From IMG/VR virus record IMGVR_UViG_3300035498_002028: 64,000 nucleotides of DNA; one strand, given 5' to 3'. Shown here one piece after another: positions 1 through 64,000 of this stretch; within the stretch, counting starts at the first letter, position 1; every line of letters starts with the position of its first letter. The notes beneath the pieces were generated by a model, which ran no database searches, had not been told where the DNA came from, and saw only the letters and a program-made list of their open reading frames with translations. This DNA is from a virus. Lineage: Duplodnaviria > Heunggongvirae > Uroviricota > Caudoviricetes. The translations under genes and the position numbers were made by a program.

Positions 1-775
1 TTACAATACCAGAGCAACTACAACTATCAAAACCAATTTTATGATGGAACGAACCTGTATCAATAAGTTTAAAAAACTTCTTTACCCTTTCGTCATTTGC
101 GTTAAGCATATTCTCTTCAACGCCTAATCCAACAGGCTTGTATAACAGGAATATAACTGCATTTATTCCCTTTGTAAAACTGTCGTTTTCTAATTTTTCA
201 ATTGCTGCATCAATTGTTTTATTGCTCAATACATAATGGATGTTCGTTTTCACACCAGCATCTAATAATAATTTAACCGCATTATTTGTATAATCAGCAA
301 AGTGTTCTGATACTGCAACTGCGCCACAATACTTCTTACAAATCTCTGCTTTTTCCTTAGTCATTGTAATTCCACTTGTTGTAAAATTCGGCACAATATC
401 ATATTGCCTACATACCTTTAAAATTTCCTCAAATGATTCATGCGTGTCTACATCTCCGGCTCCACCTAATGCACACTGAAACATTTTACCCTTACACTGT
501 TCGATGATTTTTGTAAAATCTTTTAAAGACATATTATTTCCAACTCTATCAATGGCTTTTTGGTAACAATCCACATTGCACTTATGAGCACATACACAAG
601 TTTGCATAATCCCAATGTCCAAAAGCTCCGGATAAGAACTCATAAAAGGGTCAACACCAGTATCATTTCCATTTTCATCAAACACTCCACTTCTTGCATA
701 AAACCCTGTTTGTGGAGCAAACATAGAAATAAATCTATTCTTCTTATCAAACTTAGTAATCATCTTATTTTCCAT
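1..775 (-). CDS. Radical SAM protein (runs off window start)
   Basis: Hand translation from ATG 775 (RBS AAGGAG): MENKMITKFDKKNRF...CVCAHKCNVDCYQ...ALGGAGD...VPNFTTSG. Not in the ORF track because it is truncated. Confidence 0.85.
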   Translation of the reverse strand, partial: MENKMITKFDKKNRFISMFAPQTGFYARSGVFDENGNDTGVDPFMSSYPELLDIGIMQTCVCAHKCNVDCYQKAIDRVGNNMSLKDFTKIIEQCKGKMFQCALGGAGDVDTHESFEEILKVCRQYDIVPNFTTSGITMTKEKAEICKKYCGAVAVSEHFADYTNNAVKLLLDAGVKTNIHYVLSNKTIDAAIEKLENDSFTKGINAVIFLLYKPVGLGVEENMLNANDERVKKFFKLIDTGSFHHKIGFDSCSCSGIV

Positions 776-788
776 GACTTAATCTCCT

Positions 789-1655
789 TTAAAATCCTGT
801 TTGCTTTCCAACGAAATTTATTGGTTTTCCTGTAGCCTTATCTACTCCATGACCAACGACTTTAACAGAATAATCTTCCCAATGTTCTCCCTTTTTGTGC
901 CACTTTGTTTCATCTTCATAATAACCATCTGTATACGCAATAACGAACTGAACTGTTCCTTTGAAATTCTTTATCCATGTTGTAGTCCATCTTCTGTCTT
1001 TGTGATAATCAAAATCCGGATTATACTTCAACACTTCATCCAAAAGAAAAACGGAAACCAATCCTGCATCTGCACAAAATTCTCCAATTTCTTCTTCTGT
1101 ATCGGTATTATATGTAGTGCAGCTCCAATCGCCATATAATGTATCTCTTGTCATATATGTATGGATTCCAAGCACTTCCATTTTTGAGCCATAATCACAA
1201 GCATACCAATCATTATCTGTTAATGGTTTAGTTCCATGATGTTCAGCTCTCATAATATAACAAGGGTCTGTAATAATGATATCTCCATCAAATTCTACAG
1301 GTTCACTATCCAAATATCTGGTTCCATCATATGTTGATTTATACTCAAACATCATAGAAAATGCTTCAATATCAATTTCTTTGAGCCACTTAATATATAA
1401 TGCATAACCATGTTCATATTTATCAGCATCGCAATAATCAAAATATCCGTACTTTATGTCAGAACAAAAACTGAATATTTTATACGTATTCCCTTCTTGC
1501 ATAACAGAATCAAATCTTTTAATAAGTTTCTCTTTGTTCTCTTCAAGAATAAGATTGCAAGTTTTAATTCCATTTACAATGATATCTCTTCTTTTTGCAA
1601 TTTCTGAGTTATACCATTTCTCTTTTTCTTGCTGCCATTCCTTATCCATTTTCAT
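789..1655 (-). CDS. Hypothetical protein
   Basis: 288-aa ORF, tightly coupled to both neighbours. Confidence 0.75.
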   Translation of the reverse strand: MKMDKEWQQEKEKWYNSEIAKRRDIIVNGIKTCNLILEENKEKLIKRFDSVMQEGNTYKIFSFCSDIKYGYFDYCDADKYEHGYALYIKWLKEIDIEAFSMMFEYKSTYDGTRYLDSEPVEFDGDIIITDPCYIMRAEHHGTKPLTDNDWYACDYGSKMEVLGIHTYMTRDTLYGDWSCTTYNTDTEEEIGEFCADAGLVSVFLLDEVLKYNPDFDYHKDRRWTTTWIKNFKGTVQFVIAYTDGYYEDETKWHKKGEHWEDYSVKVVGHGVDKATGKPINFVGKQTGF

Positions 1656-3078
1656 TCTCCTTATATAGAATTACTTTGGTTTCCAGTCCACGTTCTTTCG
1701 CAAGTTTAATCATGTGCAATGTTCCTTTTGATTTTCCATCCCAGAATGCATATAATATTCCATTGCCCTTACTAGCATAACTAGCCATGTCAGCATTTCT
1801 TAGATATCCTGCACGTTTCCCAAATGTATTCCAATTAGCTGGCATTTTTACAAGATTTATGTTGTGTTCTTCTGCAAATCTTTCACCTAGCTTATCAGCT
1901 CCATTTGCTGTGCCAGATATTATAGTCATATTTTCAAAATTGTTTTCATTCTCCATCAAATGCTTTGATAATAATTCATAATCCGTAAACGACCTACTAC
2001 CAGCAACAATTATTCTTATATCATCTTTCTTTTCCATAGCTTCCTCCAAACCATATTGCTCAAATAATTCTTCTACGAAACAATCCATACTATGAATTAG
2101 TTTAATGCAATTACCGTGTGATGCATGAGCTTTCCATGAACCATATTTTTCATAGAAATCTTTTACCGATAATTCGCCTTTTGCAATCAGCTTTACATAT
2201 TTTCTAAGTCTCTTCTTAATCTGCCTTTTATTATCGCCAGTCAGTTTGCGAATTACTTTACCTTCTTCTGTTATATATGTGTGAAATCCCAGAAAACGGA
2301 TACCTTTTTTCAATGGGACAATTTCTGTTTTGTCGTTCAATGTCAGATGTAATGTTGACAAATACTCTTGTATAGCATTCAAACAAAATTGTAAATATTC
2401 TTTATCTTTTGCTATCAAGTAAAAATCGTCCATATACCTTCCATAAAATTTACATCCTAACTCTCCTGTTATAAAATGGTCTAAACCATTTAAGAACATT
2501 AGTGCAAAAACCTGGCTTATCTGGTTTCCTAATGGAAGCCCTACTCCATCTGTGCTGTCAATAAATAAGTCACATACATACTGTACTTCTTTATCGTTTA
2601 TGTAATAATGGACGATATTTCTTAGTATCTCGTGGTCAATACTATAAAAGAATTTGGTTATATCACATTTTAATATATATCCGTCATAACCATTTTCTTC
2701 ATAAAACTCAGATATGTTTTCAGATAGCCTATCAAGCCCGAACAAAGTCCCTTTGCCTATCTGACCAGCATAATTGTCTTTAATGAAAATGTTCTCCATC
2801 TTTGGCAATAATACATAATCACATAGACAATGCTGTAAAACTTTGTCTCTAAAAGAACCGGACTTTACAACTCTTCTTTTTGGTTCGCTGACAATAAATT
2901 CTGTATATGGCGAAATTTTGTATTGATGATTCATTAACTGTTGCTTCATCAAATACAGGTTTTCAAGTGCCATCAAATCAAATTTGACAGCACTTGATTT
3001 TTTACCTTTACCGCGCATAGAAACTTTATATGAGCGATACAGATTTTCAAAGCTAATTAACTTTTGAAAATCTTCCAT
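1642..3078 (-). CDS. DGR reverse transcriptase with C-terminal SLOG (DUF2493/YspA-like) domain
   Basis: RT motifs YAGQIGKGT, GLPLGNQISQ, RYMDDF. From residue ~348: IRIIVAGSRSFTDY...IISGTANGADKLGERFA...RNADM...AFWDGKSKGT (SLOG fold). Confidence 0.92.
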   Translation of the reverse strand: MEDFQKLISFENLYRSYKVSMRGKGKKSSAVKFDLMALENLYLMKQQLMNHQYKISPYTEFIVSEPKRRVVKSGSFRDKVLQHCLCDYVLLPKMENIFIKDNYAGQIGKGTLFGLDRLSENISEFYEENGYDGYILKCDITKFFYSIDHEILRNIVHYYINDKEVQYVCDLFIDSTDGVGLPLGNQISQVFALMFLNGLDHFITGELGCKFYGRYMDDFYLIAKDKEYLQFCLNAIQEYLSTLHLTLNDKTEIVPLKKGIRFLGFHTYITEEGKVIRKLTGDNKRQIKKRLRKYVKLIAKGELSVKDFYEKYGSWKAHASHGNCIKLIHSMDCFVEELFEQYGLEEAMEKKDDIRIIVAGSRSFTDYELLSKHLMENENNFENMTIISGTANGADKLGERFAEEHNINLVKMPANWNTFGKRAGYLRNADMASYASKGNGILYAFWDGKSKGTLHMIKLAKERGLETKVILYKENENG

Positions 3079-3192
3079 ATTATTCCTTTGTCTTTATCCC
3101 GAATTACACGAGAAAGGTTATATACTCTTTTGATGATGTGGCGCACTCCTTTTAGCTGCCAAAGCAACTTACTAGCTCTCGCAATCCACCAG

Positions 3193-3274
3193 AACGGACG
3201 AACACCGTTGCAATAGTCACAATCATTCCAATTCAACGTACCATTGGAGTTGACGTAGCAAACGTTACGAGCAT
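3193..3274 (-). ncRNA. DGR template repeat (TR)
   Basis: 82-bp near-copy of 3701-3782, rich in AAC/AAT codons, lying between avd and RT. Confidence 0.95.
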
Positions 3275-3296
3275 CAGTATATAACCTAAAGAGCTG

Positions 3297-3671
3297 TTAG
3301 CTTTTTCTCCACGCAAGCGTCATAAATTTTATATCGTGTGCCAATCCAGTCCATTCTTCGCATGTCGCTGCGCTTATGCGATTTCTGCTAAAACTATAGT
3401 CTGTTAGGTCTAAGAATTTATTTACGTTTGTGATAGCTTCTGTTTGTAAATCAAATCTCTTAGATTTATGTTCCGGCGAATCAGAACGGAATGAATTGGC
3501 ATCTAAAACATTGCTATGAATATTTAAAACATATTCCTGCAATTTTCCTGCTAGGCAACGAAATTTTGATGGATAATGAGCTTTATCTGTTGTGGAATCA
3601 AACACCTTAAACATCAATTGTTTCGCCTTGTCGCCTATGTCGAATTTTACTTCTCCATTACTCATCTTCAA
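3297..3671 (-). CDS. avd: DGR accessory variability determinant (Avd, four-helix bundle)
   Basis: 124-aa helical protein (YPSKFRCLAGKLQ...ISAATCEEW...LAWRK) between target and TR. Confidence 0.85.
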   Translation of the reverse strand: MKMSNGEVKFDIGDKAKQLMFKVFDSTTDKAHYPSKFRCLAGKLQEYVLNIHSNVLDANSFRSDSPEHKSKRFDLQTEAITNVNKFLDLTDYSFSRNRISAATCEEWTGLAHDIKFMTLAWRKS

Positions 3672-4278
3672 GAATCAAGATTGAAGATTTCAAAATCAAA
3701 AACGGACGAACACCGCCGCAAAAGCCACAACCAAACCAACCCAACGCACCACCGGAGCCGACGTAGCAAACGCCACGAGCATAATCTGGTGTATTGCTAA
3801 CTCTTGTAGCAGTCCACCACCAACTTCCGTATGCAGGAATGTACTCTCTGTATCTTCTATATAAATCGTTTGTGATAAGAGAAACATAATCTCTACAAAT
3901 AACGCCCTTATCGGTTCCATCATCAGCAGTCAGCTTAACTTTGTGCTGAACAATATTTTCTCTTCCGATTTCCTTACAGAGTTTATTGTAGTAATTCTCA
4001 TTCAAGAATTTACGCACATCACTTTTTGCATAGTTTCCATCGTTTCCAAATTCCATCTTTTTAACAAACTCTGTATCAAGAACAGCCGTTGTCTCTTCTC
4101 CGTGTCCTAAAACGATATAACTACGACTGCCAATCTTGACAACTTTGCCGCATTCGACTTTACCAAGCTCAATATCATCAGACTTCTCGTTGATAGTAAT
4201 GACTACACTATTTGCATCGTTCTCGTCTACTGTGACTTTAAGCCCAGGAACATTGTTTTTGATTTCGATATTCTTCAT
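3658..4278 (-). CDS. DGR target protein with C-terminal CLec-type variable domain (DUF6273-like)
   Basis: WWWTAT...VCYV...GVRP C-terminus. Likely start ATG 4278 after GGAGG; the track start (4329) lies in the promoter. Confidence 0.88.
   Translation of the reverse strand: MKNIEIKNNVPGLKVTVDENDANSVVITINEKSDDIELGKVECGKVVKIGSRSYIVLGHGEETTAVLDTEFVKKMEFGNDGNYAKSDVRKFLNENYYNKLCKEIGRENIVQHKVKLTADDGTDKGVICRDYVSLITNDLYRRYREYIPAYGSWWWTATRVSNTPDYARGVCYVGSGGALGWFGCGFCGGVRPFLILKSSILILEDE
3701..3782 (-). repeat. DGR variable repeat (VR)
   Basis: 16 mismatches to TR, all at TR adenines; ATCTTCAA-N9-TTGAAGAT hairpin just downstream (3664-3688). Confidence 0.95.
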
Positions 4279-4408
4279 TTTTGATTTACCTCCATATATT
4301 GTTTTTCTGTCTTGGTTATAATATATCATACAGCTCTTATGCTGTCAATACTTTATCTGTATTATTTATAAAAAGATACTTTTATCAATATTGAATTGAT
4401 TAGACATA

Positions 4409-4588
4409 TCAATTTGTTCCCAGCCTTCTCAATTCATCATGTATGATTTTTGCTCCGGTTGCTTCAAGAACCATATTGGTAATCATTCTTCTAGTTGCAA
4501 TCTTATGTTTCTTACAAGGTTTATTACAATACTTAATTCTTCTGCACTTATCACAATCACCATCTTCTAACCACTGGTCAGCGCTCAT
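4409..4588 (-). CDS. Small Cys-rich hypothetical protein (59 aa)
   Basis: Hand translation MSADQWLEDGDCDKCRRIKYC..., RBS AGGAGG; below the track cutoff. Confidence 0.65.
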   Translation of the reverse strand: MSADQWLEDGDCDKCRRIKYCNKPCKKHKIATRRMITNMVLEATGAKIIHDELRRLGTN

Positions 4589-4947
4589 ACTAATGCCTCC
4601 TTCTTATAGTTCATATACAAAGAAATTGCCGTAGGACATACCACACAATCTCCATATTTATATTGGCATCTATCATGCTTGTCACAATCATAGCAAACAT
4701 TCTCTCTTATATCATAGATGACATCTTCACCAATCCATCCATCCATTCTAACATCCTCTCTATTCTCATGACAGTAATGCTCTTTTAATTCATAGCATTG
4801 ATTACATAAATACAAAGAGTTGAAATCTCCGCAGAACTTGCCATACTCATATACACATTTAATCCCTTTCGAGATTATTTGATTGCATATATCACACTTA
4901 TGTTCTTTTCTTGCTCGTACCTTTTTAATATTCCAGAAATCAGACAT
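4585..4947 (-). CDS. Cys-rich hypothetical protein
   Basis: CxxC pairs, coupled stop/start. Confidence 0.7.
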   Translation of the reverse strand: MSDFWNIKKVRARKEHKCDICNQIISKGIKCVYEYGKFCGDFNSLYLCNQCYELKEHYCHENREDVRMDGWIGEDVIYDIRENVCYDCDKHDRCQYKYGDCVVCPTAISLYMNYKKEALV

Positions 4948-4951
4948 ACTA

Positions 4952-5140
4952 TCATTCCTTTATACATTGTTTTAATTGTGCAATTATTTCCTTCACTTCT
5001 TTCACAGTGTAATCAACCTCTGAATATCCTTGATGTATATTGATAAGACCAGTCTCTTTATCTTTATAGAAACTAATACCATCATTCTGTCCTTTGCTTG
5101 CGTTTACACCGTAATATTTCGTCTTAACCATCTCATTCAC
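4952..5140 (-). CDS. Hypothetical protein
   Basis: 62-aa ORF in operon. Confidence 0.6.
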   Translation of the reverse strand: MNEMVKTKYYGVNASKGQNDGISFYKDKETGLINIHQGYSEVDYTVKEVKEIIAQLKQCIKE

Positions 5141-6035
5141 CTACATAGACCAACGAATCAATGTAGTCCCTTCCGTCACCTTTGAATAAAGGGATTTCAT
5201 TATCTATAATCCACTGTTCTCTTGCTCTAAAATTTGCTCCGTCCGGTTCGCCAACAACAACTTTTTTACAGCAACTTCCTCTTTTGCAAGTCGTTGGTAA
5301 ATCATTCCAATTGATAGCTTTTTGTAACATGAGCATATCCTGGATATCATTGCAACTCTTGTTTTGTAATTCTCTGTGACTAAAATTTGCTTGTCCTACC
5401 ATCTGAATAGAGTTTCTAGTAGCATCCAGTTGCCGCCAATAAACCAAGTTGGTAACTTCTTCCTTTGGAATGTTGAAACATCGAGCATCAAACATAGCGC
5501 CTTTGTCCACCGCATTTTTATATATTGATAGGTATTTACCGTTATTACAAAAAATTTCATTATTTTCGTTTATTATTTTCTTCTTTTCTTCATCTGTTAT
5601 TTCATCATCAAAATAATAACCTTCGTAGAAATGCCGTTTTGCTTTCTCAAATTTCCATATAAAACTATCAACATTTTTAGCGAAAAACTTATTAAATGCC
5701 ATTGTAGCCATTGAAGCTGCAATGCTACACATTTTCTGTACTTCATAATCAAACCATGCAGAAGTTGTGAGTTTCTGGTAGTCAATCAAAATCAGTGTGA
5801 TTTCGTCTGACTGAGTATAGCCTAATACACAACCTTGAATATTCTCACATAAATATTTCATTGTTTCCTGCATAACTTTTTGAAGAACAAAATCAAACGG
5901 TCTAATAAATCCTCTGGTGAATGTATGAAATGATTTTCCATCCAATCTCATAGCAACAGGACATCTCCGCATAAGAGAAGATTTTGAGACTGCTTCATAA
6001 TTTTTCATTCGTTTCGCTAAATCACTCGTGTCCAT
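5133..6035 (-). CDS. thg1: tRNA-His guanylyltransferase (Thg1-like)
   Basis: RLDGKSFHTFT, GYTQSDEI, AMFDAR, WRQLDATRNS motifs. Confidence 0.92.
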   Translation of the reverse strand: MDTSDLAKRMKNYEAVSKSSLMRRCPVAMRLDGKSFHTFTRGFIRPFDFVLQKVMQETMKYLCENIQGCVLGYTQSDEITLILIDYQKLTTSAWFDYEVQKMCSIAASMATMAFNKFFAKNVDSFIWKFEKAKRHFYEGYYFDDEITDEEKKKIINENNEIFCNNGKYLSIYKNAVDKGAMFDARCFNIPKEEVTNLVYWRQLDATRNSIQMVGQANFSHRELQNKSCNDIQDMLMLQKAINWNDLPTTCKRGSCCKKVVVGEPDGANFRAREQWIIDNEIPLFKGDGRDYIDSLVYVGE

Positions 6036-6378
6036 GCTTGTCCTCCAATTCTTTTATGAATTCTTTAAATTTAGATTCAAAGTTTATTGTCAAACCATGA
6101 CAAGATTTATGAATCCTTTTTAATTCCTCAACTTCTTCTTCGCTAAGTTGATAAGCAATATACCATTCCGCATCCTTTGTCCATTTCATATCCTCAAGAT
6201 ATCTAAGAGCACCAATAAAACCATTCCCAAGTACACATCCATCTTCATAATAAAAGTAACCGTTAGAATAATGAATGCTTTCGTATGAAGCTAATTTATT
6301 GCATTTAACTATGTAGTTGTTCTCCATGCATTTAACTAACATTTCGCGCAATGAATTGCATTTTAATACCCTACACAT
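6022..6378 (-). CDS. Hypothetical protein
   Basis: 118-aa ORF in operon. Confidence 0.65.
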   Translation of the reverse strand: MCRVLKCNSLREMLVKCMENNYIVKCNKLASYESIHYSNGYFYYEDGCVLGNGFIGALRYLEDMKWTKDAEWYIAYQLSEEEVEELKRIHKSCHGLTINFESKFKEFIKELEDKHGHE

Positions 6379-6968
6379 TATCTACCTCCATCGAACATCT
6401 TTTTATAAAATTGTACCGACATAAGTTCATCTCTAAGTTCTGGATACATTTTGTGCAACTTGGGATTAACCATTGACATCCATTCTTTTCGTCTGTCAAA
6501 TACCATTGCTTCACGCACCATTGTTGCTGAAATAGGAATCCTGCCACGATTGACGATAAATTCAGATGTATCTCTAATATCCTCTGGGTCAAACCATTTG
6601 CTGCGTGATTCATCATTGCCATAAATCATAAGTTCCGGCGCTTTATATATGTATCTATCAACATTTTCAAGCAAATATCTGCCCCATTCTGGTCGAATAT
6701 CATTCTCATCTGTCAAGTCAGAAATTCCGTAAATAAGAATATTTTCACTGTTACCATAAATATTCCTTAACATTTTTGTTCTCGTGTTGATATTAAATGG
6801 GTTCCTTTCCGTTCCGCATTCTTGTGCTGAACCAATCAAAATCAATATCCTATCGCATAACTTAATACCTGTTTCTACCAGGGATTCATGCCCTATATGA
6901 AAAGTTTGGAACCTTCCGCATATAAGACCTACATCATATGGTTTCATATTTTTTCCTATGCCTTTCAT
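6378..6968 (-). CDS. Nicotinamide-nucleotide adenylyltransferase (NadM/NadR-type)
   Basis: GRFQTFHIGH (HxGH), IGSAQ, RNPF, ISAT.VR. Confidence 0.88.
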   Translation of the reverse strand: MKGIGKNMKPYDVGLICGRFQTFHIGHESLVETGIKLCDRILILIGSAQECGTERNPFNINTRTKMLRNIYGNSENILIYGISDLTDENDIRPEWGRYLLENVDRYIYKAPELMIYGNDESRSKWFDPEDIRDTSEFIVNRGRIPISATMVREAMVFDRRKEWMSMVNPKLHKMYPELRDELMSVQFYKKMFDGGR

Positions 6969-7006
6969 CTATAATCAATCCAGTATCGCTCATAACTAAT
7001 CTTCCA

Positions 7007-7741
7007 TCACTCAACAGGAAATGATGGTATTAGTTGCAACTTAAATAAATTCTTTTCGTGCATCGCATCAATCTTTTCTTTGATATCTGTATCCTCACAT
7101 ATGCCCGTTCTGATATATCTATTAAGAACCTCATATGTAAAACCAAGATTGTCCTCATCTGTTTTTCCGCACAGTCCATCAGAAGGAACTTTTCTTGTCA
7201 ATTCCGCAGGAAGTCCGCACTCTTCGCCAATTGCAATTACTTCATCCGATGTGAGATTTGCTAATGGGCTGAAATCTCCGGCAGCATCCCCATAACGAGT
7301 AGCATATCCAACCCAATCTTCTGACAAATTACATGTATTAGCCACTCTACCATTCATACTTTGCGATACTGCATATAATGTCGCCATACGAATGCGCGCT
7401 GGAAGATTTATAGTTGTTTGTTGGCTTACACATCCAACTTTTCGTAAAACCTCTCTACTGATATCATCGAATGCATGTCCAATATTAAGCTCATATGACG
7501 TAATACCTAATAGTCTAACAACTTCGCGTGAATCTTCGATGTCTAGTTGCTTTCCATTAGGCATAAGCACACCAATAACTCTATCTGCACCAAGAGCTTC
7601 TACACATAAAGATGCAACAACGCTTGAATCTTTTCCTCCGGAAATGCCAATAACTGCATTACATCCTTTTCCATTCTTTTCAAACCACTCTTTAATCCAG
7701 TTTACACATCTTGCTTTTTGTACCTTTGCATCAAACATCAA
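7007..7741 (-). CDS. nadE: NH3-dependent NAD synthetase
   Basis: GISGGKDSSVV, NLPARIRMATLY, GYATRYGD, PSDGL, DEDNLG. Confidence 0.93.
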   Translation of the reverse strand: MMFDAKVQKARCVNWIKEWFEKNGKGCNAVIGISGGKDSSVVASLCVEALGADRVIGVLMPNGKQLDIEDSREVVRLLGITSYELNIGHAFDDISREVLRKVGCVSQQTTINLPARIRMATLYAVSQSMNGRVANTCNLSEDWVGYATRYGDAAGDFSPLANLTSDEVIAIGEECGLPAELTRKVPSDGLCGKTDEDNLGFTYEVLNRYIRTGICEDTDIKEKIDAMHEKNLFKLQLIPSFPVE

Positions 7742-9213
7742 AATTTACCTCCATGTAAGTTATCTCTTATTTCTTTAAGTGACTGCTCTACAACCATATG
7801 TCCGTCTATAAAAACAGGCTTCAATAAATTCGTATTTGCTGCCTTTGCTTCATCCCATGTATGACCATCTGAAAATAAAATATTGTCATTCTCATCAAGG
7901 TTTACTAAGCAACATCCTTTCTGTGATTTTTTAAATCCTCCATCTTTTGGATTTTTAAATATCGGATATGGCTTTCCGTTAATTTCACAGTATGTTGCTT
8001 TAATGCAAGAGCTAAACGTATCTCTTGTAAATGGCTTTAAAATGCCGTCCTCTTCAATACACTGGAATGAAAATGACCCAACGCCAAGTGCAACATTTGA
8101 ACAAGCAAATCCATTATCCATAAGAATCTGATAAATCTGTTCGCATCGCTGAACCGTGATAGAATCGCCGTAAATTGCCTTTACATGTGGATTTAACACC
8201 TTATAGCCTTTGCTATTGACTGTACCGCCAAACTCGTCCCACAACTTGAATACTGTTCTTGTAACTACCTCTACACAATCACCAGAATCTCCACGCATCA
8301 ACATACAACCATTATGCGCCAAGATTTCATCTTTGAGCTGCGGAAGGATATTTTCAATAACATTCCAATAATCATAAGAATCCAACACGGCAGAAAAACT
8401 TGTGTTTGGATAAATGTCTGTGAGTAATCTTCTAAGCAAAGTAATCTCGTCACCATCTGCCGCATAATTGCTACACATAACTGAATGCTCTGTACTAGGG
8501 CTACCAAATGCGACAGGTTCCTTTGTACAATCACAATTATAATTGTTTTCAAGATATGGAATTGTAGGCACTGTAGCAGTATTGAGGAATGATAAACACC
8601 AACCTGCGCCTGCCTTAATAGCTGATTCTGTACATTCTTCGCCACGGAAATCAAATGCTCCCAAAGCCCTTGCCCTCGGAATATCATCATCGCAAGTCAA
8701 ATCATAATACTTGTTTACAATCTGACGATAAGTATATCCCACGGTTGCTGCTAACATCGGATGCCAGCTCTCGGCAGAAATTAAACTTTCAAGCGATTGC
8801 GGCAGCCAGGCGAAATCTGGATGTGTATTTGTAATTCCAAACATTGGGACATGCATCGGTACAATTGTTCCTTCCGGCAATGCTACAATCTCAATCGGTA
8901 AATATCCTAACTTATGAAGGTTTTCAATCTTATCAATCTTATAGGCTTCCGCTCCAAGTGAAGCATCCATAATCCGCTTATATTCTCCTATTACTTCTTC
9001 AAAGTCCTTGCCAAAGAACTCATTGTTGAAATAATCAATTAGATATGTCTTAATAAAGCCCTGTAAACCAAACATTACGACACTATCCCATCTGTTTACT
9101 CTACTCATTCTCGGAGTAAAGTAAGATACGGACTTCGTAATTCCTTCCGGTAACATTTCTGCATGAACCGCCTTGTAAAAATCAATTAGCAGCATAGGAT
9201 TTGTTTTATTCAT
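7738..9213 (-). CDS. Nicotinamide/nicotinate phosphoribosyltransferase (NAMPT-like)
   Basis: LIDFYKAVH, DFRG, STEHSVM, DSYD, RGDSGD, YGDSIT, KKSQKG. Confidence 0.92.
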   Translation of the reverse strand: MNKTNPMLLIDFYKAVHAEMLPEGITKSVSYFTPRMSRVNRWDSVVMFGLQGFIKTYLIDYFNNEFFGKDFEEVIGEYKRIMDASLGAEAYKIDKIENLHKLGYLPIEIVALPEGTIVPMHVPMFGITNTHPDFAWLPQSLESLISAESWHPMLAATVGYTYRQIVNKYYDLTCDDDIPRARALGAFDFRGEECTESAIKAGAGWCLSFLNTATVPTIPYLENNYNCDCTKEPVAFGSPSTEHSVMCSNYAADGDEITLLRRLLTDIYPNTSFSAVLDSYDYWNVIENILPQLKDEILAHNGCMLMRGDSGDCVEVVTRTVFKLWDEFGGTVNSKGYKVLNPHVKAIYGDSITVQRCEQIYQILMDNGFACSNVALGVGSFSFQCIEEDGILKPFTRDTFSSCIKATYCEINGKPYPIFKNPKDGGFKKSQKGCCLVNLDENDNILFSDGHTWDEAKAANTNLLKPVFIDGHMVVEQSLKEIRDNLHGGKF

Positions 9214-10009
9214 AATTAAACACCTTCACTTTCTCATGATTTGCAGTAAAAATACTGTCTGTAGTATATACTCTTTCAACCAAACCGCTTGTTAAAACTA
9301 TCCCATCCAAAATAGTATCTTCACAATGAGATACATAAAGATAAATTTTTCCTGCTCCAAGCTCTTTCAATTTCTTAGCACTGAAATAGAACGTGCCGCC
9401 GCGACTACTAATATCATCAACAATTAAGATTGTTCTGCCCTTAATATTATTTGTATCACCAGATACATCAAGCCCCATAATCTGCCCTGTTGACCAATCA
9501 CGTTTCTTAATCCCGAAAGCGTAAGGAATATCAAACATAGTTGAATATCTTTTCATCGCTCCTTCATCCGGGAAGAAAAGCATTGTATTTTCTGAGCCAA
9601 TATCAAGAAGGGCATTTTCTACATATCGCTTTGGATTCTGTACGATAATATTATCAATCAATGCTTCACTTACATATGAATGCGGGTCTAAAACGGTTAC
9701 AGAATTAAAATGTAACGAATTGATGATTTGAGCAAAATACTTTAAAGTAAAAACATCCTCGTCATTTTTTACCCTATCTTGTCTTGCATTAGGGATGTAT
9801 GGCATTTCCAAATCAATCTCTGAAACACCATGTTCCTGTAAATGTCTTGTCAAATAAATAAGTGCTACAAGCTCTTCGTCTTTATTAAAAAGCCAAGTAA
9901 TTGTTACATGCCGATAATCAGAAAAATTACGCTTTACTTTTTCTTTCAAGAGTAATGTCCCATCAGGAAAATTTCTAATATCAACAGGTTTACCATTTAA
10001 TTTAATCAC
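9206..10009 (-). CDS. prs: PRPP-synthetase-like protein (Prs/Adps-like)
   Basis: FPDG, PYIPNARQDR, DPHS, FPDEGA, KKRD, IVDDISSRGGTF. Confidence 0.9.
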   Translation of the reverse strand: MIKLNGKPVDIRNFPDGTLLLKEKVKRNFSDYRHVTITWLFNKDEELVALIYLTRHLQEHGVSEIDLEMPYIPNARQDRVKNDEDVFTLKYFAQIINSLHFNSVTVLDPHSYVSEALIDNIIVQNPKRYVENALLDIGSENTMLFFPDEGAMKRYSTMFDIPYAFGIKKRDWSTGQIMGLDVSGDTNNIKGRTILIVDDISSRGGTFYFSAKKLKELGAGKIYLYVSHCEDTILDGIVLTSGLVERVYTTDSIFTANHEKVKVFNYE

Positions 10010-10151
10010 GGCGCTTCCTCCTACCTATATCCTAAACCATTGTCATTTTTTGGTATGATATACTCATTATCCATCCATCTAATAAATATACACTCCGGTA
10101 AATTATGTACTCTCGGCGTTATATAAAATATAAAGCGGCTAATAGCTCGCC

Positions 10152-10631
10152 TTAATTCTCGAAACATTTCAATACCTTCTTTACACAACGCTTAACAGGT
10201 GGCTTATCCAACTTTTCAATTCTTGTGACCTCAACAACCTTTTCTCCATGCTGTGTACGAACAAGAACACGACCGCCAACTTTAAGATTCTCCACACCCT
10301 TTGTCTGTTCAGCGATTCGCCATGTATATTCCTTTAATCTCGGATTATGTCTGCCGTATACATATGTCGTTGGTTGTGTTCTGTAAGAATCTACTTGCTG
10401 TTTGCTGACAAGCATTGTTACTTCTGTCTCTCTTACTCCATTTTCCAGAAGAATAAGATAACCAACATAACCATCCTTAATAGTTCCACGAGAATTGACA
10501 ACAATTTCTCTGTCAAGTTTTCCATATTTCGCATAGTAAGCTCGACACTCACGCATCTTTGTTTCATTTGGCTCTAAAAACCAATGCGGAACCTTAATTT
10601 CCGTCACACTAAGAACTTCTTTTACCTGCAT
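10152..10631 (-). CDS. Hypothetical protein
   Basis: 159-aa ORF, RBS GGAGG. Confidence 0.7.
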   Translation of the reverse strand: MQVKEVLSVTEIKVPHWFLEPNETKMRECRAYYAKYGKLDREIVVNSRGTIKDGYVGYLILLENGVRETEVTMLVSKQQVDSYRTQPTTYVYGRHNPRLKEYTWRIAEQTKGVENLKVGGRVLVRTQHGEKVVEVTRIEKLDKPPVKRCVKKVLKCFEN

Positions 10632-10643
10632 TGTAGTTTCCTC

Positions 10644-11390
10644 CTAATCAAATAATTCTGTTAATACTCTCGGCGTATAAATTCGATTTCCCATGTCCTT
10701 TATTGCCTTTGTAATATCTTCAAGCATAGAAGAATCAATCTTACAACCGCCCAGCTGCGTAAGCACTTGCAATTCATTTTTTATTTTCCTACGCTTTTTT
10801 AACCTATTCTGTAGCATTTTGTATGCAAGCCATCCTTGGTATGCATTCATATCATTAAACTCTATGTAGTGTTGTATATCAGTAATCTCCTTATCTATCT
10901 CACTCATAGCCTGGGACAATTCTTCTCTTCTTTCTTCTGCATCCATAACAAACTCTGTCATTGAATTTAGTCCCTCTTCCCATTTTTTTATCTGAGAATC
11001 ATTGCAATCCTTACTGATAATTTCCTTAACCTTGTCGATATGCAAATCTGCTACCGTTGTCACTTTTTCCTCTTCATCCGGATTATCCTTTTTTACATTG
11101 CAAATTCCCGCTCCATCACTCACATCCTGTACGTGAAATTTCTTACGGATTTGTTTTGATAATCCATTTTTTAAAATATTTTGAGCCTTACTTCTTTGTT
11201 CCCACCTTTCAGCAAGTGATTCATTTCTAACCGGAACATATTTGCCAGAATAAGAATCATGCCGGATATAAGAACCATGTCCATCTGTTATGACATATTC
11301 AATCAAATTTATTGCACCTTCTCTCTTGTTCTGTATTGGTTTTAAGCTGATAAATAGTTGCACTCCAAGATATAACATGAAGTGCAACAT
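10644..11390 (-). CDS. Hypothetical coiled-coil protein
   Basis: Long ORF, heptad C-half; true start probably ~11310. Confidence 0.7.
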   Translation of the reverse strand: MLHFMLYLGVQLFISLKPIQNKREGAINLIEYVITDGHGSYIRHDSYSGKYVPVRNESLAERWEQRSKAQNILKNGLSKQIRKKFHVQDVSDGAGICNVKKDNPDEEEKVTTVADLHIDKVKEIISKDCNDSQIKKWEEGLNSMTEFVMDAEERREELSQAMSEIDKEITDIQHYIEFNDMNAYQGWLAYKMLQNRLKKRRKIKNELQVLTQLGGCKIDSSMLEDITKAIKDMGNRIYTPRVLTELFD

Positions 11391-11395
11391 ATAAA

Positions 11396-11623
11396 CTAAG
11401 ATGCATTGTGTAGATGCATAAAATGGTTTGCAAGTTCTTCCGTTATACTATTCAGCTCTTCCTTTGTGAGCTTGTACCACTCATGAACAATTAGGTTATT
11501 CTTCTTACAATCATATGTAATATTTAATTCCTCCCCTTTATATATCAGCTTACAAGTATAAATTTCACTCACGTTGCCACTAAAATGCTCTACATTCTCT
11601 AATGTATCGTAGTTTATCGCCAT
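11396..11623 (-). CDS. Hypothetical protein
   Basis: 75-aa ORF downstream of the SOS-box promoter. Confidence 0.65.
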   Translation of the reverse strand: MAINYDTLENVEHFSGNVSEIYTCKLIYKGEELNITYDCKKNNLIVHEWYKLTKEELNSITEELANHFMHLHNAS

Positions 11624-11668
11624 CTTACACGCCCTCTTTCTCTTTCTTTTATTACTATGGCATCCGCA

Positions 11669-11725
11669 CGAACAAATGTTCTAATTCCTCATATCAATAA
11701 TATTCTTTTATGGAACCTTTGTCAA
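11669..11725 (-). promoter_or_regulatory. sigma70 promoter with LexA (SOS/Cheo) box
   Basis: TTGACA(11725-11720)-N17-TATTAT; CGAACAAATGTTCT at 11669-11682 fits GAAC-N4-GTTC. Confidence 0.7.
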
Positions 11726-11827
11726 TACAAAATGCCATATTGCCAATATTTACATGTATATATACTTTTTCTGTCTTGGTAAGGTGTGCTTTATGTAGAC
11801 TGTCAATGACAGCCTACATAATATTAT

Positions 11828-12841
11828 TTATTCACCAATAAAAGGTCTAAGAAACTTTTTAAGATGCGTAACATTATCCACTACGACACCATAAAGTCTT
11901 GCTGCCCCCATAAGGTCTGCCGTATCCTTTGAATTTCTAACAGATACAATCAGCTCCCTAGTTCTTTCTTTGCCGAATGTTTTTTTTAATGATTCATAAA
12001 AACCAAGCAAGTAGAGCAATCTATAATTGATATCTACTCCATATTTATTTTTTACATTCACAATGATAGCCCGATTTATTACATTAGCAATATCTGACAT
12101 CTCTCTTGCCTGTAATTCGTCTGCTTTTCTTGGACGAACAATATATTTAAAATAATGCCCTCTCCATGACACCATGGCGAAATCACCTCGCCAACCTTCA
12201 ATATCTTCCATTTGATGTATATGTTCAAGTAATTCAAAACATCTATCTGATAGCTGGATTGTTCTGCCTGGAAGCCTTACAGTCTTATCCTTTTTGGAAA
12301 TCATATCTTCATCAAGCATAACAATTTCTTCTGCTTTTGCAAATCCTTCATAAAACATTCTGATAATACATTCATAATACATTGCATGTTCTGGCTCAAA
12401 ATCATTGTGAAGATTTTCAATCATTTTATCTACCAATTCTATATTGAATGGCTCTTTTGATTTTGCAAGCCTTTGTGCCGCCTGTGTCCCTCTCATTCGT
12501 TTATCATTGAATGGATTCTTAATAACTTCTACATTATCAATATAGTAATTAAAAAGCGACCTATACATTGATGCAATCTGGTCATACGAACTATAGCTCA
12601 CACTGAATGTTGAAGAATTCATGCTTCTGTTTCCATTAAATGTAAGAATCATTTCAAATAATTCATCTACATCCATTTCCACAAGCTGCTTTCCTATCTT
12701 TTTCTCATATTCGTATACCTCCGGTCTATCAATTTGTGGTCTAGTTTTTCTAGCGTTTTCCTCATCTTTATTTTCAAAGAATCTATCGAATAACTCCTTT
12801 GTGGATATTTTAGCCCTTGTCGGCATTTCCATAAGACACAC
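11828..12841 (-). CDS. Tyrosine-recombinase-fold protein lacking catalytic residues (repressor candidate)
   Basis: SAM-like N-half and YEG..AEEI.L box, but no R, HxxR or Y tetrad. Confidence 0.6.
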   Translation of the reverse strand: MCLMEMPTRAKISTKELFDRFFENKDEENARKTRPQIDRPEVYEYEKKIGKQLVEMDVDELFEMILTFNGNRSMNSSTFSVSYSSYDQIASMYRSLFNYYIDNVEVIKNPFNDKRMRGTQAAQRLAKSKEPFNIELVDKMIENLHNDFEPEHAMYYECIIRMFYEGFAKAEEIVMLDEDMISKKDKTVRLPGRTIQLSDRCFELLEHIHQMEDIEGWRGDFAMVSWRGHYFKYIVRPRKADELQAREMSDIANVINRAIIVNVKNKYGVDINYRLLYLLGFYESLKKTFGKERTRELIVSVRNSKDTADLMGAARLYGVVVDNVTHLKKFLRPFIGE

Positions 12842-13362
12842 ATCCTTTCTCTAGTATATATTACACATTATTATTTATACCACAACACCTCTGCTATTTC
12901 AAGTGTTTTTCTGTCTTATCTCTTAGGAATAATATCATAATATTCCTTTTTACTTAAAATCAGAGTAGTTAATTTCCCCCTCATCCTATTGTTTAATTTA
13001 CTCATCTCCACCGAAATAAGTTATCCAATCGTGTCTGGAAAATCTAAACCGTATCTTTCTTTGTTAAATTTCAACATAAAATAACAATTTTCTTTTTCCA
13101 TTCCGGGTAAAAATAAACACATTAACTGTTATGCTGTAGATATTGCTCTTCCATCTGGTACTATAAATACAAGGCAATAATCACTTTAAGGTTGTAGTCA
13201 CTCTTACTTAGGTCACACATTCACAACTTCCCACATTATTTAGCATACACATCATATAACAACGAAAAAGCAATTTTGTCTAACAACGACTGTTATCCAT
13301 TTTGCATTGCACCCCCTTCTATGATTATTCTGTAATTATATTACCATACAAGCAATTGTGTG

Positions 13363-13656
13363 TCAATGCTTTTTCTGTCTTTCTTTTGATTTCTTTTTCA
13401 CTTCAAACTCATAGTCTGGCGAAACTAAAATCAGTTTGCCGATATAGGGGATATCGTAGCCAACGTATCCCCTACTATCGTCTCTTTTATCTAAATCCAT
13501 TTTCATTTTTGCTGCGACTACACTTGCTATTTCCGATGTCCTATCATCCGAATAGGTATCAATATTTAATACACCAGAACCGCTTATACTTCCTCTTCCT
13601 ATCCGGAGTTTCCCACGCTTAATGCAAACATGGTATTTGTCCCATTGAATTGCCAT
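13363..13656 (-). CDS. Hypothetical protein
   Basis: 97-aa ORF, RBS AGGAGG. Confidence 0.65.
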   Translation of the reverse strand: MAIQWDKYHVCIKRGKLRIGRGSISGSGVLNIDTYSDDRTSEIASVVAAKMKMDLDKRDDSRGYVGYDIPYIGKLILVSPDYEFEVKKKSKERQKKH

Positions 13657-13683
13657 CTAATTACCTCCTAACAAATGGGAGAA

Positions 13684-14736
13684 TTATTCAGTTTCAGTTT
13701 CTTCTTCGTCTGTTTTGAAGAATTCATCCCATGCAGCAAGTAACTCTTCGTTTCGTCTTGCAATATTTACTGCCTTTGCTGAGCCACCCTTGACCGTATC
13801 GTTGTAAATTGACGAAATGCTTGCCCCATCTGCCACATCGTAGAAATTGATAAAGAACTTGGTAAGCATGTCAGTGCTGATATTTTCGTCAAGTGCTTTT
13901 TTCACGAATGGTACAAACGAAATAAGGTGTGTCTCAGAAGCCAACTTCTTGCGCATAGCTCTTACCTTTGCCTTGTCATCAAACTGCTCTGCAAGATTCA
14001 TATAGACATTCTTCAATTCATCAAGCACCTTGTTAAGCTCTTCGCGCTGCTCATCCGTAATGATTGTTTCCTGCATCGTGTGGTTGAATACCTTACTCTC
14101 GAATGAAACTTCTTCCTGGTTGAGCATACACCAAACTTTCATAACGAGTGGAATCTGCTTTCTGGTTTCAAAACCTTTATTGGTGATGATTGACTTGAAC
14201 AGCTCATGCTCGCCAATCTCTGTAACATTTTCGATATCAACGCAGCTTGCAATGTTGCGCTCCTTCGTTGACAATGGCTTACCATTATTTAACTTGCGGA
14301 ACAGTGTTGCCACCTGCGCTTCCGTAATCTGCTCATAATAGTAGATTGTCAAGCTATAGCTTAAAATAGCATCCTGCAATTCTTCCGGAAGTTCGCTGAA
14401 TTTCTTCCCAGAAATGTCAATGCTTACTACTCCATCGCCATTAAGCGGCTCGTACTCTACTTCCGGGAGTGGTGTAAGCTCATAATCCTCGTTGATATAC
14501 CCGGCGATAGCATTCATTCTCTGTTTACCATCCAGGAAATCATACACTCCATCAACGCGCCTTGCGTAGAATGGTGGAACCGGATAGTTCTCAATCAGTG
14601 AATGGATAAGGTCGCTCTTTCTAGCCTTCTCCCATACATAGCTTCTCTGGATGATATTTTTGAAGGAACATTTTCCCTTCTTAATCATCCCTGTAACCTG
14701 TTTACAGCTCCAACTAATACTCATTTTCTGCATCAT
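13684..14736 (-). CDS. DUF262 / ParB-like nucleotide-binding protein
   Basis: IQRSYVW, LIHSLIENYPVP, LDGKQR, FRKLNNGKPLS. Confidence 0.85.
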   Translation of the reverse strand: MMQKMSISWSCKQVTGMIKKGKCSFKNIIQRSYVWEKARKSDLIHSLIENYPVPPFYARRVDGVYDFLDGKQRMNAIAGYINEDYELTPLPEVEYEPLNGDGVVSIDISGKKFSELPEELQDAILSYSLTIYYYEQITEAQVATLFRKLNNGKPLSTKERNIASCVDIENVTEIGEHELFKSIITNKGFETRKQIPLVMKVWCMLNQEEVSFESKVFNHTMQETIITDEQREELNKVLDELKNVYMNLAEQFDDKAKVRAMRKKLASETHLISFVPFVKKALDENISTDMLTKFFINFYDVADGASISSIYNDTVKGGSAKAVNIARRNEELLAAWDEFFKTDEEETETE

Positions 14737-14847
14737 AATTTTGTACCTCGCTTTCTTAAAATTTATTTGTTGTGTAACTCATTTACTAATTATAATATAT
14801 CACTTCTCTATGTTTATGTCAAGTCTTTTTCTGAATTATTTTTAATT

Positions 14848-15051
14848 TTATTCAGCTATCCAGTTTTTGAATCCTTCTTTGAGGACAACATCCGGACAAT
14901 AGAACGTATCTTTTTCTTCCCACCCACCCTTATGCGCTGCGATAGAAATAATCTGTCCTATGCGCAGCTCCGGATGTCTTTGCTGAATAATAAATAAATC
15001 TCTTACAATATCGCCCATTTCATTTTCCTTTCTATTTTGCCAAACTTTCAA
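14848..15051 (-). CDS. Hypothetical protein
   Basis: 67-aa ORF overlapping the recombinase end. Confidence 0.55.
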   Translation of the reverse strand: MKVWQNRKENEMGDIVRDLFIIQQRHPELRIGQIISIAAHKGGWEEKDTFYCPDVVLKEGFKNWIAE

Positions 15052-15952
15052 TCATATCCATAATTGAAGTGATTGCATCAACATGAACCATTGCGTCCAT
15101 AGTATCGGCGTTTTCCTTTCCTGCTTCATATGCAGCCTTAACAATATCTCTCAAATCATTTGTATCAAGGCTTACAATGGGCTTGTCCGCTACTTGCGAA
15201 TACTCCTTATCTCCAACAATGTAATCACTGTAGAAATCACCCATATCATCATAATATTTGTCTACTTTCTGTTTTGTTAAACCAATATAATGCTTTGTTG
15301 TTTTTGTATCTGAATGATTGTAAATGGTTTGTAAAATCTCCATACTGTCATAATCACCAGGATGAAGCATTCTATTCATCATTCCAAAAAATTTTCTAGC
15401 ACTATGAGTTCCGATATTATATTCAATGCCAAGCTCTTTTGCAGCTCTCTTTAATGCTTTAAGATGACCACTTTCTGAAAGGATGGCTCCCTTATGCGTC
15501 CCGGAAAGCTGTAAAAAGATATAATTATTATACCCATTATCAGACGGATTGCAACCAGTGTTATCAATATATAACTCAATCGCTTCCCTCACAGCCTTAT
15601 TGATTCTCGGATTAGCCAACTTATCTGTCTTATCTTCCTGGATTTCGAGTATATCTCTTCTCATTTTCCCCGTTTCCGGTTCATAAATATTATACCATTT
15701 AAGTGATAATGTATCACCAACTCGTCTTGCCATATTGCAACCAAATGTAAGTAGAAGATAGTGTAACCAACTATTATTCTCTTTAAAGAAGTTAAGCATA
15801 CGTTTCGCATCCTCAATTTCATAAGGATATACTTCTGACTTCTTTCCCTTCTTCTTATTTGTTGACTGCTTTGGCTCATCCATCTTTATAAGTTGGATTA
15901 TGTTACCTTCTTCGGTCTTTGTGTAATTATAATTCTTTGCTAATGCTGCCAT
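15032..15952 (-). CDS. Tyrosine recombinase/integrase
   Basis: MARRVGDTLSL (R), EDKT (K), HSARK (HxxR), YNHS, TKHYIG (Y) all intact. Confidence 0.92.
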   Translation of the reverse strand: MAALAKNYNYTKTEEGNIIQLIKMDEPKQSTNKKKGKKSEVYPYEIEDAKRMLNFFKENNSWLHYLLLTFGCNMARRVGDTLSLKWYNIYEPETGKMRRDILEIQEDKTDKLANPRINKAVREAIELYIDNTGCNPSDNGYNNYIFLQLSGTHKGAILSESGHLKALKRAAKELGIEYNIGTHSARKFFGMMNRMLHPGDYDSMEILQTIYNHSDTKTTKHYIGLTKQKVDKYYDDMGDFYSDYIVGDKEYSQVADKPIVSLDTNDLRDIVKAAYEAGKENADTMDAMVHVDAITSIMDMIESLAK

Positions 15953-16034
15953 AATCGCACCTCCGTTAATCAGTAATTTATTTACTAATCATATTATATC
16001 AAGGCTTTTGTTATTTGTCAACACTTTTTCTGAA

Positions 16035-16412
16035 TTATTTATTGTGCCATGGTCTATCTTTACTATGTCCGGTGCTATTTTTCAATTCAACCGAACATCG
16101 TTCACATAGTCCATACCGCCTAGTCCATGGATGTTTGAGTAAACTAATGCCACAACAATCACAATATTCTCCACTATCCGCTTCTAAACATTCCTTTATA
16201 AACATACGCTCTTCTCTATCTCCTAACGGGATAATCTGTAGCTTCCTATCTATCAACGAATCTTTTTGTTCGCCTTGTACCCAATCATCTGGATTCCATA
16301 AATGCAAAGTGCGCCCCAAGGATTTCTCCAAGTGACGCAAATTGATTCCTATATGATTTCTATTTGGTCTACTAAATATCATGTTCTCAGTCAAATCAAT
16401 ATTGCGTTTCAT
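16035..16412 (-). CDS. Hypothetical protein (C-terminal CxxC..CxxC)
   Basis: 125-aa ORF, RBS. Confidence 0.65.
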   Translation of the reverse strand: MKRNIDLTENMIFSRPNRNHIGINLRHLEKSLGRTLHLWNPDDWVQGEQKDSLIDRKLQIIPLGDREERMFIKECLEADSGEYCDCCGISLLKHPWTRRYGLCERCSVELKNSTGHSKDRPWHNK

Positions 16413-16427
16413 AAGATATACCTCTTA

Positions 16428-17219
16428 CTATCTTTTTAAGAATGTTTTCACCTTATCAAAGAACGACTTCTTTGGTTGCTCTGTATTTGTAACAACATAA
16501 TGTGATTTTTCATTAACATGTAATTGACCTAATTGAGCCTTTAATTCTTCAATATCAGCTGGAGTTTTGATTGAATGAGCAATATTCCTTCTGCCTGCTG
16601 TTTGACTTTCATTGACCATCTTATCAAGCGTCAAATCACAATACTCATCAACCCAATCTCCGAGATAATAAAATCTATCTATAACCGAACGCGACTTATT
16701 ATCCTGGAACACTCCAAACAAAATAGGGTCTTTTGCTCTTCGCTCTTGCTCAACTTTCCGCTCCACTTCTCCTGTGTAATCCGTAAATACAATGTAGAGC
16801 TGGTCAAACATGCTTCCATAATTTGCAATAATATGCACAATCTCGTCCGGAATTTCTCTCTCGTAACTTTCAATATCAATAATCTTAACTACATCGTCTG
16901 CTACGTTGTCAATATAATATTCAATGTCATCACGATATACGAACGTATCAATTCCGGCTTTTACAATTTCTCTTTCCTTTTCAATACATTCAAGATGGAA
17001 TAATAACTTATGCATTCCTTTCACCTGTCCAGTAATTTTATACTTATTGAGTAATTCCAGACAGTTATCATATACCTTTCCCAAATCCTCATCCGTAACA
17101 TGGTTCTTACGCTCTTTGATTGCCCCAAAATATTCTGCCGGAGTAAGCGCTTCATTCTTTATCGGTGCTTCCTGTACTGCTCCCATATTTTCCTTAATCA
17201 TATCATCAATATCTGCCAT
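16428..17219 (-). CDS. Hypothetical protein
   Basis: 263-aa ORF. Confidence 0.75.
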   Translation of the reverse strand: MADIDDMIKENMGAVQEAPIKNEALTPAEYFGAIKERKNHVTDEDLGKVYDNCLELLNKYKITGQVKGMHKLLFHLECIEKEREIVKAGIDTFVYRDDIEYYIDNVADDVVKIIDIESYEREIPDEIVHIIANYGSMFDQLYIVFTDYTGEVERKVEQERRAKDPILFGVFQDNKSRSVIDRFYYLGDWVDEYCDLTLDKMVNESQTAGRRNIAHSIKTPADIEELKAQLGQLHVNEKSHYVVTNTEQPKKSFFDKVKTFLKR

Positions 17220-17589
17220 AATTCTTTACCTTACCTTTCAATATACTATTATAATACAATTCTAATTCCTTCATTTTGGCAAAAATAAGCTCACACCATG
17301 CAGCGAGCACAGAACGCACTCTATCTGCATCATCGCTGTCCTTAAACTTAATCGTTGTATCAAGGTAGGTAAACTCATCAATGTCACCAGCTGCCACCTT
17401 GTCTAACAAAGAATCGAGCATAACAATATCTGCTGCATTGAGCTGGATGCCAAACATATAACTTTTTTCAAGCTGCTCTGCTAATTCATCCGGCACAGAT
17501 GAATCGCCAAACATGATGCCAGTTTCGCAATAAGCAATCTTTACATCTCCGTCACCAAGGACAACTATCCTATTTTCCTTATCAATCAT
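17206..17589 (-). CDS. Hypothetical protein
   Basis: 127-aa ORF, RBS AGGAGG. Confidence 0.7.
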   Translation of the reverse strand: MIDKENRIVVLGDGDVKIAYCETGIMFGDSSVPDELAEQLEKSYMFGIQLNAADIVMLDSLLDKVAAGDIDEFTYLDTTIKFKDSDDADRVRSVLAAWCELIFAKMKELELYYNSILKGKVKNYGRY

Positions 17590-17627
17590 GCGAAAATCCT
17601 CCTAAATTGATACGTTATCTTATATGT

Positions 17628-17675
17628 ACACTATATATTGTATGCGTTTATATGCAAATACACTATATATTGTTA
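17628..17675 (-). promoter_or_regulatory. Tandem NrdR boxes over a promoter
   Basis: ACACTATATATTGT at 17628 and 17660 (32-bp spacing) match acaCwAtATaTwGtg; minus-strand TTTGCA-N17-TATAGT overlaps them. Confidence 0.7.
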
Positions 17676-17752
17676 TATTTTGTTGATAAAATGTAGTTTT
17701 TATTGGCACTATAAAGTTATACCCTATAGCGCCAATACTTATTATGTCTTAG

Positions 17753-19588
17753 TTATTTTCTGTTGCTAGGATTCTGTGTATTGACAAGAATCTGCACATT
17801 GTTTTCTGCCAGGTACTTCTCTACCACATCATACATAGTACGGTCGCATGACAAGAACCTTGAAATCCTCGTAATTGTTCCTGGCGTAGTGTTGGGGATG
17901 TCCTTATAGAAAAGCTCATCCGGGATATCAACCCATCCATCGACTACAATCATATCCCTGTAGTACCAGTTATAATAAAGATTTCTCTTACGCTCTGGCT
18001 TGAATATCAGCTTAACAGCATTGTCATACTGCGCATATCTGCCAAATTCCATCGAATCATAAGTGACTTTGCTTGCAATAAAGCCACCCATATCACCGAT
18101 TCCCATAATCGTGATTTTCTGACCTTGTACTAACCCAGCTCTACTAAATTGCTCGGTAATGCTGTCAACATCCGCAAGCACTCGATACATCATCAGCTTT
18201 AAATCAATAATCGAAATCTGCTGAACCACTTCCTTTGTGAGTTTGAAATTGTGGTTATAAATCCACTCCTTCATCGCTGCGATATAATCAAGCTGCTTAT
18301 CCGTATTCCAGATATCCTTCCACCCATTTTTAGTGATAATATCTGTACTCACATCCTCGATAGTTTCCGCACCTGCCACGAATACATCAAACTCTTCATC
18401 CGTGAATTTCTGAGTATCTTCGATGTCATCAGAGCGATATGTCTGTTCGTCAATTACAAAGCAATATCTTGCATATGCAAATCCCTGTGGGTCAATAATA
18501 AACTTCATTTCATTGTCGCAGAAAACTGCGATGCATTTTGTAGAATACCACTTAACTGTCTTTCGCTCATCTTCACCCAAATTATAGAAGTCCTGGATAT
18601 AGTTGATTCTCTTATCCCTTGTCTCGCTGCCGCCCATGCCTTCCAAAAATGAGAAATCATCCATTAACTGATTCTTAAACAAGTCATATGTTTCCTGGTT
18701 CATGTAAATTTCCCTCATGACCTGGGCTGTTACTCTTCTCGGCTCGTCCTCGTCTTTTGTAAACTCATTGTATTCATCAAAGCAATCTTCTTTTGAACGC
18801 CAGCTCTCAATTAAATCTTCCATGAAGTAAGGGTTCTCTACATCTTTTACAACCACGCTTGATTCAATCTTCTCATGATTGGCATTGCGAATAGCCTGTC
18901 TTTTTTCGCTCTCGATTCTAGCAATCTCTTGCTGCTTCATCTGCTCTTCGATTTCTGCGGCAATCCTCTTTTCTTCCGCTACTTTCCACTTTGCTTTTTC
19001 CTCAACGAATTTATTTCTGATATTAAGCTCGCTAACCGAAATCTCATTAAACACGCAGTCATATGAAACATTGGGATAATTCCTGCCGCCATAGAATCCA
19101 TAGCGTACATTTGTTTTGTAGCTCTCGATATATTCTCCCATATATTCAAGCACTGCGTTGACCTCTTCACTATCCTTTTCATAGGGTGAAGCCATAATGT
19201 AAGCACTAATGCTATCAAAATCACTTGTTACAGAAAACTTGAACATCGGGAACCTGCTTCTCAAATGCTTTCTGATAATAGCAGCCGCTTCTTTTGTCTC
19301 AAGATTTTCTTCCGGATGCTCACCGATGTTATCCGTTCTTGTCAACGCCCACAAATCAATTACTGTGTCTGTAATTACTTTTTCTGTGTTGGTTGTTCCA
19401 TCTGTTAAAGATTTAACCAGCTCCATGCGCTCATCAGTCCGTTTCGCATACCACATCTTCTGCCTATTGCTCCAATGAAATCCTGCTCCTTTGATGGATT
19501 CCAGAACTTCCTTTGTTGGTTTACTATCAAATCTAAGCTCTATTCCGTTTTTCTCTTCATTAAATGTTACATTACACATGGCTTTCAT
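17753..19588 (-). CDS. Large polyvalent-type protein with LPD29-like domain
   Basis: TKEAAAIIRKHLRSRFPMFKFSVTS segment; 611 aa. Confidence 0.55.
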   Translation of the reverse strand: MKAMCNVTFNEEKNGIELRFDSKPTKEVLESIKGAGFHWSNRQKMWYAKRTDERMELVKSLTDGTTNTEKVITDTVIDLWALTRTDNIGEHPEENLETKEAAAIIRKHLRSRFPMFKFSVTSDFDSISAYIMASPYEKDSEEVNAVLEYMGEYIESYKTNVRYGFYGGRNYPNVSYDCVFNEISVSELNIRNKFVEEKAKWKVAEEKRIAAEIEEQMKQQEIARIESEKRQAIRNANHEKIESSVVVKDVENPYFMEDLIESWRSKEDCFDEYNEFTKDEDEPRRVTAQVMREIYMNQETYDLFKNQLMDDFSFLEGMGGSETRDKRINYIQDFYNLGEDERKTVKWYSTKCIAVFCDNEMKFIIDPQGFAYARYCFVIDEQTYRSDDIEDTQKFTDEEFDVFVAGAETIEDVSTDIITKNGWKDIWNTDKQLDYIAAMKEWIYNHNFKLTKEVVQQISIIDLKLMMYRVLADVDSITEQFSRAGLVQGQKITIMGIGDMGGFIASKVTYDSMEFGRYAQYDNAVKLIFKPERKRNLYYNWYYRDMIVVDGWVDIPDELFYKDIPNTTPGTITRISRFLSCDRTMYDVVEKYLAENNVQILVNTQNPSNRK

Positions 19589-19746
19589 CCTTTCCTATAC
19601 TTGTTTAGTAATTGGTTTACTCAACTTCTGTATATATATTAGCACACGGCGCTTGCTTTGTCAATACTTTTTCTGATTTATTTTTAATAAAAACCCATGT
19701 TAAAATAAATTGACGCTGAGCTATGTTTTGTTTAATATATTTAACA

Positions 19747-19965
19747 CTATGATAATACCGAATGCAGCTGATATTTTCCACCTACAATATTATTATCATC
19801 GTCAATGTCTGCATATATCAACCCAACAACTCCATCCTTGCTCGTTGTGTTCTCTGCAATTTTTTTACCATATTTTAACGCATCCTTCTTATCCTCGAAT
19901 GCCTTTAATACTTTCTTATCATTACCCTTTGTAATAGTTATAGCAAATTTATTCATTTCCATCAC
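19747..19965 (-). CDS. Hypothetical protein
   Basis: 72-aa ORF, RBS. Confidence 0.6.
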   Translation of the reverse strand: MMEMNKFAITITKGNDKKVLKAFEDKKDALKYGKKIAENTTSKDGVVGLIYADIDDDNNIVGGKYQLHSVLS

Positions 19966-20530
19966 CTCCTAAATATTCCTGCACACACTCTTCCACTTTT
20001 GAAATAAAGGTTCCATTCTTGACACGCAAGACAACTCGGAAGAACAGAAGGCAATCATCCATCAATTGACTATCTCGGCTGCCACCGGAATAATTCTCTA
20101 TCTTATCCAAATCCTTAATAAAAGACTGGACATCCCAGATGCCGTTTTGAAAGTATTTACTCTCATTGATTGAATTAAACATGTTTGCCTGTCTAATATT
20201 CACATTGTCCTCTGCACTCCAATCTCTATTGTTTGTAGTGTCTGCGCGAAGCAGCAGTCTCACATCCACATCAAGATAGTCCGCAATTTTACACAATTTA
20301 TATAACGGAACCTTGACATTTTCCCTGCTACGATTAAGCCATGCACTAACGGCATGGTTGGTTGCGCCTGTGATGGTTGTAAGCTCCTTGATTCTGGTAT
20401 CATCTTTATGCCCTCTGAACATCATAGAATAGCCAAAATACCTTTCTATGTTGTCTGCCATAACACTCTTAGGTGTTATTTCCCATAGGTCTGTGAGTGC
20501 TATGTAATCTTTTGCAATATTGCTCATCAT
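19949..20530 (-). CDS. XRE-type HTH protein
   Basis: IKELTTITGATNHAVSAWLNRSRENVKVPLYKLCKIADYLDVDV. Confidence 0.75.
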   Translation of the reverse strand: MMSNIAKDYIALTDLWEITPKSVMADNIERYFGYSMMFRGHKDDTRIKELTTITGATNHAVSAWLNRSRENVKVPLYKLCKIADYLDVDVRLLLRADTTNNRDWSAEDNVNIRQANMFNSINESKYFQNGIWDVQSFIKDLDKIENYSGGSRDSQLMDDCLLFFRVVLRVKNGTFISKVEECVQEYLGGDGNE

Positions 20531-20612
20531 TCATACCTCCATAGTTGACAAGTAAGTGTATACTGTATAGTAACACACTTACTTTTCTTTGTCAACTCTT
20601 ATTCTGTCTTAT

Positions 20613-21776
20613 TTATGCTGCATTCAAATACTCAATGAATTTATCGGTTAATTCACTAGCAATATTTACCGGAAGTACAAATGCTAAGTATTCATCGTCA
20701 TCAAATACAATCGGGCAAATAACATTTCTGAAAGAGCCAGTTTTTAATACTCCGCAGCATTTAACCTCGCCATCAAACAGCTGCATCGCTTCATAAATAT
20801 ATAACGGATTGAATCCATAAATGAAATCTTTGTTAAGTCCTGTTGATTTATTCTTATCTACAGTTTCCAGCTCGTCAACAGTAATATAATCCGATGTCGA
20901 TATTCCGGTTCTTACCAGATTGTGCTCTTTGTTATATGTGAAGTACATAGGCGCTTTTGCGCTCTTAGCCACTCCATAATACTCTTTGCATAACTTGTAA
21001 AGCTCCTTTGGGTCGATAACCAGCTGATAGTCGTAAAATGTATCTAACATGGTATCAATGTTAAAATATTCTCCCGCAATGAGCCTGCTATAAAGTTTGA
21101 AATCCTCTCCGATAAACTCAACGTGTTTATCATTGGCAAGCACTTGGATATTTCCGGATTTTGCTGTAGAAATCTTTTTAAGCTGAGAATATACTACGCC
21201 TGGAACCACAATTTTTTTGTCGGTCATGAAATCATTTTCCATACGTCTTAAACCAATCCTGTGACTGTCAAGGGCTACAATTCGCTTTGCTTTTCCATCA
21301 AAACTGTATCCCGTCATCATTATGTTATTGAAATTATCACTGATAAAACATGAAAGACTTCCTAATGTCTGGACTAAACGCTGTCCTTCGATATCCATAT
21401 ACATATCCGCATTTTCCATCGTAGGGAATGAGATTAAATCATCTTCCTTATATACTTTTACCGGAACAGCTGATTTCTTTTTGCTGCCCTTCACATTGAA
21501 AAGACCATCTTCCACTTCTACTGTAACCATATCAGATAAACCATATACCTTCTTGATATTATCTTTATGGATATATGTGACCCCCGGCTCGATGACTGTT
21601 GCCGAAACCCTAACTTCTACAAACTGTTCTGAATTATTTACATGAATTGTAATAGCGTTTTCCTCTGTGGAAATCTGCATATGTTCCAAAATACTCATTG
21701 TTGTTTTCTTCGGCATAACTGCCATCGCCTTGTCTGCCGCCTTCTTTAACTCTGTACAATTAACTACGAATTTCAT
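20613..21776 (-). CDS. dnaN: DNA polymerase III beta sliding clamp homologue
   Basis: 387 aa; IVALDSHRIG, SRLIAGEYF, GFNPLYIYEA, YLAFVLPV. Confidence 0.88.
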   Translation of the reverse strand: MKFVVNCTELKKAADKAMAVMPKKTTMSILEHMQISTEENAITIHVNNSEQFVEVRVSATVIEPGVTYIHKDNIKKVYGLSDMVTVEVEDGLFNVKGSKKKSAVPVKVYKEDDLISFPTMENADMYMDIEGQRLVQTLGSLSCFISDNFNNIMMTGYSFDGKAKRIVALDSHRIGLRRMENDFMTDKKIVVPGVVYSQLKKISTAKSGNIQVLANDKHVEFIGEDFKLYSRLIAGEYFNIDTMLDTFYDYQLVIDPKELYKLCKEYYGVAKSAKAPMYFTYNKEHNLVRTGISTSDYITVDELETVDKNKSTGLNKDFIYGFNPLYIYEAMQLFDGEVKCCGVLKTGSFRNVICPIVFDDDEYLAFVLPVNIASELTDKFIEYLNAA

Positions 21777-21885
21777 TTACTTTACCTCCTGTTGTGTAAG
21801 TCGTTTACTTGTCTCTGATATTATATTATCACATATCGCCTTTGCTGTCAATGCTTTTTCTGAATTAGTTTTAAATTTTTGAAGA

Positions 21886-22587
21886 TTATATCTCGACTAT
21901 TTCTATTTCTAATGACTTTGGATATATAACAAGCTCATCCTCATCTCTGGTGTTAAAATAAGCCAATATATCCTTCTTGTCAGCTATCGCCTTTTGAATA
22001 TAACCCGACTTATCCTCTCGATTAAAACGATTTGCGAACCATTTTGCTTTTTTATAGCTTGCAGTCCACGATAATCCTTTGGGATTCCTTCCTACTGCTA
22101 CACCACGGTAGACAACTACCTTATCCGGAAGATTCTTGTATACTTCATAATCCTCTGGTGTCATAAGTGTTGTCTTATCTGCTTTTCTAAACCACCTTGC
22201 AGCCATAGCGATGCTAACGTTTTTATCCTGGTTCGGATTCTCACTATTAACCCATGCATCTGCTAATAACTTTCCAAAATCCCCCGGTGATAGATAATTT
22301 TTTATGAACTTTAAAAATGTAAGTCGATATGAACCTCTAATGATAAGGTATACTTCCATAAGGTCTTGTGCTTGCTCTATTGCTTCTTTGACCTCTGACC
22401 TTATCATATCAAGGTTTTCCTCGCTAGCTGTAATATCAACCATCTCTTTGGTTTTCCCGGAATACTGAATACCATTTTCAAATATAGGATGCATAACCAC
22501 AATTGGAGAATATTTCGTTGGTATAATATCCATATATAGGAAACCGGATGCAGTATCTTTAATTGCCTTTAGATTTGTTTCTTTCAT
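21886..22587 (-). CDS. Hypothetical protein
   Basis: 233-aa ORF; VYRG...GLSWT motif. Confidence 0.7.
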   Translation of the reverse strand: MKETNLKAIKDTASGFLYMDIIPTKYSPIVVMHPIFENGIQYSGKTKEMVDITASEENLDMIRSEVKEAIEQAQDLMEVYLIIRGSYRLTFLKFIKNYLSPGDFGKLLADAWVNSENPNQDKNVSIAMAARWFRKADKTTLMTPEDYEVYKNLPDKVVVYRGVAVGRNPKGLSWTASYKKAKWFANRFNREDKSGYIQKAIADKKDILAYFNTRDEDELVIYPKSLEIEIVEI

Positions 22588-22593
22588 GTAAAC

Positions 22594-23133
22594 CTACTTT
22601 CTCAATTCATAAAGAATGTATTTTGCCTGCTCAGCTTCTCTTGATTTGTCATCATTGTATGCTTCGCATCTCATTACATCCTGTAACTCTTCCATAGCTT
22701 TAAGGTTTGCAGCAAATTGTTCACGCAACTCATCCTGCTCTCTCTTCAATCTATCAAAGTTTTCTTTTGCATAATCATACGATAACTGTTGTGATAAGTC
22801 AACTACGGACAAATCTTCCGGAATATCTCTTGTGAGAACAACCTTTAAGCATTCCAGCTTTTCGCCCACACCGTTCCATGTGCGCCTATCAGCTTTATAT
22901 GTTGGTTTGATATCCGCAAATTCAATCTCCTTATCAAGCGGAGAACAATATACTTTGATTCTGCATGAATCAATTTTCAACGCGCCATCCATATCTTTGA
23001 GTACAGGTTCGAGAATTTCCTTTGTCATCTGTGAAAGTCCACCAGGTTCCTTTGTTGGTGTCTTGCCTGCTAATGCTTCGAGTGCTTTATTACAGTTATC
23101 AATTAAATCCTTGATTAAAATAAGATTCCCCAT
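22594..23133 (-). CDS. Hypothetical protein
   Basis: 179-aa ORF, RBS. Confidence 0.7.
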   Translation of the reverse strand: MGNLILIKDLIDNCNKALEALAGKTPTKEPGGLSQMTKEILEPVLKDMDGALKIDSCRIKVYCSPLDKEIEFADIKPTYKADRRTWNGVGEKLECLKVVLTRDIPEDLSVVDLSQQLSYDYAKENFDRLKREQDELREQFAANLKAMEELQDVMRCEAYNDDKSREAEQAKYILYELRK

Positions 23134-23442
23134 TCTTTCTTACCTCCGTGTGAAATATGTGTTTTAAAGTGTTTTTGTACTAATCTTCACTACTGAAAAC
23201 GGTGTCATGTCCAAATTCTTCTGCAATAATTCTATCAATATCCACCATCATTTTATAGGTATTAACTGCTCCTTTACCCTCACAAGCATCTAATACTTTT
23301 TCTTTCCACTCATCAATTCTTCTTCCTAAATTTTCTTTATTTTTTGCCATAGTTCAATTCCAACCTTTCTCTATAATTTAGTAACTCATTTACTATATAT
23401 AATATATCATATAAGTAATGAATTGTCAACACTTTTTCTGAA

Positions 23443-24255
23443 TTATTTCTCGCCAATTTCACAAGCTGTAATAGCCATGCATAACAGTCCAGCTTCGAGA
23501 GATGAATTACTATTGGAGATAACACTCTCTAATGTATTTGTAAACTCATTCCCATCACCATGCTCCGCTGCTGGATTATGCGTTACACACTCTGGTTTGA
23601 CTACTTCGATAATTGGTTTGCCTTCTGCCTGCATCTTTTGATACCGCTCTACATCCTTTGTATCTCCACGACCAGCAGCCGTAGTGATAACATGCTTAAT
23701 TGCATTATCAAAATCCAAAGCGTTGTGATATGACTTGTATGAAATATTTGGATTATAATGAGTATCCACGGACAAACTTGTGCCACCATGGTTATGTCCT
23801 AAACCAAAAGTATATATACAATACATCGGCTCTGCTGCCATAACATACAGCTCACCATCAACCAGGATATATTTATTCATATCACTCTGCGCCTGCTCGA
23901 TAACAGCTTCTCTGGATGTATCTTTTGCATAATACTCTCTGTCAAAATCGAATCGGAAATAGTTGCTGCCATGCTCATTCCGCCACGCAAGCGCCTGTAA
24001 TGGAGTATTATAGCCATATTCCTCTTCTCCATCAACACAAATGGTTCTGATTGGAGCCTTGCTCCATAAATTGCCATTATACGCAAAAATTTCTCCACCA
24101 TCATAAGAGTGTACGATAAACGCAAGCTCCAATAACTGCGCCGGAACCTCTGCAAGCTCAACATCTATAAATTCCTCACACTCTTTATATCTTAATTTTC
24201 TGCAACGTTTAGGCAAATAAGGCTCTTCGTATTTAATCCATGTTTTAATCTTCAT
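23443..24255 (-). CDS. Hypothetical early protein
   Basis: 270-aa ORF, RBS. Confidence 0.75.
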   Translation of the reverse strand: MKIKTWIKYEEPYLPKRCRKLRYKECEEFIDVELAEVPAQLLELAFIVHSYDGGEIFAYNGNLWSKAPIRTICVDGEEEYGYNTPLQALAWRNEHGSNYFRFDFDREYYAKDTSREAVIEQAQSDMNKYILVDGELYVMAAEPMYCIYTFGLGHNHGGTSLSVDTHYNPNISYKSYHNALDFDNAIKHVITTAAGRGDTKDVERYQKMQAEGKPIIEVVKPECVTHNPAAEHGDGNEFTNTLESVISNSNSSLEAGLLCMAITACEIGEK

Positions 24256-24278
24256 AATCGCACCCTCCTGTGCTCTAT

Positions 24279-24533
24279 TTAAAATGTTAATACAACCTTC
24301 TGACCAGCTTTGATACTCAGTTTGCTTATATAGTTTACCAGGGATGATAAGAAGTTTCTGATTGCATCTGTCCCCTTGTCATTTATGGTAATGTAAACTG
24401 TTTTATCCCATGCGGGCGGCTGTTCGATAGATTGTCCTGGCTTATAATACATTACATTCATATAGTAATGTTTCCCATCAATCCACGGAAATAATCTGAC
24501 CTTGCATCCGTTTACCCATGTATCTAATTCCAT
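24279..24533 (-). CDS. Hypothetical early protein
   Basis: ORF with AGGAGG RBS. Confidence 0.7.
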   Translation of the reverse strand: MELDTWVNGCKVRLFPWIDGKHYYMNVMYYKPGQSIEQPPAWDKTVYITINDKGTDAIRNFLSSLVNYISKLSIKAGQKVVLTF

Positions 24534-24544
24534 AACAATACCTC

Positions 24545-24817
24545 CTATCTTCTTGCATCTAACAAAGAACCACCATGCTCTCTGATTTGTACGATTTTAC
24601 CCGACCATGTTACCTTCCACATCGGCAGGCACCGTTCATAAGGACGATACATACAGGAATTTGGGTCTGACTCTATCCTGCTTTCACCATAGATAACAAC
24701 TGTTCCTACCTCGTCATCATGGTGTCCCGTGTGTGAAAAATAACAATTTGGATATTCCTTTTTGATTTTTTCGCAAAAATTTCTTGCAATTGCTTCATAA
24801 TTTAAACGATTCAACAT
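24545..24817 (-). CDS. Hypothetical early protein
   Basis: ORF with GGAGG RBS. Confidence 0.7.
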   Translation of the reverse strand: MLNRLNYEAIARNFCEKIKKEYPNCYFSHTGHHDDEVGTVVIYGESRIESDPNSCMYRPYERCLPMWKVTWSGKIVQIREHGGSLLDARR

Positions 24818-24850
24818 TTTTCTACCTCCATTCTACATCATCCTGCATAC

Positions 24851-25126
24851 TTATCTTTTTGTGTTTAATAATGCTTCCTTAATGCGCTGCTCCTGTTCCC
24901 GATTGTCCGGAATAGTATAGTCAAGCCCATCAATTCTCTTTGAATATCTATTGATACTGAAATACCACCATCCATCTGGTAATGCAATTGTCATAATCAA
25001 TCTATCAGAATTGCTCATCATTCTTGTAATGTAATTCTGTAATCTATTCTGTGTGAACTTCTCACCATTAAAATAATGTCCTACTGCTAAATCATAAAGC
25101 TGTTTTGTAATTGCGCTAATTGTCAT
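24851..25126 (-). CDS. Hypothetical early protein
   Basis: ORF with RBS. Confidence 0.65.
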   Translation of the reverse strand: MTISAITKQLYDLAVGHYFNGEKFTQNRLQNYITRMMSNSDRLIMTIALPDGWWYFSINRYSKRIDGLDYTIPDNREQEQRIKEALLNTKR

Positions 25127-25147
25127 CTCTTCTCCCTTCTGGGTGGA

Positions 25148-25744
25148 CTAACATCCACCCATTGCCATTCTTAATACAATGCTATCTGCATTATGTTTGA
25201 TATAATTGTCAACAAACTTTTTCCGCTCCGCTGCACACGGGCTTTTAATTGGAGTGATGCTTTTAAGGTACTCTGCCTTAATCCATACCTTATTGCCTTT
25301 TTCATCATAGCATCCGGCAATCAGCTCTGTCTCATTTATGTATGAATATCTCTGGCTCTGATAGGTAGGTCTTTCACCGACCCAAAATACATTGAGCTTT
25401 GTACCTTTCTTTACCTTGCGTCCTCTTACTACTACCGCATCCATTCCCTTTGCTACTGAATTTTTATGCTCTGTGACTGTAGTGCAGAATGACTTGTAAG
25501 CACTCATCTTCATTGTCCGGATAATATCTCTTGCAACCTCTGTGGTCAAGTCGATATCGCAGCTGCCATCCACAAGGTTCTGTCCATCAATACCATAATA
25601 TCCAATCTTGATATCTTTGAACTCGTGCGCTTCCATATCCCACACAATTGCATATACGCTGTACATTCCGTCTAACCAGCTATAGGAAGAAGTCTTTACT
25701 ACTGCGCCTTCATATGTTTTTACTCCATTGATTTCTACTGCCAT
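25148..25744 (-). CDS. Hypothetical early protein
   Basis: 198-aa ORF after operator promoter. Confidence 0.75.
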   Translation of the reverse strand: MAVEINGVKTYEGAVVKTSSYSWLDGMYSVYAIVWDMEAHEFKDIKIGYYGIDGQNLVDGSCDIDLTTEVARDIIRTMKMSAYKSFCTTVTEHKNSVAKGMDAVVVRGRKVKKGTKLNVFWVGERPTYQSQRYSYINETELIAGCYDEKGNKVWIKAEYLKSITPIKSPCAAERKKFVDNYIKHNADSIVLRMAMGGC

Positions 25745-25838
25745 TGCTCTTGACCTCCTTTTGTGTTCTGTAACTCATTTACTGATTATAGTATAGCAGA
25801 GGTTTTTGCATATGTCAATAGTTTTTCTGAATTATTTT

Positions 25839-25869
25839 AAAAAAGATAGCCCTCTGTAACAGGACTATC
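25839..25869 (-). terminator. Intrinsic terminator
   Basis: GATAGTCC-N9-GGGCTATC then U6 on minus strand. Confidence 0.7.
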
Positions 25870-26141
25870 CTTTATAGTTTATTCTCCCCCTTGATTCATT
25901 ATTTAACATTTCACTCTAGCCGCCTACCCATCTCGTCATGCTCACCACCTACCTTCCTTTAATCCTTTTCTGATTTCCTTTGCGTCCATGCCTACTGCAT
26001 CCCTATTATACGCATCCCAGTCTTTAACGCCTGGCGCTTTTTTCTGACAATCTACAGCAATATCATATATAGCCCACACTGCCAAAATTCCTAACACAAT
26101 CAATAATGGCATTTTTATCATCCTTTCTTTTTCTGTCTTGG

Positions 26142-26471
26142 TTAAAACATAAGTTCTCTAGTAAAAGTGACATATAATCCCAGAGGAATTGTGAGTATTA
26201 AAAATGTACCATCATTCATTCCTGTTGTTGCATCATATGTCCAGCCGAAATATACCGCTGCGATGCTTAACATAATAATCGCTACGCCGATAATCCTCTG
26301 TAAAGCATATCTCTTATACAAATTGATTCTCGCTCTTCTGGCTGCTTCTCTCGCTCTTCTGCGCTGTCTCATTTCCTCTCTTACCCTCTGTCTTTCGTCT
26401 GCTCTTATGTCTGCTTCAAACTGCTCTAAATCAGTATCAAACAGAAATATATCTCTTGCCGTATTATCCAT
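26142..26471 (-). CDS. Arg-rich protein with two C-terminal hydrophobic helices
   Basis: RQRRRAREAARRAR then IIGVAIIMLSIAAVYF and FLILTIPLGLYV. Confidence 0.7.
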   Translation of the reverse strand: MDNTARDIFLFDTDLEQFEADIRADERQRVREEMRQRRRAREAARRARINLYKRYALQRIIGVAIIMLSIAAVYFGWTYDATTGMNDGTFLILTIPLGLYVTFTRELMF

Positions 26472-26574
26472 TATGTCTCTCTCAACCTCCTGGTTATTAC
26501 TGATTAGTAATCTATTTACTAAGTATAGTGTAACACACCCTTTAACTCATGTCAACACTTTTTCTGAATTGCTT

Positions 26575-26961
26575 TTAAAGGTTTTTAATACCTTCAAAAA
26601 ATCCCTCTTTATAACCAATCCAGATATCATGGTACTCATCTGTATATCGTGTATCCGGATTCATGTGCAGCCCTTCATCGCCATCCTGGTATCCAATGAA
26701 CTGCCAATGGTCATATGACTTTGATACAAGCCCATCACAGCCCTCATCATAAACCATTACGGATAAACTAACATTCATAAACATATCATCTTTATAAGCC
26801 TTTTTAACCGCATTAAGAACCTTCTTTGCATCCTGCTCGAACTGAATAATATCTCCAATACAAGTATTATCATCCAGTGTGAGACTTGCCTTGCGATTAA
26901 CTGCGACCTTCACATTCCGATTTGTTTTCTCTGTCTGTATCTCAAAATCATAACATTTCAT
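26575..26961 (-). CDS. Hypothetical early protein
   Basis: ORF with AGGAGG RBS. Confidence 0.7.
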   Translation of the reverse strand: MKCYDFEIQTEKTNRNVKVAVNRKASLTLDDNTCIGDIIQFEQDAKKVLNAVKKAYKDDMFMNVSLSVMVYDEGCDGLVSKSYDHWQFIGYQDGDEGLHMNPDTRYTDEYHDIWIGYKEGFFEGIKNL

Positions 26962-27426
26962 TTTACATTTACCTCCTTATTTTTAAATAAAGTCACGAAT
27001 GCTCATACCAGGGGCATCCCACGGGTTAGATGGAGAATAATCGCCATCGGTAGATGATGGTATATAATTCTCATCGTTTGCCTTGTTTGCTTCTGGACTA
27101 TGCAGCAGATTGTCCATGTATAAATCTTCACAGATATCATCGTAATATGACATAAAATCTACCTCCTTGATTTATTCTACATCGCATTTGTCTTTGCGGC
27201 AAACATGTTATAGTGACTAGCATCTGTTCTCACAGTATTGATGTCATCCACACTGAATCCTGCCCGCTTAAAAGCGAGAATTGCCTTCGGGCGCTCAACA
27301 TATGAAACATTGAACAGCTGCATAAATGTTGAAAAAGTGTTATTGTTGGTCATATTCTCATCTCCTTATGTTTAGTAACTTATTTACTGTATATAATATA
27401 GCACAGAATATAACCTTTGTCAAGTC

Positions 27427-27792
27427 TTATTCTGAATTATTTTTAAGCTGTTTTGCTCTTTCTCTTCTATCACAACAGCCCTGGCATCTGCACTCATCTG
27501 CAAGAATCCTCTCAAACTCATTGTCTTTGTCGCATACAAAAGTATCAATATTATATATAAATCCGTGACTTCTTACTGTTCTGTCTTTCTTGTCCCAATA
27601 TCCCAGATGCTTCATACCTCTTACTGAACCAGTAATGTCTATATTTGAATGTACACTAAAGCCGCAGCCGCTTGAACCATCTTCAATCCATGCAAGCCCT
27701 GTATTGGTATCCCTGTAAAGCCTTGCATACGGTTTTACCTCTCTTATAAATCTCTTTGCCATGATACTTGTACCTCCTATATAATAATCCAT
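27427..27792 (-). CDS. Hypothetical early protein
   Basis: ORF; probable start MAKRF after GGAGG. Confidence 0.7.
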   Translation of the reverse strand: MDYYIGGTSIMAKRFIREVKPYARLYRDTNTGLAWIEDGSSGCGFSVHSNIDITGSVRGMKHLGYWDKKDRTVRSHGFIYNIDTFVCDKDNEFERILADECRCQGCCDRRERAKQLKNNSE

Positions 27793-27992
27793 CCAATGCC
27801 ATGTTCCTTTGTTTTAATACCGCACTTGTCAAGAATCTCCTTGACTTTGCCGTTAATAAACTCTGGCTTATCACCTGTAACAATAGCATTGTATATCCTT
27901 GCGCACTCTTGTATATCACATAAAGATACTTGAATTCCTCTAACCTTTTCACCATTGAACCATTTTGTTAAATAACCTTTTAACTTCTTCAT
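27777..27992 (-). CDS. Hypothetical early protein
   Basis: ORF with GGAGG RBS. Confidence 0.65.
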   Translation of the reverse strand: MKKLKGYLTKWFNGEKVRGIQVSLCDIQECARIYNAIVTGDKPEFINGKVKEILDKCGIKTKEHGIGWIII

Positions 27993-28005
27993 GGATATGT
28001 CCTCC

Positions 28006-28221
28006 CTAATACCATCCGGATTTTACACATTTACCAGCTACGAAAATTCTAAACGCCATGCGCTCTTCCTTGGCTAGTCTGATTGCAGCTGCGATTGATT
28101 TACACTTTATAGGTTGCATACAGTAACCACATCTTGTGTTAAAAATGATTTCACACTCTTTGGCTCTTGCCATTTTATCCTCCAATCCGGCAGGCTGCTT
28201 ACGCAGCCGCCTTGCAATCAA
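28006..28221 (-). CDS. Hypothetical early protein
   Basis: ORF; probable start MARAK after GGAGG. Confidence 0.6.
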   Translation of the reverse strand: MIARRLRKQPAGLEDKMARAKECEIIFNTRCGYCMQPIKCKSIAAAIRLAKEERMAFRIFVAGKCVKSGWY

Positions 28222-28513
28222 AGAAACAATGTCTTAATACTTTCCACGCCATGCAGCTTGTAGAGCATTCAAATAACTCTCTATCTAAGAAATTATATAA
28301 TCCTTCTGCTCCACCAATTGCCCTAACCTGTGTCTTTTGCAGCTTATAAACAAACTCAATATCCGGAACTACCTTGACTGTCTTTGTTACTCCGTCTCTG
28401 CTTACGGTGAGATGGTTATTATCTCCCGGATAGATTGTAAAGCTCCAATCAGCTGTATGCTCCATCTTATCTGTTTTCCTGTTATAATGTTCTTCTTCAT
28501 ATCTCCTTGTCAT
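28199..28513 (-). CDS. Hypothetical early protein
   Basis: ORF with AGGAGG RBS after operator promoter. Confidence 0.7.
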   Translation of the reverse strand: MTRRYEEEHYNRKTDKMEHTADWSFTIYPGDNNHLTVSRDGVTKTVKVVPDIEFVYKLQKTQVRAIGGAEGLYNFLDRELFECSTSCMAWKVLRHCFFDCKAAA

Positions 28514-28687
28514 AATTGCTACCTCCTGTTTTTTGTTTCGTAACTCATTTACTGATTATATAATAGCACACAGATTGCAGCTTGTCAATACTTTATCTGT
28601 ATTATTTTTAAAAAAATATTTAATAAGCCTTCTGTCTCATATGGTATATATTAAATCAACTTTATTGTATAATACTTTACATATAAG

Positions 28688-28939
28688 TTATTTGCACAAC
28701 ATCCATTGATTATAAATATAATCATAATCAACCTTCATAATCTTTGCCAGCTGCTCAAAGCATCTTTCACGAACCAGGCTATCACTAACGCCTAAAACCT
28801 CATACACATCTTTGTAATTATCCATGCTCTCAAATAATCCATAGAATGTAATCGAATCATTAAGCTCCTGTCCTAACTCATCAGTTGGATAAGTTGCGAT
28901 GTACCAATCTTTGATAACTGTATTTTCATTTACTGCCAT
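28688..28939 (-). CDS. Hypothetical early protein
   Basis: ORF with GGAGG RBS after operator promoter. Confidence 0.7.
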   Translation of the reverse strand: MAVNENTVIKDWYIATYPTDELGQELNDSITFYGLFESMDNYKDVYEVLGVSDSLVRERCFEQLAKIMKVDYDYIYNQWMLCK

Positions 28940-29046
28940 ATAATCTACCTCCCAATCGTTCCTTTGTTCTGTAAGTTATTTACTGATTATAATGTATCAC
29001 GAACAATATGTTTTGTCAATACTTTATCTGAATTATTTTTAGAAAA

Positions 29047-29415
29047 TTACAAAAAATCTTCGCTTTTAAAACATATCATTGTGACACCATCCTGGCATCC
29101 ATCATACTCCAAATCTTCCCAGCTTTGATACTGACTATCAGATAGAGCTATACTATCGCCATCTACCATCCAGATGCATGACCGCTGCACTCCGTCAGAT
29201 TTCGCAGAACGTGTATACACATATCTATTATATCCTTTGTGCCCTGGCGTTGTATCATAGTAAAATCCATCTATTTTGCCAGAAATCAAGCGCTCATATA
29301 AGTCATTGTATACCGTACTTACCGCATGATGCAGCTCGTCCATCTTATCATAATCCTGCGTCTTTAACGCTTCTATTACTCCTTTATGGATAGATGGTAT
29401 AATGATTGATTCCAT
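29047..29415 (-). CDS. Hypothetical early protein
   Basis: ORF with RBS. Confidence 0.7.
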   Translation of the reverse strand: MESIIIPSIHKGVIEALKTQDYDKMDELHHAVSTVYNDLYERLISGKIDGFYYDTTPGHKGYNRYVYTRSAKSDGVQRSCIWMVDGDSIALSDSQYQSWEDLEYDGCQDGVTMICFKSEDFL

Positions 29416-29439
29416 GCTGCCGCCCTCCTAATTATCCAG

Positions 29440-29718
29440 CTACAGATTATATCCTAAACACATACAATATCTATTGTGATTTGTATTATCGGCAACAAGC
29501 CGGAACATCCTAACATCATAATCATTTTCTTTAATTCTATTCTGATAAAAGTCTGAATAGTATTGCTGCATCATGAAATCATGTGATTCATAAAAATGCT
29601 GTTCATATCCAGTATCCAACACCTTTGCTTCCTCTCGTGTCATTCCACATTCATCAATTACCTTTGCAGCTTCATCGAATGTCAAGCCGAAATAATCTGT
29701 TGTTGTATAAATCTTCAT
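29440..29718 (-). CDS. Hypothetical early protein
   Basis: ORF with RBS. Confidence 0.65.
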   Translation of the reverse strand: MKIYTTTDYFGLTFDEAAKVIDECGMTREEAKVLDTGYEQHFYESHDFMMQQYYSDFYQNRIKENDYDVRMFRLVADNTNHNRYCMCLGYNL

Positions 29719-29755
29719 AATCTAACCACATCCTTTCCTTATTAGAACCGCACTT

Positions 29756-30022
29756 TTATCTTGCGATACAAGTCGTAAATTTTGCTTCAATATCGCCGTG
29801 TTCTGTTATAACCAAATGACCATAGATTGAACTGCCTTCTGTTGTCTCATAGTAATCAAAATTGATTTCTGAGATTTCAATAAACTTCTCGACTGTCATT
29901 TCATCGTCACCAACAAACGCGTCATCCACAATATCTGCCAGGTAAAGCATTGCGTATTTCATTAACTTTCGCTTTATCATATTATCCACCTCGATTTCTA
30001 TATTCAATACTCTATTATCCAT
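29756..30022 (-). CDS. Hypothetical early protein
   Basis: 88-aa ORF. Confidence 0.6.
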   Translation of the reverse strand: MDNRVLNIEIEVDNMIKRKLMKYAMLYLADIVDDAFVGDDEMTVEKFIEISEINFDYYETTEGSSIYGHLVITEHGDIEAKFTTCIAR

Positions 30023-30186
30023 CTAATCATTATAACAAATGCTGCAATTATTAACAACCATTCTACTAGACCCTCTGTAAGTTTTCCTTTTCTAACGCAA
30101 GTAAGTAAGATAAAGAAAGCAAGCCCTACTATAACGCATTGTATAAATAATATCATATTGTGTCTCCCACCTTTCAAATTTCATGT

Positions 30187-30381
30187 TCATTCAGATGTAT
30201 CGACCACATCGTATATCACCATGGGAGTATACTTTGCGCAGTCGTGATGCATCCTGTCGCTGTTAATAGCATTCATGCACTCTGAAATCTTTTCTCCTTC
30301 GTACTCTTTATGGATAGGGCTGGAATAATCCGGTTCATATCCTTTAATATACCTATAATACATAACTTTGATAACGAACAT
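30187..30381 (-). CDS. Hypothetical early protein
   Basis: ORF with AGGAGG RBS. Confidence 0.65.
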   Translation of the reverse strand: MFVIKVMYYRYIKGYEPDYSSPIHKEYEGEKISECMNAINSDRMHHDCAKYTPMVIYDVVDTSE

Positions 30382-30393
30382 ACCATATACCTC

Positions 30394-30705
30394 CTACTTG
30401 TTAAACTCAGCCCACTTGTTTGGCTTGATAATCATTACAATGCTGTCAAAATCAAATCTGATATAGTCGATAACATAGTCCTGCATGATATCTGAATACT
30501 TGTTATCAAATAGATTGTACACATTTTTTACATCGGATAATCTTGTCTGCTTCACGCTATCCATTGTGATTGAATCCGAGTATCTATCGAGCTTCCAAAT
30601 ATCTATGCGCTGCCTAGCATCCAGGCATCTTACAACGCTCTCTAGTCTTGTATCATTCTCTAACTTTGCATAGCCCTCTCTCATAATCGCTACCTCCGCA
30701 ATCAA
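30394..30705 (-). CDS. Hypothetical early protein
   Basis: ORF; probable start MREG after GGAGG. Confidence 0.65.
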   Translation of the reverse strand: MIAEVAIMREGYAKLENDTRLESVVRCLDARQRIDIWKLDRYSDSITMDSVKQTRLSDVKNVYNLFDNKYSDIMQDYVIDYIRFDFDSIVMIIKPNKWAEFNK

Positions 30706-30777
30706 TGTTTAGTAACTTATTTACTATATATAATATAACACATCGCTCATCGTTTGTCAATAGTTTATCTGAATTAT

Positions 30778-31011
30778 TTATAGCCTTCGTTTACCGTTAT
30801 TTTTGAAATCTTGGTTCCACTGCTCAGCTAATTTCTGTGCATCCTTCCATGTATTGCATACATTAAATGTCTTACATTTAAAATCTCTAATATATCCTAC
30901 TAAATTATTGCATCTTGGAATCTTTACTGGAATTGCACAAAGTCCAATCTCTTTAATATCTGTTGTATATACTGCAAATATATTACCATCTAACATATCA
31001 ATTACCTCCAT
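30778..31011 (-). CDS. Hypothetical early protein
   Basis: ORF after operator promoter. Confidence 0.65.
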   Translation of the reverse strand: MEVIDMLDGNIFAVYTTDIKEIGLCAIPVKIPRCNNLVGYIRDFKCKTFNVCNTWKDAQKLAEQWNQDFKNNGKRRL

Positions 31012-31212
31012 GCTTATATCTGATTAGTAATTCATTTACTATATATAATATACCACATGCCATATCAGATGTCAATACTTATTCTGCAATATTTCAGAAA
31101 ACAAACCCTTTATATCTCCATCTCGGAATTCCATCCCGCGCACTCAACATATAGTATGTATCAGCAGAAATAATTCTATATATAGTATTCTTCTCTTGAT
31201 AAAATTCTGTTT

Positions 31213-31419
31213 TTATCTACAAAATTCATAAATTCTCATGTCATCATAATACTTTTTGTTTTTATTCATCCACGACACACAAGTTCTCCTTTTTGTATCT
31301 CCATATAACTTTATCAAAACATCTGAACCGTGAATTTTTCCCCATACCATATATTTATACAATGAATATCGCTCCTTCCATTTACTGTTTTTCAATGACA
31401 ATGCTTGCTTTATATCCAA
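31213..31419 (-). CDS. Hypothetical protein
   Basis: 68-aa ORF overlapping the HTH gene end. Confidence 0.5.
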   Translation of the reverse strand: MDIKQALSLKNSKWKERYSLYKYMVWGKIHGSDVLIKLYGDTKRRTCVSWMNKNKKYYDDMRIYEFCR

Positions 31420-31591
31420 TTACTGCAAGTATCCTATTTGCATCGTCAAGTGAAATATTCTTTTTGTTTATCAGCTTATTAACATTCTGGTTAGCCACTC
31501 CGAGCTGCTCTGCTATCCAAATTTTTTTGATTCCGTTTTCAGTGATTACATTTTCAATCGCCTGCGATAAATCTTTATTTGTACTAATCAT
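31382..31591 (-). CDS. Small Cro/XRE-like HTH protein
   Basis: GIKKIWIAEQLGVANQNVNKLINKKNISLDDANRILAVIGY. Confidence 0.8.
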   Translation of the reverse strand: MISTNKDLSQAIENVITENGIKKIWIAEQLGVANQNVNKLINKKNISLDDANRILAVIGYKASIVIEKQ

Positions 31592-31600
31592 ATTTTACTC

Positions 31601-31801
31601 CTATCCTTCTGTTATGCTGTTAATATACTCTTCGTATGTTTCGTTCTTCTCAAAAAACTTTACATCATAATCATAACACTGTCTACGCAACTTATCCTCT
31701 GCAATCATAGCCCTCATATCATCATTAGCATCCTTCTCAGTCTCATATCCAGGCTCTAAAATCTGCTCTCTGTAATTATCTATAATCTTCCATCTACCCA
31801 T
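31601..31801 (-). CDS. Hypothetical early protein
   Basis: 66-aa ORF. Confidence 0.6.
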   Translation of the reverse strand: MGRWKIIDNYREQILEPGYETEKDANDDMRAMIAEDKLRRQCYDYDVKFFEKNETYEEYINSITEG

Positions 31802-31824
31802 CTTCTATTCCCTTTCTATTGTTT

Positions 31825-32286
31825 CTAATCAACTATTTTGCATTCTTCTGTATCATAGATTTCATATGAATCTTCCTCATACGTCCCGTTTTTGCGGTTA
31901 TCTTCTTCGTATTTCTGAATTGCAGCCCTTGCTTCCTCAACTGAATCAAAGCTATCAATCCAGGCTCCTGTTTCATATTCCCTTGTATCATATCTATCCT
32001 TCGTGTTCTCTTCTGCAAGCGAAAAATCTGAACCTTCGACAAATTCTCCATCCTCATCACATTCACAATATTCAAGCGCCCATTCTTCGATATTGTTTCC
32101 ACCCTTATAGGCGCATCTATACTTCGCAAGTTCTACTTCTGCTTCTTCCTTCTGGTCGATACTCCATCTCTTTACTTCTTCCGGATTACTTCCATCTCCC
32201 CAAATTGTATCGCCCTTTTCAAATTTTCTATACTCATTTTCGGTAAGTCTCGCATATCCTTTTTTTAAGATGATTGTATTGTTCAT
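31825..32286 (-). CDS. Acidic hypothetical early protein
   Basis: 153-aa ORF, RBS AAGGAG. Confidence 0.7.
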   Translation of the reverse strand: MNNTIILKKGYARLTENEYRKFEKGDTIWGDGSNPEEVKRWSIDQKEEAEVELAKYRCAYKGGNNIEEWALEYCECDEDGEFVEGSDFSLAEENTKDRYDTREYETGAWIDSFDSVEEARAAIQKYEEDNRKNGTYEEDSYEIYDTEECKIVD

Positions 32287-32332
32287 AAATTTCTCCTTCT
32301 CCCCGTCATGCCGTTAGGTCAGCTTATTTTTA

Positions 32333-32641
32333 CTAATAACATTCTTTGATACTAGCCGCCTTTTTAATTTCAAGCGCCAGTCTTTTGCACTGTCTCATTT
32401 GTTTTTCTGTAAGTTCTTTTCCAGCTTGTACCTGTCTAGCAAATGAATGAATATACTCATATCCCTTATATAGAGCTGCAATTCCGTACCAATCATTTGC
32501 ATCCGGAATATGAACATTTTTTAAATCATCTACGATTTCCTTTTCCGCTGAATATATCTGATTCCATTTAACAGAATCAATTCTCTTGACATATTCTCCT
32601 TCGACTTTGCGGATAATTATTTGTGCTCTTCTTATATCCAT
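32333..32641 (-). CDS. Hypothetical early protein
   Basis: ORF after promoter at ~32710. Confidence 0.7.
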   Translation of the reverse strand: MDIRRAQIIIRKVEGEYVKRIDSVKWNQIYSAEKEIVDDLKNVHIPDANDWYGIAALYKGYEYIHSFARQVQAGKELTEKQMRQCKRLALEIKKAASIKECY

Positions 32642-32746
32642 CTCATTACCTCCTGTGTATCAGCTATTTCCTTTATCTGATTATAGTATATCAAAAACAT
32701 ATTGCTTTGTCAATACTTTTTATATTATTTTTTCAATATTTTTAAT

Positions 32747-32785
32747 CAAAAAAAATCCATAGCCACATATAATTGACTATGGATT
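32747..32785 (-). terminator. Intrinsic terminator
   Basis: AATCCATAG..CTATGGATT stem then U-tract on minus strand. Confidence 0.75.
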
Positions 32786-32800
32786 CTAGTGATTATCCTG

Positions 32801-33115
32801 CTATCCCTGCTCTAAGATTGTATGCAGCTGGGATACCTGCTCTCTGCTTGCTCTGCAAACATTATACATCTCCTTGACCAAATCTTCCACATCCAGCTCG
32901 AAAAGATACTTGATGAGAAAATTGTATGACATCTTCTTTTGCCCGCCTGTGGCTACTCTCTTACCGCGCATGTCCTCATACTCTTTGTATGCCCGCTGCT
33001 GTACTCTTTTTACCTGTCTGGGCGTGAACCCTGCCTTCTTAAAAATTTCCTCAAATACTCTGTATTCCATAATTTTACCTCCTTTGTGTTTTCTTTGACT
33101 TCTTAACTGTCTCAT
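32801..33115 (-). CDS. Hypothetical early protein
   Basis: Probable start MEYRV (33069) after GGAGG. Confidence 0.65.
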   Translation of the reverse strand: MRQLRSQRKHKGGKIMEYRVFEEIFKKAGFTPRQVKRVQQRAYKEYEDMRGKRVATGGQKKMSYNFLIKYLFELDVEDLVKEMYNVCRASREQVSQLHTILEQG

Positions 33116-33776
33116 ATCCTATACGGTAAAGCATACCATGAGCACCATACATCCCAGGTGTCTTATAGTCCCGCTTATCTTTGCACTCTTGTGTTGTCCA
33201 AATGTATCTATCGCCCAGCTTTTCCTTATAGTACACCAGCTTTTCTCTGGAATTAACAACGATAATTCCCTCTTTGGCGCAGCTTATTTCGTCTTTATAT
33301 CTCTTCTTTAAAAGGCGCTTGATTGCCCTTTCTAATGCATCCTGCAAAGGCTCCTGGTTCCGTCTTGCAGTCGCTCTAATTGAATTGTTACTAATCCAGA
33401 TACCAAATTTATCACGATAATAGCGGCAGCAATGACCAAAGGTGCGATATGTTTTTCCTCTGAATGAAAATTCCTTTTCCTTCTCCTTTAGCCGCTTTTC
33501 CTCTGCTGCTCTTTTTTCTTCCTTTGCTTTCTTCCGGAGCTTTTCTATATATTCATCTTGTTTATCTAACAAATCAGAGATTGCCTGCTCTGTGGATACG
33601 TTCATATGCTTTTTGTAATTGAGTATTTCCATCTCGCCCAGGCAAAGAGAACATCTCATTTCAAACATTGATGGATATTCAACGCCATCTACTGTGACTT
33701 TTTTCCTGCATCCATTTGGTGCATCTTGGATTGTAACAGTATGCATATTTTCCTCCTTAATTTTTTCTATATACAT
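33075..33776 (-). CDS. Hypothetical basic protein
   Basis: 233-aa ORF; probable start MHTV after GGAGG. Confidence 0.65.
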   Translation of the reverse strand: MYIEKIKEENMHTVTIQDAPNGCRKKVTVDGVEYPSMFEMRCSLCLGEMEILNYKKHMNVSTEQAISDLLDKQDEYIEKLRKKAKEEKRAAEEKRLKEKEKEFSFRGKTYRTFGHCCRYYRDKFGIWISNNSIRATARRNQEPLQDALERAIKRLLKKRYKDEISCAKEGIIVVNSREKLVYYKEKLGDRYIWTTQECKDKRDYKTPGMYGAHGMLYRIGYETVKKSKKTQRR

Positions 33777-34024
33777 GCTCTAATATAATCAATACAGCTT
33801 TCAATTTCAGCGTCATCATCATAATTACAGATGGCGCTTTCTTTCGTATCCTCAGTGTCGATATCTCTTAACTCGATGGCAATTTCTAATTTATCATTTC
33901 CCATAAAAGATACGACCTCAACAAAGATTCCGAGATTTTCTGTCATCTCAAATTGCACTCTGTCTTTTCCATCCCGTTTCATCTCTAAAACTTTTTCCAT
34001 CATTTCCTCTGTTGTCTTTAACAT
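33767..34024 (-). CDS. Hypothetical early protein
   Basis: ORF with GGAGG RBS. Confidence 0.65.
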   Translation of the reverse strand: MLKTTEEMMEKVLEMKRDGKDRVQFEMTENLGIFVEVVSFMGNDKLEIAIELRDIDTEDTKESAICNYDDDAEIESCIDYIRACI

Positions 34025-34035
34025 TATGATTCCTC

Positions 34036-34257
34036 CTATAATCCCTCGTCTAAGGTTGCTCTAATTCCATACAGATACGTGTCAACCGCATTGGATAAAT
34101 TTCCTCCGGTTCCATTAACTCTATGTGCAATCTCTTCGTAATCCTCTTCTGTTATTTCAACGCCACCCAAATCATAATCATCCAGGTTGATTGATTCTAT
34201 ATATTCTTTTACTTTTTCCGCTGTCATGCTCAATCCCTCCATCAATAACCTAACCAT
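34036..34257 (-). CDS. Acidic hypothetical early protein
   Basis: ORF; probable start MTAEK. Confidence 0.6.
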   Translation of the reverse strand: MVRLLMEGLSMTAEKVKEYIESINLDDYDLGGVEITEEDYEEIAHRVNGTGGNLSNAVDTYLYGIRATLDEGL

Positions 34258-34412
34258 TTACGCAGTTTTCCAACTGTGTACCCTGTCAAGTCATCGGTCT
34301 GTTCAAATAACTCTGTACCAACAATCATGCTGTCGGCGTAGATTCTATCATTTTCCTCAAAGTGAGGAATGCCATGATTGTCAAGTATCCATGCAATTCT
34401 TTTATTACTCAT
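34242..34412 (-). CDS. Small hypothetical early protein (56 aa)
   Basis: Hand translation MSNKRIAWILDNHGIPHFEENDRIYADSM...RKWLGY, RBS GGAGGAGG; below the track cutoff. Confidence 0.7.
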   Translation of the reverse strand: MSNKRIAWILDNHGIPHFEENDRIYADSMIVGTELFEQTDDLTGYTVGKLRKWLGY

Positions 34413-34513
34413 ACAATTTTCCTCCTCCTTGAAATCTTCCTTTTGTTAAGTAATATATTTACTATACATATATACTACTACACTTGTTCCTATTTGTCAA
34501 TACTTTTTCTGTA

Positions 34514-34987
34514 TTATTTGCAAGAAAATTTTTCCTTTACCAGCTCGATATTATCCGGATGGATATTGCCCGCCGCGATATCTTCCTGCAAGCTCTGTTG
34601 CAACCTTACAAAGAATTTTCCTAATGCCTTGATAATCTTCTCTGCATCTCCCTTGGTTTTCCTGTAGCTCAACTGGCGATAATCGCAGTACAAATTTTTA
34701 TTCTCCGGCTTTATCTTGTAAGTCCTGCTAGTTGCTTCCATGATAAGTTCCTGCGGCAGCTCATCCTCTTCCTGGTTGAAATCATCCGGCAAAGAGATTA
34801 TAAAACCAATTGAAAACATATCATTGCTCATAATCCTATGCGATACCTCTTCGATTTTTCCTGCGAGATGGCAGTCGATAGTGATGCTTTTTCCCAAACA
34901 TCTGTATACCATAACATTGCAAATGCTGTTCGGTAAGATTTTCCTATACTCATCCTGTACTCTCTCTTTAAACTCTGCGAACTTCAT
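34514..34987 (-). CDS. Hypothetical early protein
   Basis: 157-aa ORF after operator promoter. Confidence 0.7.
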   Translation of the reverse strand: MKFAEFKERVQDEYRKILPNSICNVMVYRCLGKSITIDCHLAGKIEEVSHRIMSNDMFSIGFIISLPDDFNQEEDELPQELIMEATSRTYKIKPENKNLYCDYRQLSYRKTKGDAEKIIKALGKFFVRLQQSLQEDIAAGNIHPDNIELVKEKFSCK

Positions 34988-35107
34988 AGCATAACCTCCA
35001 TATTTTCCTATTGATTAGTAACTCATTTACTATATATAATATACCATAGAACTATCCTATTGTCAATACTTTTTCTGTATTATTTTTAATTTTTTCCTAT
35101 AATATAT

Positions 35108-35770
35108 CTAATCTTCCTTGAAAAATCCTGCTTCTGCTAACAGCTGCAAATTTTCCTTTAGATTATCGCTCATAAATTCCGGTTCAGAAATCCCCTTGTA
35201 AATTTCCTCCATGTCCTCCATGAGCGCCCCATATGCAAAGTAATTATCTGATACCAGGTTGAAATTTTCCTTTTCATACATGATAACGCACATGCTCTCG
35301 TCACACTCTCCCTCATCCAGATAGTAGACAAAATTTCCTTTAATGAGTGCCAGGTTGTATGTTGATTCTGTGGTTTTTCCTATAACAGTCCTCGGATATT
35401 CTACTATTTTTTCCTCATATACTTCCTTAGATTTTCCTCTATAAAGCATGGTATTTTCCTCTATAGGAACTCCGCGATAGAATCCGACAACCGCAAGGCT
35501 GCACAATTCTCCTGTCCGGAAAGTTTTCTCCATGATAAACGTCATATCTTCTTGCTCTGCGTACACTGTGTATACAGATTTTTCCTCTTTTCCAACCTCT
35601 TCTAAGCATCCATGTTTTCCTGTATTATTCAACAGAAAACCAGCAAAATCATCCTCTACCTCTTCCGGATTTTCCTTTTTCGCCTGCTCGTAAATCCTTT
35701 TGAGCTGCTTTGTCGTGTACAATTTTCCTGTTTCAGTCCCTTTATATACCATAATTTTCCTCCTGTTCAA
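35108..35770 (-). CDS. Hypothetical early protein
   Basis: 220-aa ORF; probable start MVYK after GGAGG. Confidence 0.7.
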   Translation of the reverse strand: MNRRKIMVYKGTETGKLYTTKQLKRIYEQAKKENPEEVEDDFAGFLLNNTGKHGCLEEVGKEEKSVYTVYAEQEDMTFIMEKTFRTGELCSLAVVGFYRGVPIEENTMLYRGKSKEVYEEKIVEYPRTVIGKTTESTYNLALIKGNFVYYLDEGECDESMCVIMYEKENFNLVSDNYFAYGALMEDMEEIYKGISEPEFMSDNLKENLQLLAEAGFFKED

Positions 35771-35845
35771 GTCGATTTTTTCCTATGAAAACGGTGCGCC
35801 CTGCATCCTCCTGTTTCAGATGTGAGCGCGCCGATTCGATTTTTC

Positions 35846-36055
35846 CTACTTCACCATCCATTTATACTCTGGATTTTCCTGCATGAACTTCCTGGCTTCC
35901 TCTTCGGTTTTGAAAAAATCCGTACACCTATCAAGTTCAAGTTTTCCTTTGCTTGTCTCTGTTTTTTCCTCTACGACCTTACAAGTGCAAGCCATAAAAC
36001 GCTCTCCGCACTTGTATGGAATCGTGTTTTCCGGTACTCTCGTGATAATTTTCAT
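35846..36055 (-). CDS. Hypothetical early protein
   Basis: ORF with AGGAGG RBS. Confidence 0.65.
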   Translation of the reverse strand: MKIITRVPENTIPYKCGERFMACTCKVVEEKTETSKGKLELDRCTDFFKTEEEARKFMQENPEYKWMVK

Positions 36056-36069
36056 CTGAATTTTCCTCC

Positions 36070-36390
36070 TTACATCCAGCCATTACGCTTCCAAATTTTC
36101 TTTTCCCATGCCGCTATATCCACCTTTATGGTATTTTCCTCAATGGAAATATACTCTTTTCCGTATAATCCCATAGCCATATCCAGATTTTCCGGCGTGT
36201 TTTCCTCTTCCATCTTGATGAAAAAAGGAATCTTGCTATTCTTATCCTTCGTCACTTTTTCCTCATACAGCGCCTTATAAGGCGTGTCCAGGCTATCAAA
36301 AAATTCCTCTGCCGCTGACAGATTGCAAAACACTTTTCCGTCATCGTGTTCGCTGCTTCCATCATCCCAATCAACTACATATTTTCCCAT
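36070..36390 (-). CDS. Hypothetical early protein
   Basis: ORF with GGAGG RBS. Confidence 0.65.
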   Translation of the reverse strand: MGKYVVDWDDGSSEHDDGKVFCNLSAAEEFFDSLDTPYKALYEEKVTKDKNSKIPFFIKMEEENTPENLDMAMGLYGKEYISIEENTIKVDIAAWEKKIWKRNGWM

Positions 36391-36403
36391 AAAAATTTCC
36401 TCC

Positions 36404-36769
36404 CTAATATCCGTAATGCAATACTTCTAAGCATTCCCACTGTTCCGGATTGAATCCTTTCAAAAGACCGTATAACGGCGCTAAACGCCTATAATCGTCA
36501 TGCTTCATGTTTTCCTCTAACCATCCAACAACTGTCTGGATGTCCGCGGACTTGATGTGCGCCCCGTAGCAATCCGTATCCGTTTCTTCCTCTGTATGCG
36601 GCTTAAAGATTTTATAGTCGATATCCTTCGTGAACAATTTCGGAAAATCTGAATCCATTTTGCTCATCTTGATATCGGCTATCCGCTCGGCGTATACCCA
36701 TTTCTCCATCCCGTTTTTAAGCAAATGTCTGTTCACATTTACTACGATAACTCTGCTCTCATATCCCAT
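36404..36769 (-). CDS. Hypothetical early protein
   Basis: ORF with GGAGG RBS. Confidence 0.7.
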   Translation of the reverse strand: MGYESRVIVVNVNRHLLKNGMEKWVYAERIADIKMSKMDSDFPKLFTKDIDYKIFKPHTEEETDTDCYGAHIKSADIQTVVGWLEENMKHDDYRRLAPLYGLLKGFNPEQWECLEVLHYGY

Positions 36770-36790
36770 GGTGCATCCTCCTATTCTTTT

Positions 36791-36862
36791 CTACAGCCTG
36801 TCTCATCAGTGCCAGGCGGCTAGTCACTGGCAGATGCCCTTCCGGGCATTTCGACTATACAA
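36791..36862 (-). ncRNA. Hammerhead ribozyme (type II, stem II open)
   Basis: Minus strand: UAUAGUC-GAAA-UGCCC(ggaa)GGGCA-UC^-UGCCAG(N11)CUGGCA-CUGAUGA-GAC..CUGUA. Complete core; predicted cut 36833/36832. Confidence 0.93.
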
Positions 36863-37157
36863 GAAGTCGTTTGATGTCTCTTTTCAGATTTTCAAACATC
36901 CGTATCTGGTTTTCAAGCTCGCGGGCGTTGGCTTCGTATTTGGACAGTAGAACTTTAAGCGATTCCGTCTCAGCTTCAAGCTCTTCTATTCTCCTGGCTC
37001 TGATTCTACACAATCTCTGTACGCCGCCATTCTTGACCCATCGCTTACAAAATGCGTCCTTGTCAATGTCGCATCCCATATACTCGGATTCGATATCAGC
37101 GTATTCGGCTGCTGTCGGCTCAAATTTCGTCCTTTCGATAAACTCACTCATCATCAT
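36855..37157 (-). CDS. Hypothetical early protein with coiled-coil C-terminus, flanked by ribozymes
   Basis: 100-aa ORF, RBS AAGGAGG; TAG stop lies inside hammerhead stem II. Confidence 0.75.
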   Translation of the reverse strand: MMMSEFIERTKFEPTAAEYADIESEYMGCDIDKDAFCKRWVKNGGVQRLCRIRARRIEELEAETESLKVLLSKYEANARELENQIRMFENLKRDIKRLLV

Positions 37158-37185
37158 AGACTTATCCTCCTTTTATTCCTGCATC

Positions 37186-37241
37186 CCAGGCTTGCAACTG
37201 GCTCTGGCTGCATTACCGCCCATTCCGGGCGTTGCTCTGCA
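37186..37241 (-). ncRNA. Twister ribozyme (type P5 permutation)
   Basis: UGCA-GA-GCA-A-CGCCC(ggaau)GGGCG-GU^AA-UGCA-GC-CAGAG-CCAG-U-UGC-AA-GC-CUGG. P1, P2, P4 and both pseudoknots pair; predicted cut 37215/37214. Confidence 0.9.
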
Positions 37242-37362
37242 TCTTTTCGGCTTATTATAAAATTGTCCAGACCGTCAATCTATACGCCATCTTCACCGGG
37301 AAAAACCGTCTCAGTTTCGCGTATCTGCTGTTGAACTTGTCAAACATCGCACTACCTCCTTC

Positions 37363-37671
37363 TTAGAAAAATCTGCTGTTGCTCTCACAAGTTTCGATTG
37401 TGACTGCTTCCTGGTTTAAAGCTGTTTTGAGCTGTCCGGCTGCTTTTTCGATGTCCTCTGTTGTACTTCCATAGATTACACATACAAGTGTCGGCTCAAT
37501 TACGATTGTACCGTCATCATGTGTATAAACTCCGGTTCCCTCTGTGATTGTAGCGCCGCCCGTTGTCGCTGCGAAAATGTTCGCTGCTACCTTGTAAGCA
37601 TCCAGCGTTGTTACTTCCTGGCGCTTCGTATCCTGGTCTAATAATCCTACACACATAGTTGTTTTTGTCAT
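37363..37671 (-). CDS. DUF3574-like small protein
   Basis: VGLLDQD...GATITEGTGVYTHDDGTIVIEPT. Confidence 0.6.
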   Translation of the reverse strand: MTKTTMCVGLLDQDTKRQEVTTLDAYKVAANIFAATTGGATITEGTGVYTHDDGTIVIEPTLVCVIYGSTTEDIEKAAGQLKTALNQEAVTIETCESNSRFF

Positions 37672-37708
37672 GGTTCAATCCTCCATATTTTTTGATATTT
37701 GCTATGGC

Positions 37709-37765
37709 GGCGACTTGGAACGCCCTGCCTGGTAGCATTACAGCCCCGGAGGGCTGTCCTCTGCT
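37709..37765 (-). ncRNA. Twister ribozyme (type P5 permutation)
   Basis: AGCA-GA-GGA-CAGCCC(uccg)GGGCUG-U^AA-UGCU-AC-CAGGCAG-GGCG-U-UCC-AA-GU-CGCC. Compensatory changes versus the other twister in P2, P4, T1, T2; predicted cut 37740/37739. Confidence 0.9.
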
Positions 37766-37790
37766 TTTCAATGCTTTTTCTGTCTTGGTT

Positions 37791-38045
37791 TTACATTGCA
37801 ACCGCACCCTTGCCTACAATCGCCTTCATATCATAATAGGTTAAGTCCGGTGCATATTCTTTTAAAAACCATGCCATCTGTTTTCTAGTTGTCGCGCTAT
37901 AGGTTCCGGTGCATTCCACAAATCTTTTTCCACCTTACCGCCAGATGCTTATAACGCGTGTTGTGTAGCTGATGAAGTCCAGTCTATCGCCCTTTACAAC
38001 GTGACACTGTGCGCTTGCGTGCTCTCTTAATTTAGTTTTACTCAT
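37791..38045 (-). pseudogene. First early ORF, interrupted by in-frame TAA
   Basis: 85-codon frame MSKTKL...ISYTTRVISIWR*GGKRFVECTGTYSATTRKQM...; TAA at 37935-37937 (codon 37); RBS GGAGG. Confidence 0.7.
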
Positions 38046-38641
38046 AATAGATAACCTCCTTGATTTTGCTTGCCTTGTTTTGTTGTACTCATATTAACAT
38101 AGTGTTTAGAGCTTGTCAATACCTTTTTTATTATTTTTTTAATCTTTTTTGTATTGACTATGTAGCCCGGTAAACAAGCTATATTGTGTAACTCATTTAC
38201 TAATCACATGATACTATTATATACTTTATATGTCAATAGTTTTTTTGAATTATTTTTAAATTTATTGAAAAACCTTGATTTTGTGGGCGTTTTAGGCGTT
38301 TTTATTTTTGCGGCGTTTGCGTTCCTTCTATATAATGCAAAAAATATGTATATCAGAACTTGACAAGCTGCGATATTATCGGCGCTATTGTGTCGGGTGG
38401 TTCTATGTGGTATTATATGACTTGTGAACTGTCGCAAGGTATCCGGCTATTTTTGGCGCTATGTAGTTTTGATTACTACGTGTGATAGTTTTTGATATTA
38501 TGTTATGTGTATGTAGTTTTTAAAACTATGTTGTGTGATATTGATATTATAACATGTGGTTATTGATGGTATAATGTAGGGTTATGGGAACAATTTAAAA
38601 TAATTTTTTAAACTATGTCAAGTTATCACGCCGATAATGCA

Positions 38642-38838
38642 CTTTAGTGCTTTAGTGCGATAAAGTCACCAGTTTTATTTATTAGCACTCTCTCTTAATG
38701 AGTGCTAATATGCTTCCTGGTATCGGCTCAATATCGCTTTAATGCTTTAGTGTGGTAAAGTCCGTACTTTGCACTATTACGGACTTAACGCCCAAACTAG
38801 GGAACTTTACTGATTTAACGCTTTACCGTGCTAAAGTC
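38642..38838. repeat. Three CTTTA-N6-TAAAG palindromes, each preceded by (C/A)TTTA half-sites at 8-bp pitch
   Basis: 38650-38665, 38745-38760, 38821-38836, all followed by TC. Confidence 0.8.
38682..38708. promoter_or_regulatory. CIRCE element (HrcA operator)
   Basis: TTAGCACTC-tctcttaat-GAGTGCTAA, exact match to the consensus. Confidence 0.9.
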
Positions 38839-39573
38839 AGATGGTGGGGGCGTGTTTACATTTCAGCGAAAAGCCGCAGCCGCCAGGCGTGTAGTATGAG
38901 ATGTTTTTCACTCTCAATCAATAAAATGTTTCCGAGCCGATTCACAGATTTTCAAAATCCCCTACTTTGAGGGTTTACGATGTAAATAGCCGAAAAATCG
39001 AAAAGCCCCCTATTAGGGCGAAAAACACAGATTTACCGAAGTTTACCGAAAGCGCAAAATATGGCAAAATTTGAGTTGAAATATCTGACCTAAACTCTCC
39101 TATCTTGAGGATTTACTTATGAAAAAACATCGGTGTACCGAAGTTCATTTCCCGATGTCATTTAAGATTGGAAAAGTTTTTCTAAAAATCAAAATTTGCA
39201 AAGTGCCGAAAACTGAGGACTTATATTTTTTAAAAATACTCAAAACTTTAAAATTGTTCATTCCAGAATGACCCGACAATCAATAAACGGCAGCAAAAAC
39301 AGGTGGTCAAATATTAGTATAAATCGCCCGAAATTAGAATTGCCGTATATTTACATTGCTTGCGCAATGGCAAAAAGATTTCTCTTTGGTTATAATAAAG
39401 ATATGCTTATCTGACCTTTAAGGCATAGATAATATATAATATGTCTATATATTATATAAGACTAGATATATATTATCTATTAAATATAAGACATATCTTA
39501 CTTATAATATATAGTATTATTATATATAGGAGATGCAGTTTTTTGCAAAATGCCCTAGTTTGAGGGTTTTAAA

Positions 39574-39621
39574 AATAATTCAGAAAAAGTATTGACAATC
39601 TCGTGTTTTAGTGTTATGATG
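39574..39621 (+). promoter_or_regulatory. sigma70 promoter of the RNA polymerase operon
   Basis: Same AATAATTCAGAAAAAG upstream element, TTGACA-N17-TATGAT with extended TG; no GTAA-N5-TTAC operator. Confidence 0.8.
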
Positions 39622-39669
39622 CTTGCAAGAAATTAGATAGATACCTGGAAAAATATAAAGGAAGAAACA

Positions 39670-40374
39670 ATGGAATTTATCAGAATACCTCGCAGCCTTA
39701 TTTATGATAAGGAACTTGGCGACAAAAGAATCCTTGTTTATTCTTCTATACTATTTACATGTTGGAGTTCTAAATGTTGCACTGTAAACAAACTTATAGA
39801 TGACTGCGATTTTGTTAGAGGTCGTGTTAGCTCCGGTGTTGAGAAGCAATTTAAAACGCTAATAGGTTCGTTAATTGAAAAAGGTTTTGTATCCACCCAA
39901 GAAAAACTTGGAGATACCTTTTCTTTTTGTATCAAAGCTCCAATAAATAGTTTTGGTATTATCAATAGGTTCGAATATGATGATATTATCCAATACCGTA
40001 TAAAAGAAAAAGCAAACGGAAAAAGAATAAACCACTCTCATATTCTATTGCTATTGTCTTATATCAGACTTAACATGGACAAGCGAACAGGCAAACCAAT
40101 AATGCACTTTTCGATGCTAAAGACGATATCTGATAATATTGGGCTATCAGTTCGTAGTGTTACAGCTGCACTAAAGATTTTAGAAGAACTCTCGATAATC
40201 CATAGCGAAGAACTTCCTCGGTATCAAGACAAGAATAATAACTGGCATTCTAATGTCAAAGTTTTTGTCAATATAAAACCACCAATGGATAATACCAATT
40301 ACGACTGGCGCGATGAAACTGCGAAGGCAATCGACAGTATTATTTGTAGCCAGAGAGACTTTATAGGAGGATAA
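39670..40374 (+). CDS. Winged-helix-type protein (replication initiator or regulator candidate)
   Basis: IRIPRSLIYD N-terminus; SMLKTISDNIGLSVRSVTAALKILEEL HTH. Confidence 0.55.
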   Translation: MEFIRIPRSLIYDKELGDKRILVYSSILFTCWSSKCCTVNKLIDDCDFVRGRVSSGVEKQFKTLIGSLIEKGFVSTQEKLGDTFSFCIKAPINSFGIINRFEYDDIIQYRIKEKANGKRINHSHILLLLSYIRLNMDKRTGKPIMHFSMLKTISDNIGLSVRSVTAALKILEELSIIHSEELPRYQDKNNNWHSNVKVFVNIKPPMDNTNYDWRDETAKAIDSIICSQRDFIGG

Positions 40375-40382
40375 TATGAGAT

Positions 40383-40772
40383 TTGAAACTTGATGATTTT
40401 CGTCATGTCTCTCTTACCGCAGGGAAACCGGATAGTGACATGACAGATGCACAATGGCAAGAATACTTTTCAATTATGAAGTTGATGACAAAGCAAGGTA
40501 AAGAAAAGAAAATGAAGTCATCTTCTGCTAAACTGATTGTCAACGGTTATTCTTCTGAATGTGAATACCGTGGCGAAACAAGTTACGCTCGTTACTGCCA
40601 ATTCATCAATAGTATGCTAAAAACAATTAGAGGGAATAGTTCAGAGTTACCAGCTCACGACTACTGCTTTTACATCTATCAGATAGCAGACCTCTTGAGA
40701 TTTGAACATGATAATCTCAAAGTTGTTTGGCGACAAAACGATAAATGTTTTGAGGTTTGGTTGGATAAGTAA
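40383..40772 (+). CDS. Hypothetical protein
   Basis: 129-aa ORF, GGAGG RBS. Confidence 0.65.
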   Translation: MKLDDFRHVSLTAGKPDSDMTDAQWQEYFSIMKLMTKQGKEKKMKSSSAKLIVNGYSSECEYRGETSYARYCQFINSMLKTIRGNSSELPAHDYCFYIYQIADLLRFEHDNLKVVWRQNDKCFEVWLDK

Positions 40773-40829
40773 TTTATTTTTTTACTTTATAACCAAGACA
40801 GAACAATTAAGAAAAGAAGGTGACGAGAA

Positions 40830-43613
40830 ATGGAACAAAAGTCTTGCCATAAATTTATTTATAAATTACATAGCAAGCAACTAAGAGAATCTAAATGGGA
40901 TTTGAAATTACCATTGGACATTGCGCTCAGAGATTATTCAGACTGTATTGTGTCATTGAGTGATAACCAGCTTTTGCGGTTTATAGATGAATTAAATGGT
41001 GTTGTTGATGCAGATAAGCAAGCTAGGGATATCAAATATGCTATTAGGGTTGAGAAGAAAAAGCCAAGGAATAGACAAACCAAAATTAAAATCAACTGTC
41101 TTTATCAACAGTTGTATGAGCTTCAATTTCAGAAAGATTATCTTTATGTAATTATGGATAAAAACTCTGATTATGATAGAGCAAATAAAGGGTTTAAAGT
41201 TAATGGAATTCAATATCATCGTTTTCTTGGTACAAATGGTGGAATCAAACAGTCTACTATCGTGTATGTTAGTGAGCGTTTATACCCAGAATTGAAAAGG
41301 CGACTGGATAATGGAAGAAATATGGAAATGGAATTGGTTCCTGCAAAATTAGAAGCGTACCAGGCTTTAATATGTTCTGGTTCTATTCCTATTCCTCAGC
41401 CCAATGGTGTTATTGTCGTGGATGATTGTGTTACCCACTTTACAGAAGATGTAATTATGATTAACGATGAGAATGATGGTGAACCTGTTTTAACAATAGA
41501 GAAAAATTTTGAGATTGAACATAACGATTCAGATGGTTATGGAATGATGCTTCCATCATACGCAAGAAAAGTTAATCAGTATCTTACTGGAAAAGACGAA
41601 GTTATTTCGGGGATGAATACCAGATGGGCTTGGAACAAAGGAATGGTGTACTCTTTTGATTATATTGAGTTTGGGGAAAAGATTGCTGATTCGTATGAGG
41701 TTATTGATGCATGGGGTGATAAGCGAGATATACGAGAATCAGAAGTAATACTTACCACTTCTATGCTTAAACTGTGGGATAGTTATAAAAATTGGGAAGA
41801 TTACTATGATAATTGTTGCAAAAATCATTATCAGTTTTCTACTCCTAAAGTCACCCCGGACAAGTTAGAAAATGTTAGAAACACCAATTACCAGTTTTTA
41901 CAAAGCTATGATTTTACGGATGATGAATTGCGTAGCTTATGTGACCCTACAATCAGAGAATTAAAGGATGTTTTGGGAATGGATTACCGTAAAAGTCTTG
42001 TCTTTATGGCTGGGTATGGATTGGATGAGGACAATGCATTTAACGGCAACTTCGATTATTGTGCCAAGGCGTTAATGATTGATGAGCGGATGATAAATGA
42101 CCCATTTATTCGCAGACGCATATGGAATATGATTTCTAAAAGAATTGAGATGGCAAAACGTGGTGCAATAAAAGTAAATGCTAACTTTGCAATGATATCT
42201 GGCGACCCATATGCTTTATGTCAAAGTATGTTTGGAATGAAAATAACAGGGTTACTTCATAAGGGTGAATTATACCACAAGCATTGGATTGACAAAGGTT
42301 CCACAGAACTAGCGTGTTTTCGTGCGCCAATGACTTGTCATAATAATATCCGGAAAATGAAACTAGCAGATAGAGAGGAAACAAGACATTGGTATCAATA
42401 TATTACCACAGCTGCAATCTTCAACGCCTGGGACACTGCTTGTGATGCAATGAATGGTGCTGATAAAGATGGTGATACTAATATGGATACTGATAATGAG
42501 ATTATTGTAAGAAAAACTCTTAACTCTCCCACTATCATGTGTGTACAGCGCAAGGCAGAAAAAAGGATTCCTTCAGAAGAAGATATTATACAAGCTAATA
42601 AACTGGCATTTAATGATGATATCGGTACTGTTACAAATTATGTTACTAGCATGATTGAGCGACAGGCAGGATTTGACAAAGGGACGCCAGAATATGAGGA
42701 ACTTGCTTATCGTATCATGTGCGGTCAGCTTTATCAACAAAATACCATAGACCGAGCCAAAGGGATTATAGCGAAGCCGATGCCGGATTATTGGTATAAC
42801 TTACATAGATGTATTGTCAAAGATAACGATGATGCAGAAACAGTAAAAGCGAAAAATAAAAACATAACTCTTGTGGCAGCTAATAAACCATACTTTATGA
42901 TGTATGTATACCCACAACTTAAATCAAAAGCAAAGACATATTTTAAAAATAATGATTATGGTGCAATTCTTAGATTTAAGAATTATGGCATCAAGTCAAT
43001 AACCGAACTTATTGATTATGAACCAAAGACACCAGAAATGATTGCATACCTTGATAGTTATTATAAATATATGCCTGTTGGGATAAATGATTGTGTTGTA
43101 AATAGAATATGTCATATATTTGAAAATGAGTTTGATGGTTATTTGTCGAAAAAGTATGAACAGCCAGAATTTGATTATAGTATCATGAAATCGAATGTAG
43201 ATTATTCTAAAAAAGTTTTTAGTGATGTTAAGGATATTTTTAACACCTACATAGAAGAAATGAATGCTTATAAAAAGACAGCCAGAATGCAGAAAGATGA
43301 TTCGGATTATGATATTGCAGAGAGATATCATAGATTTGCCGAAAAGTTTCGTATAGAATGCGAAAAGGTTTGTAGTAATGAAGATGAGTTATGTGATATT
43401 GTTTTGGATTTATGTTATCAAACTTCCAAGACAAAACAATTTGCTTGGGATGTATGTGGAGATAAAATATTGGACAATCTTTTAAAAAACTCAAACTATA
43501 CCATACATATTCCTATACATGTTGAAACAAACGGGGATTTTGAATACTGTGGAGAACAGTTTGAAATGCGTGAGGTTATAATCGGAGGTAGTGATGATGA
43601 TTGTATTGAATGA
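40830..43613 (+). CDS. yonO: YonO-type single-subunit (RdRP-like) DNA-dependent RNA polymerase
   Basis: SDGYG, NKGMV, FRAPM, NGADKDGD catalytic loop, IGTVTN, QNTIDRAKG; sits upstream of SPbeta-like late genes. Confidence 0.9.
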   Translation: MEQKSCHKFIYKLHSKQLRESKWDLKLPLDIALRDYSDCIVSLSDNQLLRFIDELNGVVDADKQARDIKYAIRVEKKKPRNRQTKIKINCLYQQLYELQFQKDYLYVIMDKNSDYDRANKGFKVNGIQYHRFLGTNGGIKQSTIVYVSERLYPELKRRLDNGRNMEMELVPAKLEAYQALICSGSIPIPQPNGVIVVDDCVTHFTEDVIMINDENDGEPVLTIEKNFEIEHNDSDGYGMMLPSYARKVNQYLTGKDEVISGMNTRWAWNKGMVYSFDYIEFGEKIADSYEVIDAWGDKRDIRESEVILTTSMLKLWDSYKNWEDYYDNCCKNHYQFSTPKVTPDKLENVRNTNYQFLQSYDFTDDELRSLCDPTIRELKDVLGMDYRKSLVFMAGYGLDEDNAFNGNFDYCAKALMIDERMINDPFIRRRIWNMISKRIEMAKRGAIKVNANFAMISGDPYALCQSMFGMKITGLLHKGELYHKHWIDKGSTELACFRAPMTCHNNIRKMKLADREETRHWYQYITTAAIFNAWDTACDAMNGADKDGDTNMDTDNEIIVRKTLNSPTIMCVQRKAEKRIPSEEDIIQANKLAFNDDIGTVTNYVTSMIERQAGFDKGTPEYEELAYRIMCGQLYQQNTIDRAKGIIAKPMPDYWYNLHRCIVKDNDDAETVKAKNKNITLVAANKPYFMMYVYPQLKSKAKTYFKNNDYGAILRFKNYGIKSITELIDYEPKTPEMIAYLDSYYKYMPVGINDCVVNRICHIFENEFDGYLSKKYEQPEFDYSIMKSNVDYSKKVFSDVKDIFNTYIEEMNAYKKTARMQKDDSDYDIAERYHRFAEKFRIECEKVCSNEDELCDIVLDLCYQTSKTKQFAWDVCGDKILDNLLKNSNYTIHIPIHVETNGDFEYCGEQFEMREVIIGGSDDDCIE

Positions 43614-44475
43614 GTTGGAATATGCTGAGAATTGTCTTAGACATAAAAGCATAGACACAAAACCATATTTCGCTTTGTCGATTTTAGCGAAATATTATTT
43701 TTACCATTTAGGATATAGCAAAGAACAGATTATTGAAAACTTAACGTCATTTCTGTCTGACGTATATCCTAAATACCAAAAAGAATATGCATATTGGAAT
43801 GACACTATTGAAAAGATGGCAAGCAATGTAGAAAAATATACTCTATATGAGATAGAGGGTGTCTGGATAACAGAAAACGAATTACATACCATTGAAAATA
43901 TAGGAAATAAAGTGTTAGAGCGATTAGCATTTACTATGTTATGTTTGGCAAAACTATCAATTCAAAGAAACCCAAAAAGTAACGGATGGATAAATGATGA
44001 CGCTAAATCAATTTTTTCACTTGCTAGAATATCTGGAAGTGTTACTGATAGGTATGTACGCATTAGTGATTTATATGATTTGGGGTTGATAGAACTTCCT
44101 AAAAAGAATGATTTACTCAGTTATAGAGTTACATTTATTGACAATGAGAGCAAGAATGTTTTATTTATACATGATTTTCGTGAACTCGGATATGAGTATT
44201 TGAAATATAAAGGACAAAATTTTATTCGTTGTGCTGAATGTGGGATTTTAGTTCGTGGTAATAAAGCTGGAACCAAACATTATTGTTCTAGCTGCATAGC
44301 TTACTCTCCTATCAAAGCCAAAAAGATTAAATGTATTGATTGTGGCAAAGAATTTGAGGTTGAATCTATATCACGAAGGATTCGTTGCGATATGTGTTAT
44401 GAAAATGAGAGAAAGCGCATCAATAGGGAAAACCAAAGGAAATGGAAAGAAAAAAATAATACCACTTCATTTTAG
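43591..44475 (+). CDS. Hypothetical protein with C-terminal tandem zinc fingers
   Basis: CAECG..CSSC, CIDCG..CDMC; overlaps the RNAP stop. Confidence 0.75.
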   Translation: MMMIVLNELEYAENCLRHKSIDTKPYFALSILAKYYFYHLGYSKEQIIENLTSFLSDVYPKYQKEYAYWNDTIEKMASNVEKYTLYEIEGVWITENELHTIENIGNKVLERLAFTMLCLAKLSIQRNPKSNGWINDDAKSIFSLARISGSVTDRYVRISDLYDLGLIELPKKNDLLSYRVTFIDNESKNVLFIHDFRELGYEYLKYKGQNFIRCAECGILVRGNKAGTKHYCSSCIAYSPIKAKKIKCIDCGKEFEVESISRRIRCDMCYENERKRINRENQRKWKEKNNTTSF

Positions 44476-44713
44476 GATAGTTTTGAAATGACCGCTTGTA
44501 AACCCTCAATTTAGGGTGGAAATTTAAGGTCGATAAAAAAATTGAATTTTCTTAATATAGAGGGAGATGTAGCTTAGGTTATATCTTCCACTCTATTCTT
44601 CATTTCTTTATCTTTCTCTTTTCTTTGTGTGACGTATCTGGTATGGCGTTCAATGTTGTACCAGGTACGTATTAACAAGATAAGAGATTTTAGTTCAATA
44701 GGGAGGAAATATC

Positions 44714-45343
44714 ATGATTACATTGAAGAAAAGTTTTGAATTACAGAATTATTTAAAACAGCTTTTTGATAGTGCCATTACTGTACTTTCATTTACAGAT
44801 AATGTGACAACAACCAAACAGGAGCATATGAGGAAGAAAGCATATGTTGGTGCAGAGGACGAAGAAATCATTAAACCAAAAAGAAATGATTATCAAATCG
44901 AGGTAATGGAGCTTATTGATTTTGCGTGTGATATTCAGAAAAACATGGAGCAGCTTACTACAGCCATCAACGATGCAAAGCATTCAGCGGATAATGACTT
45001 TGATAGTTTAATTGCGATTAACAATCGCAAGAGAACTCTTCTTAATCGTTTATCCATCATGACAACTATTAAGCCATCTGAATGCATAATTACAGGAACA
45101 TCTACAAAGTTTAATGAAGAAGGAAACCAGGTAAAGTATACATACGATATCAAAGAGGTTACTACTATTGACTTTGACAGGAATGCCGTAAAAGCCATTG
45201 TATCGAGATTGCGTCAAGAGGTAGATTCCACTTCTACGCAAATTGATTTAATGCAGCTTAACACAATGGTGGATTTTGAAACAATATACGAGATTGGCGA
45301 TAGTCTTGAGGATGCTGTCTCAAAATATACACAGAGTAAATAG
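44714..45343 (+). CDS. Coiled-coil protein of unknown function, upstream of a long ncRNA
   Basis: 209 aa, GGAGG RBS, heptad helices with beta-hairpin insert (KFNEEGNQVKYTYD). Confidence 0.85.
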   Translation: MITLKKSFELQNYLKQLFDSAITVLSFTDNVTTTKQEHMRKKAYVGAEDEEIIKPKRNDYQIEVMELIDFACDIQKNMEQLTTAINDAKHSADNDFDSLIAINNRKRTLLNRLSIMTTIKPSECIITGTSTKFNEEGNQVKYTYDIKEVTTIDFDRNAVKAIVSRLRQEVDSTSTQIDLMQLNTMVDFETIYEIGDSLEDAVSKYTQSK

Positions 45344-45433
45344 CAATTGTTTTGGGCTATTGGGAATCATCCTTCTAAATTATTATATGAATATTAAATG
45401 GGTTGTCCGATTCTCAAATCTCCCAATTAAATA

Positions 45434-45885
45434 GCGGCTATTATATAGAGAGCTGAAACGATTATTAGTTGCAATCGCTTCAAGTGCAGATGAAGTATAA
45501 CGCTGTACAGTTTAGGATTACTATATAATTCTATATCAACGATAGTTGATTTCAAATATATCAAGTATAAAAGCGTCTATGATTTCGATGATAGATAATG
45601 CAGAATTAAAGATGGGTTATACACTCTTTCGATGCGAACATCTCTCAGCGCGAATTCAATACTACCCTATCACTCTCATTCGATATGTCGTACTAACAAT
45701 CAACATTTACGAGCAACGTGTTCTTAGTGAGATAATATACAAAACAATCAGAAAGTTTGTAACGATATTTACATATTATTAGATTTCGTGAACAAAAAGA
45801 AATTTTAATTAACAAAATTTAGCAAAACATTTTTAGTAAATTGATTGGATTGATATGACATTTCAGTTTTCTATATAGTAGCCGC
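45434..45885 (+). ncRNA. Candidate ~450-nt structured non-coding RNA
   Basis: 45434-45458 pairs with 45861-45885 (25/25 bp, 3 G-U); internal hairpins; no credible ORF. Confidence 0.75.
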
Positions 45886-45892
45886 AATACCT

Positions 45893-45976
45893 GGGTAGGT
45901 ATGCAAGCGGCTCAAAGCGGTCAGACTGTAAATCTGATGCCATTTGGCTTCGCAGGTTCGAATCCTGCCCTGCCCA
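45893..45976 (+). tRNA. tRNA-Tyr(GUA)
   Basis: Cloverleaf, TCAGA-CTGTAAA-TCTGA, long variable arm. Confidence 0.93.
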
Positions 45977-46059
45977 TTATAACTAAATAGGGGTATGTGT
46001 TTGCGGACACATAGAAGATGAAAACCTACTTCACGATAAGAGGAAATGCTTATCATTAT

Positions 46060-46131
46060 GCTGGCGTGGCTCAATGGTAGAGCAACTGACCTGTAATCAG
46101 TGGGTTGTGGGTTCAAGTCCCTCCGTCAGCT
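46060..46131 (+). tRNA. tRNA-Thr(UGU), C33 variant
   Basis: ACTGA-CCTGTAA-TCAGT; TTCAAGT T-loop. Confidence 0.88.
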
Positions 46132-46135
46132 TTAT

Positions 46136-46208
46136 TGGAGTATAACTCAGTTGGTAGAGTACCTGTCTGATACACAGGTTGTCAGCAGTTCAAATCTGCT
46201 TGCTCCAA
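46136..46208 (+). tRNA. tRNA-Ile(GAU)
   Basis: CCTGT-CTGATAC-ACAGG. Confidence 0.9.
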
Positions 46209-46252
46209 TTATCAATATGGCATATGTCATATAGGTTATCCCTAGACTAAAG

Positions 46253-47713
46253 TTGTATGGGAGGATATGTATGGGAAAGAAGAAAATAAAGAATGATGGG
46301 ATTTACTTTACCGGAGAATCAGCAAATGATGTGACTGGTTCACAATATGTTGTAAAATTCGGAAACTATCAATGTCTTTTAGAATGTGGACTACACCAAT
46401 CAAAAAGTAATAGTTTTCTTGATTCATATAGAATCAACTCTGCAAAGTTTAAATTTAAACCAGCAGATATAGACTTTTTATTTGTTGCACATCCGCATAT
46501 AGACCATTGTGGTCTTATTCCAAGATTGGTAAAAGAAGGTTTTCATGGGGAAATTATTACTACACAGAAAACGGCGATGATTATGAAGCCGCTTTTACTG
46601 AACTCCTGCTATATTGTTGAAGATGAAGCAAGAGTATTATCAAAACGCTATAGCAGAGAATATAAACCATTATACACTGAGGAAGATGTATATAATACAC
46701 TTGACCTGATTTGCACATATGATAATTATGATGAAATCATAGAACTCAATGAAGTTGTAAGTTTTCAATGGTTAAAGAACGCACATTGTATTGGTGCTGC
46801 TCAATTGCAGCTTATATTATCTGATGAGCGAAAAACAAAAAAGATTTTATATACTTCTGATATTGGTGCTTTGGAAACAAATAATCATTATTTAGAGAAT
46901 ACTGAGATTCCGGCAATGTTTAATGACGTTGTTATTATGGAATCTACATATGGAAGTTCTGCAAGAATAAACAAGAAAACCAGAAATTTTGACATTGAAC
47001 ATTTGCGTGTTGCTATCAACACAGTTATAGAACGCAAAGGAAGTGTCATATTGCCGTGCTTTAGTTTTAGCAGAACTCAAGAACTTTTAACAACATTATA
47101 TGATATTTTTGGTAACGATAATAATTTCAATGTACCAATTATTGTTGATTCAAAGTTGAGTTGCGAAATTTGTGATTTATATAATGAATTATTAGATGGC
47201 TCAGATTTTGAATATTGGAATAATGTGTACACATGGAAAAATGTAAAATATATATCTGAAAAGACTGATTCACAGGCTTGTCTTTCTGATAATCAACCAA
47301 AGATAATTATTTCTTCATCTGGTTTTTGTACAAATGGTAGGATTATTAACTATCTACAAAAATATTTAAAAGATGTGAATAGTATGATTATCTTCTCTGG
47401 TTATATTGGTGACAATCCTTCTTATCTATCATATCGGATAAAAAATTATCGTGACCATAAAGATATTAAAATTAACAAAGAACAGATTCCAAATAAAGCT
47501 GATTGTATTACGCTTTCTACATTTAGTAGCCATGCTGGACATAATGACTTAATTAAATATGGTAGTTCATTACTAACAAATAAATTAGTCCTAGTGCATG
47601 GCTCAGAAGAAAGCAAACTTTGTTTGGCAGACAAATTAAAAGATGCTATATCCAAAAATAATAAGACTTATAAGGTGATTCCGTCTGTAAAGGATATGGT
47701 TATACATTTGTAG
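46253..47713 (+). CDS. Metallo-beta-lactamase/beta-CASP ribonuclease
   Basis: VTGS, ECG, HPHIDHCG, AHCIGA, YTSDIG, MESTYG, FSFSRTQEL, SSHA, LVHG; start probably MGKKK. Confidence 0.92.
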   Translation: MYGRICMGKKKIKNDGIYFTGESANDVTGSQYVVKFGNYQCLLECGLHQSKSNSFLDSYRINSAKFKFKPADIDFLFVAHPHIDHCGLIPRLVKEGFHGEIITTQKTAMIMKPLLLNSCYIVEDEARVLSKRYSREYKPLYTEEDVYNTLDLICTYDNYDEIIELNEVVSFQWLKNAHCIGAAQLQLILSDERKTKKILYTSDIGALETNNHYLENTEIPAMFNDVVIMESTYGSSARINKKTRNFDIEHLRVAINTVIERKGSVILPCFSFSRTQELLTTLYDIFGNDNNFNVPIIVDSKLSCEICDLYNELLDGSDFEYWNNVYTWKNVKYISEKTDSQACLSDNQPKIIISSSGFCTNGRIINYLQKYLKDVNSMIIFSGYIGDNPSYLSYRIKNYRDHKDIKINKEQIPNKADCITLSTFSSHAGHNDLIKYGSSLLTNKLVLVHGSEESKLCLADKLKDAISKNNKTYKVIPSVKDMVIHL

Positions 47714-47726
47714 GAGGTAAAAAGAT

Positions 47727-48332
47727 ATGGAGAATGCTAAAGAAGTATTTAATTACTGCTTAGAGGACAAATATGAAATTGAAGATGATAAGTTGCGTAG
47801 AATTTATATCAATTACGGAATTGATGATGATGTAATTGATACAGCTGTCTATCAGATTTTAAAATATAACAGAATGGATAAGGGCAAACCTCGTGAAGAT
47901 AGAGAGCCAATTATTGTCTACATTAACTCACCAGGGGGAAGTGTAACTTCTGGATATGGCTTAATTGATGCTATCATGACAAGTGAAACTCCTGTATATA
48001 CTGTAAATTTAGCAGAATGTTATTCTATGGGATTTTTAATTTTCCTTGCCGGAGAAAAGCGTTTTGGAATGCCAAGCTCTACATATTTATGTCATGACGG
48101 AAGTTCTATGGCATGGGATTCTATGAGCAAGTTAAAAGATAGAATGGAATTTGAAACAGGACAGATGGAGAAACACACAAAAGAATATGTGTTATCTCGT
48201 ACAACAATTTCAAATGAGTTATATGATAATAAATATAGAACAGAATGGTATATGTATCCAGAGGAAGCAAAATCAAACGGTGTAGTTACTCATATCGTTG
48301 GAAAAGATTGCAAAATGGATGACATTTTATAA
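47727..48332 (+). CDS. clpP: ClpP-family protease subunit
   Basis: INSPGGSV..G, CYSMG (Ser), LCHD (His). Confidence 0.85.
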   Translation: MENAKEVFNYCLEDKYEIEDDKLRRIYINYGIDDDVIDTAVYQILKYNRMDKGKPREDREPIIVYINSPGGSVTSGYGLIDAIMTSETPVYTVNLAECYSMGFLIFLAGEKRFGMPSSTYLCHDGSSMAWDSMSKLKDRMEFETGQMEKHTKEYVLSRTTISNELYDNKYRTEWYMYPEEAKSNGVVTHIVGKDCKMDDIL

Positions 48333-48346
48333 CATAGTTCAATACG

Positions 48347-48378
48347 AAGTCCTGCTAGTTTTCTAGCGGGACTTTTTA
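48347..48378 (+). terminator. Intrinsic terminator
   Basis: AAGTCCTGCTAG-tttt-CTAGCGGGACTT then TTT. Confidence 0.75.
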
Positions 48379-49613
48379 TGTCACGAAAGGAAATAAGAAT
48401 GTTACAGGAATTAAAAGAAAAGATTCAAGAGTATGGCTTAACTTTAGAGCAATATGAATCATGCCTTTCTGATGCTTATGCAAAAGCCAACCATGAAATT
48501 GATTTAGATTGGCAAGAGATTGTTAATAAGTATGGTTTAGATATTCATTATGATACTCTGAGAAAAGCTACACAAACCATTTTTGGCGGCGCTTTTGTTT
48601 CAGAATATTTTAAATCTAAGTATGCAGCTGAGCATAGCGAAGATTCTTATTTACAAGAATTAAGAGAAGCCAAACAGGAATTACGAAAAGAAAAGCAAAA
48701 AATGTTCGATGAGCGTACTGAGTTAAATAGAAAACTCAGAGAACAGGCACGGACTGAAAATGATTTAACCTATATGGAAACGCTGATTAAAGAAAAAGCA
48801 TTTGAGAGTTTACCAACCATCAACTCTCCTGCTATTTCTTCTGATAACGATTTAGCGATATGCATATCTGATTTCCATTTAGGTTCTCAAAATGACAATT
48901 ATTTTGGAAAATTCGATTCTGACATTGCAGCAGAGAGATTAAATAACTATCTTGCAAGAATTTTGGAAATCCAGAAAACACATAATTCTGAAAACGCATA
49001 TGTTCTATTACTTGGGGATTTATTAAACGGTGAGATTCATTTTACCACTCAATTAGAGAATAGGGAGAATGTTACAGAACAGGTCAAAAAATGTGCAGAA
49101 TTGCTCTCAGCGTTCATTTATGAGTTAAGCAAGCACTTTAAAAATGTATATGTTAATGGTGTTGCTGGAAATCATAGTCGTACTTCTTTTAAAGACCAAG
49201 TTCTTAGAAGTAATAGATTGGATAATTTGATTCCTTGGTATATGAAGGCAGCACTACAGCATCTTGAAAATGTAAAATTTATTGATAATGAAAATTATGA
49301 TTCTACTATTGCCATGGTAAATATTCGAAATCATGAATATTGGATGGTTCATGGAGATTATGATTCATATACACAAAACGGAGTATCAAAATTAGTTATG
49401 ATGTTTGGTTTTAAACCAACTGGTATTTTTTATGGTCATCTACATAAATGCAGCTATGATGATATTTGTGGAGTAAAAATCATCCGCAGTGGTAGCTTCG
49501 CAGGAACAGGTGATGATTATTGTGTTTCTAAACGTATTTATGGAAATGCAAGTCAGATGGTCGCTGTATTGGACGATAAGGGGGTACATGCATGTTACCC
49601 TATTGATTTATAG
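48378..49613 (+). CDS. Calcineurin-like metallophosphoesterase with coiled-coil N-terminus
   Basis: SDFHLG, LGDLLNG, GNHSR, HGD, GHLH. Confidence 0.85.
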   Translation: MSRKEIRMLQELKEKIQEYGLTLEQYESCLSDAYAKANHEIDLDWQEIVNKYGLDIHYDTLRKATQTIFGGAFVSEYFKSKYAAEHSEDSYLQELREAKQELRKEKQKMFDERTELNRKLREQARTENDLTYMETLIKEKAFESLPTINSPAISSDNDLAICISDFHLGSQNDNYFGKFDSDIAAERLNNYLARILEIQKTHNSENAYVLLLGDLLNGEIHFTTQLENRENVTEQVKKCAELLSAFIYELSKHFKNVYVNGVAGNHSRTSFKDQVLRSNRLDNLIPWYMKAALQHLENVKFIDNENYDSTIAMVNIRNHEYWMVHGDYDSYTQNGVSKLVMMFGFKPTGIFYGHLHKCSYDDICGVKIIRSGSFAGTGDDYCVSKRIYGNASQMVAVLDDKGVHACYPIDL

Positions 49614-49628
49614 AAACGGAGAAAAGAA

Positions 49629-49913
49629 ATGGGAAGAAGTGAACTAATTACAAATATATCACAGAAAACGGGAATGACTAAGGCTGATTGTGAGAGGATG
49701 CTTGATGCTTTTTCTGATACAGTCAAAGAATCATTGGTAAATGGCGAGAAAATTATCATTAAAGGTTTTATGAGCATGGAAGTTGCTGAACGTGCTGAGC
49801 GCTCCGGCAGAAACCCTAAAACCGGAAAGATAGATATTTTCCCAGCAGTAAAAACAGTTAAATGTAAGATTGCCAAAGCAATAAAAGATGCAGTCAATGA
49901 AAAACAGGAGTGA
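49629..49913 (+). CDS. hup: HU/IHF-family DNA-binding protein
   Basis: ERAERSGRNPKTG...VKCK signature. Confidence 0.92.
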   Translation: MGRSELITNISQKTGMTKADCERMLDAFSDTVKESLVNGEKIIIKGFMSMEVAERAERSGRNPKTGKIDIFPAVKTVKCKIAKAIKDAVNEKQE

Positions 49914-50437
49914 TTAACATGGAGAAAATTGTATTTAAAGATTATGAAACACTTGCAGATATGATGTTTGACGTAGCAGAAGCAGGTGATACAGCATATG
50001 CAGTATGTTTTTTCGATGACGCAGCTAAACTCTTGAAAGAGTTAATGAGTTTCGATGAAACAAGTGTTGGTGGAATTAACATTATGGATGTTGATTATAA
50101 TGGGTATTCAAAAGAATATTACATATCTATTGATGGAGATTATATTATTGATGTCCAGCCAGCATATAGCAAGGAGCTTAATAATGGTAAGGGTGCATAT
50201 TTAACGTATACAGCAGAAAAGACCTTTATTGTTGGAGAAGCCAATTCGGTCATCATCAAAGGTATAGATGATGATAAATGTTATGAAATCGAATTTGATA
50301 CTGACAAACATGATGATGGTTGTGATGTATTAGATATGATTTTTGACAACGCAAAAATTATTGAAGGTGCAGATGGAGAACCTATCGGCATTGGAATTGA
50401 TGTTTTAGCACTATTAAGTGTTTTATTTGGAGAGTAG
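49910..50437 (+). CDS. Acidic hypothetical protein
   Basis: 175-aa ORF. Confidence 0.7.
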   Translation: MINMEKIVFKDYETLADMMFDVAEAGDTAYAVCFFDDAAKLLKELMSFDETSVGGINIMDVDYNGYSKEYYISIDGDYIIDVQPAYSKELNNGKGAYLTYTAEKTFIVGEANSVIIKGIDDDKCYEIEFDTDKHDDGCDVLDMIFDNAKIIEGADGEPIGIGIDVLALLSVLFGE

Positions 50438-50455
50438 TTAATACTCTCCCACTAT

Positions 50456-50528
50456 TCTCACATAGCTCAGTTGGCAGAGCAACGGTCTGTTAAACCGTGG
50501 GTCGCAAGTTCGAGCCTTGCTGTGAGAG
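50456..50528 (+). tRNA. tRNA-Asn(GUU)
   Basis: ACGGT-CTGTTAA-ACCGT. Confidence 0.92.
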
Positions 50529-50532
50529 CTAT

Positions 50533-50606
50533 TGGAGTGTGGTCTAGCTTGGTATGACGCTGCATTTGGGATGCAGAGGTCGCGGGTTCAAATCCTGTCA
50601 CTCCAA
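50533..50606 (+). tRNA. tRNA-Pro(UGG)
   Basis: CTGCA-TTTGGGA-TGCAG. Confidence 0.92.
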
Positions 50607-50613
50607 TTTTATA

Positions 50614-50685
50614 GCTGGCGGTAGGTCGGATATCTAGCTGTGGCTCATAACCATGGTAAAATTGGTTCAACTCCAATGCGTAGCA
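50614..50685 (+). tRNA. Degenerate tRNA-like element, anticodon CAU
   Basis: CTCATAA loop, ATTGG-TTCAACT-CCAAT T-arm; weak acceptor stem, short D-loop. Confidence 0.5.
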
Positions 50686-50755
50686 ATTTATCAACAAAGA
50701 TAATAATTAAATATAAATCGAATTTTAAGCCGCATTCTTTGTGGTTTATTTTTAT

Positions 50756-50826
50756 GGCGTGTTGGTCAAGTGGTAAGACATATCCCTTTCACGGATATAT
50801 CACGAGTTCGAACCTCGTACACGTCA
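50756..50826 (+). tRNA. tRNA-Glu(UUC)
   Basis: TATCC-CTTTCAC-GGATA. Confidence 0.92.
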
Positions 50827-50833
50827 CTAACTT

Positions 50834-50916
50834 GGAGAGTAAATCATTAAGGCAATGAACCCGCCCGCTAAGCGGTGTGAGCTGAAAGGCTTCTGTTTCG
50901 AGTACAGTGCTCTTCG
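50834..50916 (+). tRNA. tRNA-Ser(GCU), C33 variant
   Basis: CCGC-CCGCTAA-GCGG, variable arm AGC..GCT. Confidence 0.75.
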
Positions 50917-50922
50917 TTTTAT

Positions 50923-50994
50923 GGCTGTGTAGTTAAATGGCTATAATACCACACTGTCACTGTGGAGTTCGGAGTTCGATTCTCCGCATGGTCG
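50923..50994 (+). tRNA. tRNA-Asp(GUC)
   Basis: CCACA-CTGTCAC-TGTGG. Confidence 0.88.
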
Positions 50995-51005
50995 TTATGT
51001 ATTCA

Positions 51006-51077
51006 GTCTGCTTGGTGTAATGGACAGCATATAACACTACGAATGTTAAGATAATAGTTCGATTCTATTAGCAGATA
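51006..51077 (+). tRNA. tRNA-Arg(ACG)
   Basis: TAACA-CTACGAA-TGTTA. Confidence 0.88.
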
Positions 51078-51082
51078 TTTTT

Positions 51083-51157
51083 ATCCGTATAGCTTAATGG
51101 AATTAGAGCAACGCCCTTCTAAGACGTATTATCTCAGTTCAAATCTGAGTACGGATA
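51083..51157 (+). tRNA. tRNA-Arg(UCU)
   Basis: CTTCTAA loop; ATCCGTA/TACGGAT acceptor. Confidence 0.85.
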
Positions 51158-51162
51158 TTTTT

Positions 51163-51251
51163 GGCAGCGTACCGAAATGGTTATAACGGCGCAGACTTGA
51201 AATCTGTTGTGCCGAGAAATCGGCATATGGGTTCGAATCCTATCGCTGTCG
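51163..51251 (+). tRNA. tRNA-Ser(UGA)
   Basis: GCAGA-CTTGAAA-TCTGT, long variable arm. Confidence 0.92.
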
Positions 51252-51298
51252 CTTAATAGTTGATAATAATAAAATAGTTGAAAGAAAAGAGGTAGCTT

Positions 51299-52222
51299 AT
51301 GCCTAGAAGCAATTCAAATAATAGCGATAATGGTTATACTTGCTGCCACTGCAACGAACCATTATCAACTAAAAGTTATTACAAAAATAACAGTGATTTT
51401 TACTTTGGCATACATCATTTGCCAATTTGCAAGAACTGCCTAAACAAGATGTTCAATCTTTATGCTTTGCAATATCAAAGTACAAAGAAAGCGATGCAAC
51501 GATTATGCATGGCTTATGATTTATATTATAATGAAGCATTATTTGAATCTTGCGATGACGGTAGTGATGTAGTTGTAGGAAATTATATCAAAAAATTAAA
51601 TATGAACCAATACAAAAATAAGACCTTCGATACTTCTATTAACGAAGGTTTTTCTTTTGGAATACAGTCAGCTTCCACTAAACAACCTCAAAATTCAGAT
51701 GATGAATCTGGCGAATCTGACGAACCACAAGTTGACCCTAAGTTAGTTATGAAATGGGGAAATGGATTTTCATATTCTGATTATATGCTTTTAGAAGAGC
51801 ACTATACTCAGCTGAAAAGAAATAATCCTAATACTACTAGCAACCAGGAAATTTTTATTACTTCCCTATGTCATCTAAATATGTTAATGATGAAAGCACT
51901 CAGAGAAAGTGATTTAGATGCTTATGCAAAGGCTAATGAACAATATGGAAAAACTTTTGCAAAAGCAGGTCTTAAAACAGTCCAAGAAGTTGATATGGGT
52001 AGTGATGACTGTTGGGGAGAATGGGTTCGTAGAATTGAGGAATATACTCCGGCAGAATATTACAAGAATAAGGAATTATTCAAAGATTATGACAATGTTG
52101 GAGATTATTTCAAGAGATTTGTATTGCGTCCGCTTCGTAATCTAATGCACGGCACTACAGATAGGGATTATGAGTATTGTGTCAAGGATGGTGATGAAGA
52201 TGAATTCTCAGAACCAAACTAA
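51299..52222 (+). CDS. Zn-finger protein, putative terminase small subunit
   Basis: CCHC..CKNC N-terminus; directly precedes the large terminase. Confidence 0.55.
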   Translation: MPRSNSNNSDNGYTCCHCNEPLSTKSYYKNNSDFYFGIHHLPICKNCLNKMFNLYALQYQSTKKAMQRLCMAYDLYYNEALFESCDDGSDVVVGNYIKKLNMNQYKNKTFDTSINEGFSFGIQSASTKQPQNSDDESGESDEPQVDPKLVMKWGNGFSYSDYMLLEEHYTQLKRNNPNTTSNQEIFITSLCHLNMLMMKALRESDLDAYAKANEQYGKTFAKAGLKTVQEVDMGSDDCWGEWVRRIEEYTPAEYYKNKELFKDYDNVGDYFKRFVLRPLRNLMHGTTDRDYEYCVKDGDEDEFSEPN

Positions 52223-54032
52223 ACGCTATAAAAGCAGACATGCGGACGAAAAACAAAAGGAATTATACAAGAAATTTCCAAGCAATCATTTTTTAAGCAA
52301 TGAAAAGATTATGGATAATTTTCTTCAATGGAATACTTTCTTTAGAAGAAATTTACACAGAGTTGCAACAGATTATCTTGGTCTGAAATTACATTTATAT
52401 CAAATTTTGATACTCTACTTAATGGGAATAAGTAGATTTATAGCGATTATAGCAAGTCGTTCTGCTGCTAAATCATTCATTATTGCAATATACGCATGTT
52501 GTATTTGCATTGTAAAACCTGGTTCGAAGGTCGTACTTTCGAGTGCTACGAAAGGTCAATCTAAACTGATTATTTCAGAAAAAATTAGAAATGAGCTTAT
52601 GGCGCAATCTCCTATGCTCAGAAAAGAAATCCGTAATATAAAGGATAATCAAAATGAAGTAATTGTATTTTTCAGAAACACAAGCACTATTACTGTTGTA
52701 CCAGCAAGTGAAAACGGGCGAGGATATCGTTCAACTTGTATTATTCGAGAAGAGTTTCGTCAAATTGATAAACATATTGAGGATAGTGTATTAGCACCTT
52801 TCCAAATTATCAGAAATCCACCATATATGATGGACGTTTTTTATGGAGCAAATAAAGAGTTGCAAGAAGAATCAGTCGATGTTTATATATCATCTAGTTG
52901 GTTAGATAATGGACATTGGATGTGGAAAATTGTAGACCAGGCTTACAATGGAATGATAAATGGAGAAGATTTATGTTTACTTGCATTCGATGAGAGTATC
53001 ACTTTAAAACATCATATTAAGTCTATGACCTATATGCAAAATGAAAAGAAAAAACAAGACCCTCTAACATGGAGAATCGAGTTTTTAAATGAACGTGTAA
53101 AAGAAGATACGAGTGCGTATTTTACATATAGTATGCTTCAAAAGAATCAGCGGGTAAAGAAAGCATTTTACCCTAGAAGAAATGCAGATGCAAGGTTTAA
53201 TAAGAAAAATATCCATGATATTTCCAAACAATCCGGAGAAATCAGACTTGTTAGTTGTGATATGGCTTTTGTAGAAAACAAACGAAATGATAACTCAATC
53301 TTTTCTTGTATTCGATTATTGCCAGAATTTACAAACTTTACACGCAACGATTCAAGTGTTGTAAATGTAAGTAATGGTTATAGAAGAATTGTTCCGTATA
53401 TGGAATCAGTTCAAGGTGGAGATACCACAAAACAGGCTTTGAGAATCAGACAATTATTTGAAGATTTTCATGCCGATTATATTGTGCTTGACCTTAGAAA
53501 TGCAGGTATATCAATTTATGATATGTTGGCAAGGGTTATGTATGATGATGAGCGCGATTGTGAGTATTCTCCTTTGTCATGTATGAATGACGAAAAAATC
53601 GCAAACAGAGTTTTAGCGGATGGCGCAGAACCTTGCATATTTGTTATCAATGCTACGCCTAAATTAAATAGCGATATTGCACAAGATTTTAGACGTACAT
53701 TGGACGAGGAACGAATTGATTTACTTGTTTCTTTTGAGAAAGCAAGTGAGGAAATTTTACCTCATATTACAGACTATGTTAATGCACCAGATGCAGACAC
53801 TCAATTGTTTTACGAATCACCTTTCTTAGAGACACAAGCTCTTATAAGTGAGACAACTGGTTTGGTATATGAAAAGAATGTTCAAACAGGTGTTATTACA
53901 ATTAAAGAACGTGGTTCTAACAGGAAGGATAGATACACAAGTGTTAGTTACGGAAGTTATTTTGCTGGATTATTAGAGCAAGATTTAATTTCTGATAAAG
54001 ACGAATACGAATATGAAGTATTTGTGAATTAA
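52170..54032 (+). CDS. terL: Terminase large subunit
   Basis: ASRSAAKS Walker A, GRGYRSTCIIREEF, SCDMA, KDRYTS; start probably ~52200. Confidence 0.92.
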   Translation: MSIVSRMVMKMNSQNQTKRYKSRHADEKQKELYKKFPSNHFLSNEKIMDNFLQWNTFFRRNLHRVATDYLGLKLHLYQILILYLMGISRFIAIIASRSAAKSFIIAIYACCICIVKPGSKVVLSSATKGQSKLIISEKIRNELMAQSPMLRKEIRNIKDNQNEVIVFFRNTSTITVVPASENGRGYRSTCIIREEFRQIDKHIEDSVLAPFQIIRNPPYMMDVFYGANKELQEESVDVYISSSWLDNGHWMWKIVDQAYNGMINGEDLCLLAFDESITLKHHIKSMTYMQNEKKKQDPLTWRIEFLNERVKEDTSAYFTYSMLQKNQRVKKAFYPRRNADARFNKKNIHDISKQSGEIRLVSCDMAFVENKRNDNSIFSCIRLLPEFTNFTRNDSSVVNVSNGYRRIVPYMESVQGGDTTKQALRIRQLFEDFHADYIVLDLRNAGISIYDMLARVMYDDERDCEYSPLSCMNDEKIANRVLADGAEPCIFVINATPKLNSDIAQDFRRTLDEERIDLLVSFEKASEEILPHITDYVNAPDADTQLFYESPFLETQALISETTGLVYEKNVQTGVITIKERGSNRKDRYTSVSYGSYFAGLLEQDLISDKDEYEYEVFVN

Positions 54033-54043
54033 GGAGGACAAAA

Positions 54044-55693
54044 ATGGCAGGAAATAATTTCCACACTTCTCCTACTCAAAAAAAGAGAAGCAGTTCTCCT
54101 AATAAGAATGTAGGTGAAGCTAATAAGGCTCCGACAAATGAATTTTGTTCATATAACAGTTCTACTACCCTATCCACTTATTATTTTGGTCTTAATATAT
54201 TTGATTATTACACATCAGAACAATTGGCTTCTCTGGTAAAAGACCCAATCGGTAATAATGAGATTTTGAGAAAAATTTCATTGATGTTATATAGCGCGAA
54301 CGGTGTTTATACAAATACTGTTGATTATATGACAGCTATGCCAACATTGGATAAGGTTATTGTAACTCATGGTCAGAGCAAACGTAAAAAGCAAGCCAAT
54401 AAAGAAAAAATGATATCCGCTCTTCATACCATAAAGCATAAGGAAATCGTTAGAGATGCCTTATTTAAAGGTATGATTGAAGGTATTGCATTTTACTATT
54501 TTGAAACAACTACTCGTCCATTGTCAAAACAGAAAACAATGACTGATTATGATGTGGAAAGTATTGTTGAGATAAATGAACTTGGAATCAATGCAAGTGT
54601 TATTTCTTTACCTGTAGATTACACAAGAATTGTTGGTATTAAAAATTCATCATATGTAATTGCATTTAATTTGGATTATTTTGATGATTGTACCGGAGAA
54701 ACACTTGAAAAGAAACTAAGAAAATATCCAAAAGAAATAAGGGACGCGTATCATAATAGAGTTGATACTGCGAGTAATGATGGAAATTGGGTTGTTCTTG
54801 ATAATACAAAAACCATTGTTCATAAGATTCGTAGTAAGCGGGATGAAAAATGGGGCAGACCATTAGTTCTCGCTGCTATTAGTGATATTCTATATGGAGA
54901 TTATTTCACAGATACAAAACGCAATGTATTAGATGAAATTAACAATAGGATTATCTATCAAACATTTCCAGAGGGAAAAGAAAAAGGCACTTCTGCCCTA
55001 ACCAAAAATCAGCAACAAAGTCAACATGACGCAGTAAAAAGCGCAGTTATGAATAAAAATAATCGTGGCGGTATATCATTTTTCTCTGTTGCAGCTGGTA
55101 CGAAAATCAATAGTATCAATGCTGACAACACAGATATATTTGATGATAAATATGAATCTAATCTTGATGACAAAGTTGCACTTGATATGGGTATTGCAGC
55201 AAGTCTGTTAAATGGTACTGGTTCTGGAAATTATTCTTCTCAAGAAAATAATCTTGACCTATTAAGTTCACAGTTATTTCAATGGATTGAACAAATTGAA
55301 AGTGAATTGAATAAGTGCATCTCTGCAAACATCATTCAAGATTCACGAAATTGGGTGGAATGCAAATACTTACCAATTACTAATGTAAACAAGACGAAAA
55401 TGGTAGGTTATGCAAAAGATTTGTATTTGCAAGGCAAAGGCAGTCTTTCACTGTGGGCTAGTGCATGTGGTATTTCTCCGGAAGTATTCTTTGCATTACT
55501 AGACCAAGAGCTTGAAGAGGATATAGAAAATAAATATCCAGTACATCAAACTTCATATACTCTATCATCTAATCAAAGTGGTGATGAAGGTGGTAGACCA
55601 ATTGAAGAGGATTCAACGAATCCAAGCACTCTACAAACTAGAGCTAATGGAAGCAATAATACACCAAAGCCTAGTGTAGATAATGGTAATTAG
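54044..55693 (+). CDS. Portal protein
   Basis: 549 aa after terminase; RSKRDEKWGRPL; SPbeta-like synteny. Confidence 0.8.
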   Translation: MAGNNFHTSPTQKKRSSSPNKNVGEANKAPTNEFCSYNSSTTLSTYYFGLNIFDYYTSEQLASLVKDPIGNNEILRKISLMLYSANGVYTNTVDYMTAMPTLDKVIVTHGQSKRKKQANKEKMISALHTIKHKEIVRDALFKGMIEGIAFYYFETTTRPLSKQKTMTDYDVESIVEINELGINASVISLPVDYTRIVGIKNSSYVIAFNLDYFDDCTGETLEKKLRKYPKEIRDAYHNRVDTASNDGNWVVLDNTKTIVHKIRSKRDEKWGRPLVLAAISDILYGDYFTDTKRNVLDEINNRIIYQTFPEGKEKGTSALTKNQQQSQHDAVKSAVMNKNNRGGISFFSVAAGTKINSINADNTDIFDDKYESNLDDKVALDMGIAASLLNGTGSGNYSSQENNLDLLSSQLFQWIEQIESELNKCISANIIQDSRNWVECKYLPITNVNKTKMVGYAKDLYLQGKGSLSLWASACGISPEVFFALLDQELEEDIENKYPVHQTSYTLSSNQSGDEGGRPIEEDSTNPSTLQTRANGSNNTPKPSVDNGN

Positions 55694-55719
55694 AGAGTAC
55701 ACAATACTACTCTCTTTTT
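55692..55719 (+). terminator. Intrinsic terminator
   Basis: AGAGAGTA-N8-TACTCTCT then T-tract. Confidence 0.6.
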
Positions 55720-55747
55720 ATATATCACGAAAAGGTGGTGAAAATGT

Positions 55748-56944
55748 ATGAAAACATTTGAACTTTCTAGCCGTAAATCAAAAAATGGGCGAAGGAAATT
55801 CAAAGCTATTTTATACGAGATTTTCCCAGATTCGTGTATTGACGAAGTAGGACAAGTAGGTACTCAATTCAACGAAAACGGCATTACCTGGATTAAAGAA
55901 TATTGCCAAGCCGCATTGCCAAGCATCCAGGGTATGAGTTTGAAGTGCGAGTTTCTTGATGATGAGCGTACAGAGTTATGTGGACATGGAGAGACTGAAA
56001 TTTGTTCTGAGGATGGTTTACCAGTTTTTGAGAATGCCGTTGTTGTAGGTACTTTTGACAAAGGTTACATAGAAGAAATTGAAATGCCAAACGGCGAAAT
56101 AAAAACTGTATGCGTTGGTGAAGGAACCATTGATGGTCTTTGTTACAACAATTTTTGTAAAAAACTAGACGAAGATATTAAAAATGGTAATGCACCATCT
56201 GGCAGTGTAGAAATTTTGAAAACTGGTGATAATGACGGAATCGTTTACAAATATGGATATAAGGAATTTGGTCGTATTCCTACCGTATTTGAGCATTCCG
56301 GTTATGCACTTTTAGGTGTTAGACCTGCTGACCAAACTGCGAAAATTTTGGAACTAAATAGCAAGGAGGACAAGAAAAATATGGATGAAATGCAAGTAAA
56401 AGCTCTTGTCGGTGAAGTTGTTAATACAACTATGAATGTTACTGCTGAGATGAATAAGTGTAAAGATGAGTGTGCTGCACAGGTAGCCGCTGCTACTGAA
56501 ACAATCACAGATAAGGATAACCAGATTTCTGAACTTAATTCTCAGATTGAAACAATTAAAGCCGAGTTAGAGACTTGTAAAAATGAAAATGCAGAGTTAA
56601 ATGCTGCAAAAGAAACGATGCAGTCTGAAATCAATGAATTGAAAGCTACTATTGCTGAATCCGAAAAGAAAGAAAAGATTGGCGAACTTAATTCTGCTAT
56701 TGCTTCTTTTACAGATGAGGAAAAGGCTTATGCACAGGCTGAGATTGATGCTTTTAATGCTGACCCAATTGCATCGGAAGTAAATTCTGTTGTTTCTAAG
56801 ATTTGGGAAGGTGTTGGCAAGAAAGCAAAGACTGATGCTGCACAGGTAGCTGCTGAACAGAATGCTGTTAATACAAATTACGAAGATATCTTCTCCGAGG
56901 TCGGTGGCAAGACTGCCGCTGCGGAAGATACCAATATTTTTTAA
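55748..56944 (+). CDS. Prohead protease/scaffold protein
   Basis: Globular N-half with GSVEI, long coiled-coil C-half; lies between portal and capsid. Confidence 0.7.
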   Translation: MKTFELSSRKSKNGRRKFKAILYEIFPDSCIDEVGQVGTQFNENGITWIKEYCQAALPSIQGMSLKCEFLDDERTELCGHGETEICSEDGLPVFENAVVVGTFDKGYIEEIEMPNGEIKTVCVGEGTIDGLCYNNFCKKLDEDIKNGNAPSGSVEILKTGDNDGIVYKYGYKEFGRIPTVFEHSGYALLGVRPADQTAKILELNSKEDKKNMDEMQVKALVGEVVNTTMNVTAEMNKCKDECAAQVAAATETITDKDNQISELNSQIETIKAELETCKNENAELNAAKETMQSEINELKATIAESEKKEKIGELNSAIASFTDEEKAYAQAEIDAFNADPIASEVNSVVSKIWEGVGKKAKTDAAQVAAEQNAVNTNYEDIFSEVGGKTAAAEDTNIF

Positions 56945-56968
56945 TTAGAGAAAGGATGGGTATATACA

Positions 56969-57391
56969 ATGGTTAAAGTTGAGACAGTTGGTATGTATGA
57001 TGTTGCAAAAATCAACCCTACTTTAGTCGCTGAAAAGGCTGTTGCAAATTACAGCTTTATTACAGTTGACGGTATCTTATACCTGGTTGACAACACTGTA
57101 GTTGGTGATGATTCATACAAAGAAGGTATTGAAATTCCCGCTGGTGACAAACTTAATGGTTATGTTGTTAAGGCTTGGGAAGGACAGAAACTTGTTGTTG
57201 ATGCTAAACATGTTGTTGATGGCATCGCATCTCTTAACAAGGGAGATGTTCTTGTTGCAAATGCCGATGGTAAGTTAGAGACTGGCGAGGCAGTTGCAGT
57301 TCATTTTATTGTTGCTGAAAAGACTACTCTTACAGAGCCAGCTATTAAAGTAATCGTTGCTGTTGGTGCTGACGAAGTAAGTGGTGACTAA
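56969..57391 (+). CDS. Head decoration/structural protein
   Basis: 140 aa directly before the major capsid gene. Confidence 0.6.
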   Translation: MVKVETVGMYDVAKINPTLVAEKAVANYSFITVDGILYLVDNTVVGDDSYKEGIEIPAGDKLNGYVVKAWEGQKLVVDAKHVVDGIASLNKGDVLVANADGKLETGEAVAVHFIVAEKTTLTEPAIKVIVAVGADEVSGD

Positions 57392-57426
57392 GCATTAACA
57401 ATAATACGAAAGGAAGGTTATTATAA

Positions 57427-58533
57427 ATGAATACTACATATGAGTTAAACAATCTGCGTAAAGATTCTGACGCATTTAGTGGTAAATTCACAAAGCAGTC
57501 TCCTGTCGTAGAAATTTTCTCAGCCATGGTAAATGGCGAGGAACTTTCTAAGTTCGGCGCAAAGGCTGATACAGCTGTGAATTATATCAAAAACTTAGGT
57601 ACTCGTGCAGACAATGGCGACCCTGTTGCTGTTGCCGAATTGAATACTTTAAGACGTTTCGTAATTGAAACACCTATTATGCAGGAAATCAAGCTGTTAA
57701 GTATTTTTGGTACTTACACTCCTGTAGGATACGATGAGACAATTGAACGCGAGGTTTATATGCATACTGGCGAGCGTTCTCGTGAACAGGCTGCAAACGG
57801 TGACGTTGTATTCCCTGTAACTACAAAAGAAGTATATCCGGTATCTACATTTACTGTATCTGGCGGTTATGCTGTAGATTATAGACGTGTTGCGCTTGGC
57901 GATATGTCTAAGGAGAACGAAGGTCTTAACCAGGTTAAGATTGATATTCGTAATCGTGCTATGCTTGCAGTTGTAAATCGCGTTTACAAAGCATTAAACG
58001 ATGCTACTGGTGTTAAGTATATGGTTGAGGAAGCTGGTCTTACAAAGACTGCCGTTGACGATGTTCTTACGAGAATCAGACGTTGGGGTAAACCTACTGT
58101 AATTGCTGATTATGCTCTCATTTCTCAGTTCACACCTTGGGCTGGTTATGTTGGTCAGATTAACGCCAATACTATCACAGGTATTTCAGAAGCTACAATG
58201 AATCAGCTTGCAGCCAATGGCGCACTGTCTCAGTACAATGGTGCTATCTTATCTGAAATGCCAAATCCATATGATTTATACAATCTTACAGAGGATGGTA
58301 AGGACTTCAAGACTTTACTTCCTGCTGGTTTAGGTTTTATTATTCCTGCTGGTGCGCAGTCACCTATCGCTACTTACAGCCGTGGTGGTCTTACATCATT
58401 CACGGGCAACAATGTAAAGAATGGAAAGATTGAAACTCGTTTCGACCTTGAAATCGGATGCGATGTTGCTAAGACACAGGAATACAAGATTGGTACAATT
58501 TATGATACCAATGTTGGTGGATTAAGCGAGTAA
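57427..58533 (+). CDS. Major capsid protein
   Basis: 368 aa, highly biased codons, terminator after, synteny. Confidence 0.8.
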   Translation: MNTTYELNNLRKDSDAFSGKFTKQSPVVEIFSAMVNGEELSKFGAKADTAVNYIKNLGTRADNGDPVAVAELNTLRRFVIETPIMQEIKLLSIFGTYTPVGYDETIEREVYMHTGERSREQAANGDVVFPVTTKEVYPVSTFTVSGGYAVDYRRVALGDMSKENEGLNQVKIDIRNRAMLAVVNRVYKALNDATGVKYMVEEAGLTKTAVDDVLTRIRRWGKPTVIADYALISQFTPWAGYVGQINANTITGISEATMNQLAANGALSQYNGAILSEMPNPYDLYNLTEDGKDFKTLLPAGLGFIIPAGAQSPIATYSRGGLTSFTGNNVKNGKIETRFDLEIGCDVAKTQEYKIGTIYDTNVGGLSE

Positions 58534-58549
58534 TCGTTAAAATAAGTTT

Positions 58550-58577
58550 TAGGGCGTGACTTAAACCACGCCCTATT
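58550..58577 (+). terminator. Terminator hairpin after capsid gene
   Basis: TAGGGCGTG-N8-CACGCCCTA. Confidence 0.65.
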
Positions 58578-58599
58578 AACGTATAAAGGAGAAAAAGCT

Positions 58600-58785
58600 A
58601 TGGAAACAAACGATATTTTCTATTGCTATTCCTTACGACTATTCCATTATCTTTCTGCATTTAATGAAAAATGCTATACATCAAAGATAAATTCACTCAG
58701 CGGTAAGCGATACTGGATTTTCCAGAAATCTGAACGATTGGATAAGATTATAGAATCATATAACGAAATGAAGCACAAATTTTAG
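58600..58785 (+). CDS. Small hypothetical protein
   Basis: 61 aa, AAGGAG RBS. Confidence 0.65.
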   Translation: METNDIFYCYSLRLFHYLSAFNEKCYTSKINSLSGKRYWIFQKSERLDKIIESYNEMKHKF

Positions 58786-58820
58786 TTGCAATCTAATTTT
58801 AAAATAGTTGAAATGAGGTA

Positions 58821-59360
58821 TTGAAAATGGCAGAAACAACAGGGGCAGCAAAGAAATCTTCGACTGCTGCAAAGAAAACACAGGCTACCAAGGAACCGGA
58901 AGAGTTGAATCTTGATACAAAAGTAACTGTAAAAAGTATTGCAGACTGGACAGTTGGTTTCGCACGTAGAGCTGATGGATATGCTGGAGATATTACTATT
59001 TCTCCAAAAGGAAGCATTAGACTTTCTCGCAATGAAATTATTACACAGGTACAAAACGGAAATAAGTTATTTAATGGCTTAGATGGCGTTGGTTCTCATG
59101 CAACATTGATTATTGAGGATAAGCCCACAAGAATTGAAGCAGGTTTTGAAACAGAGGATACTGAGCAAAAGGTATTCTCAGATAAATTGATTAGTGAATT
59201 ATTTGCCATCCATTCTTCGGAAGGCTTTCAGATGCAATTTAAGGAATGTATTCGCACAAGAGCAGAGAAATATGCTGCTATTGATGCGATTAAACGCTTA
59301 GGAATCAATGATTATAGCAAGATTCGTTTTGTAGAGGATTATACAGGATATAAACTGTAG
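58821..59360 (+). CDS. Virion structural/hypothetical protein
   Basis: 179 aa in the morphogenesis operon. Confidence 0.6.
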   Translation: MKMAETTGAAKKSSTAAKKTQATKEPEELNLDTKVTVKSIADWTVGFARRADGYAGDITISPKGSIRLSRNEIITQVQNGNKLFNGLDGVGSHATLIIEDKPTRIEAGFETEDTEQKVFSDKLISELFAIHSSEGFQMQFKECIRTRAEKYAAIDAIKRLGINDYSKIRFVEDYTGYKL

Positions 59361-59380
59361 ACACTGAAAGGCGGTGCGTT

Positions 59381-59773
59381 ATGGGTAATACGCAAGCTAA
59401 CGAAGTGTTTGATAGCTTTGAATCTTCATTCCAGGATAAAAAAGTTATCCCAGATGATTTAGAGTTAATTTGGTTGTTAAAAGCCATTGGAAGATACTCA
59501 GTTGAGCTTGATAAATTGAATTTTGATAAGGATTCAATGGAGTTTGATTGTGAGCTTGACAGATATACTATTGATACATTAGGCGCTTTTATGAAGCAAT
59601 CATATCAAGAGCGCGAGGTTTCAAAAGTAAATAAACGTATTTCAATCGTTGGAAAAGACCTTAGTATTGATGGTAATAATGGTTCAAAAACAGCTGCAAA
59701 AAGTGAGTTGGAATATGATGATAGTAAATCAATTGAAATGATTAACAATCAGTTGCCAACAGCATACGTTTAA
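59381..59773 (+). CDS. Putative head-tail adaptor
   Basis: 130 aa, position in neck module. Confidence 0.55.
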   Translation: MGNTQANEVFDSFESSFQDKKVIPDDLELIWLLKAIGRYSVELDKLNFDKDSMEFDCELDRYTIDTLGAFMKQSYQEREVSKVNKRISIVGKDLSIDGNNGSKTAAKSELEYDDSKSIEMINNQLPTAYV

Positions 59774-59785
59774 GGCGGTGTTGTT

Positions 59786-60859
59786 ATGGCAAAGGAATGG
59801 TATTTACTGAGTTCACCATATGACCAAGTAAGTGGTTATGAAAATGAAGGACTATATGATTTTGGTCAAGAAGGTTTTCTTGAAGCGATTGAAACAGATA
59901 TAGCTTCTGATGTTGAGATTTGTAATTTCGATTTATCGGAAGTTAAGCCTATAAGGGCAATTATTCAAGCACGAACACAAGATACAAAACTAAATTCTAT
60001 TACAAGACAAATGTTAGCGCCTATAGGCTCTTGTAAGGCGGGGATGTATGTTAAATATAAAGGTATATATTGGCTTATTGTAGGATTTGTCGATGATAAT
60101 ACGGTCATGTATGAAAAAGCCGTGTTGTCATTATGTAATTGGAAATTAGCATGGTTAAATACTAGCGGAAAAGTAATTCAGAGGTGGGTAAGCGCTATCT
60201 CCGCTTCACAATATAACAATGGTGAAACTGGTATGCAGTTTTATTTTGTACGCAGTGACCAATTACTTATTTCTCTTCCAGATGATGAGGAAAGTTTATT
60301 GATAACTGAGGGTTGTAGATTTGTAATTGACAAACGATGTGCAATCTACGAAAAAGGTTTTGATGATTCTGTTGTCAAAGATACAAGCAATCCGCTTATT
60401 ACATATCAATTAACCAGAAGTGATACTGTCCTTTATAATTTTGGCGATAGTGGTCATATGGAATTTATAGCAACTCAAGATGAACAACATGAAAATGATG
60501 GCTATTATAAGATAGATGGCATTGGATATTGGTTGTGTGACAAGCCTAGTGATGAAAATGATAAAAGCCAAATTTTATCATCTCACATCCTATGTGATTC
60601 GACTGATATCTACAATGGTCTTGATGCAGGAATTTTTACGGCTAAGTTTGTTGGAGCTGATGGAAAAGCTGCACATGTAGTACCACATTGGACTGTTAAT
60701 TGCGATTTTGCAGATAAATTAAAAATAATTCAAGCAAACAATTCTATTAGCATTTCGGTTAATAACAGGGAGCTAATCAATAAATCATTTGAGCTACTTT
60801 TAAATGCCGATGGTTACACCACTGCTTCTACTATTATCACAATTAAATCATTCTTTTAG
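59786..60859 (+). CDS. Putative neck/head-closure protein with Ig-like C-terminus
   Basis: 357 aa, position in neck module. Confidence 0.5.
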   Translation: MAKEWYLLSSPYDQVSGYENEGLYDFGQEGFLEAIETDIASDVEICNFDLSEVKPIRAIIQARTQDTKLNSITRQMLAPIGSCKAGMYVKYKGIYWLIVGFVDDNTVMYEKAVLSLCNWKLAWLNTSGKVIQRWVSAISASQYNNGETGMQFYFVRSDQLLISLPDDEESLLITEGCRFVIDKRCAIYEKGFDDSVVKDTSNPLITYQLTRSDTVLYNFGDSGHMEFIATQDEQHENDGYYKIDGIGYWLCDKPSDENDKSQILSSHILCDSTDIYNGLDAGIFTAKFVGADGKAAHVVPHWTVNCDFADKLKIIQANNSISISVNNRELINKSFELLLNADGYTTASTIITIKSFF

Positions 60860-60868
60860 GAGGTAGAT

Positions 60869-61357
60869 ATGGGTAACAAAAAAACCACAAAAGAACGTGG
60901 ACTATTTAAACAAGAAATCCATTCTGCCCTATATAAGAACGAAAATATTCGTGAAATACTTTTAGGAGATACAAGTGGTATGTCCACGGCAATGGTTATG
61001 GCAGAGTTTAAAAAGCATGTCAAATCACATTTATTTATAGAAGATACAATTACGGATACGGGAACGTATATTTATTACGATGTAATAATGCCGCAATTGC
61101 ATTCAAATACAAAAGATTGCCGTGTTACTATGTATTTAATTTGTCATAGAGACATTTTAGATAATGGTTACACAAAAGAAGGATACGTTGGTGACAGAGC
61201 AGATATTCTATCACAGATGGTAGAAGAAACTCTTCTCGACAAATCCGTTGTAAACAACTTTGGCATTGGAGAATTGACTTTAGACAGCATTAACATCTAC
61301 AATGCTACTCGTTTTTATGGGTGCATATTAACTTTTGTTGTACCCAATTTTAGATAA
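60869..61357 (+). CDS. Putative tail completion/terminator protein
   Basis: 162 aa, position before tail tube. Confidence 0.5.
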   Translation: MGNKKTTKERGLFKQEIHSALYKNENIREILLGDTSGMSTAMVMAEFKKHVKSHLFIEDTITDTGTYIYYDVIMPQLHSNTKDCRVTMYLICHRDILDNGYTKEGYVGDRADILSQMVEETLLDKSVVNNFGIGELTLDSINIYNATRFYGCILTFVVPNFR

Positions 61358-62166
61358 TGAAACTAGATTATGGTTCATTATTAAGTCCGGAGCCAATACA
61401 GCTGTCTATTGGAACTCTTCGGAATCCAACATTGCGTGAAATCAGCAAAGTAACTTTTTCTAAATTTGGTATTTATCAATTTTTCTTAAAACTAACACCA
61501 GAAGATTATTTTACAAAGGTAAATGTTTTAAAAGCAAATTACTGGAATAATTTATCTGATGAGCAGAAAGAAACATTTTCACTTTACGACATCGTAACCG
61601 TTGATGAAGTTCTATGTAATACATATGTAGAAATATTCAATTTCTTCTTCGTAGAGAGAGTTGTTTTTAGAGAAGGTTTCTTCGTACTGTTAAATACAGG
61701 CGACTATTCAACAGCTGATTCCGATATAGAAGTCACAAAAGATATTATACGGAGCGTAATTCATAAGGATATATTCAATGAAGTATTAGATTTATTACAA
61801 CAAATTTGCTTTATCAAAACCGATGAAGAAATTGATGAATCTACTTTGAAATTCAAGAATGAAAAAGCGCGAAAGTTATGGAGAAAAATGCAAGAAGCCG
61901 CAAAAGAACAAAAGAAAAACTCAGAACATAATGCGGATATGACTTTGCCAAATATAATATCTTCCGTTGCAGCAAAAAGCTACAATCTTAATATCATGAA
62001 CATTTGGGACATTACATTATTTCAGTTATACGACCAATTTAACAGACTGCAAAATAATGATGCGCATTCTATAAATAGTATGCGAGTTGCTGCATGGGGT
62101 GATGAGAAGAGAACATTTGATTATGCATTATGGCATAAAAACATGTTTGAAAAAAATAAACAATAA
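61357..62166 (+). CDS. Hypothetical tail-module protein
   Basis: 269 aa, coupled start. Confidence 0.55.
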   Translation: MKLDYGSLLSPEPIQLSIGTLRNPTLREISKVTFSKFGIYQFFLKLTPEDYFTKVNVLKANYWNNLSDEQKETFSLYDIVTVDEVLCNTYVEIFNFFFVERVVFREGFFVLLNTGDYSTADSDIEVTKDIIRSVIHKDIFNEVLDLLQQICFIKTDEEIDESTLKFKNEKARKLWRKMQEAAKEQKKNSEHNADMTLPNIISSVAAKSYNLNIMNIWDITLFQLYDQFNRLQNNDAHSINSMRVAAWGDEKRTFDYALWHKNMFEKNKQ

Positions 62167-62198
62167 CTCAAAGAGTTTTAAATTAAGGAGGAAACAAT

Positions 62199-62948
62199 AT
62201 GCCAGAATTAAATAAAGCAAACCGACAGGTATGTGACGTTGATATTCGTATCTTAAAGACACTGGCTCCGTTCCTTTTCTTTGATTCAGCTAATACTACT
62301 ACAGTAGGTCTTACTGGCGATAGTGTATATGCTATGAAGAAAGGTACTAGAGCAATTGCTTTCCAGAATCCTATTGAGGGTACACTGACTGTCGAAGCAC
62401 AGGTATATCCGTTCAAGTTTTTCACTCTGCTGTCCGATGGTGTTGTTGAAACAACTGGTATTAAAGCCGTAAAAACAACAGTTAAGGCAACAGAAGCAGG
62501 TAAACTTACTATTTCAGCGGGCGACAAAGCAGAAATCCAGACTGGTACAGTATTTGTTTATGAATCTGGTGCATTCGGCGATACTGAAATCGCTGGTGAA
62601 TATGCAGAAGGTGTATTTACAGCTGAAAAAGCAGATGATATTGTAGCAGATACAGAATATGAAGTTGGATACATTGTTAATAAGACATCCGGCGTTAAGC
62701 GTGTGTCATTTAATAACAAGAAAATTCCGAAGGATTATTTTATTACTATGTCTACTGTAGATAAGGATGAGGAAGGTATCCTTACTCCATTTATTATCAC
62801 AGCTTACAAAGCATCTATCCAGAGAGATTTTGAGTTGTCATTCAGTTCCGAGGGCGACCCTGCATCTGTTTCTATTACATTCGACCTTATGGAAGATAAG
62901 AATGGAAACGTTCTTGATATGCTTGAGGATACTGACGAAGCAGAATAA
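62199..62948 (+). CDS. Major tail tube protein
   Basis: 249 aa, FELSFSSEGDPASVSITFDL end, biased codons, terminator after. Confidence 0.75.
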   Translation: MPELNKANRQVCDVDIRILKTLAPFLFFDSANTTTVGLTGDSVYAMKKGTRAIAFQNPIEGTLTVEAQVYPFKFFTLLSDGVVETTGIKAVKTTVKATEAGKLTISAGDKAEIQTGTVFVYESGAFGDTEIAGEYAEGVFTAEKADDIVADTEYEVGYIVNKTSGVKRVSFNNKKIPKDYFITMSTVDKDEEGILTPFIITAYKASIQRDFELSFSSEGDPASVSITFDLMEDKNGNVLDMLEDTDEAE

Positions 62949-62957
62949 TTAAAAGGC

Positions 62958-62991
62958 GGGCTAGGTAATTTTTATTACCAAGCCCCTTTTT
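62958..62991 (+). terminator. Intrinsic terminator
   Basis: GGGCT.GGTAAT..ATTACC.AGCCC then T-tract. Confidence 0.7.
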
Positions 62992-63007
62992 AGATTGGAG
63001 TGAGACT

Positions 63008-63283
63008 ATGACAAAAGAATGTAAAGTTATTTTAAATAACGATGCAGTTACCGTTGTCAAGTTTGGCGAAATCAGTATTCAGTTCCCTTCAATCCATCGA
63101 GAAGTGGACACAGTTTTTGTTAAAGCAGATAATGGTAGATATTCCATTGTAGATAAGATGGAAGAAGAAAACAATAATGGTTATAAAAACCAGGGCAATA
63201 AAAAGCCATTACAGAAGAAAGCAACTAATGAAATGACTGAGGATACAGCTGAAAAGGCTGATTCTACAGAAGGCGATAAATAA
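63008..63283 (+). CDS. Hypothetical protein
   Basis: 91 aa, RBS. Confidence 0.6.
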   Translation: MTKECKVILNNDAVTVVKFGEISIQFPSIHREVDTVFVKADNGRYSIVDKMEEENNNGYKNQGNKKPLQKKATNEMTEDTAEKADSTEGDK

Positions 63284-63384
63284 CAGGGTTGTATTGTAGT
63301 TTTAAGAATAAGGGGTAAGACTTATGCAATCCGTATGAGTATGCCCCTTTTATTTTTCGCAAATAAAAAGAAAGGAAAAGCATA

Positions 63385-63633
63385 ATGAAAGTAATAGATT
63401 TTGATTCTCTCGAAGAAGCAATTGAATGCTATGGCAGAGACAACTTAATACCAATAGATAATATAAAACAGCTTATATTTTATGCTAAACACGGATGCCA
63501 GCCAAGATTTATTTGGGAAAAGGAAGGTTCTCCGAGCAAAATTACGGGCTGGTATTTAAAAAGTGAAACAAATTTTGTTTATAAAAAGTGGATGGAAAAT
63601 AATCCACATAAAAACGAAAATAACTCTTATTAG
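63385..63633 (+). CDS. Hypothetical protein
   Basis: 82 aa, RBS AAGGA. Confidence 0.65.
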   Translation: MKVIDFDSLEEAIECYGRDNLIPIDNIKQLIFYAKHGCQPRFIWEKEGSPSKITGWYLKSETNFVYKKWMENNPHKNENNSY

Positions 63634-63646
63634 GGGTTGATATATA

Positions 63647-64000
63647 TTGAACATTGGGAAGGATTTTGAATCAAGGATACAAAAATATGTTCCCGCCTAT
63701 GCAAAAATGTATAGACTTCCAGATGCAGCTCAGTCATTTGGTGGAAGTAATAATTTGAGATTTAGTCGCAAGAATCCTTTTGATTATTTTTTATGGGATT
63801 CTTCAAGGCATTATTTATATGCTCTTGAATTAAAGACTGTCAGTGGCAAGTCTATATCTTTTGAAAGAAATAAGGATGAAAAAGGCGAAATACATTTTCA
63901 TCAAATATGCGGTCTTAACGAGTGGGATAAATATGATGGTACAATTTGTGGTTTCATAATAGAATTCAGAGAATGCGAAAAAACCATTTTCTTAAATATC
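63647..64000 (+). CDS. RecU-like Holliday junction resolvase (runs off window end)
   Basis: Hand translation (TTG start) NIGKDFE...NPFDY...ALELKT...HQI..L...GFIIEF. Confidence 0.75.
   Translation, partial: MNIGKDFESRIQKYVPAYAKMYRLPDAAQSFGGSNNLRFSRKNPFDYFLWDSSRHYLYALELKTVSGKSISFERNKDEKGEIHFHQICGLNEWDKYDGTICGFIIEFRECEKTIFLNI

Follow-up and report, generated by a model that had tools for sequence, protein, structure and literature searches.

Intercistronic twister and hammerhead ribozymes as putative RNA punctuation in a gut-Firmicute phage

The role of the thousands of bacterial and phage ribozymes that belong to the hammerhead class, or to the twister class that was reportedly described by Roth and colleagues in 2014, is still formally unproven. 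Division of a polycistron into single-gene messages is known from phage T7, whose early polycistronic mRNA is cut between cistrons by RNase III, which leaves hairpin-capped 3' ends on single-gene mRNAs. A comparable role was proposed by Perreault et al. (2011) for hammerheads clustered in prophages, which would process long transcripts into single-gene mRNAs (PMC3088659), and the association of twisters, hammerheads and phage genes was used by Weinberg et al. (2015), according to passages of PMC4604425 (see also the review PMC6765202). In the haloviruses HF1 and HF2, a HHphage hammerhead is located upstream of the first gene of the early polycistron, and a 5' end was mapped near its cleavage site (PMC3088659). 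A 2019 review stated that more work is needed on the role of twister and hammerhead ribozymes (PMC6765202).

The locus described here lies in a stretch of 64,000 nucleotides of phage DNA that was analysed as a whole (64 kb, hereafter the window) and contains terminase, portal and tRNA genes. Three ribozymes, two of type Twister-P5 and one type II hammerhead, are present within 1 kb, 0.3–1.4 kb downstream of two promoter-like sites, and bracket ORF D on the one hand and, on the other, ORF B with ORF C, which have no ribozyme between them (Table 1). Several coding-strand ribozymes that flank genes or short blocks in phage DNA are the layout described by Perreault et al. (2011), and the prophage clusters depicted there (PMC3088659, Fig. 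3) show the same one-strand series bracketing varied small genes in Firmicute phage DNA. Both the layout and the punctuation idea were published as early as 2011, and this locus is a well-documented further example, from a gut-Firmicute phage. With HF1 and HF2 it shares a ribozyme that lies a few to tens of nucleotides before a start codon of an early (here putatively early) transcript, but in these archaeal viruses one variant hammerhead occupies the 5' end, whereas here an intercistronic series is observed. The intercistronic cuts of T7 would be shared as well, although T7 needs the host RNase III, while the cuts predicted here would need no protein and would leave a different end chemistry.

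The promoter and terminator calls used throughout are consensus matches only. The two promoters that an earlier note on this DNA had placed at ~38116 and ~38233 correspond to strong sigma-70-like sites, and the one nearer to ORF A is conserved in the relative L051 (2024–2052). Between 38091 and 35100 a consensus scan of the coding strand revealed no promoter-like site above 9/12 and one weak terminator-like site, and ORFs E–H, for which no family matches were found, end just ahead of the next promoter and box (35066–35018). It is plausible that ORFs A–H constitute one transcription unit, from ~38200 to ~35100. The same note had called this transcript early, indeed the earliest one, a designation whose sole basis is a position beside a divergent junction together with small ORFs without known function, and which we do not retain. 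Its statement that all three ribozymes are intercistronic and on the coding strand holds with one reservation, namely that the 5' strand of the hammerhead overlaps the TAG stop codon of ORF D (36857–36855).

Table 1. Positions of the ribozymes, promoter-like sites and open reading frames of the locus in the window.
Feature	Position	Strand	Description
Promoter-like P1	38208–38236	−	TTGACA-17-TATCAT, 11/12; then 14-nt box AGTAAATGAGTTAC at 38201–38188
Promoter-like P2	38091–38119	−	TTGACA-17-TAATAT with TG, 10/12; ~40 nt upstream of ORF A start
ORF A	37791–38045	−	84 codons; in-frame TAA at 37937–37935
Twister-P5 ribozyme A (paralogue class 1)	37709–37765	−	cmscan, Rfam RF02684, 44.2 bits, E 6.1e-6
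ORF B	37363–37671	−	102 aa; weak phrog_3543 and DUF3574 matches; gene used for context comparison
ORF C	37255–37347	−	30 aa, basic; own ribosome-binding site GAAGGAGG
Twister-P5 ribozyme B (paralogue class 3)	37186–37241	−	cmscan, Rfam RF02684, 48.6 bits, E 4.6e-7
ORF D	36855–37157	−	100 aa; phrog_15742
Type II hammerhead (RF02276)	36792–36862 (Rfam match 36792–36856)	−	cmscan 36.6 bits; complete core
ORFs E, F, G, H	35108–36769	−	121, 106, 69 and ~214 aa; distal part of the same putative transcription unit

Both twisters match RF02684 over the full length of the model (positions 1–58), above its gathering score of 37.6 bits and with E-values that refer to the whole 64-kb window and all 4227 Rfam families; the coordinates given for them in the earlier note are exactly those of the matches. 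In the cmscan alignments, helices P1, P2 and P4 adopt the P5-open permutation, in which P1 and P4 are loop-closed. The two share with the described type-P5 twisters the P1/P2/P4 helices, the T1/T2 pseudoknots, the GCAGAG, GUAAUGC and CAAG blocks and the U^A dinucleotide, with no structural difference; new here are the sequences, which fall into three paralogue classes in one phage lineage. All the pairings reported before were recovered (T2 GGA/UCC in one twister versus GCA/UGC in the other, T1 AC/GU versus GC/GC, and P4 GGCG/CGCC versus CCAG/CUGG). Cleavage is predicted at 37740/37739 in twister A, 51 nt downstream of the stop codon of ORF A and 68 nt upstream of the ATG of ORF B, and at 37215/37214 in twister B, where the corresponding distances from the stop codon of ORF C and to the ATG of ORF D are 40 and 57 nt; these sites and that of the hammerhead agree, as predicted positions, with those proposed earlier. 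Besides the three ribozymes and the tRNAs, no other Rfam match was detected in the 64-kb window (E<=1), and an exact-pattern search for orthologous twisters retrieved only one IMG/VR contig and three short metagenome contigs.

An alignment of eight distinct twisters, which represent three paralogue classes and come from the window, L051 and L056, showed that 95.8% of the cells are paired and that 9 of the 15 pairs are altered on both sides. The covariation score was reached by none of 500 shuffles, and in slid controls the paired fraction was only 23–35%. P2 and P4 are 100% paired, with both sides changed in two P2 pairs and three P4 pairs, while classes 2 and 3 have A.G at the outermost position of P1. 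The T1 (2 bp) and T2 (3 bp) pseudoknots, whose pairs are not scored by the Rfam covariance model, are also 100% paired and include two-sided changes, with T2 present in four forms (GGA/UCC, GCA/UGC, GUA/UAC and GUG/CAC). CAGAG, GTAATG and CAAG are invariant in all eight sequences, and the U^A cleavage dinucleotide is present. Such maintenance of pairing across diverged classes and several lineages argues for selection on the catalytic structure, as had been suggested from the two twisters of the window, and the compensatory changes are now seen in every helix and in both pseudoknots of the three classes.

The claim of a type II hammerhead at 36791–36862 is borne out by a complete core, by the helices and by a pseudoknot, while its Rfam score lies 0.4 bit below the curated cut-off of 37.0 bits, with E-values of 3.6e-5 over 2.5 kb and 9e-4 over the 64-kb window. 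The core comprises CUGAUGA (36809–36803), CGAAA (36853–36849) and the triplet AUC (AUC^U, 36835–36832), and the core-adjacent pairs 10.1–11.1, 15.1–16.1 and 1.1–2.1 are G-C, A-U and U-A, respectively. Stems I and III (6 bp each) are closed and stem II (3 bp, GAC/GUC) is open, and the predicted cleavage site, 36833/36832, is located 22 nt downstream of the stop codon of ORF D and 63 nt upstream of the ATG of ORF E. Topology, complete core and short stem II are those of the RF02276 family, the majority of whose members have a pseudoknot of 4–5 bp between loop I and nucleotides 3' of stem II (PMC3088659). Here, UAGCC of loop I pairs with GGCUG of the 3' tail through four Watson-Crick pairs and one G-U pair, and the two strands have changed places compared with the Rfam consensus, GGCU being located in the tail and AGCC in loop I; since a chance match of such size is expected in about 1 of 10 cases, this lends modest support. 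A strict type II descriptor, which requires the core, closed stems I and III and the standard core-adjacent pairs, found this one site only in the 354 kb of the window and other loci (both strands), and hence no orthologues there. In the minimum-energy fold, stem II is instead extended in a way that would perturb the core. L051 contains a hammerhead-like site as well, which belongs to another type and scores below the cut-off.

The context of ORF B, compared over 7 contexts among homologues with about 80–89% amino-acid identity, is informative on what the ribozymes may stand in for. In four contigs (L052, L053, L063 and L064), ORF B is a promoter-gene-terminator unit, with an 11/12 promoter ~55 nt upstream, no ribozyme, and an intrinsic terminator of 9–11 bp within ~30 nt downstream. 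In the window, L051, L056, L057 and L065, a Twister-P5 is found upstream of ORF B and no such promoter is present (L055, whose sequence stops just before this junction, is not counted there), and the twister replaces the promoter in the window and two other lineages. In L051 and L055–L057, an additional twister begins at the base directly after the ORF B stop codon. This middle twister is a clean presence/absence of ~73 nt, bounded by the stop codon and the ribosome-binding site that follows, and ORF C, conserved at 48–55% in L051 and L056 and also found in L065, is co-cistronic with ORF B in the window and separated from it by the twister in L051. Upstream of ORF B, the window and L052 are similar at the DNA level over no more than the last 17 nt ahead of the ATG. 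This exchange of promoter and terminator for twisters supports, at the level of gene context, a punctuation of the RNA into single-gene mRNAs. What distinguishes the locus from the published prophage clusters is that one gene can be compared in the presence and in the absence of ribozymes, with a promoter and a terminator in their stead in relatives; the comparison provides support, circumstantial in kind, which the published hypothesis lacked. The locus is a compact test case, in which ORF B is either a promoter-gene-terminator unit or bracketed by ribozymes in close relatives, and such natural variants indicate what the ribozymes stand in for. What specialists would expect is unchanged by it; the value lies in the supporting evidence and in an experimental handle.

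The same comparisons bear on whether the ribozymes are selfish or neutral passengers at the gene junctions of a mosaic phage, or some of them inactive relics. The distribution is patchy: searches of the complete records of L052, L053, Enterocloster phage CB457P1 and MT835469 (the nearest relative by its terminase, 55% identity) revealed no twister, and a linkage between ribozyme and ORF D was discarded, as there was no twister in 50 ORF D relatives (model R1) and no Rfam match in 17 sampled ones. Close relatives of the flanking genes thus occur without the ribozymes, which are, judging from these genomes, dispensable. One twister is a clean presence/absence, as described above, and twister B marks a synteny break with L051. 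We nevertheless consider passengers or relics unlikely, since compensatory changes keep all helices and both pseudoknots in three paralogue classes and several lineages, the placement is always intercistronic and on the coding strand, never within an ORF, and promoter and terminator are replaced by the ribozymes rather than supplemented.

We hypothesize that the three elements are functional self-cleaving ribozymes that cut the first unit of the leftward arm into short mRNAs, to which we assign a probability of roughly 55%. Behind the polymerase, the RNA would fold at each ribozyme and cut itself at the three predicted sites, giving pieces that carry ORF A (~0.35–0.46 kb), ORFs B and C (525 nt), ORF D (382 nt) and ORFs E–H (~1.7 kb). 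Since the permutations are type P5 for the twisters and type II for the hammerhead, each upstream piece would end in a closed G+C-rich hairpin (P1 of the twister or stem III of the hammerhead) with a 2',3'-cyclic phosphate, much like the end left by a terminator. The two halves of each ribozyme would be joined by only 3–9 base pairs and should therefore separate. Each downstream piece would start 57–68 nt before a start codon and leave the Shine-Dalgarno sequence unpaired; in all three predicted leaders the minimum-energy fold leaves it single-stranded. Sequestration of the Shine-Dalgarno was considered and dismissed, as none was seen and the leader folds are not significant. The ribozymes would then do at the RNA level what promoter and terminator do at the DNA level, that is, bound short mRNAs and uncouple neighbouring cistrons. 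What the sequences show is the identity, structure, covariation and position of the ribozymes and their exchange with promoter and terminator in relatives; that they cut in vivo, that the products come apart, that the hairpins protect the 3' ends and that the phage benefits is inferred. The earlier note had proposed that the phage cuts the polycistron into separate, stabilised mRNAs without any protein; protein-free cutting into separate mRNAs is the most likely reading and gains comparative support from the exchange around ORF B, but for "stabilised" we found no support.

Stabilisation would require the 5'-OH end to let the downstream mRNAs escape the RppH/RNase J-dependent 5' decay of Firmicutes. 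The hammerhead product would open directly with the 6-bp stem I, and this could hinder a 5' exonuclease, as may be supposed from the 5'-terminal stem-loops of Bacillus subtilis mRNAs. 5'-OH ends are, moreover, the cleavage chemistry of both the twister and the hammerhead families (PMC8782182). Yet the first stable family helix of the twister products, P4, starts 13–16 nt from the 5' end, and the folds predicted for the leaders do not exceed shuffled sequences in stability (z = -1.1, +0.15 and +0.5). The sole Firmicute case studied points the opposite way, as the 5'-OH product of the glmS ribozyme of B. subtilis is rapidly degraded, on account of its 5' hydroxyl, by the 5'-3' exonuclease activity of RNase J1 (Collins et al., 2007, as related in passages of PMC3328962 and PMC11780869). 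The notion that a 5'-OH spares RNAs from RNase J in Firmicutes, taken as known in the earlier note, is contradicted by this precedent, and we regard stabilisation through the 5'-OH as distinctly unlikely. The glmS ribozyme, which cleaves within the leader of a Firmicute mRNA and gives the coding part a 5'-OH end, as is predicted here, differs in being ligand-dependent and in destabilising its mRNA through RNase J1; the ribozymes of this locus have no known ligand.

The glmS precedent, within the same passages of PMC3328962 and PMC11780869, could also be read as a model for the locus, with the ribozymes acting as a timer or attenuator. The host RNase J or a ribonuclease of the phage would degrade the 5'-OH pieces, so that distal cistrons would be short-lived and the proximal ones protected by their hairpins. 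The earliest genes would thereby be expressed in a gradient or be shut off with time. A candidate enzyme is encoded by the phage itself, a 486-aa MBL/beta-CASP/RMMBL protein (46253–47713) whose best solved relatives are the ribonuclease TTHA0252 (E 9e-38), Cas14 and CPSF73, and every upstream product is predicted to end in a closed hairpin. This gene is, however, located in the other arm, by tRNA genes and a ClpP-like protease, with no link to the RNAs of the operon, and in relatives the same gene, ORF B, stands under an ordinary promoter, with no hint that instability is required; such a timer seems rather unlikely. Because 5'-OH ends may attract RNase J instead of evading it, the net effect of the proposed cutting on expression is unpredictable.

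The excised pieces could, lastly, be circularised, the locus being a natural Tornado-like cassette in which the host RtcB joins the ends of the 525-nt (ORF B+C) and 382-nt (ORF D) pieces into circular mRNAs. RtcB requires 5'-OH and 2',3'-cyclic phosphate ends, and this is the chemistry that the pieces are predicted to carry, each of which would comprise an entire gene and the ribosome-binding site belonging to it. Such circular mRNAs would be an exonuclease-proof natural counterpart of the engineered Tornado system and would let the first gene products outlast host and phage RNA decay, including that by the phage's own beta-CASP ribonuclease. The pairing between the ends of the twister B-hammerhead piece (-11.6 kcal/mol) is no better than in controls (-12.7 +/- 4.3), and the higher values of the other pieces are confounded by their G+C-rich ribozyme halves, for which the controls were not composition-matched; end-to-end pairing was not convincing and was set aside. 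No RtcB or other RNA ligase was found among the ~50 window proteins scanned, though the host could supply one, and for clustered phage hammerheads Perreault et al. (2011) looked for circular or spliced RNAs with a negative result (PMC3088659). Taken together, these points make circularisation very improbable. A chimeric twister, formed by the 3' half of A and the 5' half of B, by which the two ends of a fragment would be joined in one fold, was likewise discarded: by eye, P2 is 3/4 and T2 is 2/3 paired in the window, and the fit is worse in L051.

The first cistron carries a premature stop codon, which we counted against the punctuation reading, as we did the dispensability of the ribozymes, the co-cistronic state of ORFs B and C, and the score and competing fold of the hammerhead. 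The TAA within ORF A is GAA in relatives, and the phrog_4264 match runs across it; recoding was discarded, as there is no suppressor tRNA among the 10 tRNAs and the relatives carry GAA. Upstream of ORF A, the region of the promoter-like site P1 has a 63-nt blastn match to Enterocloster phage CB457P1, the sole similarity of the region to a cultured phage.

Scanning the whole 64 kb against Rfam at gathering thresholds returned two ribozyme matches, both to Twister-P5, and ten tRNAs, and a permissive Rfam scan added a Hammerhead_II match 0.4 bit under its cut-off (see table), with E-values of 3.6e-5 in a 2.5-kb region and 9e-4 for the whole window and all 4227 families. No further ribozyme class was found in the 64 kb (Rfam scan, E<=1). 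From the alignments, cleavage is predicted at U^A within GUAAUGC in both twisters and at AUC^U in the hammerhead; the ribozyme coordinates and the three cleavage sites that an earlier note had proposed are the same as those implied by the Rfam alignments.

Relatives of the twisters were collected through neighbouring genes and by sequence pattern. The syntenic region carries three Twister-P5 elements in an IMG/VR contig (L051, also fetched as L054), three in each of two out of three short metagenome contigs (L056 and L057) and two in the third (L055), which stops before the first junction; one element, at 61.1 bits, was found in a Lachnospiraceae MAG contig (L065). The twisters form three paralogue classes, only ~60% alike. 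In an alignment of 8 distinct sequences, on which pairs were counted, 95.8% of cells were paired, both sides had changed in 9 of the 15 pairs and the observed covariation score was reached by none of 500 shuffles; in a control, sliding the partner by 1 to 3 columns reduced pairing to 23-35%. Pairing was 100% in T1 and T2, pseudoknots that are not included in the Rfam model, with T2 occurring as GGA/UCC, GCA/UGC, GUA/UAC and GUG/CAC, and between twister B and its L051 orthologue T2 and two pairs of P4 have changed in a compensatory way. The earlier remark that both twisters keep every pairing despite their different sequences is correct, and generalises to the 8-sequence alignment.

The hammerhead has a complete core (CUGAUGA, GAAA and C17), three helix-closing pairs (G10.1-C11.1, A15.1-U16.1 and U1.1-A2.1), stems I and III of 6 bp each and a short, open stem II (GAC/GUC). 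It shares with most type II members a pseudoknot, outside covariance-model scoring, between loop I (here UAGCC) and a tail (GGCUG) directly 3' of stem II (Perreault et al., 2011; PMC3088659). A strict type II descriptor matched this element alone in 354 kb (window and fetched loci, both strands). We consider it very probably a real hammerhead, with the caveat that the minimum-energy fold favours a longer, alternative form of stem II. Another hammerhead-like element, whose topology differs (stem I is open), lies at L051:4146-4236(+), equal to L054:1175-1265(-), between two ORFs ~0.7 kb downstream of the third twister; it contains CUGAUGAG, CGAAA and UC and scores 36.5 bits against RAGATH-1-hammerhead (cut-off 56.3), so that twisters and a hammerhead may occur together in the L051 operon, too.

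The window comes from a large tailed phage. Genes of its rightward arm (from 39.7 kb) are those for a replication-initiator-like protein, nucleases, the ten tRNAs, terminase and portal; its leftward arm (from 38.0 kb) has a long series of small ORFs without known function, beyond which lie auxiliary genes (clamp, NAD-pathway genes, a Thg1-like gene and a reverse transcriptase). The closest terminase (55% identity) belongs to an unverified human faecal phage and the next relatives to phages of Lysinibacillus, Thomasclavelia and Bacillus (SPbeta-like); since relatives of its genes were also found in Lachnospiraceae MAGs, a Firmicute host is likely, an assignment that rests on binning.

All three ribozymes belong to the first leftward unit (ORFs A to H), each in a gap between ORFs with good Shine-Dalgarno sites, where only the first bases of the hammerhead overlap a stop codon. 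Next to the divergent junction the two best sigma-70-like sites are those at 38236-38208 and 38119-38091, and from there to the next strong promoter-like site a consensus scan of the coding strand found no promoter-like site above 9/12; a single, weak terminator-like site occurs in this stretch. The position of the operon suggests 'early' timing. A 14-nt box, AGTAAATGAGTTAC, which is a GTAA-N6-TTAC inverted repeat, lies 3' of the -10 element at two promoters, 38236 and 35066, and has 13 copies against 0.8 expected on the leftward-arm coding strand (14774-38201, -, <=2 mismatches), just downstream of the -10 of strong promoters where examined. It probably serves as an operator common to the transcription units of this arm or forms a conserved 5' leader in them, and, given its recurrence at promoters, the arm resembles a row of units under similar control. 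In a Lachnospiraceae MAG, the promoter of an ORF B homologue is likewise followed by a near copy (L063:1453-1466).

Features of the window, with scores and predicted cleavage sites where available
Feature	Coordinates	Strand	Score or basis	Predicted cleavage
ClpP-like protease gene	47727-48332
Beta-CASP ribonuclease-family protein, 486 aa	46253-47713	+	domains MBL, Beta-Casp, RMMBL
tRNA-Ile	46135-46209
Sigma-70-like promoter site	38236-38208	-	consensus match
AGTAAATGAGTTAC box	38188-38201	-
Sigma-70-like promoter site	38119-38091	-	consensus match
ORF A	38045-37791	-
In-frame TAA of ORF A	37935-37937	-
Twister-P5 (twister A)	37709-37765	-	44.2 bits, cut-off 37.6	37740/39
Twister-P5 (twister B)	37186-37241	-	48.6 bits, cut-off 37.6	37215/14
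Hammerhead_II	36792-36856	-	36.6 bits, cut-off 37.0; permissive Rfam scan	36833/32
ORF G/ORF H gap	35753-35850	-
Next strong promoter-like site	35066-35038	-	consensus match
AGTAAATGAGTTAC box	35018-35031	-
AGGAAAA/GGAAAA-rich stretch	34950-35900	-
Integrase family protein	15032-15952	-	PF00589, 4e-13
GmrSD_N protein	13684-14736	-	PF03235, 1.1e-15

Multiple hammerheads flanking single genes were described in prophages (Perreault et al., 2011; PMC3088659), the co-occurrence of twisters, hammerheads and phage genes is reported as the basis for finding pistol, hatchet and twister-sister (PMC4604425), and a 2019 review repeats the idea of polycistron processing, calling it unproven (PMC6765202). 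The present locus, which resembles those prophage clusters in having multiple ribozymes flanking genes, is therefore a further example of a known layout; what it adds is a natural comparison, with and without ribozymes, around one gene.

The most informative result is the exchange of promoter and terminator for twisters at ORF B (102 aa), whose homologues (~80-89% identity) occur in several contexts. In four loci (L052, L053, L063 and L064) the homologue is a self-contained unit, with an 11/12 consensus promoter ~55 nt upstream, an intrinsic terminator (9-11 bp stem and T-run) ~14-30 nt past the stop and no ribozyme at the unit. In the window, L051, L056, L057 and L065 the promoter is missing and a Twister-P5 stands upstream instead, of class 1 in two lineages (the window, and L051, L056 and L057 together) and of a different class in L065 (L055 ends just short of this junction). 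In L051 and L055-L057 a second twister begins at the base after the ORF B stop, the place of the terminator in L052. Similarity between the window and L052 starts only 17 nt before the ORF B ATG, so that, as judged from these sequences, it is the punctuation that has been exchanged around a common ribosome-binding site and gene. Between the stop codon of ORF B and the ribosome-binding site of ORF C, the middle twister is either present or, as in the window and L065, cleanly missing, a difference of ~73 nt. At twister B synteny with L051 breaks down: the window and L051 have ORFs A, B and C in common, the genes that follow the twister are unrelated, and twister and leader are 77% conserved up to the start codon. 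No ribozymes were found with the ORF D family in 50 loci. Short GTTTTT-S-AAAAC inverted repeats, spaced ~30-45 nt in ORF-poor DNA, flank the stand-alone ORF B unit of L052 (2270-2310 and 2860-3100) and may be iterons or regulator binding sites.

Family knowledge and the alignments predict that P5 twisters cut after P1, so that the upstream RNA would end in a closed P1 hairpin with a 2',3'-cyclic phosphate, and that the type II hammerhead would leave a closed stem III hairpin. Downstream RNAs would start 68, 57 and 63 nt before the start codons (twister A, twister B and hammerhead), and the Shine-Dalgarno is unpaired in the predicted folds of all three leaders. The ribozyme halves should part, since few base pairs would be left between them: P2, T1 and T2 in the twisters (9 bp), stem II (3 bp) and the 4-5 bp loop I/tail pseudoknot in the hammerhead. 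One transcript would become four RNAs, each upstream piece ending in a terminator-like hairpin, and neighbouring cistrons would be uncoupled. This cleavage architecture, together with the promoter/terminator exchange, makes RNA-level punctuation the best reading, with a probability of about 0.55, variants being counted separately.

Another reading is a Tornado-like cassette, in which RtcB would join the cut ends into a circular RNA. The end chemistry of the pieces suits RtcB, but pairing between the two ends of the 382-nt piece is no stronger than in controls, no ligase was seen among the ~50 window proteins scanned and circles had been sought in similar clusters without success (PMC3088659), which leaves this reading very improbable.

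Returning to punctuation by linear cleavage, the earlier note had held that the RNase J of Firmicutes spares 5'-OH RNAs and that the downstream mRNAs are stabilised. The first claim is contradicted by the best-studied case, Bacillus subtilis glmS, where RNase J1 is reported to degrade the self-cleavage product on account of its 5'-OH end (PMC3328962); a 2025 study keeps to the same view and adds a further activity that trims 5' ends of this kind (PMC11780869). Stabilisation is therefore unsupported, and destabilisation of the downstream pieces, acting as a timer or gradient, is no less likely. A beta-CASP protein, predicted to be an RNA-processing nuclease, is encoded by the phage itself; nothing connects it to the ribozyme RNAs. 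Its best solved relatives are the ribonuclease TTHA0252 (E 9e-38), type VII CRISPR Cas14 and CPSF73, and its matches to NCBIfam Cas14 and aCPSF1 are far below cut-offs; the gene directly follows tRNA-Ile, between two tRNA clusters, and precedes a ClpP-like protease gene.

Also in the leftward arm, ORF A has an in-frame TAA where the L051 and L056 homologues have GAA (Glu), and the region after it is still 81% identical to relatives; recoding was ruled out since no suppressor tRNA is present, which leaves an assembly error or a nonsense mutation of recent origin. The only other long gap of the ribozyme operon (~93 nt, between ORFs G and H) has no Rfam match and holds a G+C-rich hairpin (z = -2.1) followed by UUUUCAU, which may be a weak terminator or processing hairpin, and a 7-codon mini-ORF behind GGAGG. 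Throughout ORF H and the DNA on either side of it, the coding strand is very rich in AGGAAAA/GGAAAA, which occurs between genes as well as within reading frames, where its frame varies. Further along, the arm encodes a protein with a GmrSD_N domain and a phage integrase (tyrosine recombinase) family protein, the latter suggesting a temperate lifestyle or a resolvase function.

Follow-up and report, generated by a model that had tools for sequence, protein, structure and literature searches.

The locus analysed here raises the question of what becomes of a phage transcript in which self-cleaving ribozymes of two classes occupy the gaps between small genes. It lies in the window, by which is meant the whole stretch of 64,000 nucleotides that was analysed. 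The phage is a large tailed phage from the gut, and its genes in the window include a portal, ten tRNAs, a sliding clamp, NAD salvage, a Thg1-like protein and a beta-CASP RNase. The first-pass annotation had described a single gene excised by a twister and a hammerhead as a 382-nt RNA with ligatable ends. It had further proposed that such fragments could become circular mRNAs and that a terminating ribosome could gate the folding of the hammerhead.

A non-coding region of about 1.6 kb separates diverging genes, and the ribozymes are found in the first kilobase of the leftward operon, all three within 1 kb. The order along the transcript is gene 1, twister 1, a 102-aa ORF with a 30-aa micro-ORF, twister 2, a 100-aa ORF, the hammerhead, a 121-aa ORF and more small genes. 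Two promoter candidates sit just upstream of the RBS and ATG (38045) of the first gene. Cuts were placed at the accepted cleavage sites, between U and AA before P2 in the twister and 3' of C17 in the hammerhead. The features are the following:

38236-38208 and 38119-38091, minus strand: two sigma-70-like promoter candidates (consensus scan, 11/12 and 10/12; pattern match only)
38045-37791, minus strand: gene 1 of the operon, related to a DUF8033-like gene of 85-100 aa in relatives (sequence reading)
37765-37709, minus strand: Twister-P5 ribozyme 1 (RF02684, 44.2 bits; predicted cut U37740/A37739)
37739-37215, minus strand: predicted 525-nt fragment, between the two twister cuts
37671-37363, minus strand: 102-aa ORF, weakly DUF3574-like, with a phage SAM-lyase-like fold (Pfam, AlphaFold model and Foldseek)
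37347-37255, minus strand: conserved 30-aa micro-ORF, in the 525-nt fragment together with the 102-aa ORF
37241-37186, minus strand: Twister-P5 ribozyme 2 (RF02684, 48.6 bits; predicted cut U37215/A37214, the 5' boundary of the 382-nt fragment)
37214-36833, minus strand: predicted 382-nt fragment, from the twister 2 cut to the hammerhead cut
37157-36855, minus strand: 100-aa ORF, PHROG 15742 (match with E 5.7e-13)
36856-36792, minus strand: type II hammerhead ribozyme (RF02276, 36.6 bits; predicted cut after C36833, at 36833/36832, the 3' boundary of the 382-nt fragment)
36769-36404, minus strand: 121-aa ORF, first gene on the RNA 3' of the hammerhead cut

Gene 1 is split by an in-frame TAA at 37937-37935 into pieces of 36 and 42 aa. 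An intact 87-aa homologue is present in L052 (2600-2863); the split occurs in independent assemblies and is found again in the gene calls of L058, and no suppressor tRNA for this TAA was identified among the ten tRNAs of the window. Eight loci with gene 1 homologues carry no known ribozyme. The 102-aa ORF matches Pfam DUF3574 under the family cut-off (E 1e-3). Its AlphaFold model (pLDDT 95) has as best PDB fold match the phage SAM lyase Svi3-3 (6zm9; Foldseek E 7e-7, TM 0.71), a fold that makes it plausible that the protein may act as an early anti-restriction or anti-signalling enzyme. The fold also resembles SAM-AMP lyases, and this family adjoins twister or hammerhead ribozymes in many phages. 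Homologues of the micro-ORF, of 31-33 aa, were identified in L052, L197 and L201, and part of one in L193. The 100-aa ORF comprises a conserved N-terminal part of about 65 aa followed by a coiled-coil tail, and a Protein Atlas search with it returned no function. Flanking known ribozymes were found in 0 of 50 IMG/VR loci with homologues of this ORF, and the cassette is therefore not tied to the 100-aa gene. The 121-aa ORF had no family match in PHROG or Pfam and one distant relative only.

RNA-related functions are unusually numerous in this phage. The beta-CASP metallo-beta-lactamase RNase (46253-47713, plus strand) is aCPSF1/Cas14-like, with 244 bits to NF045584; its gene lies between two tRNA clusters and adjoins a ClpP-like protease, and the enzyme could act on 5'-OH or processed RNAs. 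A Thg1-like 3'-5' nucleotidyltransferase (5133-6035, minus strand) and a reverse transcriptase fused to a YspA/SLOG domain (1642-3078, minus strand) are also present. The 1.6-kb non-coding region between the divergent operons contains a perfect CIRCE-like inverted repeat, TTAGCACTC-N9-GAGTGCTAA, at 38708-38682, which hints at a host with HrcA.

Both twisters were identified by an Rfam cmscan of the whole window and lie above the gathering score of RF02684 (37.6). The hammerhead was identified in a more permissive Rfam scan of 28-46 kb, with 36.6 bits against a gathering score of 37 and E 2.6e-4 over those 18 kb; no other ribozyme class was found in that scan. The hammerhead core is complete, with CUGAUGA, GAAA and U16.1-C17 all present, and its helices are closed stems I and III of 6 bp each and an open stem II of 3 bp (GUC/GAC), with a 5-bp pseudoknot between loop I and the 3' tail. 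The twisters carry the conserved core UAAUGC. Five twisters, two from the window and three from L052, were aligned and 18 pairs were counted, both pseudoknots included. All 18 are kept in 5/5 twisters (100% of cells paired) and 9 of them differ on both sides; the observed pairing score was reached by 0/500 shuffles, and slid registers came nowhere near it. Pseudoknots T1 and T2 both covary, the T2 triplets being GGA/UCC, GCA/UGC, GUA/UAC and GUG/CAC. In twister 1 the elements P1, P2, P4, T1 and T2 are all paired, with covariation, and an orthologous copy is found in L052, L194 and L198; twister 2 differs from L052_TwC by compensatory changes in P4 and T2. In the seven type II hammerheads compared, which come from the window, L193, L201 and L208, every stem is intact and loop I forms a pseudoknot of 4-6 bp with the tail, in six different sequences. 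From these patterns of sequence we regard the three window ribozymes as genuine, and their activity is predicted.

The cassette region is 100% identical in five other independent public assemblies. A blastn search of INPHARED phages with the ribozyme region and 24 kb of the window gave no match, and an exact search of IMG/VR with the window hammerhead found nothing. Four of the hammerheads in relatives (L193 646-702, L201 2911-2968, L201 3840-3897 and L208 6070-6145) have one additional U where the CUGAUGA core meets stem II (CUGAUGA-U-GAC or -GGC), with stems and pseudoknots intact. Three of the four, those of L193 and both of L201, fall under Rfam reporting thresholds, and the L208 copy has 38.2 bits.

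With these Rfam calls, the cuts predicted from the sequence and the known cleavage sites (37740/37739, 37215/37214 and 36833/36832) give exactly 37214-36833 as the piece between twister 2 and the hammerhead, and the proposed one-gene excision is borne out to that extent. This piece contains one RBS, the 100-aa ORF and its TAG, and on reading the sequence the stop overlaps hammerhead stem II, as had been noticed. In order, the predicted fragment comprises the 3' remnant of the twister, the RBS (GGAGG, 37170-37166, minus strand), the 100-aa ORF, TAG, the 3' strand of hammerhead stem II, GAAA, the stem III hairpin and C17 with its cyclic phosphate. The TAG lies at 36857-36855 (minus strand), its final G being the outermost base of stem II, and CGAAA starts 1 nt after it. 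On the other side, the hammerhead tail directly precedes the RBS AGGAGGA of the 121-aa ORF. The neighbouring 525-nt fragment does carry the DUF3574-like ORF, with the qualification that the Pfam match is weak and the fold is like that of a phage SAM lyase. From the predicted cleavage chemistry both fragments should bear a 5'-OH and a 2',3'-cyclic phosphate, and would be ligatable in principle, in agreement with the earlier description.

The explanation that we favour, and consider probable, is that the ribozymes cut the polycistronic early transcript into hairpin-capped linear mRNAs of one or two genes. The leftward early operon would be transcribed as one RNA, which would be cut by the two Twister-P5 ribozymes and the type II hammerhead, each sitting exactly in the gap between small genes. 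The linear products would be gene 1; the SAM-lyase-like 102-aa gene with the 30-aa micro-ORF (525 nt); the 100-aa gene on its own (382 nt); and the 121-aa gene with all that lies downstream. Both ribozyme permutations are expected to close a helix just before the scissile bond, and the new 3' end would thus be a closed hairpin (twister P1 or hammerhead stem III). Each upstream product would end in a hairpin and a cyclic phosphate about 22-27 nt past its stop codon, and each downstream product would begin with a 5'-OH, followed closely by a hairpin (twister P4 or hammerhead stem I), and would have its RBS free. Each cistron would become a separately capped and separately translated unit, its RBS freed from the upstream context. 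We infer that the RNA is cleaved in vivo and that cleavage serves to uncouple early genes, probably of anti-defence function, in their stability and translation.

For clustered phage ribozymes, native transcripts of about 2 kb were fully cleaved in vitro and processing into single-gene mRNAs was proposed (Perreault 2011, PMC3088659); a review (PMC6765202) proposes the same role, and describes the role of self-cleaving ribozymes in bacteria and phages as an open question. Two points count against processing into linear messages. Relatives L053, L054, L206 and L207 express the same genes without ribozymes, so the genes can do without processing. RNase J1 of Firmicutes can be attracted by a 5'-OH end, which is the mechanism of glmS ribozyme regulation, and the downstream RNA could thus be made less stable by cleavage instead of being protected.

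Relatives were obtained as contigs fetched via homologues of the 102-aa protein, to which L052, an IMG/VR locus sharing the operon head, was added. Their ribozyme sets, in comparison with that of the window, are the following:

Window: two twisters and one type II hammerhead
L052: three twisters and one type I hammerhead
L194-197: three twisters
L198-200: two twisters
L193: one type II hammerhead and one twister
L201-203: three type II hammerheads
L205: one twister
L208: one type II hammerhead, one type III-like hammerhead and one type II hammerhead
L053, L054, L206 and L207: none

The junction before the 102-aa gene has conserved flanks and is occupied by a twister in four lineages and by a type II hammerhead in L193 and L201/L203; the 102-aa homologue of L193 is 92% identical to that of the window. 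Directly after the 102-aa stop a twister is found in L193, L052, L194 and L198 and is missing from the window, the difference being a clean indel of about 83 nt. At the junction preceding the 100-aa gene the window has a twister and L201 a hammerhead, the L201 homologue of this gene being 82% identical. In L201 this homologue has a ribozyme upstream only, the next gene following 9 nt on with none between, so single-unit excision of the 100-aa gene is not conserved. The cargo between conserved junctions also varies: the 100-aa gene in the window, and a 56-aa and a 46-aa gene in L201. By sequence comparison, then, the recurring feature appears to be cutting at some point between small early genes, irrespective of the ribozyme class found there. 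If the classes are interchangeable, what matters would be the cut and not the RNA fold.

The position of the ribozymes relative to stop codons was surveyed for both classes. Type II hammerheads were gathered from IMG/VR by pattern scan, and the spacing between the upstream ORF's stop and the C of CGAAA was measured. For 81 hammerheads the median was 2 nt, the 1 nt of the window being the mode; among 78 non-redundant hammerheads the distance was at most 3 nt in 47 and at most 10 nt in 65. Downstream of the surveyed hammerheads a median of 28 nt separates stem II from the next start, and this space is taken by the tail and the RBS. The Twister-P5 survey (n=64, from IMG/VR by covariance-model search) gave a median of 1 nt from the upstream stop; 18/64 begin immediately after the stop, and in 8/64 the TGA of the ORF lies inside the twister. 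Abutment on the stop was identified also in L052, L194, L198 and L208. In six IMG/VR loci (L212, L220, L224, L233, L236 and L262) the upstream ORF runs 10 nt into the Twister-P5 and stops at the TGA within the conserved GAGUGA, and L224 contains six twisters at intervals of about 550 nt. In IMG/VR the distance from one ribozyme to the next is mostly 280-700 nt, the size of one small gene. No mention of stop codons or ribosomes was found in Perreault 2011 (PMC3088659). Neither class replacement at orthologous junctions nor these stop-codon statistics were found described in the literature searched.

Enzymes able to seal the fragments were searched for in the phage and in possible hosts. The remark that the window has no RtcB gene holds for its ORFs of at least 330 aa, where PF01139 is absent. 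Neither was RtcB found in the related phage records G001-G003 (29-78% complete), in the MAG G004, which shares a portal-like contig, or in G005, a 3.8-Mb genome carrying the twister-flanked relative L205. A search of genome contigs with the portal protein gave one 5-kb MAG contig only. RtcB is present in 6/31 relatives of G005, so that the search for rtcB, in data that are incomplete, was negative for phage and candidate hosts and positive for some of the relatives of one of them. The record G003 contains a different pair of genes (L204 889-3194), an RNA ligase of 456 aa (PF09414 with an OB fold) followed by a P-loop kinase/HD phosphoesterase fusion of 312 aa. This pair could stand in for RtcB in the phage group, and a refutation based on RtcB alone would then be too narrow. 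G003 has the ligase pair and no detectable ribozymes, so the pair is not linked to ribozymes, and it is more likely a tRNA-repair kit than a ribozyme partner.

Two other explanations bear on the layout itself. Cleavage might be gated by translation: a ribosome terminating at the stop codon, where the ribozyme starts, would cover the 5' strand of the ribozyme, and cutting would be delayed or tuned by upstream translation. This proposal for the hammerhead fits a geometry that proves to be class-wide, from the TAG, 1 nt and CGAAA of the window to the same abutment in both surveyed classes, but the downstream side is just as tight, and simple genome compaction explains the layout equally well. Moreover, cleavage is irreversible and one ribosome-free moment would be enough, and twisters 1 and 2 of the window stand off 25 and 13 nt from their upstream stops. 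We consider gating unlikely. It is very unlikely, in turn, that the ribozymes are mobile or recombination-prone linkers between small-gene cassettes, of no benefit to expression. Their patchy presence among close relatives would fit such linkers, as would the clean indel that includes a whole twister in L193 compared with the window and the differing cargo between conserved junctions. However, the copies are always on the coding strand and exactly between genes, and every copy has an intact core with compensated stems and pseudoknots, which indicates selection for activity.

The remaining explanation is that a host RtcB, or a phage kinase-HD and RNA ligase pair, closes the 382-nt and 525-nt RNAs into stable circular mRNAs by joining the two ends of each. 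The end chemistry is right in principle, since a 5'-OH and a 2',3'-cyclic phosphate on one RNA are established for both ribozyme classes; the pair of G003 is available in a related record, and engineered ribozyme-flanked circles work in bacteria according to the literature. The ends of the two fragments, however, pair no better than chance would have it, in line with the first-pass annotation, which had seen no strong end-to-end pairing. For the 382-nt fragment the end duplex has -18.0 kcal/mol against a mean of -15.3 (sd 3.4) for shuffled ends, with 20% of shuffles as good or better; about 2 end-to-end pairs are expected in the ensemble, and the MFE folds of both fragments leave the ends apart. 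These ends are a 3' remnant of a twister and a 5' remnant of a hammerhead, so no ribozyme can re-form across the junction. For self-ligation of the 525-nt fragment a hybrid twister was considered, with its 3' half from twister 1 and its 5' half from twister 2, and was rejected on a T2 mismatch (GGA/UCC vs GCA/UGC) and a weakened P2. The 382-nt fragment has a stop codon and a length that is not a multiple of 3, and in L201 the homologue of its gene has a ribozyme on the upstream side only. Circular or spliced products of clustered phage hammerheads were considered earlier and none was detected (Perreault 2011, PMC3088659), and our literature search found no later papers showing natural phage ribozyme circles. 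With end pairing at chance, heterotypic ends, no RtcB found and double flanking not conserved, the proposal of circular mRNAs is not upheld, and we judge ligation of these fragments highly improbable. It is equally improbable that excised one-gene RNAs sealed in infection form a natural DNA-encoded circular-mRNA expression cassette in a bacteriophage.

The proposed processing into linear, hairpin-capped messages has likenesses to several engineered and natural systems. Tornado, attributed to Litke and Jaffrey (2019), is reportedly an engineered twister-flanked RNA ligated by RtcB, in which the ribozyme remnants form a stem presenting the ends to the ligase. As in Tornado, one RNA would here receive both a 5'-OH and a 2',3'-cyclic phosphate from the two ribozymes that flank it; unlike in Tornado, the fragment ends do not pair, and no RtcB was found in the data searched. 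The RiboJ-type ribozyme insulators of synthetic biology are said to go back to Lou et al. (2012). The locus is like RiboJ in having, just upstream of an RBS, a self-cleaving ribozyme that would remove upstream RNA context and leave a hairpin at the new 5' end, and unlike it in that the set is natural, multi-copy and of several ribozyme classes, and would also cap the 3' end of the upstream message. In retrozymes and viroid-like circular RNAs, a single ribozyme is restored from identical tandem hammerheads where the ends are joined, and the RNA takes the shape of a rod (PMC4918200, PMC7229834). The shared element is a ribozyme pair that would excise a unit-length RNA with ligatable ends, whereas in the window the two classes differ, there is no rod, and the cargo codes for protein and has an RBS.

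The closest precedent is given by the clustered ribozymes flanking phage and prophage genes, known since 2011 (Perreault et al. 2011, PMC3088659). As in those clusters, several ribozymes lie between small phage genes of one strand and bracket single genes or short blocks of them, and the genes are variable; an anti-restriction-like gene is flanked in both, ardA in Perreault 2011 (PMC3088659) and the SAM-lyase-like ORF here. In contrast to them the window cassette is heterotypic, with a Twister-P5 upstream and a type II hammerhead downstream. Gene contexts shared by twister and hammerhead are attributed to Roth et al. 2014 in the summary given in PMC6765202. In samples from IMG/VR a type II hammerhead was identified in 6/80 twister loci and a Twister-P5 in 1/80 hammerhead loci, rates that are lower bounds because the search model is narrow, and twister-then-hammerhead pairs 0.5-0.95 kb apart were identified in a few IMG/VR loci. 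The ribozyme-punctuated gene layout of phages is thus already known, and the window locus is a well-supported example with a heterotypic pair.

Circles, if true, would be a natural precedent for engineered circular mRNA, which present evidence makes unlikely. In most of the phage ribozymes surveyed, type II hammerheads as well as Twister-P5, the upstream stop marks the start of the ribozyme, and a link between termination and cleavage is thereby directly testable. Depending on the relative, the same early operon head carries three twisters, three hammerheads, a mixed set or no ribozyme at all, which makes it a clean natural experiment. The relatives offer matched constructs for effects on mRNA stability and translation, and the experiment provided by nature argues that the cut itself is the selected function.

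What the first reader, a model, noticed from the sequence alone, without database searches (positions are those of the whole stretch)
44714..45885. Coiled-coil gene followed by a ~450-nt non-coding RNA closed by a 25-bp stem: candidate unknown ribonucleoprotein module
Seen: after the 209-aa gene, GCGGCTATTATATAGAGAGCTGAAA (45434-45458) pairs over all 25 nt with TTTCAGTTTTCTATATAGTAGCCGC (45861-45885). The three non-Watson-Crick positions are all G-U, which points to an RNA stem on this strand rather than a DNA inverted repeat. Inside are hairpins at 45459-45477, 45478-45495, 45535-45550 (ATCAAC-GATA-GTTGAT) and 45816-45842, plus a pyrimidine-rich stretch (45620-45715) with CACTCT..TTCGAT twice. 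A further stem (45360-45368/45409-45417) precedes it and tRNA-Tyr starts 7 nt after it, which would give a processed 3' end. Recollection, unverified: similar proteins (F..QN.L, KFN.EGNQV.Y..D...V.TIDFDR) occur in clostridial genomes before a ~0.5-kb gene-free tract, reminiscent of DIP1984-type loci. Inference: the protein and RNA form a dedicated complex of unknown function in the late region.
Basis: partly seen in the sequence, partly recalled or inferred. Interest (0 to 1): 0.88.

Follow-up and report, generated by a model that had tools for sequence, protein, structure and literature searches.

The report
New phage RNA with partner protein
The flagged stretch is a real, expressed, roughly 450-base folded non-coding RNA of a family in no catalogue, and in phages and bacterial genomic islands it always sits directly behind one small unknown protein gene, so the two look like a new protein-plus-RNA module of unknown function.

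Summary
The 25-bp stem (45434-45458/45861-45885, three G-U) is the only stem of 16 bp or more with that reach on the + strand of the 64-kb window.

It closes a conserved RNA:
- 106 distinct relatives (306-517 nt) keep the closing stem with different sequences.
- They also keep a second long-range helix and a near-invariant H-type pseudoknot.
- Isolated mismatches in the stem are G-U 123 times and A-C 19 times, so the + strand is the RNA strand.
- Six gut metatranscriptome runs hold exact-match contigs on the RNA interior. The four of them laid on 20 kb of the phage hold almost nothing else.

No Rfam 15 family matches. A genuine ROOL RNA lies elsewhere in one genome that also carries this RNA.

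The link to the 209-aa gene runs both ways. An RNA-only pattern found 69 of 69 testable viral contigs with the gene just upstream. The stem starts a median 15 nt after the stop codon, which implies co-transcription.

The protein is acidic, in no family, and has a DIP1984-like (PDB 3KDQ) fold. Physical binding is not shown. A tRNA follows in only 13 of 105 loci, and the region is not late.

This scan earlier noted an architecturally similar protein-plus-RNA pair in T5-like phages. I found no homology to it.

The parts
44714..45343 (+). Gene of the 209-aa partner protein: acidic, with a helical plus beta-hairpin fold like DIP1984 (PDB 3KDQ)
   Evidence: ORF. 137 homologues, none with an informative name. 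No Pfam, PHROG, NCBIfam or PADLOC family. AlphaFold model pLDDT 90.5. 3kdq_A at Z 10.8 with 146 of 152 residues aligned. pI 4.9.
45360..45417 (+). Extra stem-loop between the gene and the RNA (45360-68 pairs with 45409-17), with a conserved loop start GGAAUCAUCCUUCUA. Present only in the nearest relatives.
   Evidence: Sequence. The same stem and loop motif occur in L008 and L012, and in L013 with a compensatory change (sequences).
45434..45885 (+). The whole structured RNA (452 nt)
   Evidence: Fold. Alignment of 32 full-length relatives and RNAalifold. Single hit of model R1 in the window. RNA-seq contigs.
45434..45458 (+). P1, 5' arm of the 25-bp closing stem
   Evidence: 26 aligned pairs, 96% of cells paired against 65% in shuffles, every pair with compensatory changes.
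45861..45885 (+). P1, 3' arm of the closing stem
45463..45476 (+). P2, 5' strand. The core 45472-45476 (CAAUC) pairs with 45843-45847. The extension 45463-45470 pairs with 45848-45855, with G45471 bulged.
   Evidence: Core: 5 pairs with types such as CG/UA/UG and AU/GC. Extension: alifold of 9 close relatives, and a different sequence in L035 seen by eye.
45477..45508 (+). H-type pseudoknot. Stem 1 is 45477-81 with 45492-96. Stem 2 is 45484-89 with 45503-08. Loop 3 (45497-45502) is A-rich.
   Evidence: the count of structure pairs: 97.2% of cells paired, 0 of 500 shuffles as high, slid controls 27-47%. Nine invariant bases.
45514..45532 (+). P3 hairpin directly after the pseudoknot (45514-20 with 45526-32)
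   Evidence: Read by eye from the alignment rows of close relatives (RNAalifold did not call it there): GGAUUA/UAAUUC, GGUAU/AUAUC, GGUGA/UCGCC, GGAAUU/AAUUCC. Similar GGNN/NNCC hairpins occur in other groups.
45620..45715 (+). G-poor, C/U/A-rich tract, probably single-stranded; CACUCU..UUCGAU occurs twice
   Evidence: Sequence. Family-wide, the lowest G content in an 80-nt window has a median of 0.10, against 0.14 in shuffles and 0.23 overall. All six RNA-seq contigs cover it.
45838..45855 (+). Conserved AAAUUG junction followed by the 3' strand of P2
   Evidence: Nearly invariant A, A, U, G columns. Pair counts.
45892..45977 (+). tRNA-Tyr, first of a three-tRNA array. It could set the RNA's 3' end through RNase P in this phage.
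   Evidence: A tRNA follows within 150 nt in only 13 of 105 distinct loci.

Best explanation
Window 45434-45885 (+) encodes a member of an uncatalogued family of stable structured RNAs of 306-517 nt.

Shown:
- A long closing helix P1 (median 23.5 gapless bp) and a second long-range helix P2 form a rod that brings the two ends together.
- P2 abuts a near-invariant H-type pseudoknot.
- The interior holds variable hairpins and a G-poor tract.
- The RNA accumulates in gut metatranscriptomes.
- It is found only directly behind one small protein gene.

Inferred:
- Gene and RNA are made as one transcript from the gene's promoter, because P1 starts a median 15 nt after the stop codon.
- The rod shields the RNA from exonucleases, or gives RNase III a cutting site that frees it from the mRNA.
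- In large phages such as this one, RNase P cutting at the next tRNA trims the 3' end.

Most likely, but not shown: the acidic 209-aa DIP1984-fold protein is translated from the same transcript and assembles with the RNA, probably at the conserved P2/pseudoknot junction, into a dedicated particle. That particle would display the single-stranded tract and act in phage-host conflict, for example as a decoy or sponge for a host factor. The module travels both in large phages and in bacterial islands rich in recombinases and defence genes.
For: Structure:
- RNAalifold on 32 relatives gives 33 pairs, 32 of them with compensatory changes.
- P1 is 96% paired against 65% in shuffles.
- The P2 core covaries.
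- The pseudoknot is 97% paired, with 0 of 500 shuffles as high.
- P1 was found in 63 of 64 independent bacterial loci.

Strand and coding:
- G-U 123 against A-C 19 among isolated mismatches in P1.
- The longest ORFs are no longer than in shuffles.

Expression: exact-match contigs from six metatranscriptome runs lie only on 45539-45827. None lies on the protein gene. In the four runs (X1, X4, X5, X7) laid on 20 kb there is otherwise one contig of 174 nt and two pieces under 20 nt.

Linkage:
- Model R1 hits once, on the + strand, just after the gene in 69 of 80 bacterial loci and 62 of 80 viral loci.
- An RNA-only pattern over all IMG/VR contigs gave 69 of 69 testable hits with the gene ending 56-123 nt upstream.
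- The gap from stop codon to P1 has a median of 15 nt.

Context: one copy lies between an integrase and a tRNA-Pro attachment site beside a Dnd cluster; another lies beside a resolvase, an IS110 transposase, a HerA-like ATPase and a NYN protein.
Against: - No binding evidence of any kind.
- The protein is acidic in all 22 members checked and has no recognisable RNA-binding domain.
- RNA-seq contigs cover only the interior, not P1, P2 or the pseudoknot, so the mature ends are unknown.
- The contigs cannot show strand or transcript ends.
- The window's own gap between gene and RNA is 90 nt, so a separate promoter is possible here.
- ROOL and GOLLD, the nearest analogues, work without known proteins.
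- A later check of this scan's similar claim on T5-like phages kept the observation but rated its bold reading at 1 in 100.
Confidence: 0.55

Rival explanations
1. The RNA works alone, like ROOL or GOLLD. It would be a self-folding, perhaps self-assembling, abundant phage RNA. The upstream gene would only lend its promoter, or serve a related but physically separate role.
For: - Same kind of carriers and, in large phages, the same tRNA neighbourhood as ROOL and GOLLD (PMC5737381).
- No partner protein is known for those RNAs (PMC12286853).
- The protein here is acidic.
- The RNA, not the mRNA, is what shows up in RNA libraries.
Against: The two-way linkage of 69 of 69 loci holds down to about 30% protein identity and across very different mobile elements. 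A mere promoter donor would be expected to be swapped during that time.
Confidence: 0.22
2. The module is a defence or addiction system of mobile elements. The RNA would be an antitoxin, sensor or scaffold that holds the protein (and, in Oscillospiraceae, two small downstream proteins) in check until infection.
For: - It sits in cargo position between integrase and attachment site beside a Dnd cluster.
- Another copy lies beside HerA-like and NYN genes, a resolvase and IS110.
- Up to three copies occur per genome.
- Its occurrence is sporadic: 1 of 150 sampled genomes.
- The 87-aa and 139-aa genes downstream are conserved in one lineage.
Against: - No PADLOC match.
- No toxin-like domain.
- The RNA is neither repetitive nor upstream of the gene, as type III antitoxins are.
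- The same module sits in the core of large, apparently virulent phages among tRNAs.
Confidence: 0.13
3. The element is purely cis-acting. It would be a 3' untranslated structure that stabilises or times the protein's mRNA, or an RNase III processing stalk that separates the mRNA from downstream tRNAs.
For: - P1 starts 4-34 nt after the stop codon in most loci.
- Stems of 25-30 bp resemble the rRNA leader-trailer processing helices (established knowledge).
- In this phage a tRNA follows 6-7 nt later.
Against: - 300-500 nt with two long-range helices, an invariant pseudoknot and further conserved motifs is far more than a stabiliser needs.
- A tRNA follows in only 13 of 105 loci.
- The RNA part outlasts the mRNA in RNA libraries.
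Confidence: 0.09
4. It is a DNA-level feature: inverted repeats of a small mobile insertion or a recombination site.
For: At first sight there are two inverted arms about 400 bp apart.
Against: - Mismatches in the arms are G-U on one strand 6.5 times more often than A-C.
- The arms differ completely in sequence between relatives while staying complementary.
- The position relative to the stop codon is fixed.
- The inner pseudoknot covaries.
Confidence: 0.01

Closest known systems
ROOL RNA (Rfam RF03087; Weinberg et al. 2017, PMC5737381; cryo-EM in PMC12286853)
   Same: A large, pseudoknotted, abundant non-coding RNA of unknown function, carried by phages and prophages of Bacillota and often near tRNA genes.
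   Different: - No match to the ROOL model in the window (E up to 10) or in 12 relatives.
- A true ROOL (403 bits) lies at another place in a genome that also has two copies of this RNA, and no homologue of the 209-aa protein is near ROOL.
- This RNA is shorter, is closed by a much longer perfect stem, and has an obligatory upstream gene.
GOLLD RNA (Rfam; large phage/prophage RNA near tRNA islands)
   Same: Same genomic habit in large phages: next to tRNA arrays. Function unknown.
   Different: No Rfam match. About half the size. Has a partner gene.
The protein-plus-RNA pair after gene T5.085 of phage T5, noted earlier by this scan (not in print as far as I found)
   Same: A 212-aa protein gene, then within about 15 nt the 5' arm of a closing stem. 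An H-type pseudoknot with an A-rich loop 3 lies about 30 nt further on. The RNA is about 357 nt (sequence read, fold).
   Different: - No detectable homology.
- Model R1 and the protein profile find nothing in T5.
- hhalign probability is 0.1.
- An HMM built from 183 family proteins scores T5.085 at 0.6 bits.
DIP1984 family protein (NCBIfam NF038048; PDB 3KDQ, Corynebacterium diphtheriae, function unknown)
   Same: Best structural match of the protein model, covering nearly the whole crystal chain (Z 10.8; Foldseek probability 0.82).
   Different: - No sequence match to NF038048 at E up to 1.
- This protein is about 55 residues longer.
- 17 true DIP1984 loci have only chance-level downstream stems of 9-14 bp.
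RNAs encoded next to their protein partner on mobile elements (TnpB omega RNA, retron ncRNA, type III antitoxins)
   Same: The RNA is encoded immediately beside the gene and probably on the same transcript. Retron RNAs are also closed by paired ends.
   Different: No nuclease, reverse transcriptase or toxin domain among the adjacent genes scanned. The RNA is not repetitive.

Membership tests
ROOL (RF03087) | Match to the Rfam covariance model at or near the gathering score (99.1 bits) | tested here: not met
   No hit at E up to 10 on window 45200-46300 or at E up to 1 in 12 diverse relatives. The same model scores 403 and 339 bits on true ROOL RNAs in related genomes.
GOLLD and all other Rfam 15 families (including tmRNA, RNase P, 6S, OLE, raiA, HEARO) | Match to any of the 4227 covariance models | tested here: not met
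   Only tRNAs and two twister ribozymes reach threshold in the window. Nothing lies on the RNA at E up to 10 or in relatives. ARAGORN finds no tmRNA.
DIP1984 family (NF038048) | Sequence match to the NCBIfam model (cut-off 70 bits) | tested here: not met
   No match at E up to 1. True members in the same phylum score 150-196 bits.
DIP1984 family (NF038048) | Shared three-dimensional fold with PDB 3KDQ | tested here: inconclusive
   3kdq_A is the top hit among 48,161 chains: Z 10.8, rmsd 4.3, 146 of 152 residues. The tool warns that a Z under about 13 in mostly helical models can reflect a common arrangement.
New family proposed here (gene plus stem-closed pseudoknotted RNA) | Core motif (P2 5' strand plus H-type pseudoknot) 40-130 nt after the stop codon of a homologue of the 209-aa protein, enclosed by a closing stem of 12 bp or more spanning 300-520 nt | tested here: met
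   The window hits model R1 at 63.9 bits at 45462-45513. P1 is 25 bp with a span of 452 nt. The gene ends at 45343.
Retron / reverse-transcriptase-linked ncRNA | Adjacent reverse transcriptase gene | tested here: not met
   The three ORFs on each side in the window, the six ORFs flanking the module in L227 and ten in L400 show no reverse transcriptase.
Type III toxin-antitoxin | Tandem RNA repeats upstream of an endoribonuclease toxin | tested here: not met
   No notable direct repeats in the RNA. The RNA lies downstream of the gene. The protein has no nuclease family match.

The most novel reading that the evidence does not exclude
The 209-aa protein and the RNA form a dedicated ribonucleoprotein particle of a kind not yet described. 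The T5.085 pair may be a distant cousin, which would make stem-closed pseudoknotted RNAs with a roughly 210-aa partner a widespread, overlooked class of phage and island particles. Such particles would act in phage-host conflict, for example by trapping a host factor on the exposed G-poor strand or by building a larger RNA assembly that carries the protein.
Probability: 0.3. Interest if true: 0.85.

Novelty: new variant of a known kind. Interest (0 to 1): 0.72.

Why it matters
Large, intricately folded bacterial and phage RNAs are rare, and each class found so far (ribosomal RNAs, RNase P, group I and II introns, OLE, ROOL, GOLLD, raiA) has proved biochemically unusual. ROOL and GOLLD were recently shown to build RNA-only cages, yet their function and partners are still unknown.

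This family offers what those lack. It has an obligatory protein gene, which gives a genetic and biochemical handle. It also has carriers in culture (Pseudoflavonifractor capillosus ATCC 29799, Intestinimonas massiliensis, Flavonifractor species). That makes the question of what such phage RNAs do directly testable.

Its position in genomic islands beside defence genes also makes it a candidate for a new RNA-based player in phage-host conflict in the gut.

Tried and rejected
- GenBank phages hold no DNA or protein relative of the module.
- A 16-nt 3' motif search in IMG/VR gave only chance hits, unrelated to the family.
- No whole genome is held for the window. MAFFT Q-INS-i is not installed.
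- The hairpin 45459-45477 read by the first stage is rejected as the conserved fold, in favour of the long-range helix P2.
- RNAalifold on the full alignment recovers only P1 and one pseudoknot stem. The interior aligns too poorly across groups, so interior helices beyond P3 are not claimed.
- A link to phage T5's T5.085 pair was sought by covariance model, profile, hhalign and a 183-sequence HMM, and was not found.
- True DIP1984 loci were tested for a downstream stem-closed RNA. They show only chance-level stems.
- The upstream neighbour is not conserved between the phage and the island.
- The 87-aa and 139-aa downstream genes belong to one lineage only and are absent from the window.
- Literature searches for the RNA, DIP1984 and septicolysin gave nothing relevant.
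- No complex prediction was run, because the tool cannot take RNA as a partner.

Full report
**Observation**

I read 44400-46300. All 25 positions of 45434-45458 pair with 45861-45885: 22 Watson-Crick pairs and three G-U pairs on the + strand. The minimum-energy fold of the + strand uses this stem (z = -3.97, no shuffle as good). The - strand folds no better than chance (z = -1.41). A scan of the whole 64-kb window for gapless stems of 16 bp or more spanning 300-620 nt finds exactly one on the + strand, and it is this one. tRNA-Tyr begins 6-7 nt after it.

**Conservation**

The 209-aa protein has 137 homologues in the large protein collection, none with an informative name. It has none in GenBank phages. 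Loci fetched from IMG/VR and from bacterial genomes all carry, right after the gene, a stretch closed by a long stem whose sequence differs from locus to locus.

Across 106 distinct RNAs:
- The gapless part of the stem has a median of 23.5 bp (range 12-32).
- The enclosed RNA has a median of 388 nt (range 306-517).

In an alignment of 32 full-length members, RNAalifold returns 33 pairs, 32 of them with compensatory double changes. My own counts on the same alignment give 96% paired cells for P1, against 65% after shuffling and 39-46% with slid partners.

**Structure**

Just inside P1 lies a second long-range helix, P2.
- In the window its core 45472-45476 pairs with 45843-45847. The five core pairs vary as CG; UG/CG/UA; AU/GU/GC; AU/GC; CG/AU.
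- In the close relatives it extends through 45463-45470 with 45848-45855.

P1 and P2 together therefore form a rod of about 40 bp.

The next base opens an H-type pseudoknot. Stem 1 is 45477-81 with 45492-96, stem 2 is 45484-89 with 45503-08, and loop 3 is A-rich. It has nine invariant bases. On 32 sequences it is 97.2% paired, no shuffle in 500 reaches that, and slid controls give 27-47%.

Further features:
- A hairpin follows at about 45514-45532 and covaries among close relatives. I read these pairs by eye from the alignment rows; RNAalifold did not call this hairpin.
- The 3' strand of P2 is preceded by a nearly invariant AAAUUG.
- A G-poor tract lies near the middle. The lowest G content in an 80-nt window has a median of 0.10, against 0.14 in shuffles.

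**Strand and coding**

Isolated non-Watson-Crick positions inside P1, each flanked by two Watson-Crick pairs on both sides, are G-U 123 times, A-C 19 times and other 20 times. Selection therefore acts on the + strand RNA, the strand of the protein gene. The longest ORFs inside the RNAs (median 47 aa) are no longer than in shuffled copies (median 43 aa).

**Expression**

Six gut metatranscriptome runs hold part of the stretch. When the contigs are laid on the window, each run has one contig with 0-1 differences, and all six lie inside the RNA:

| Run | Contig on window |
|---|---|
| X1 | 45594-45827 |
| X3 | 45577-45743 |
| X4 | 45545-45730 |
| X6 | 45547-45713 |
| X5 | 45539-45713 |
| X7 | 45581-45713 |

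None lies on the protein gene. Four of these runs (X1, X4, X5, X7) were also laid on the 20 kb from 36001 to 56000. There the only other pieces are one 174-nt contig in one run and two pieces under 20 nt. DNA carry-over would not pick out this one place, so the RNA is made and outlasts the neighbouring mRNAs. Contigs cannot give the strand or the true ends, and they do not reach P1, P2 or the pseudoknot.

**The protein**

It matches no Pfam, PHROG, NCBIfam or PADLOC family. The AlphaFold model is confident (pLDDT 90.5). It shows long helices with two beta-hairpins rather than a plain coiled coil. Its best match among 48,161 solved chains is 3KDQ, the DIP1984-type protein of Corynebacterium diphtheriae, at Z 10.8 with 146 of 152 residues aligned. 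The tool warns that such Z values in helical models can reflect a common arrangement. All 22 members checked are acidic, with pI 4.9-5.7.

**Linkage**

A 52-position covariance model of the core (R1) behaves as follows:
- It hits the window once, at 45462-45513.
- It hits once, on the + strand just after the gene, in 69 of 80 bacterial loci that played no part in building it.
- It hits 62 of 80 IMG/VR loci. The viral loci checked among those without a hit (9 of 18) carry variant cores but still have long closing stems.

In the other direction, an RNA-only sequence pattern run over all 2.9 million IMG/VR contigs gave 95 stretches (80 listed). Every one of the 69 with at least 700 nt upstream has the protein gene ending 56-123 nt before the core.

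P1 starts a median 15 nt after the stop codon, and within 34 nt in 95 of 106 loci. That leaves no room for a separate promoter in most loci, so co-transcription is the simplest reading. The window's own gap is 90 nt and holds an extra stem-loop shared with three close relatives.

**Where it lives**

- Viral contigs of about 100-215 kb from gut and rumen samples.
- Bacterial genomes of Oscillospiraceae (Flavonifractor, Pseudoflavonifractor, Intestinimonas, Lawsonibacter), Lachnospiraceae, Intestinibacter and Selenomonadaceae.
- Up to three copies per genome, but only 1 of 150 randomly drawn genomes of the phylum.

In one complete genome a copy lies between a tyrosine integrase and a tRNA-Pro attachment site, beside DndB/C/D/A-like genes and helicase genes. 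In another genome it lies beside a resolvase, an IS110 transposase, a HerA-like ATPase and a NYN protein. Two small downstream genes are conserved only in the Oscillospiraceae lineage and are absent from the window.

In the window the neighbours are:
- a 927-aa protein whose homologues carry the RdRP (PF05183) domain typical of YonO-like phage RNA polymerases;
- tRNAs;
- a beta-CASP RNase, a ClpP-like protease and an exonuclease.

This is not a late region. A tRNA follows the RNA within 150 nt in only 13 of 105 distinct loci.

**Comparison with what is known**

No Rfam 15 family matches the RNA in the window or in 12 diverse relatives. The ROOL model does find a true ROOL RNA (403 bits) elsewhere in a genome that also holds two copies of this RNA, and no homologue of the protein lies near ROOL. 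The two RNAs are therefore separate classes that share carriers and, in large phages, a tRNA neighbourhood (PMC5737381; PMC12286853).

Seventeen true DIP1984-family loci have downstream stems of only 9-14 bp. I estimate chance would give that in a search space of this size.

This scan's earlier notes describe a 212-aa gene plus a roughly 357-nt pseudoknotted RNA in T5-like phages. I read that locus, T5.085. It has the same layout: the stop codon, then the 5' arm of a closing stem within about 15 nt, then an H-type pseudoknot with an A-rich loop 3. No homology could be shown by covariance model, profile, hhalign or a 183-sequence HMM. A later check of that earlier claim kept the observation (94 in 100) but rated its bold reading at 1 in 100. 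I therefore hold the particle idea as likely but unproven.

**Mechanism**

Shown: a conserved, expressed, stem-closed, pseudoknotted RNA that is inseparable from one gene.

Inferred:
- The gene and the RNA are co-transcribed.
- The P1/P2 rod protects the ends or serves as an RNase III site.
- RNase P trims the 3' end where a tRNA follows.

Most likely but untested: the protein assembles on the conserved junction of its own transcript's 3' part, and the particle acts in phage-host conflict. The main rivals are an RNA-only role like that of ROOL and GOLLD, a defence or addiction module, and a purely cis-acting 3' element. A DNA-level repeat is excluded by the strand asymmetry.

**Verdict**

This is a real new RNA family with an obligatory protein gene. 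It is of the same general kind as ROOL and GOLLD but is not a member of either. Carriers exist in culture, which makes direct tests possible.

Noticed in passing
window 37186-37241 (-) and 37709-37765 (-): Two type-P5 twister ribozymes above the Rfam gathering score (48.6 and 44.2 bits against 37.6).
   Followed up: no
window 40830-43613 (+): The 927-aa ORF two genes upstream has homologues in relatives that carry Pfam RdRP (PF05183), the fold of YonO-like single-subunit phage RNA polymerases. The window's own copy gave no Pfam hit at E 0.01, only PHROG families of unknown function.
   Followed up: partly
window 20417-20984 (-): A 22-bp gapless long-range stem on the - strand spans the end of a 387-aa ORF, the intergenic gap and the start of a 193-aa ORF. 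The 581-nt stretch folds with z = -5.13. It is the only other long stem of this reach in the window.
   Followed up: partly
window 45360-45417 (+): The stem-loop before the RNA has a loop start, GGAAUCAUCCUUCUA, that is kept in three close relatives. From memory it resembles the 3' end of Bacillota 16S rRNA (GGAUCACCUCCUUUCUA). Possible mimic or promoter element; untested.
   Followed up: no
window 46253-47713 (+): A beta-CASP/RMMBL metallo-beta-lactamase RNase (RNase J/CPSF-like) lies directly after the three tRNAs. Homologues also show weak hits to the anti-Pycsar Apyc1 family.
   Followed up: no
window 54871-55044 (+), inside the 549-aa ORF 54044-55693: This is the only other place in 20 kb with an exact-match contig of more than 20 nt in a metatranscriptome run (X5). 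It may be a highly expressed gene or a stable fragment.
   Followed up: no
L073, L078, L086 (and L077, L084, L085) downstream of the protein gene: More distant relatives keep the long closing stem (13-30 bp, span 359-482 nt) but have variant cores. One group has a hairpin with a conserved AGCGAU loop; another has a pseudoknot of different sequence.
   Followed up: partly
G001:C1:1054053-1054651 (locus L393) and L397: The genome with two copies of the new RNA also holds a full ROOL RNA (403 bits). Beside one copy of the module it has a DndB/C/D/A-like phosphorothioation cluster with a large NTPase and a DEAD-box helicase.
   Followed up: partly
L047, L066, L020, L035 just after the core pseudoknot: In one group of relatives the loop of hairpin P3 is complementary to the bases right after the hairpin (for example GAUAU with AUAUC). 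This suggests a second pseudoknot.
   Followed up: no
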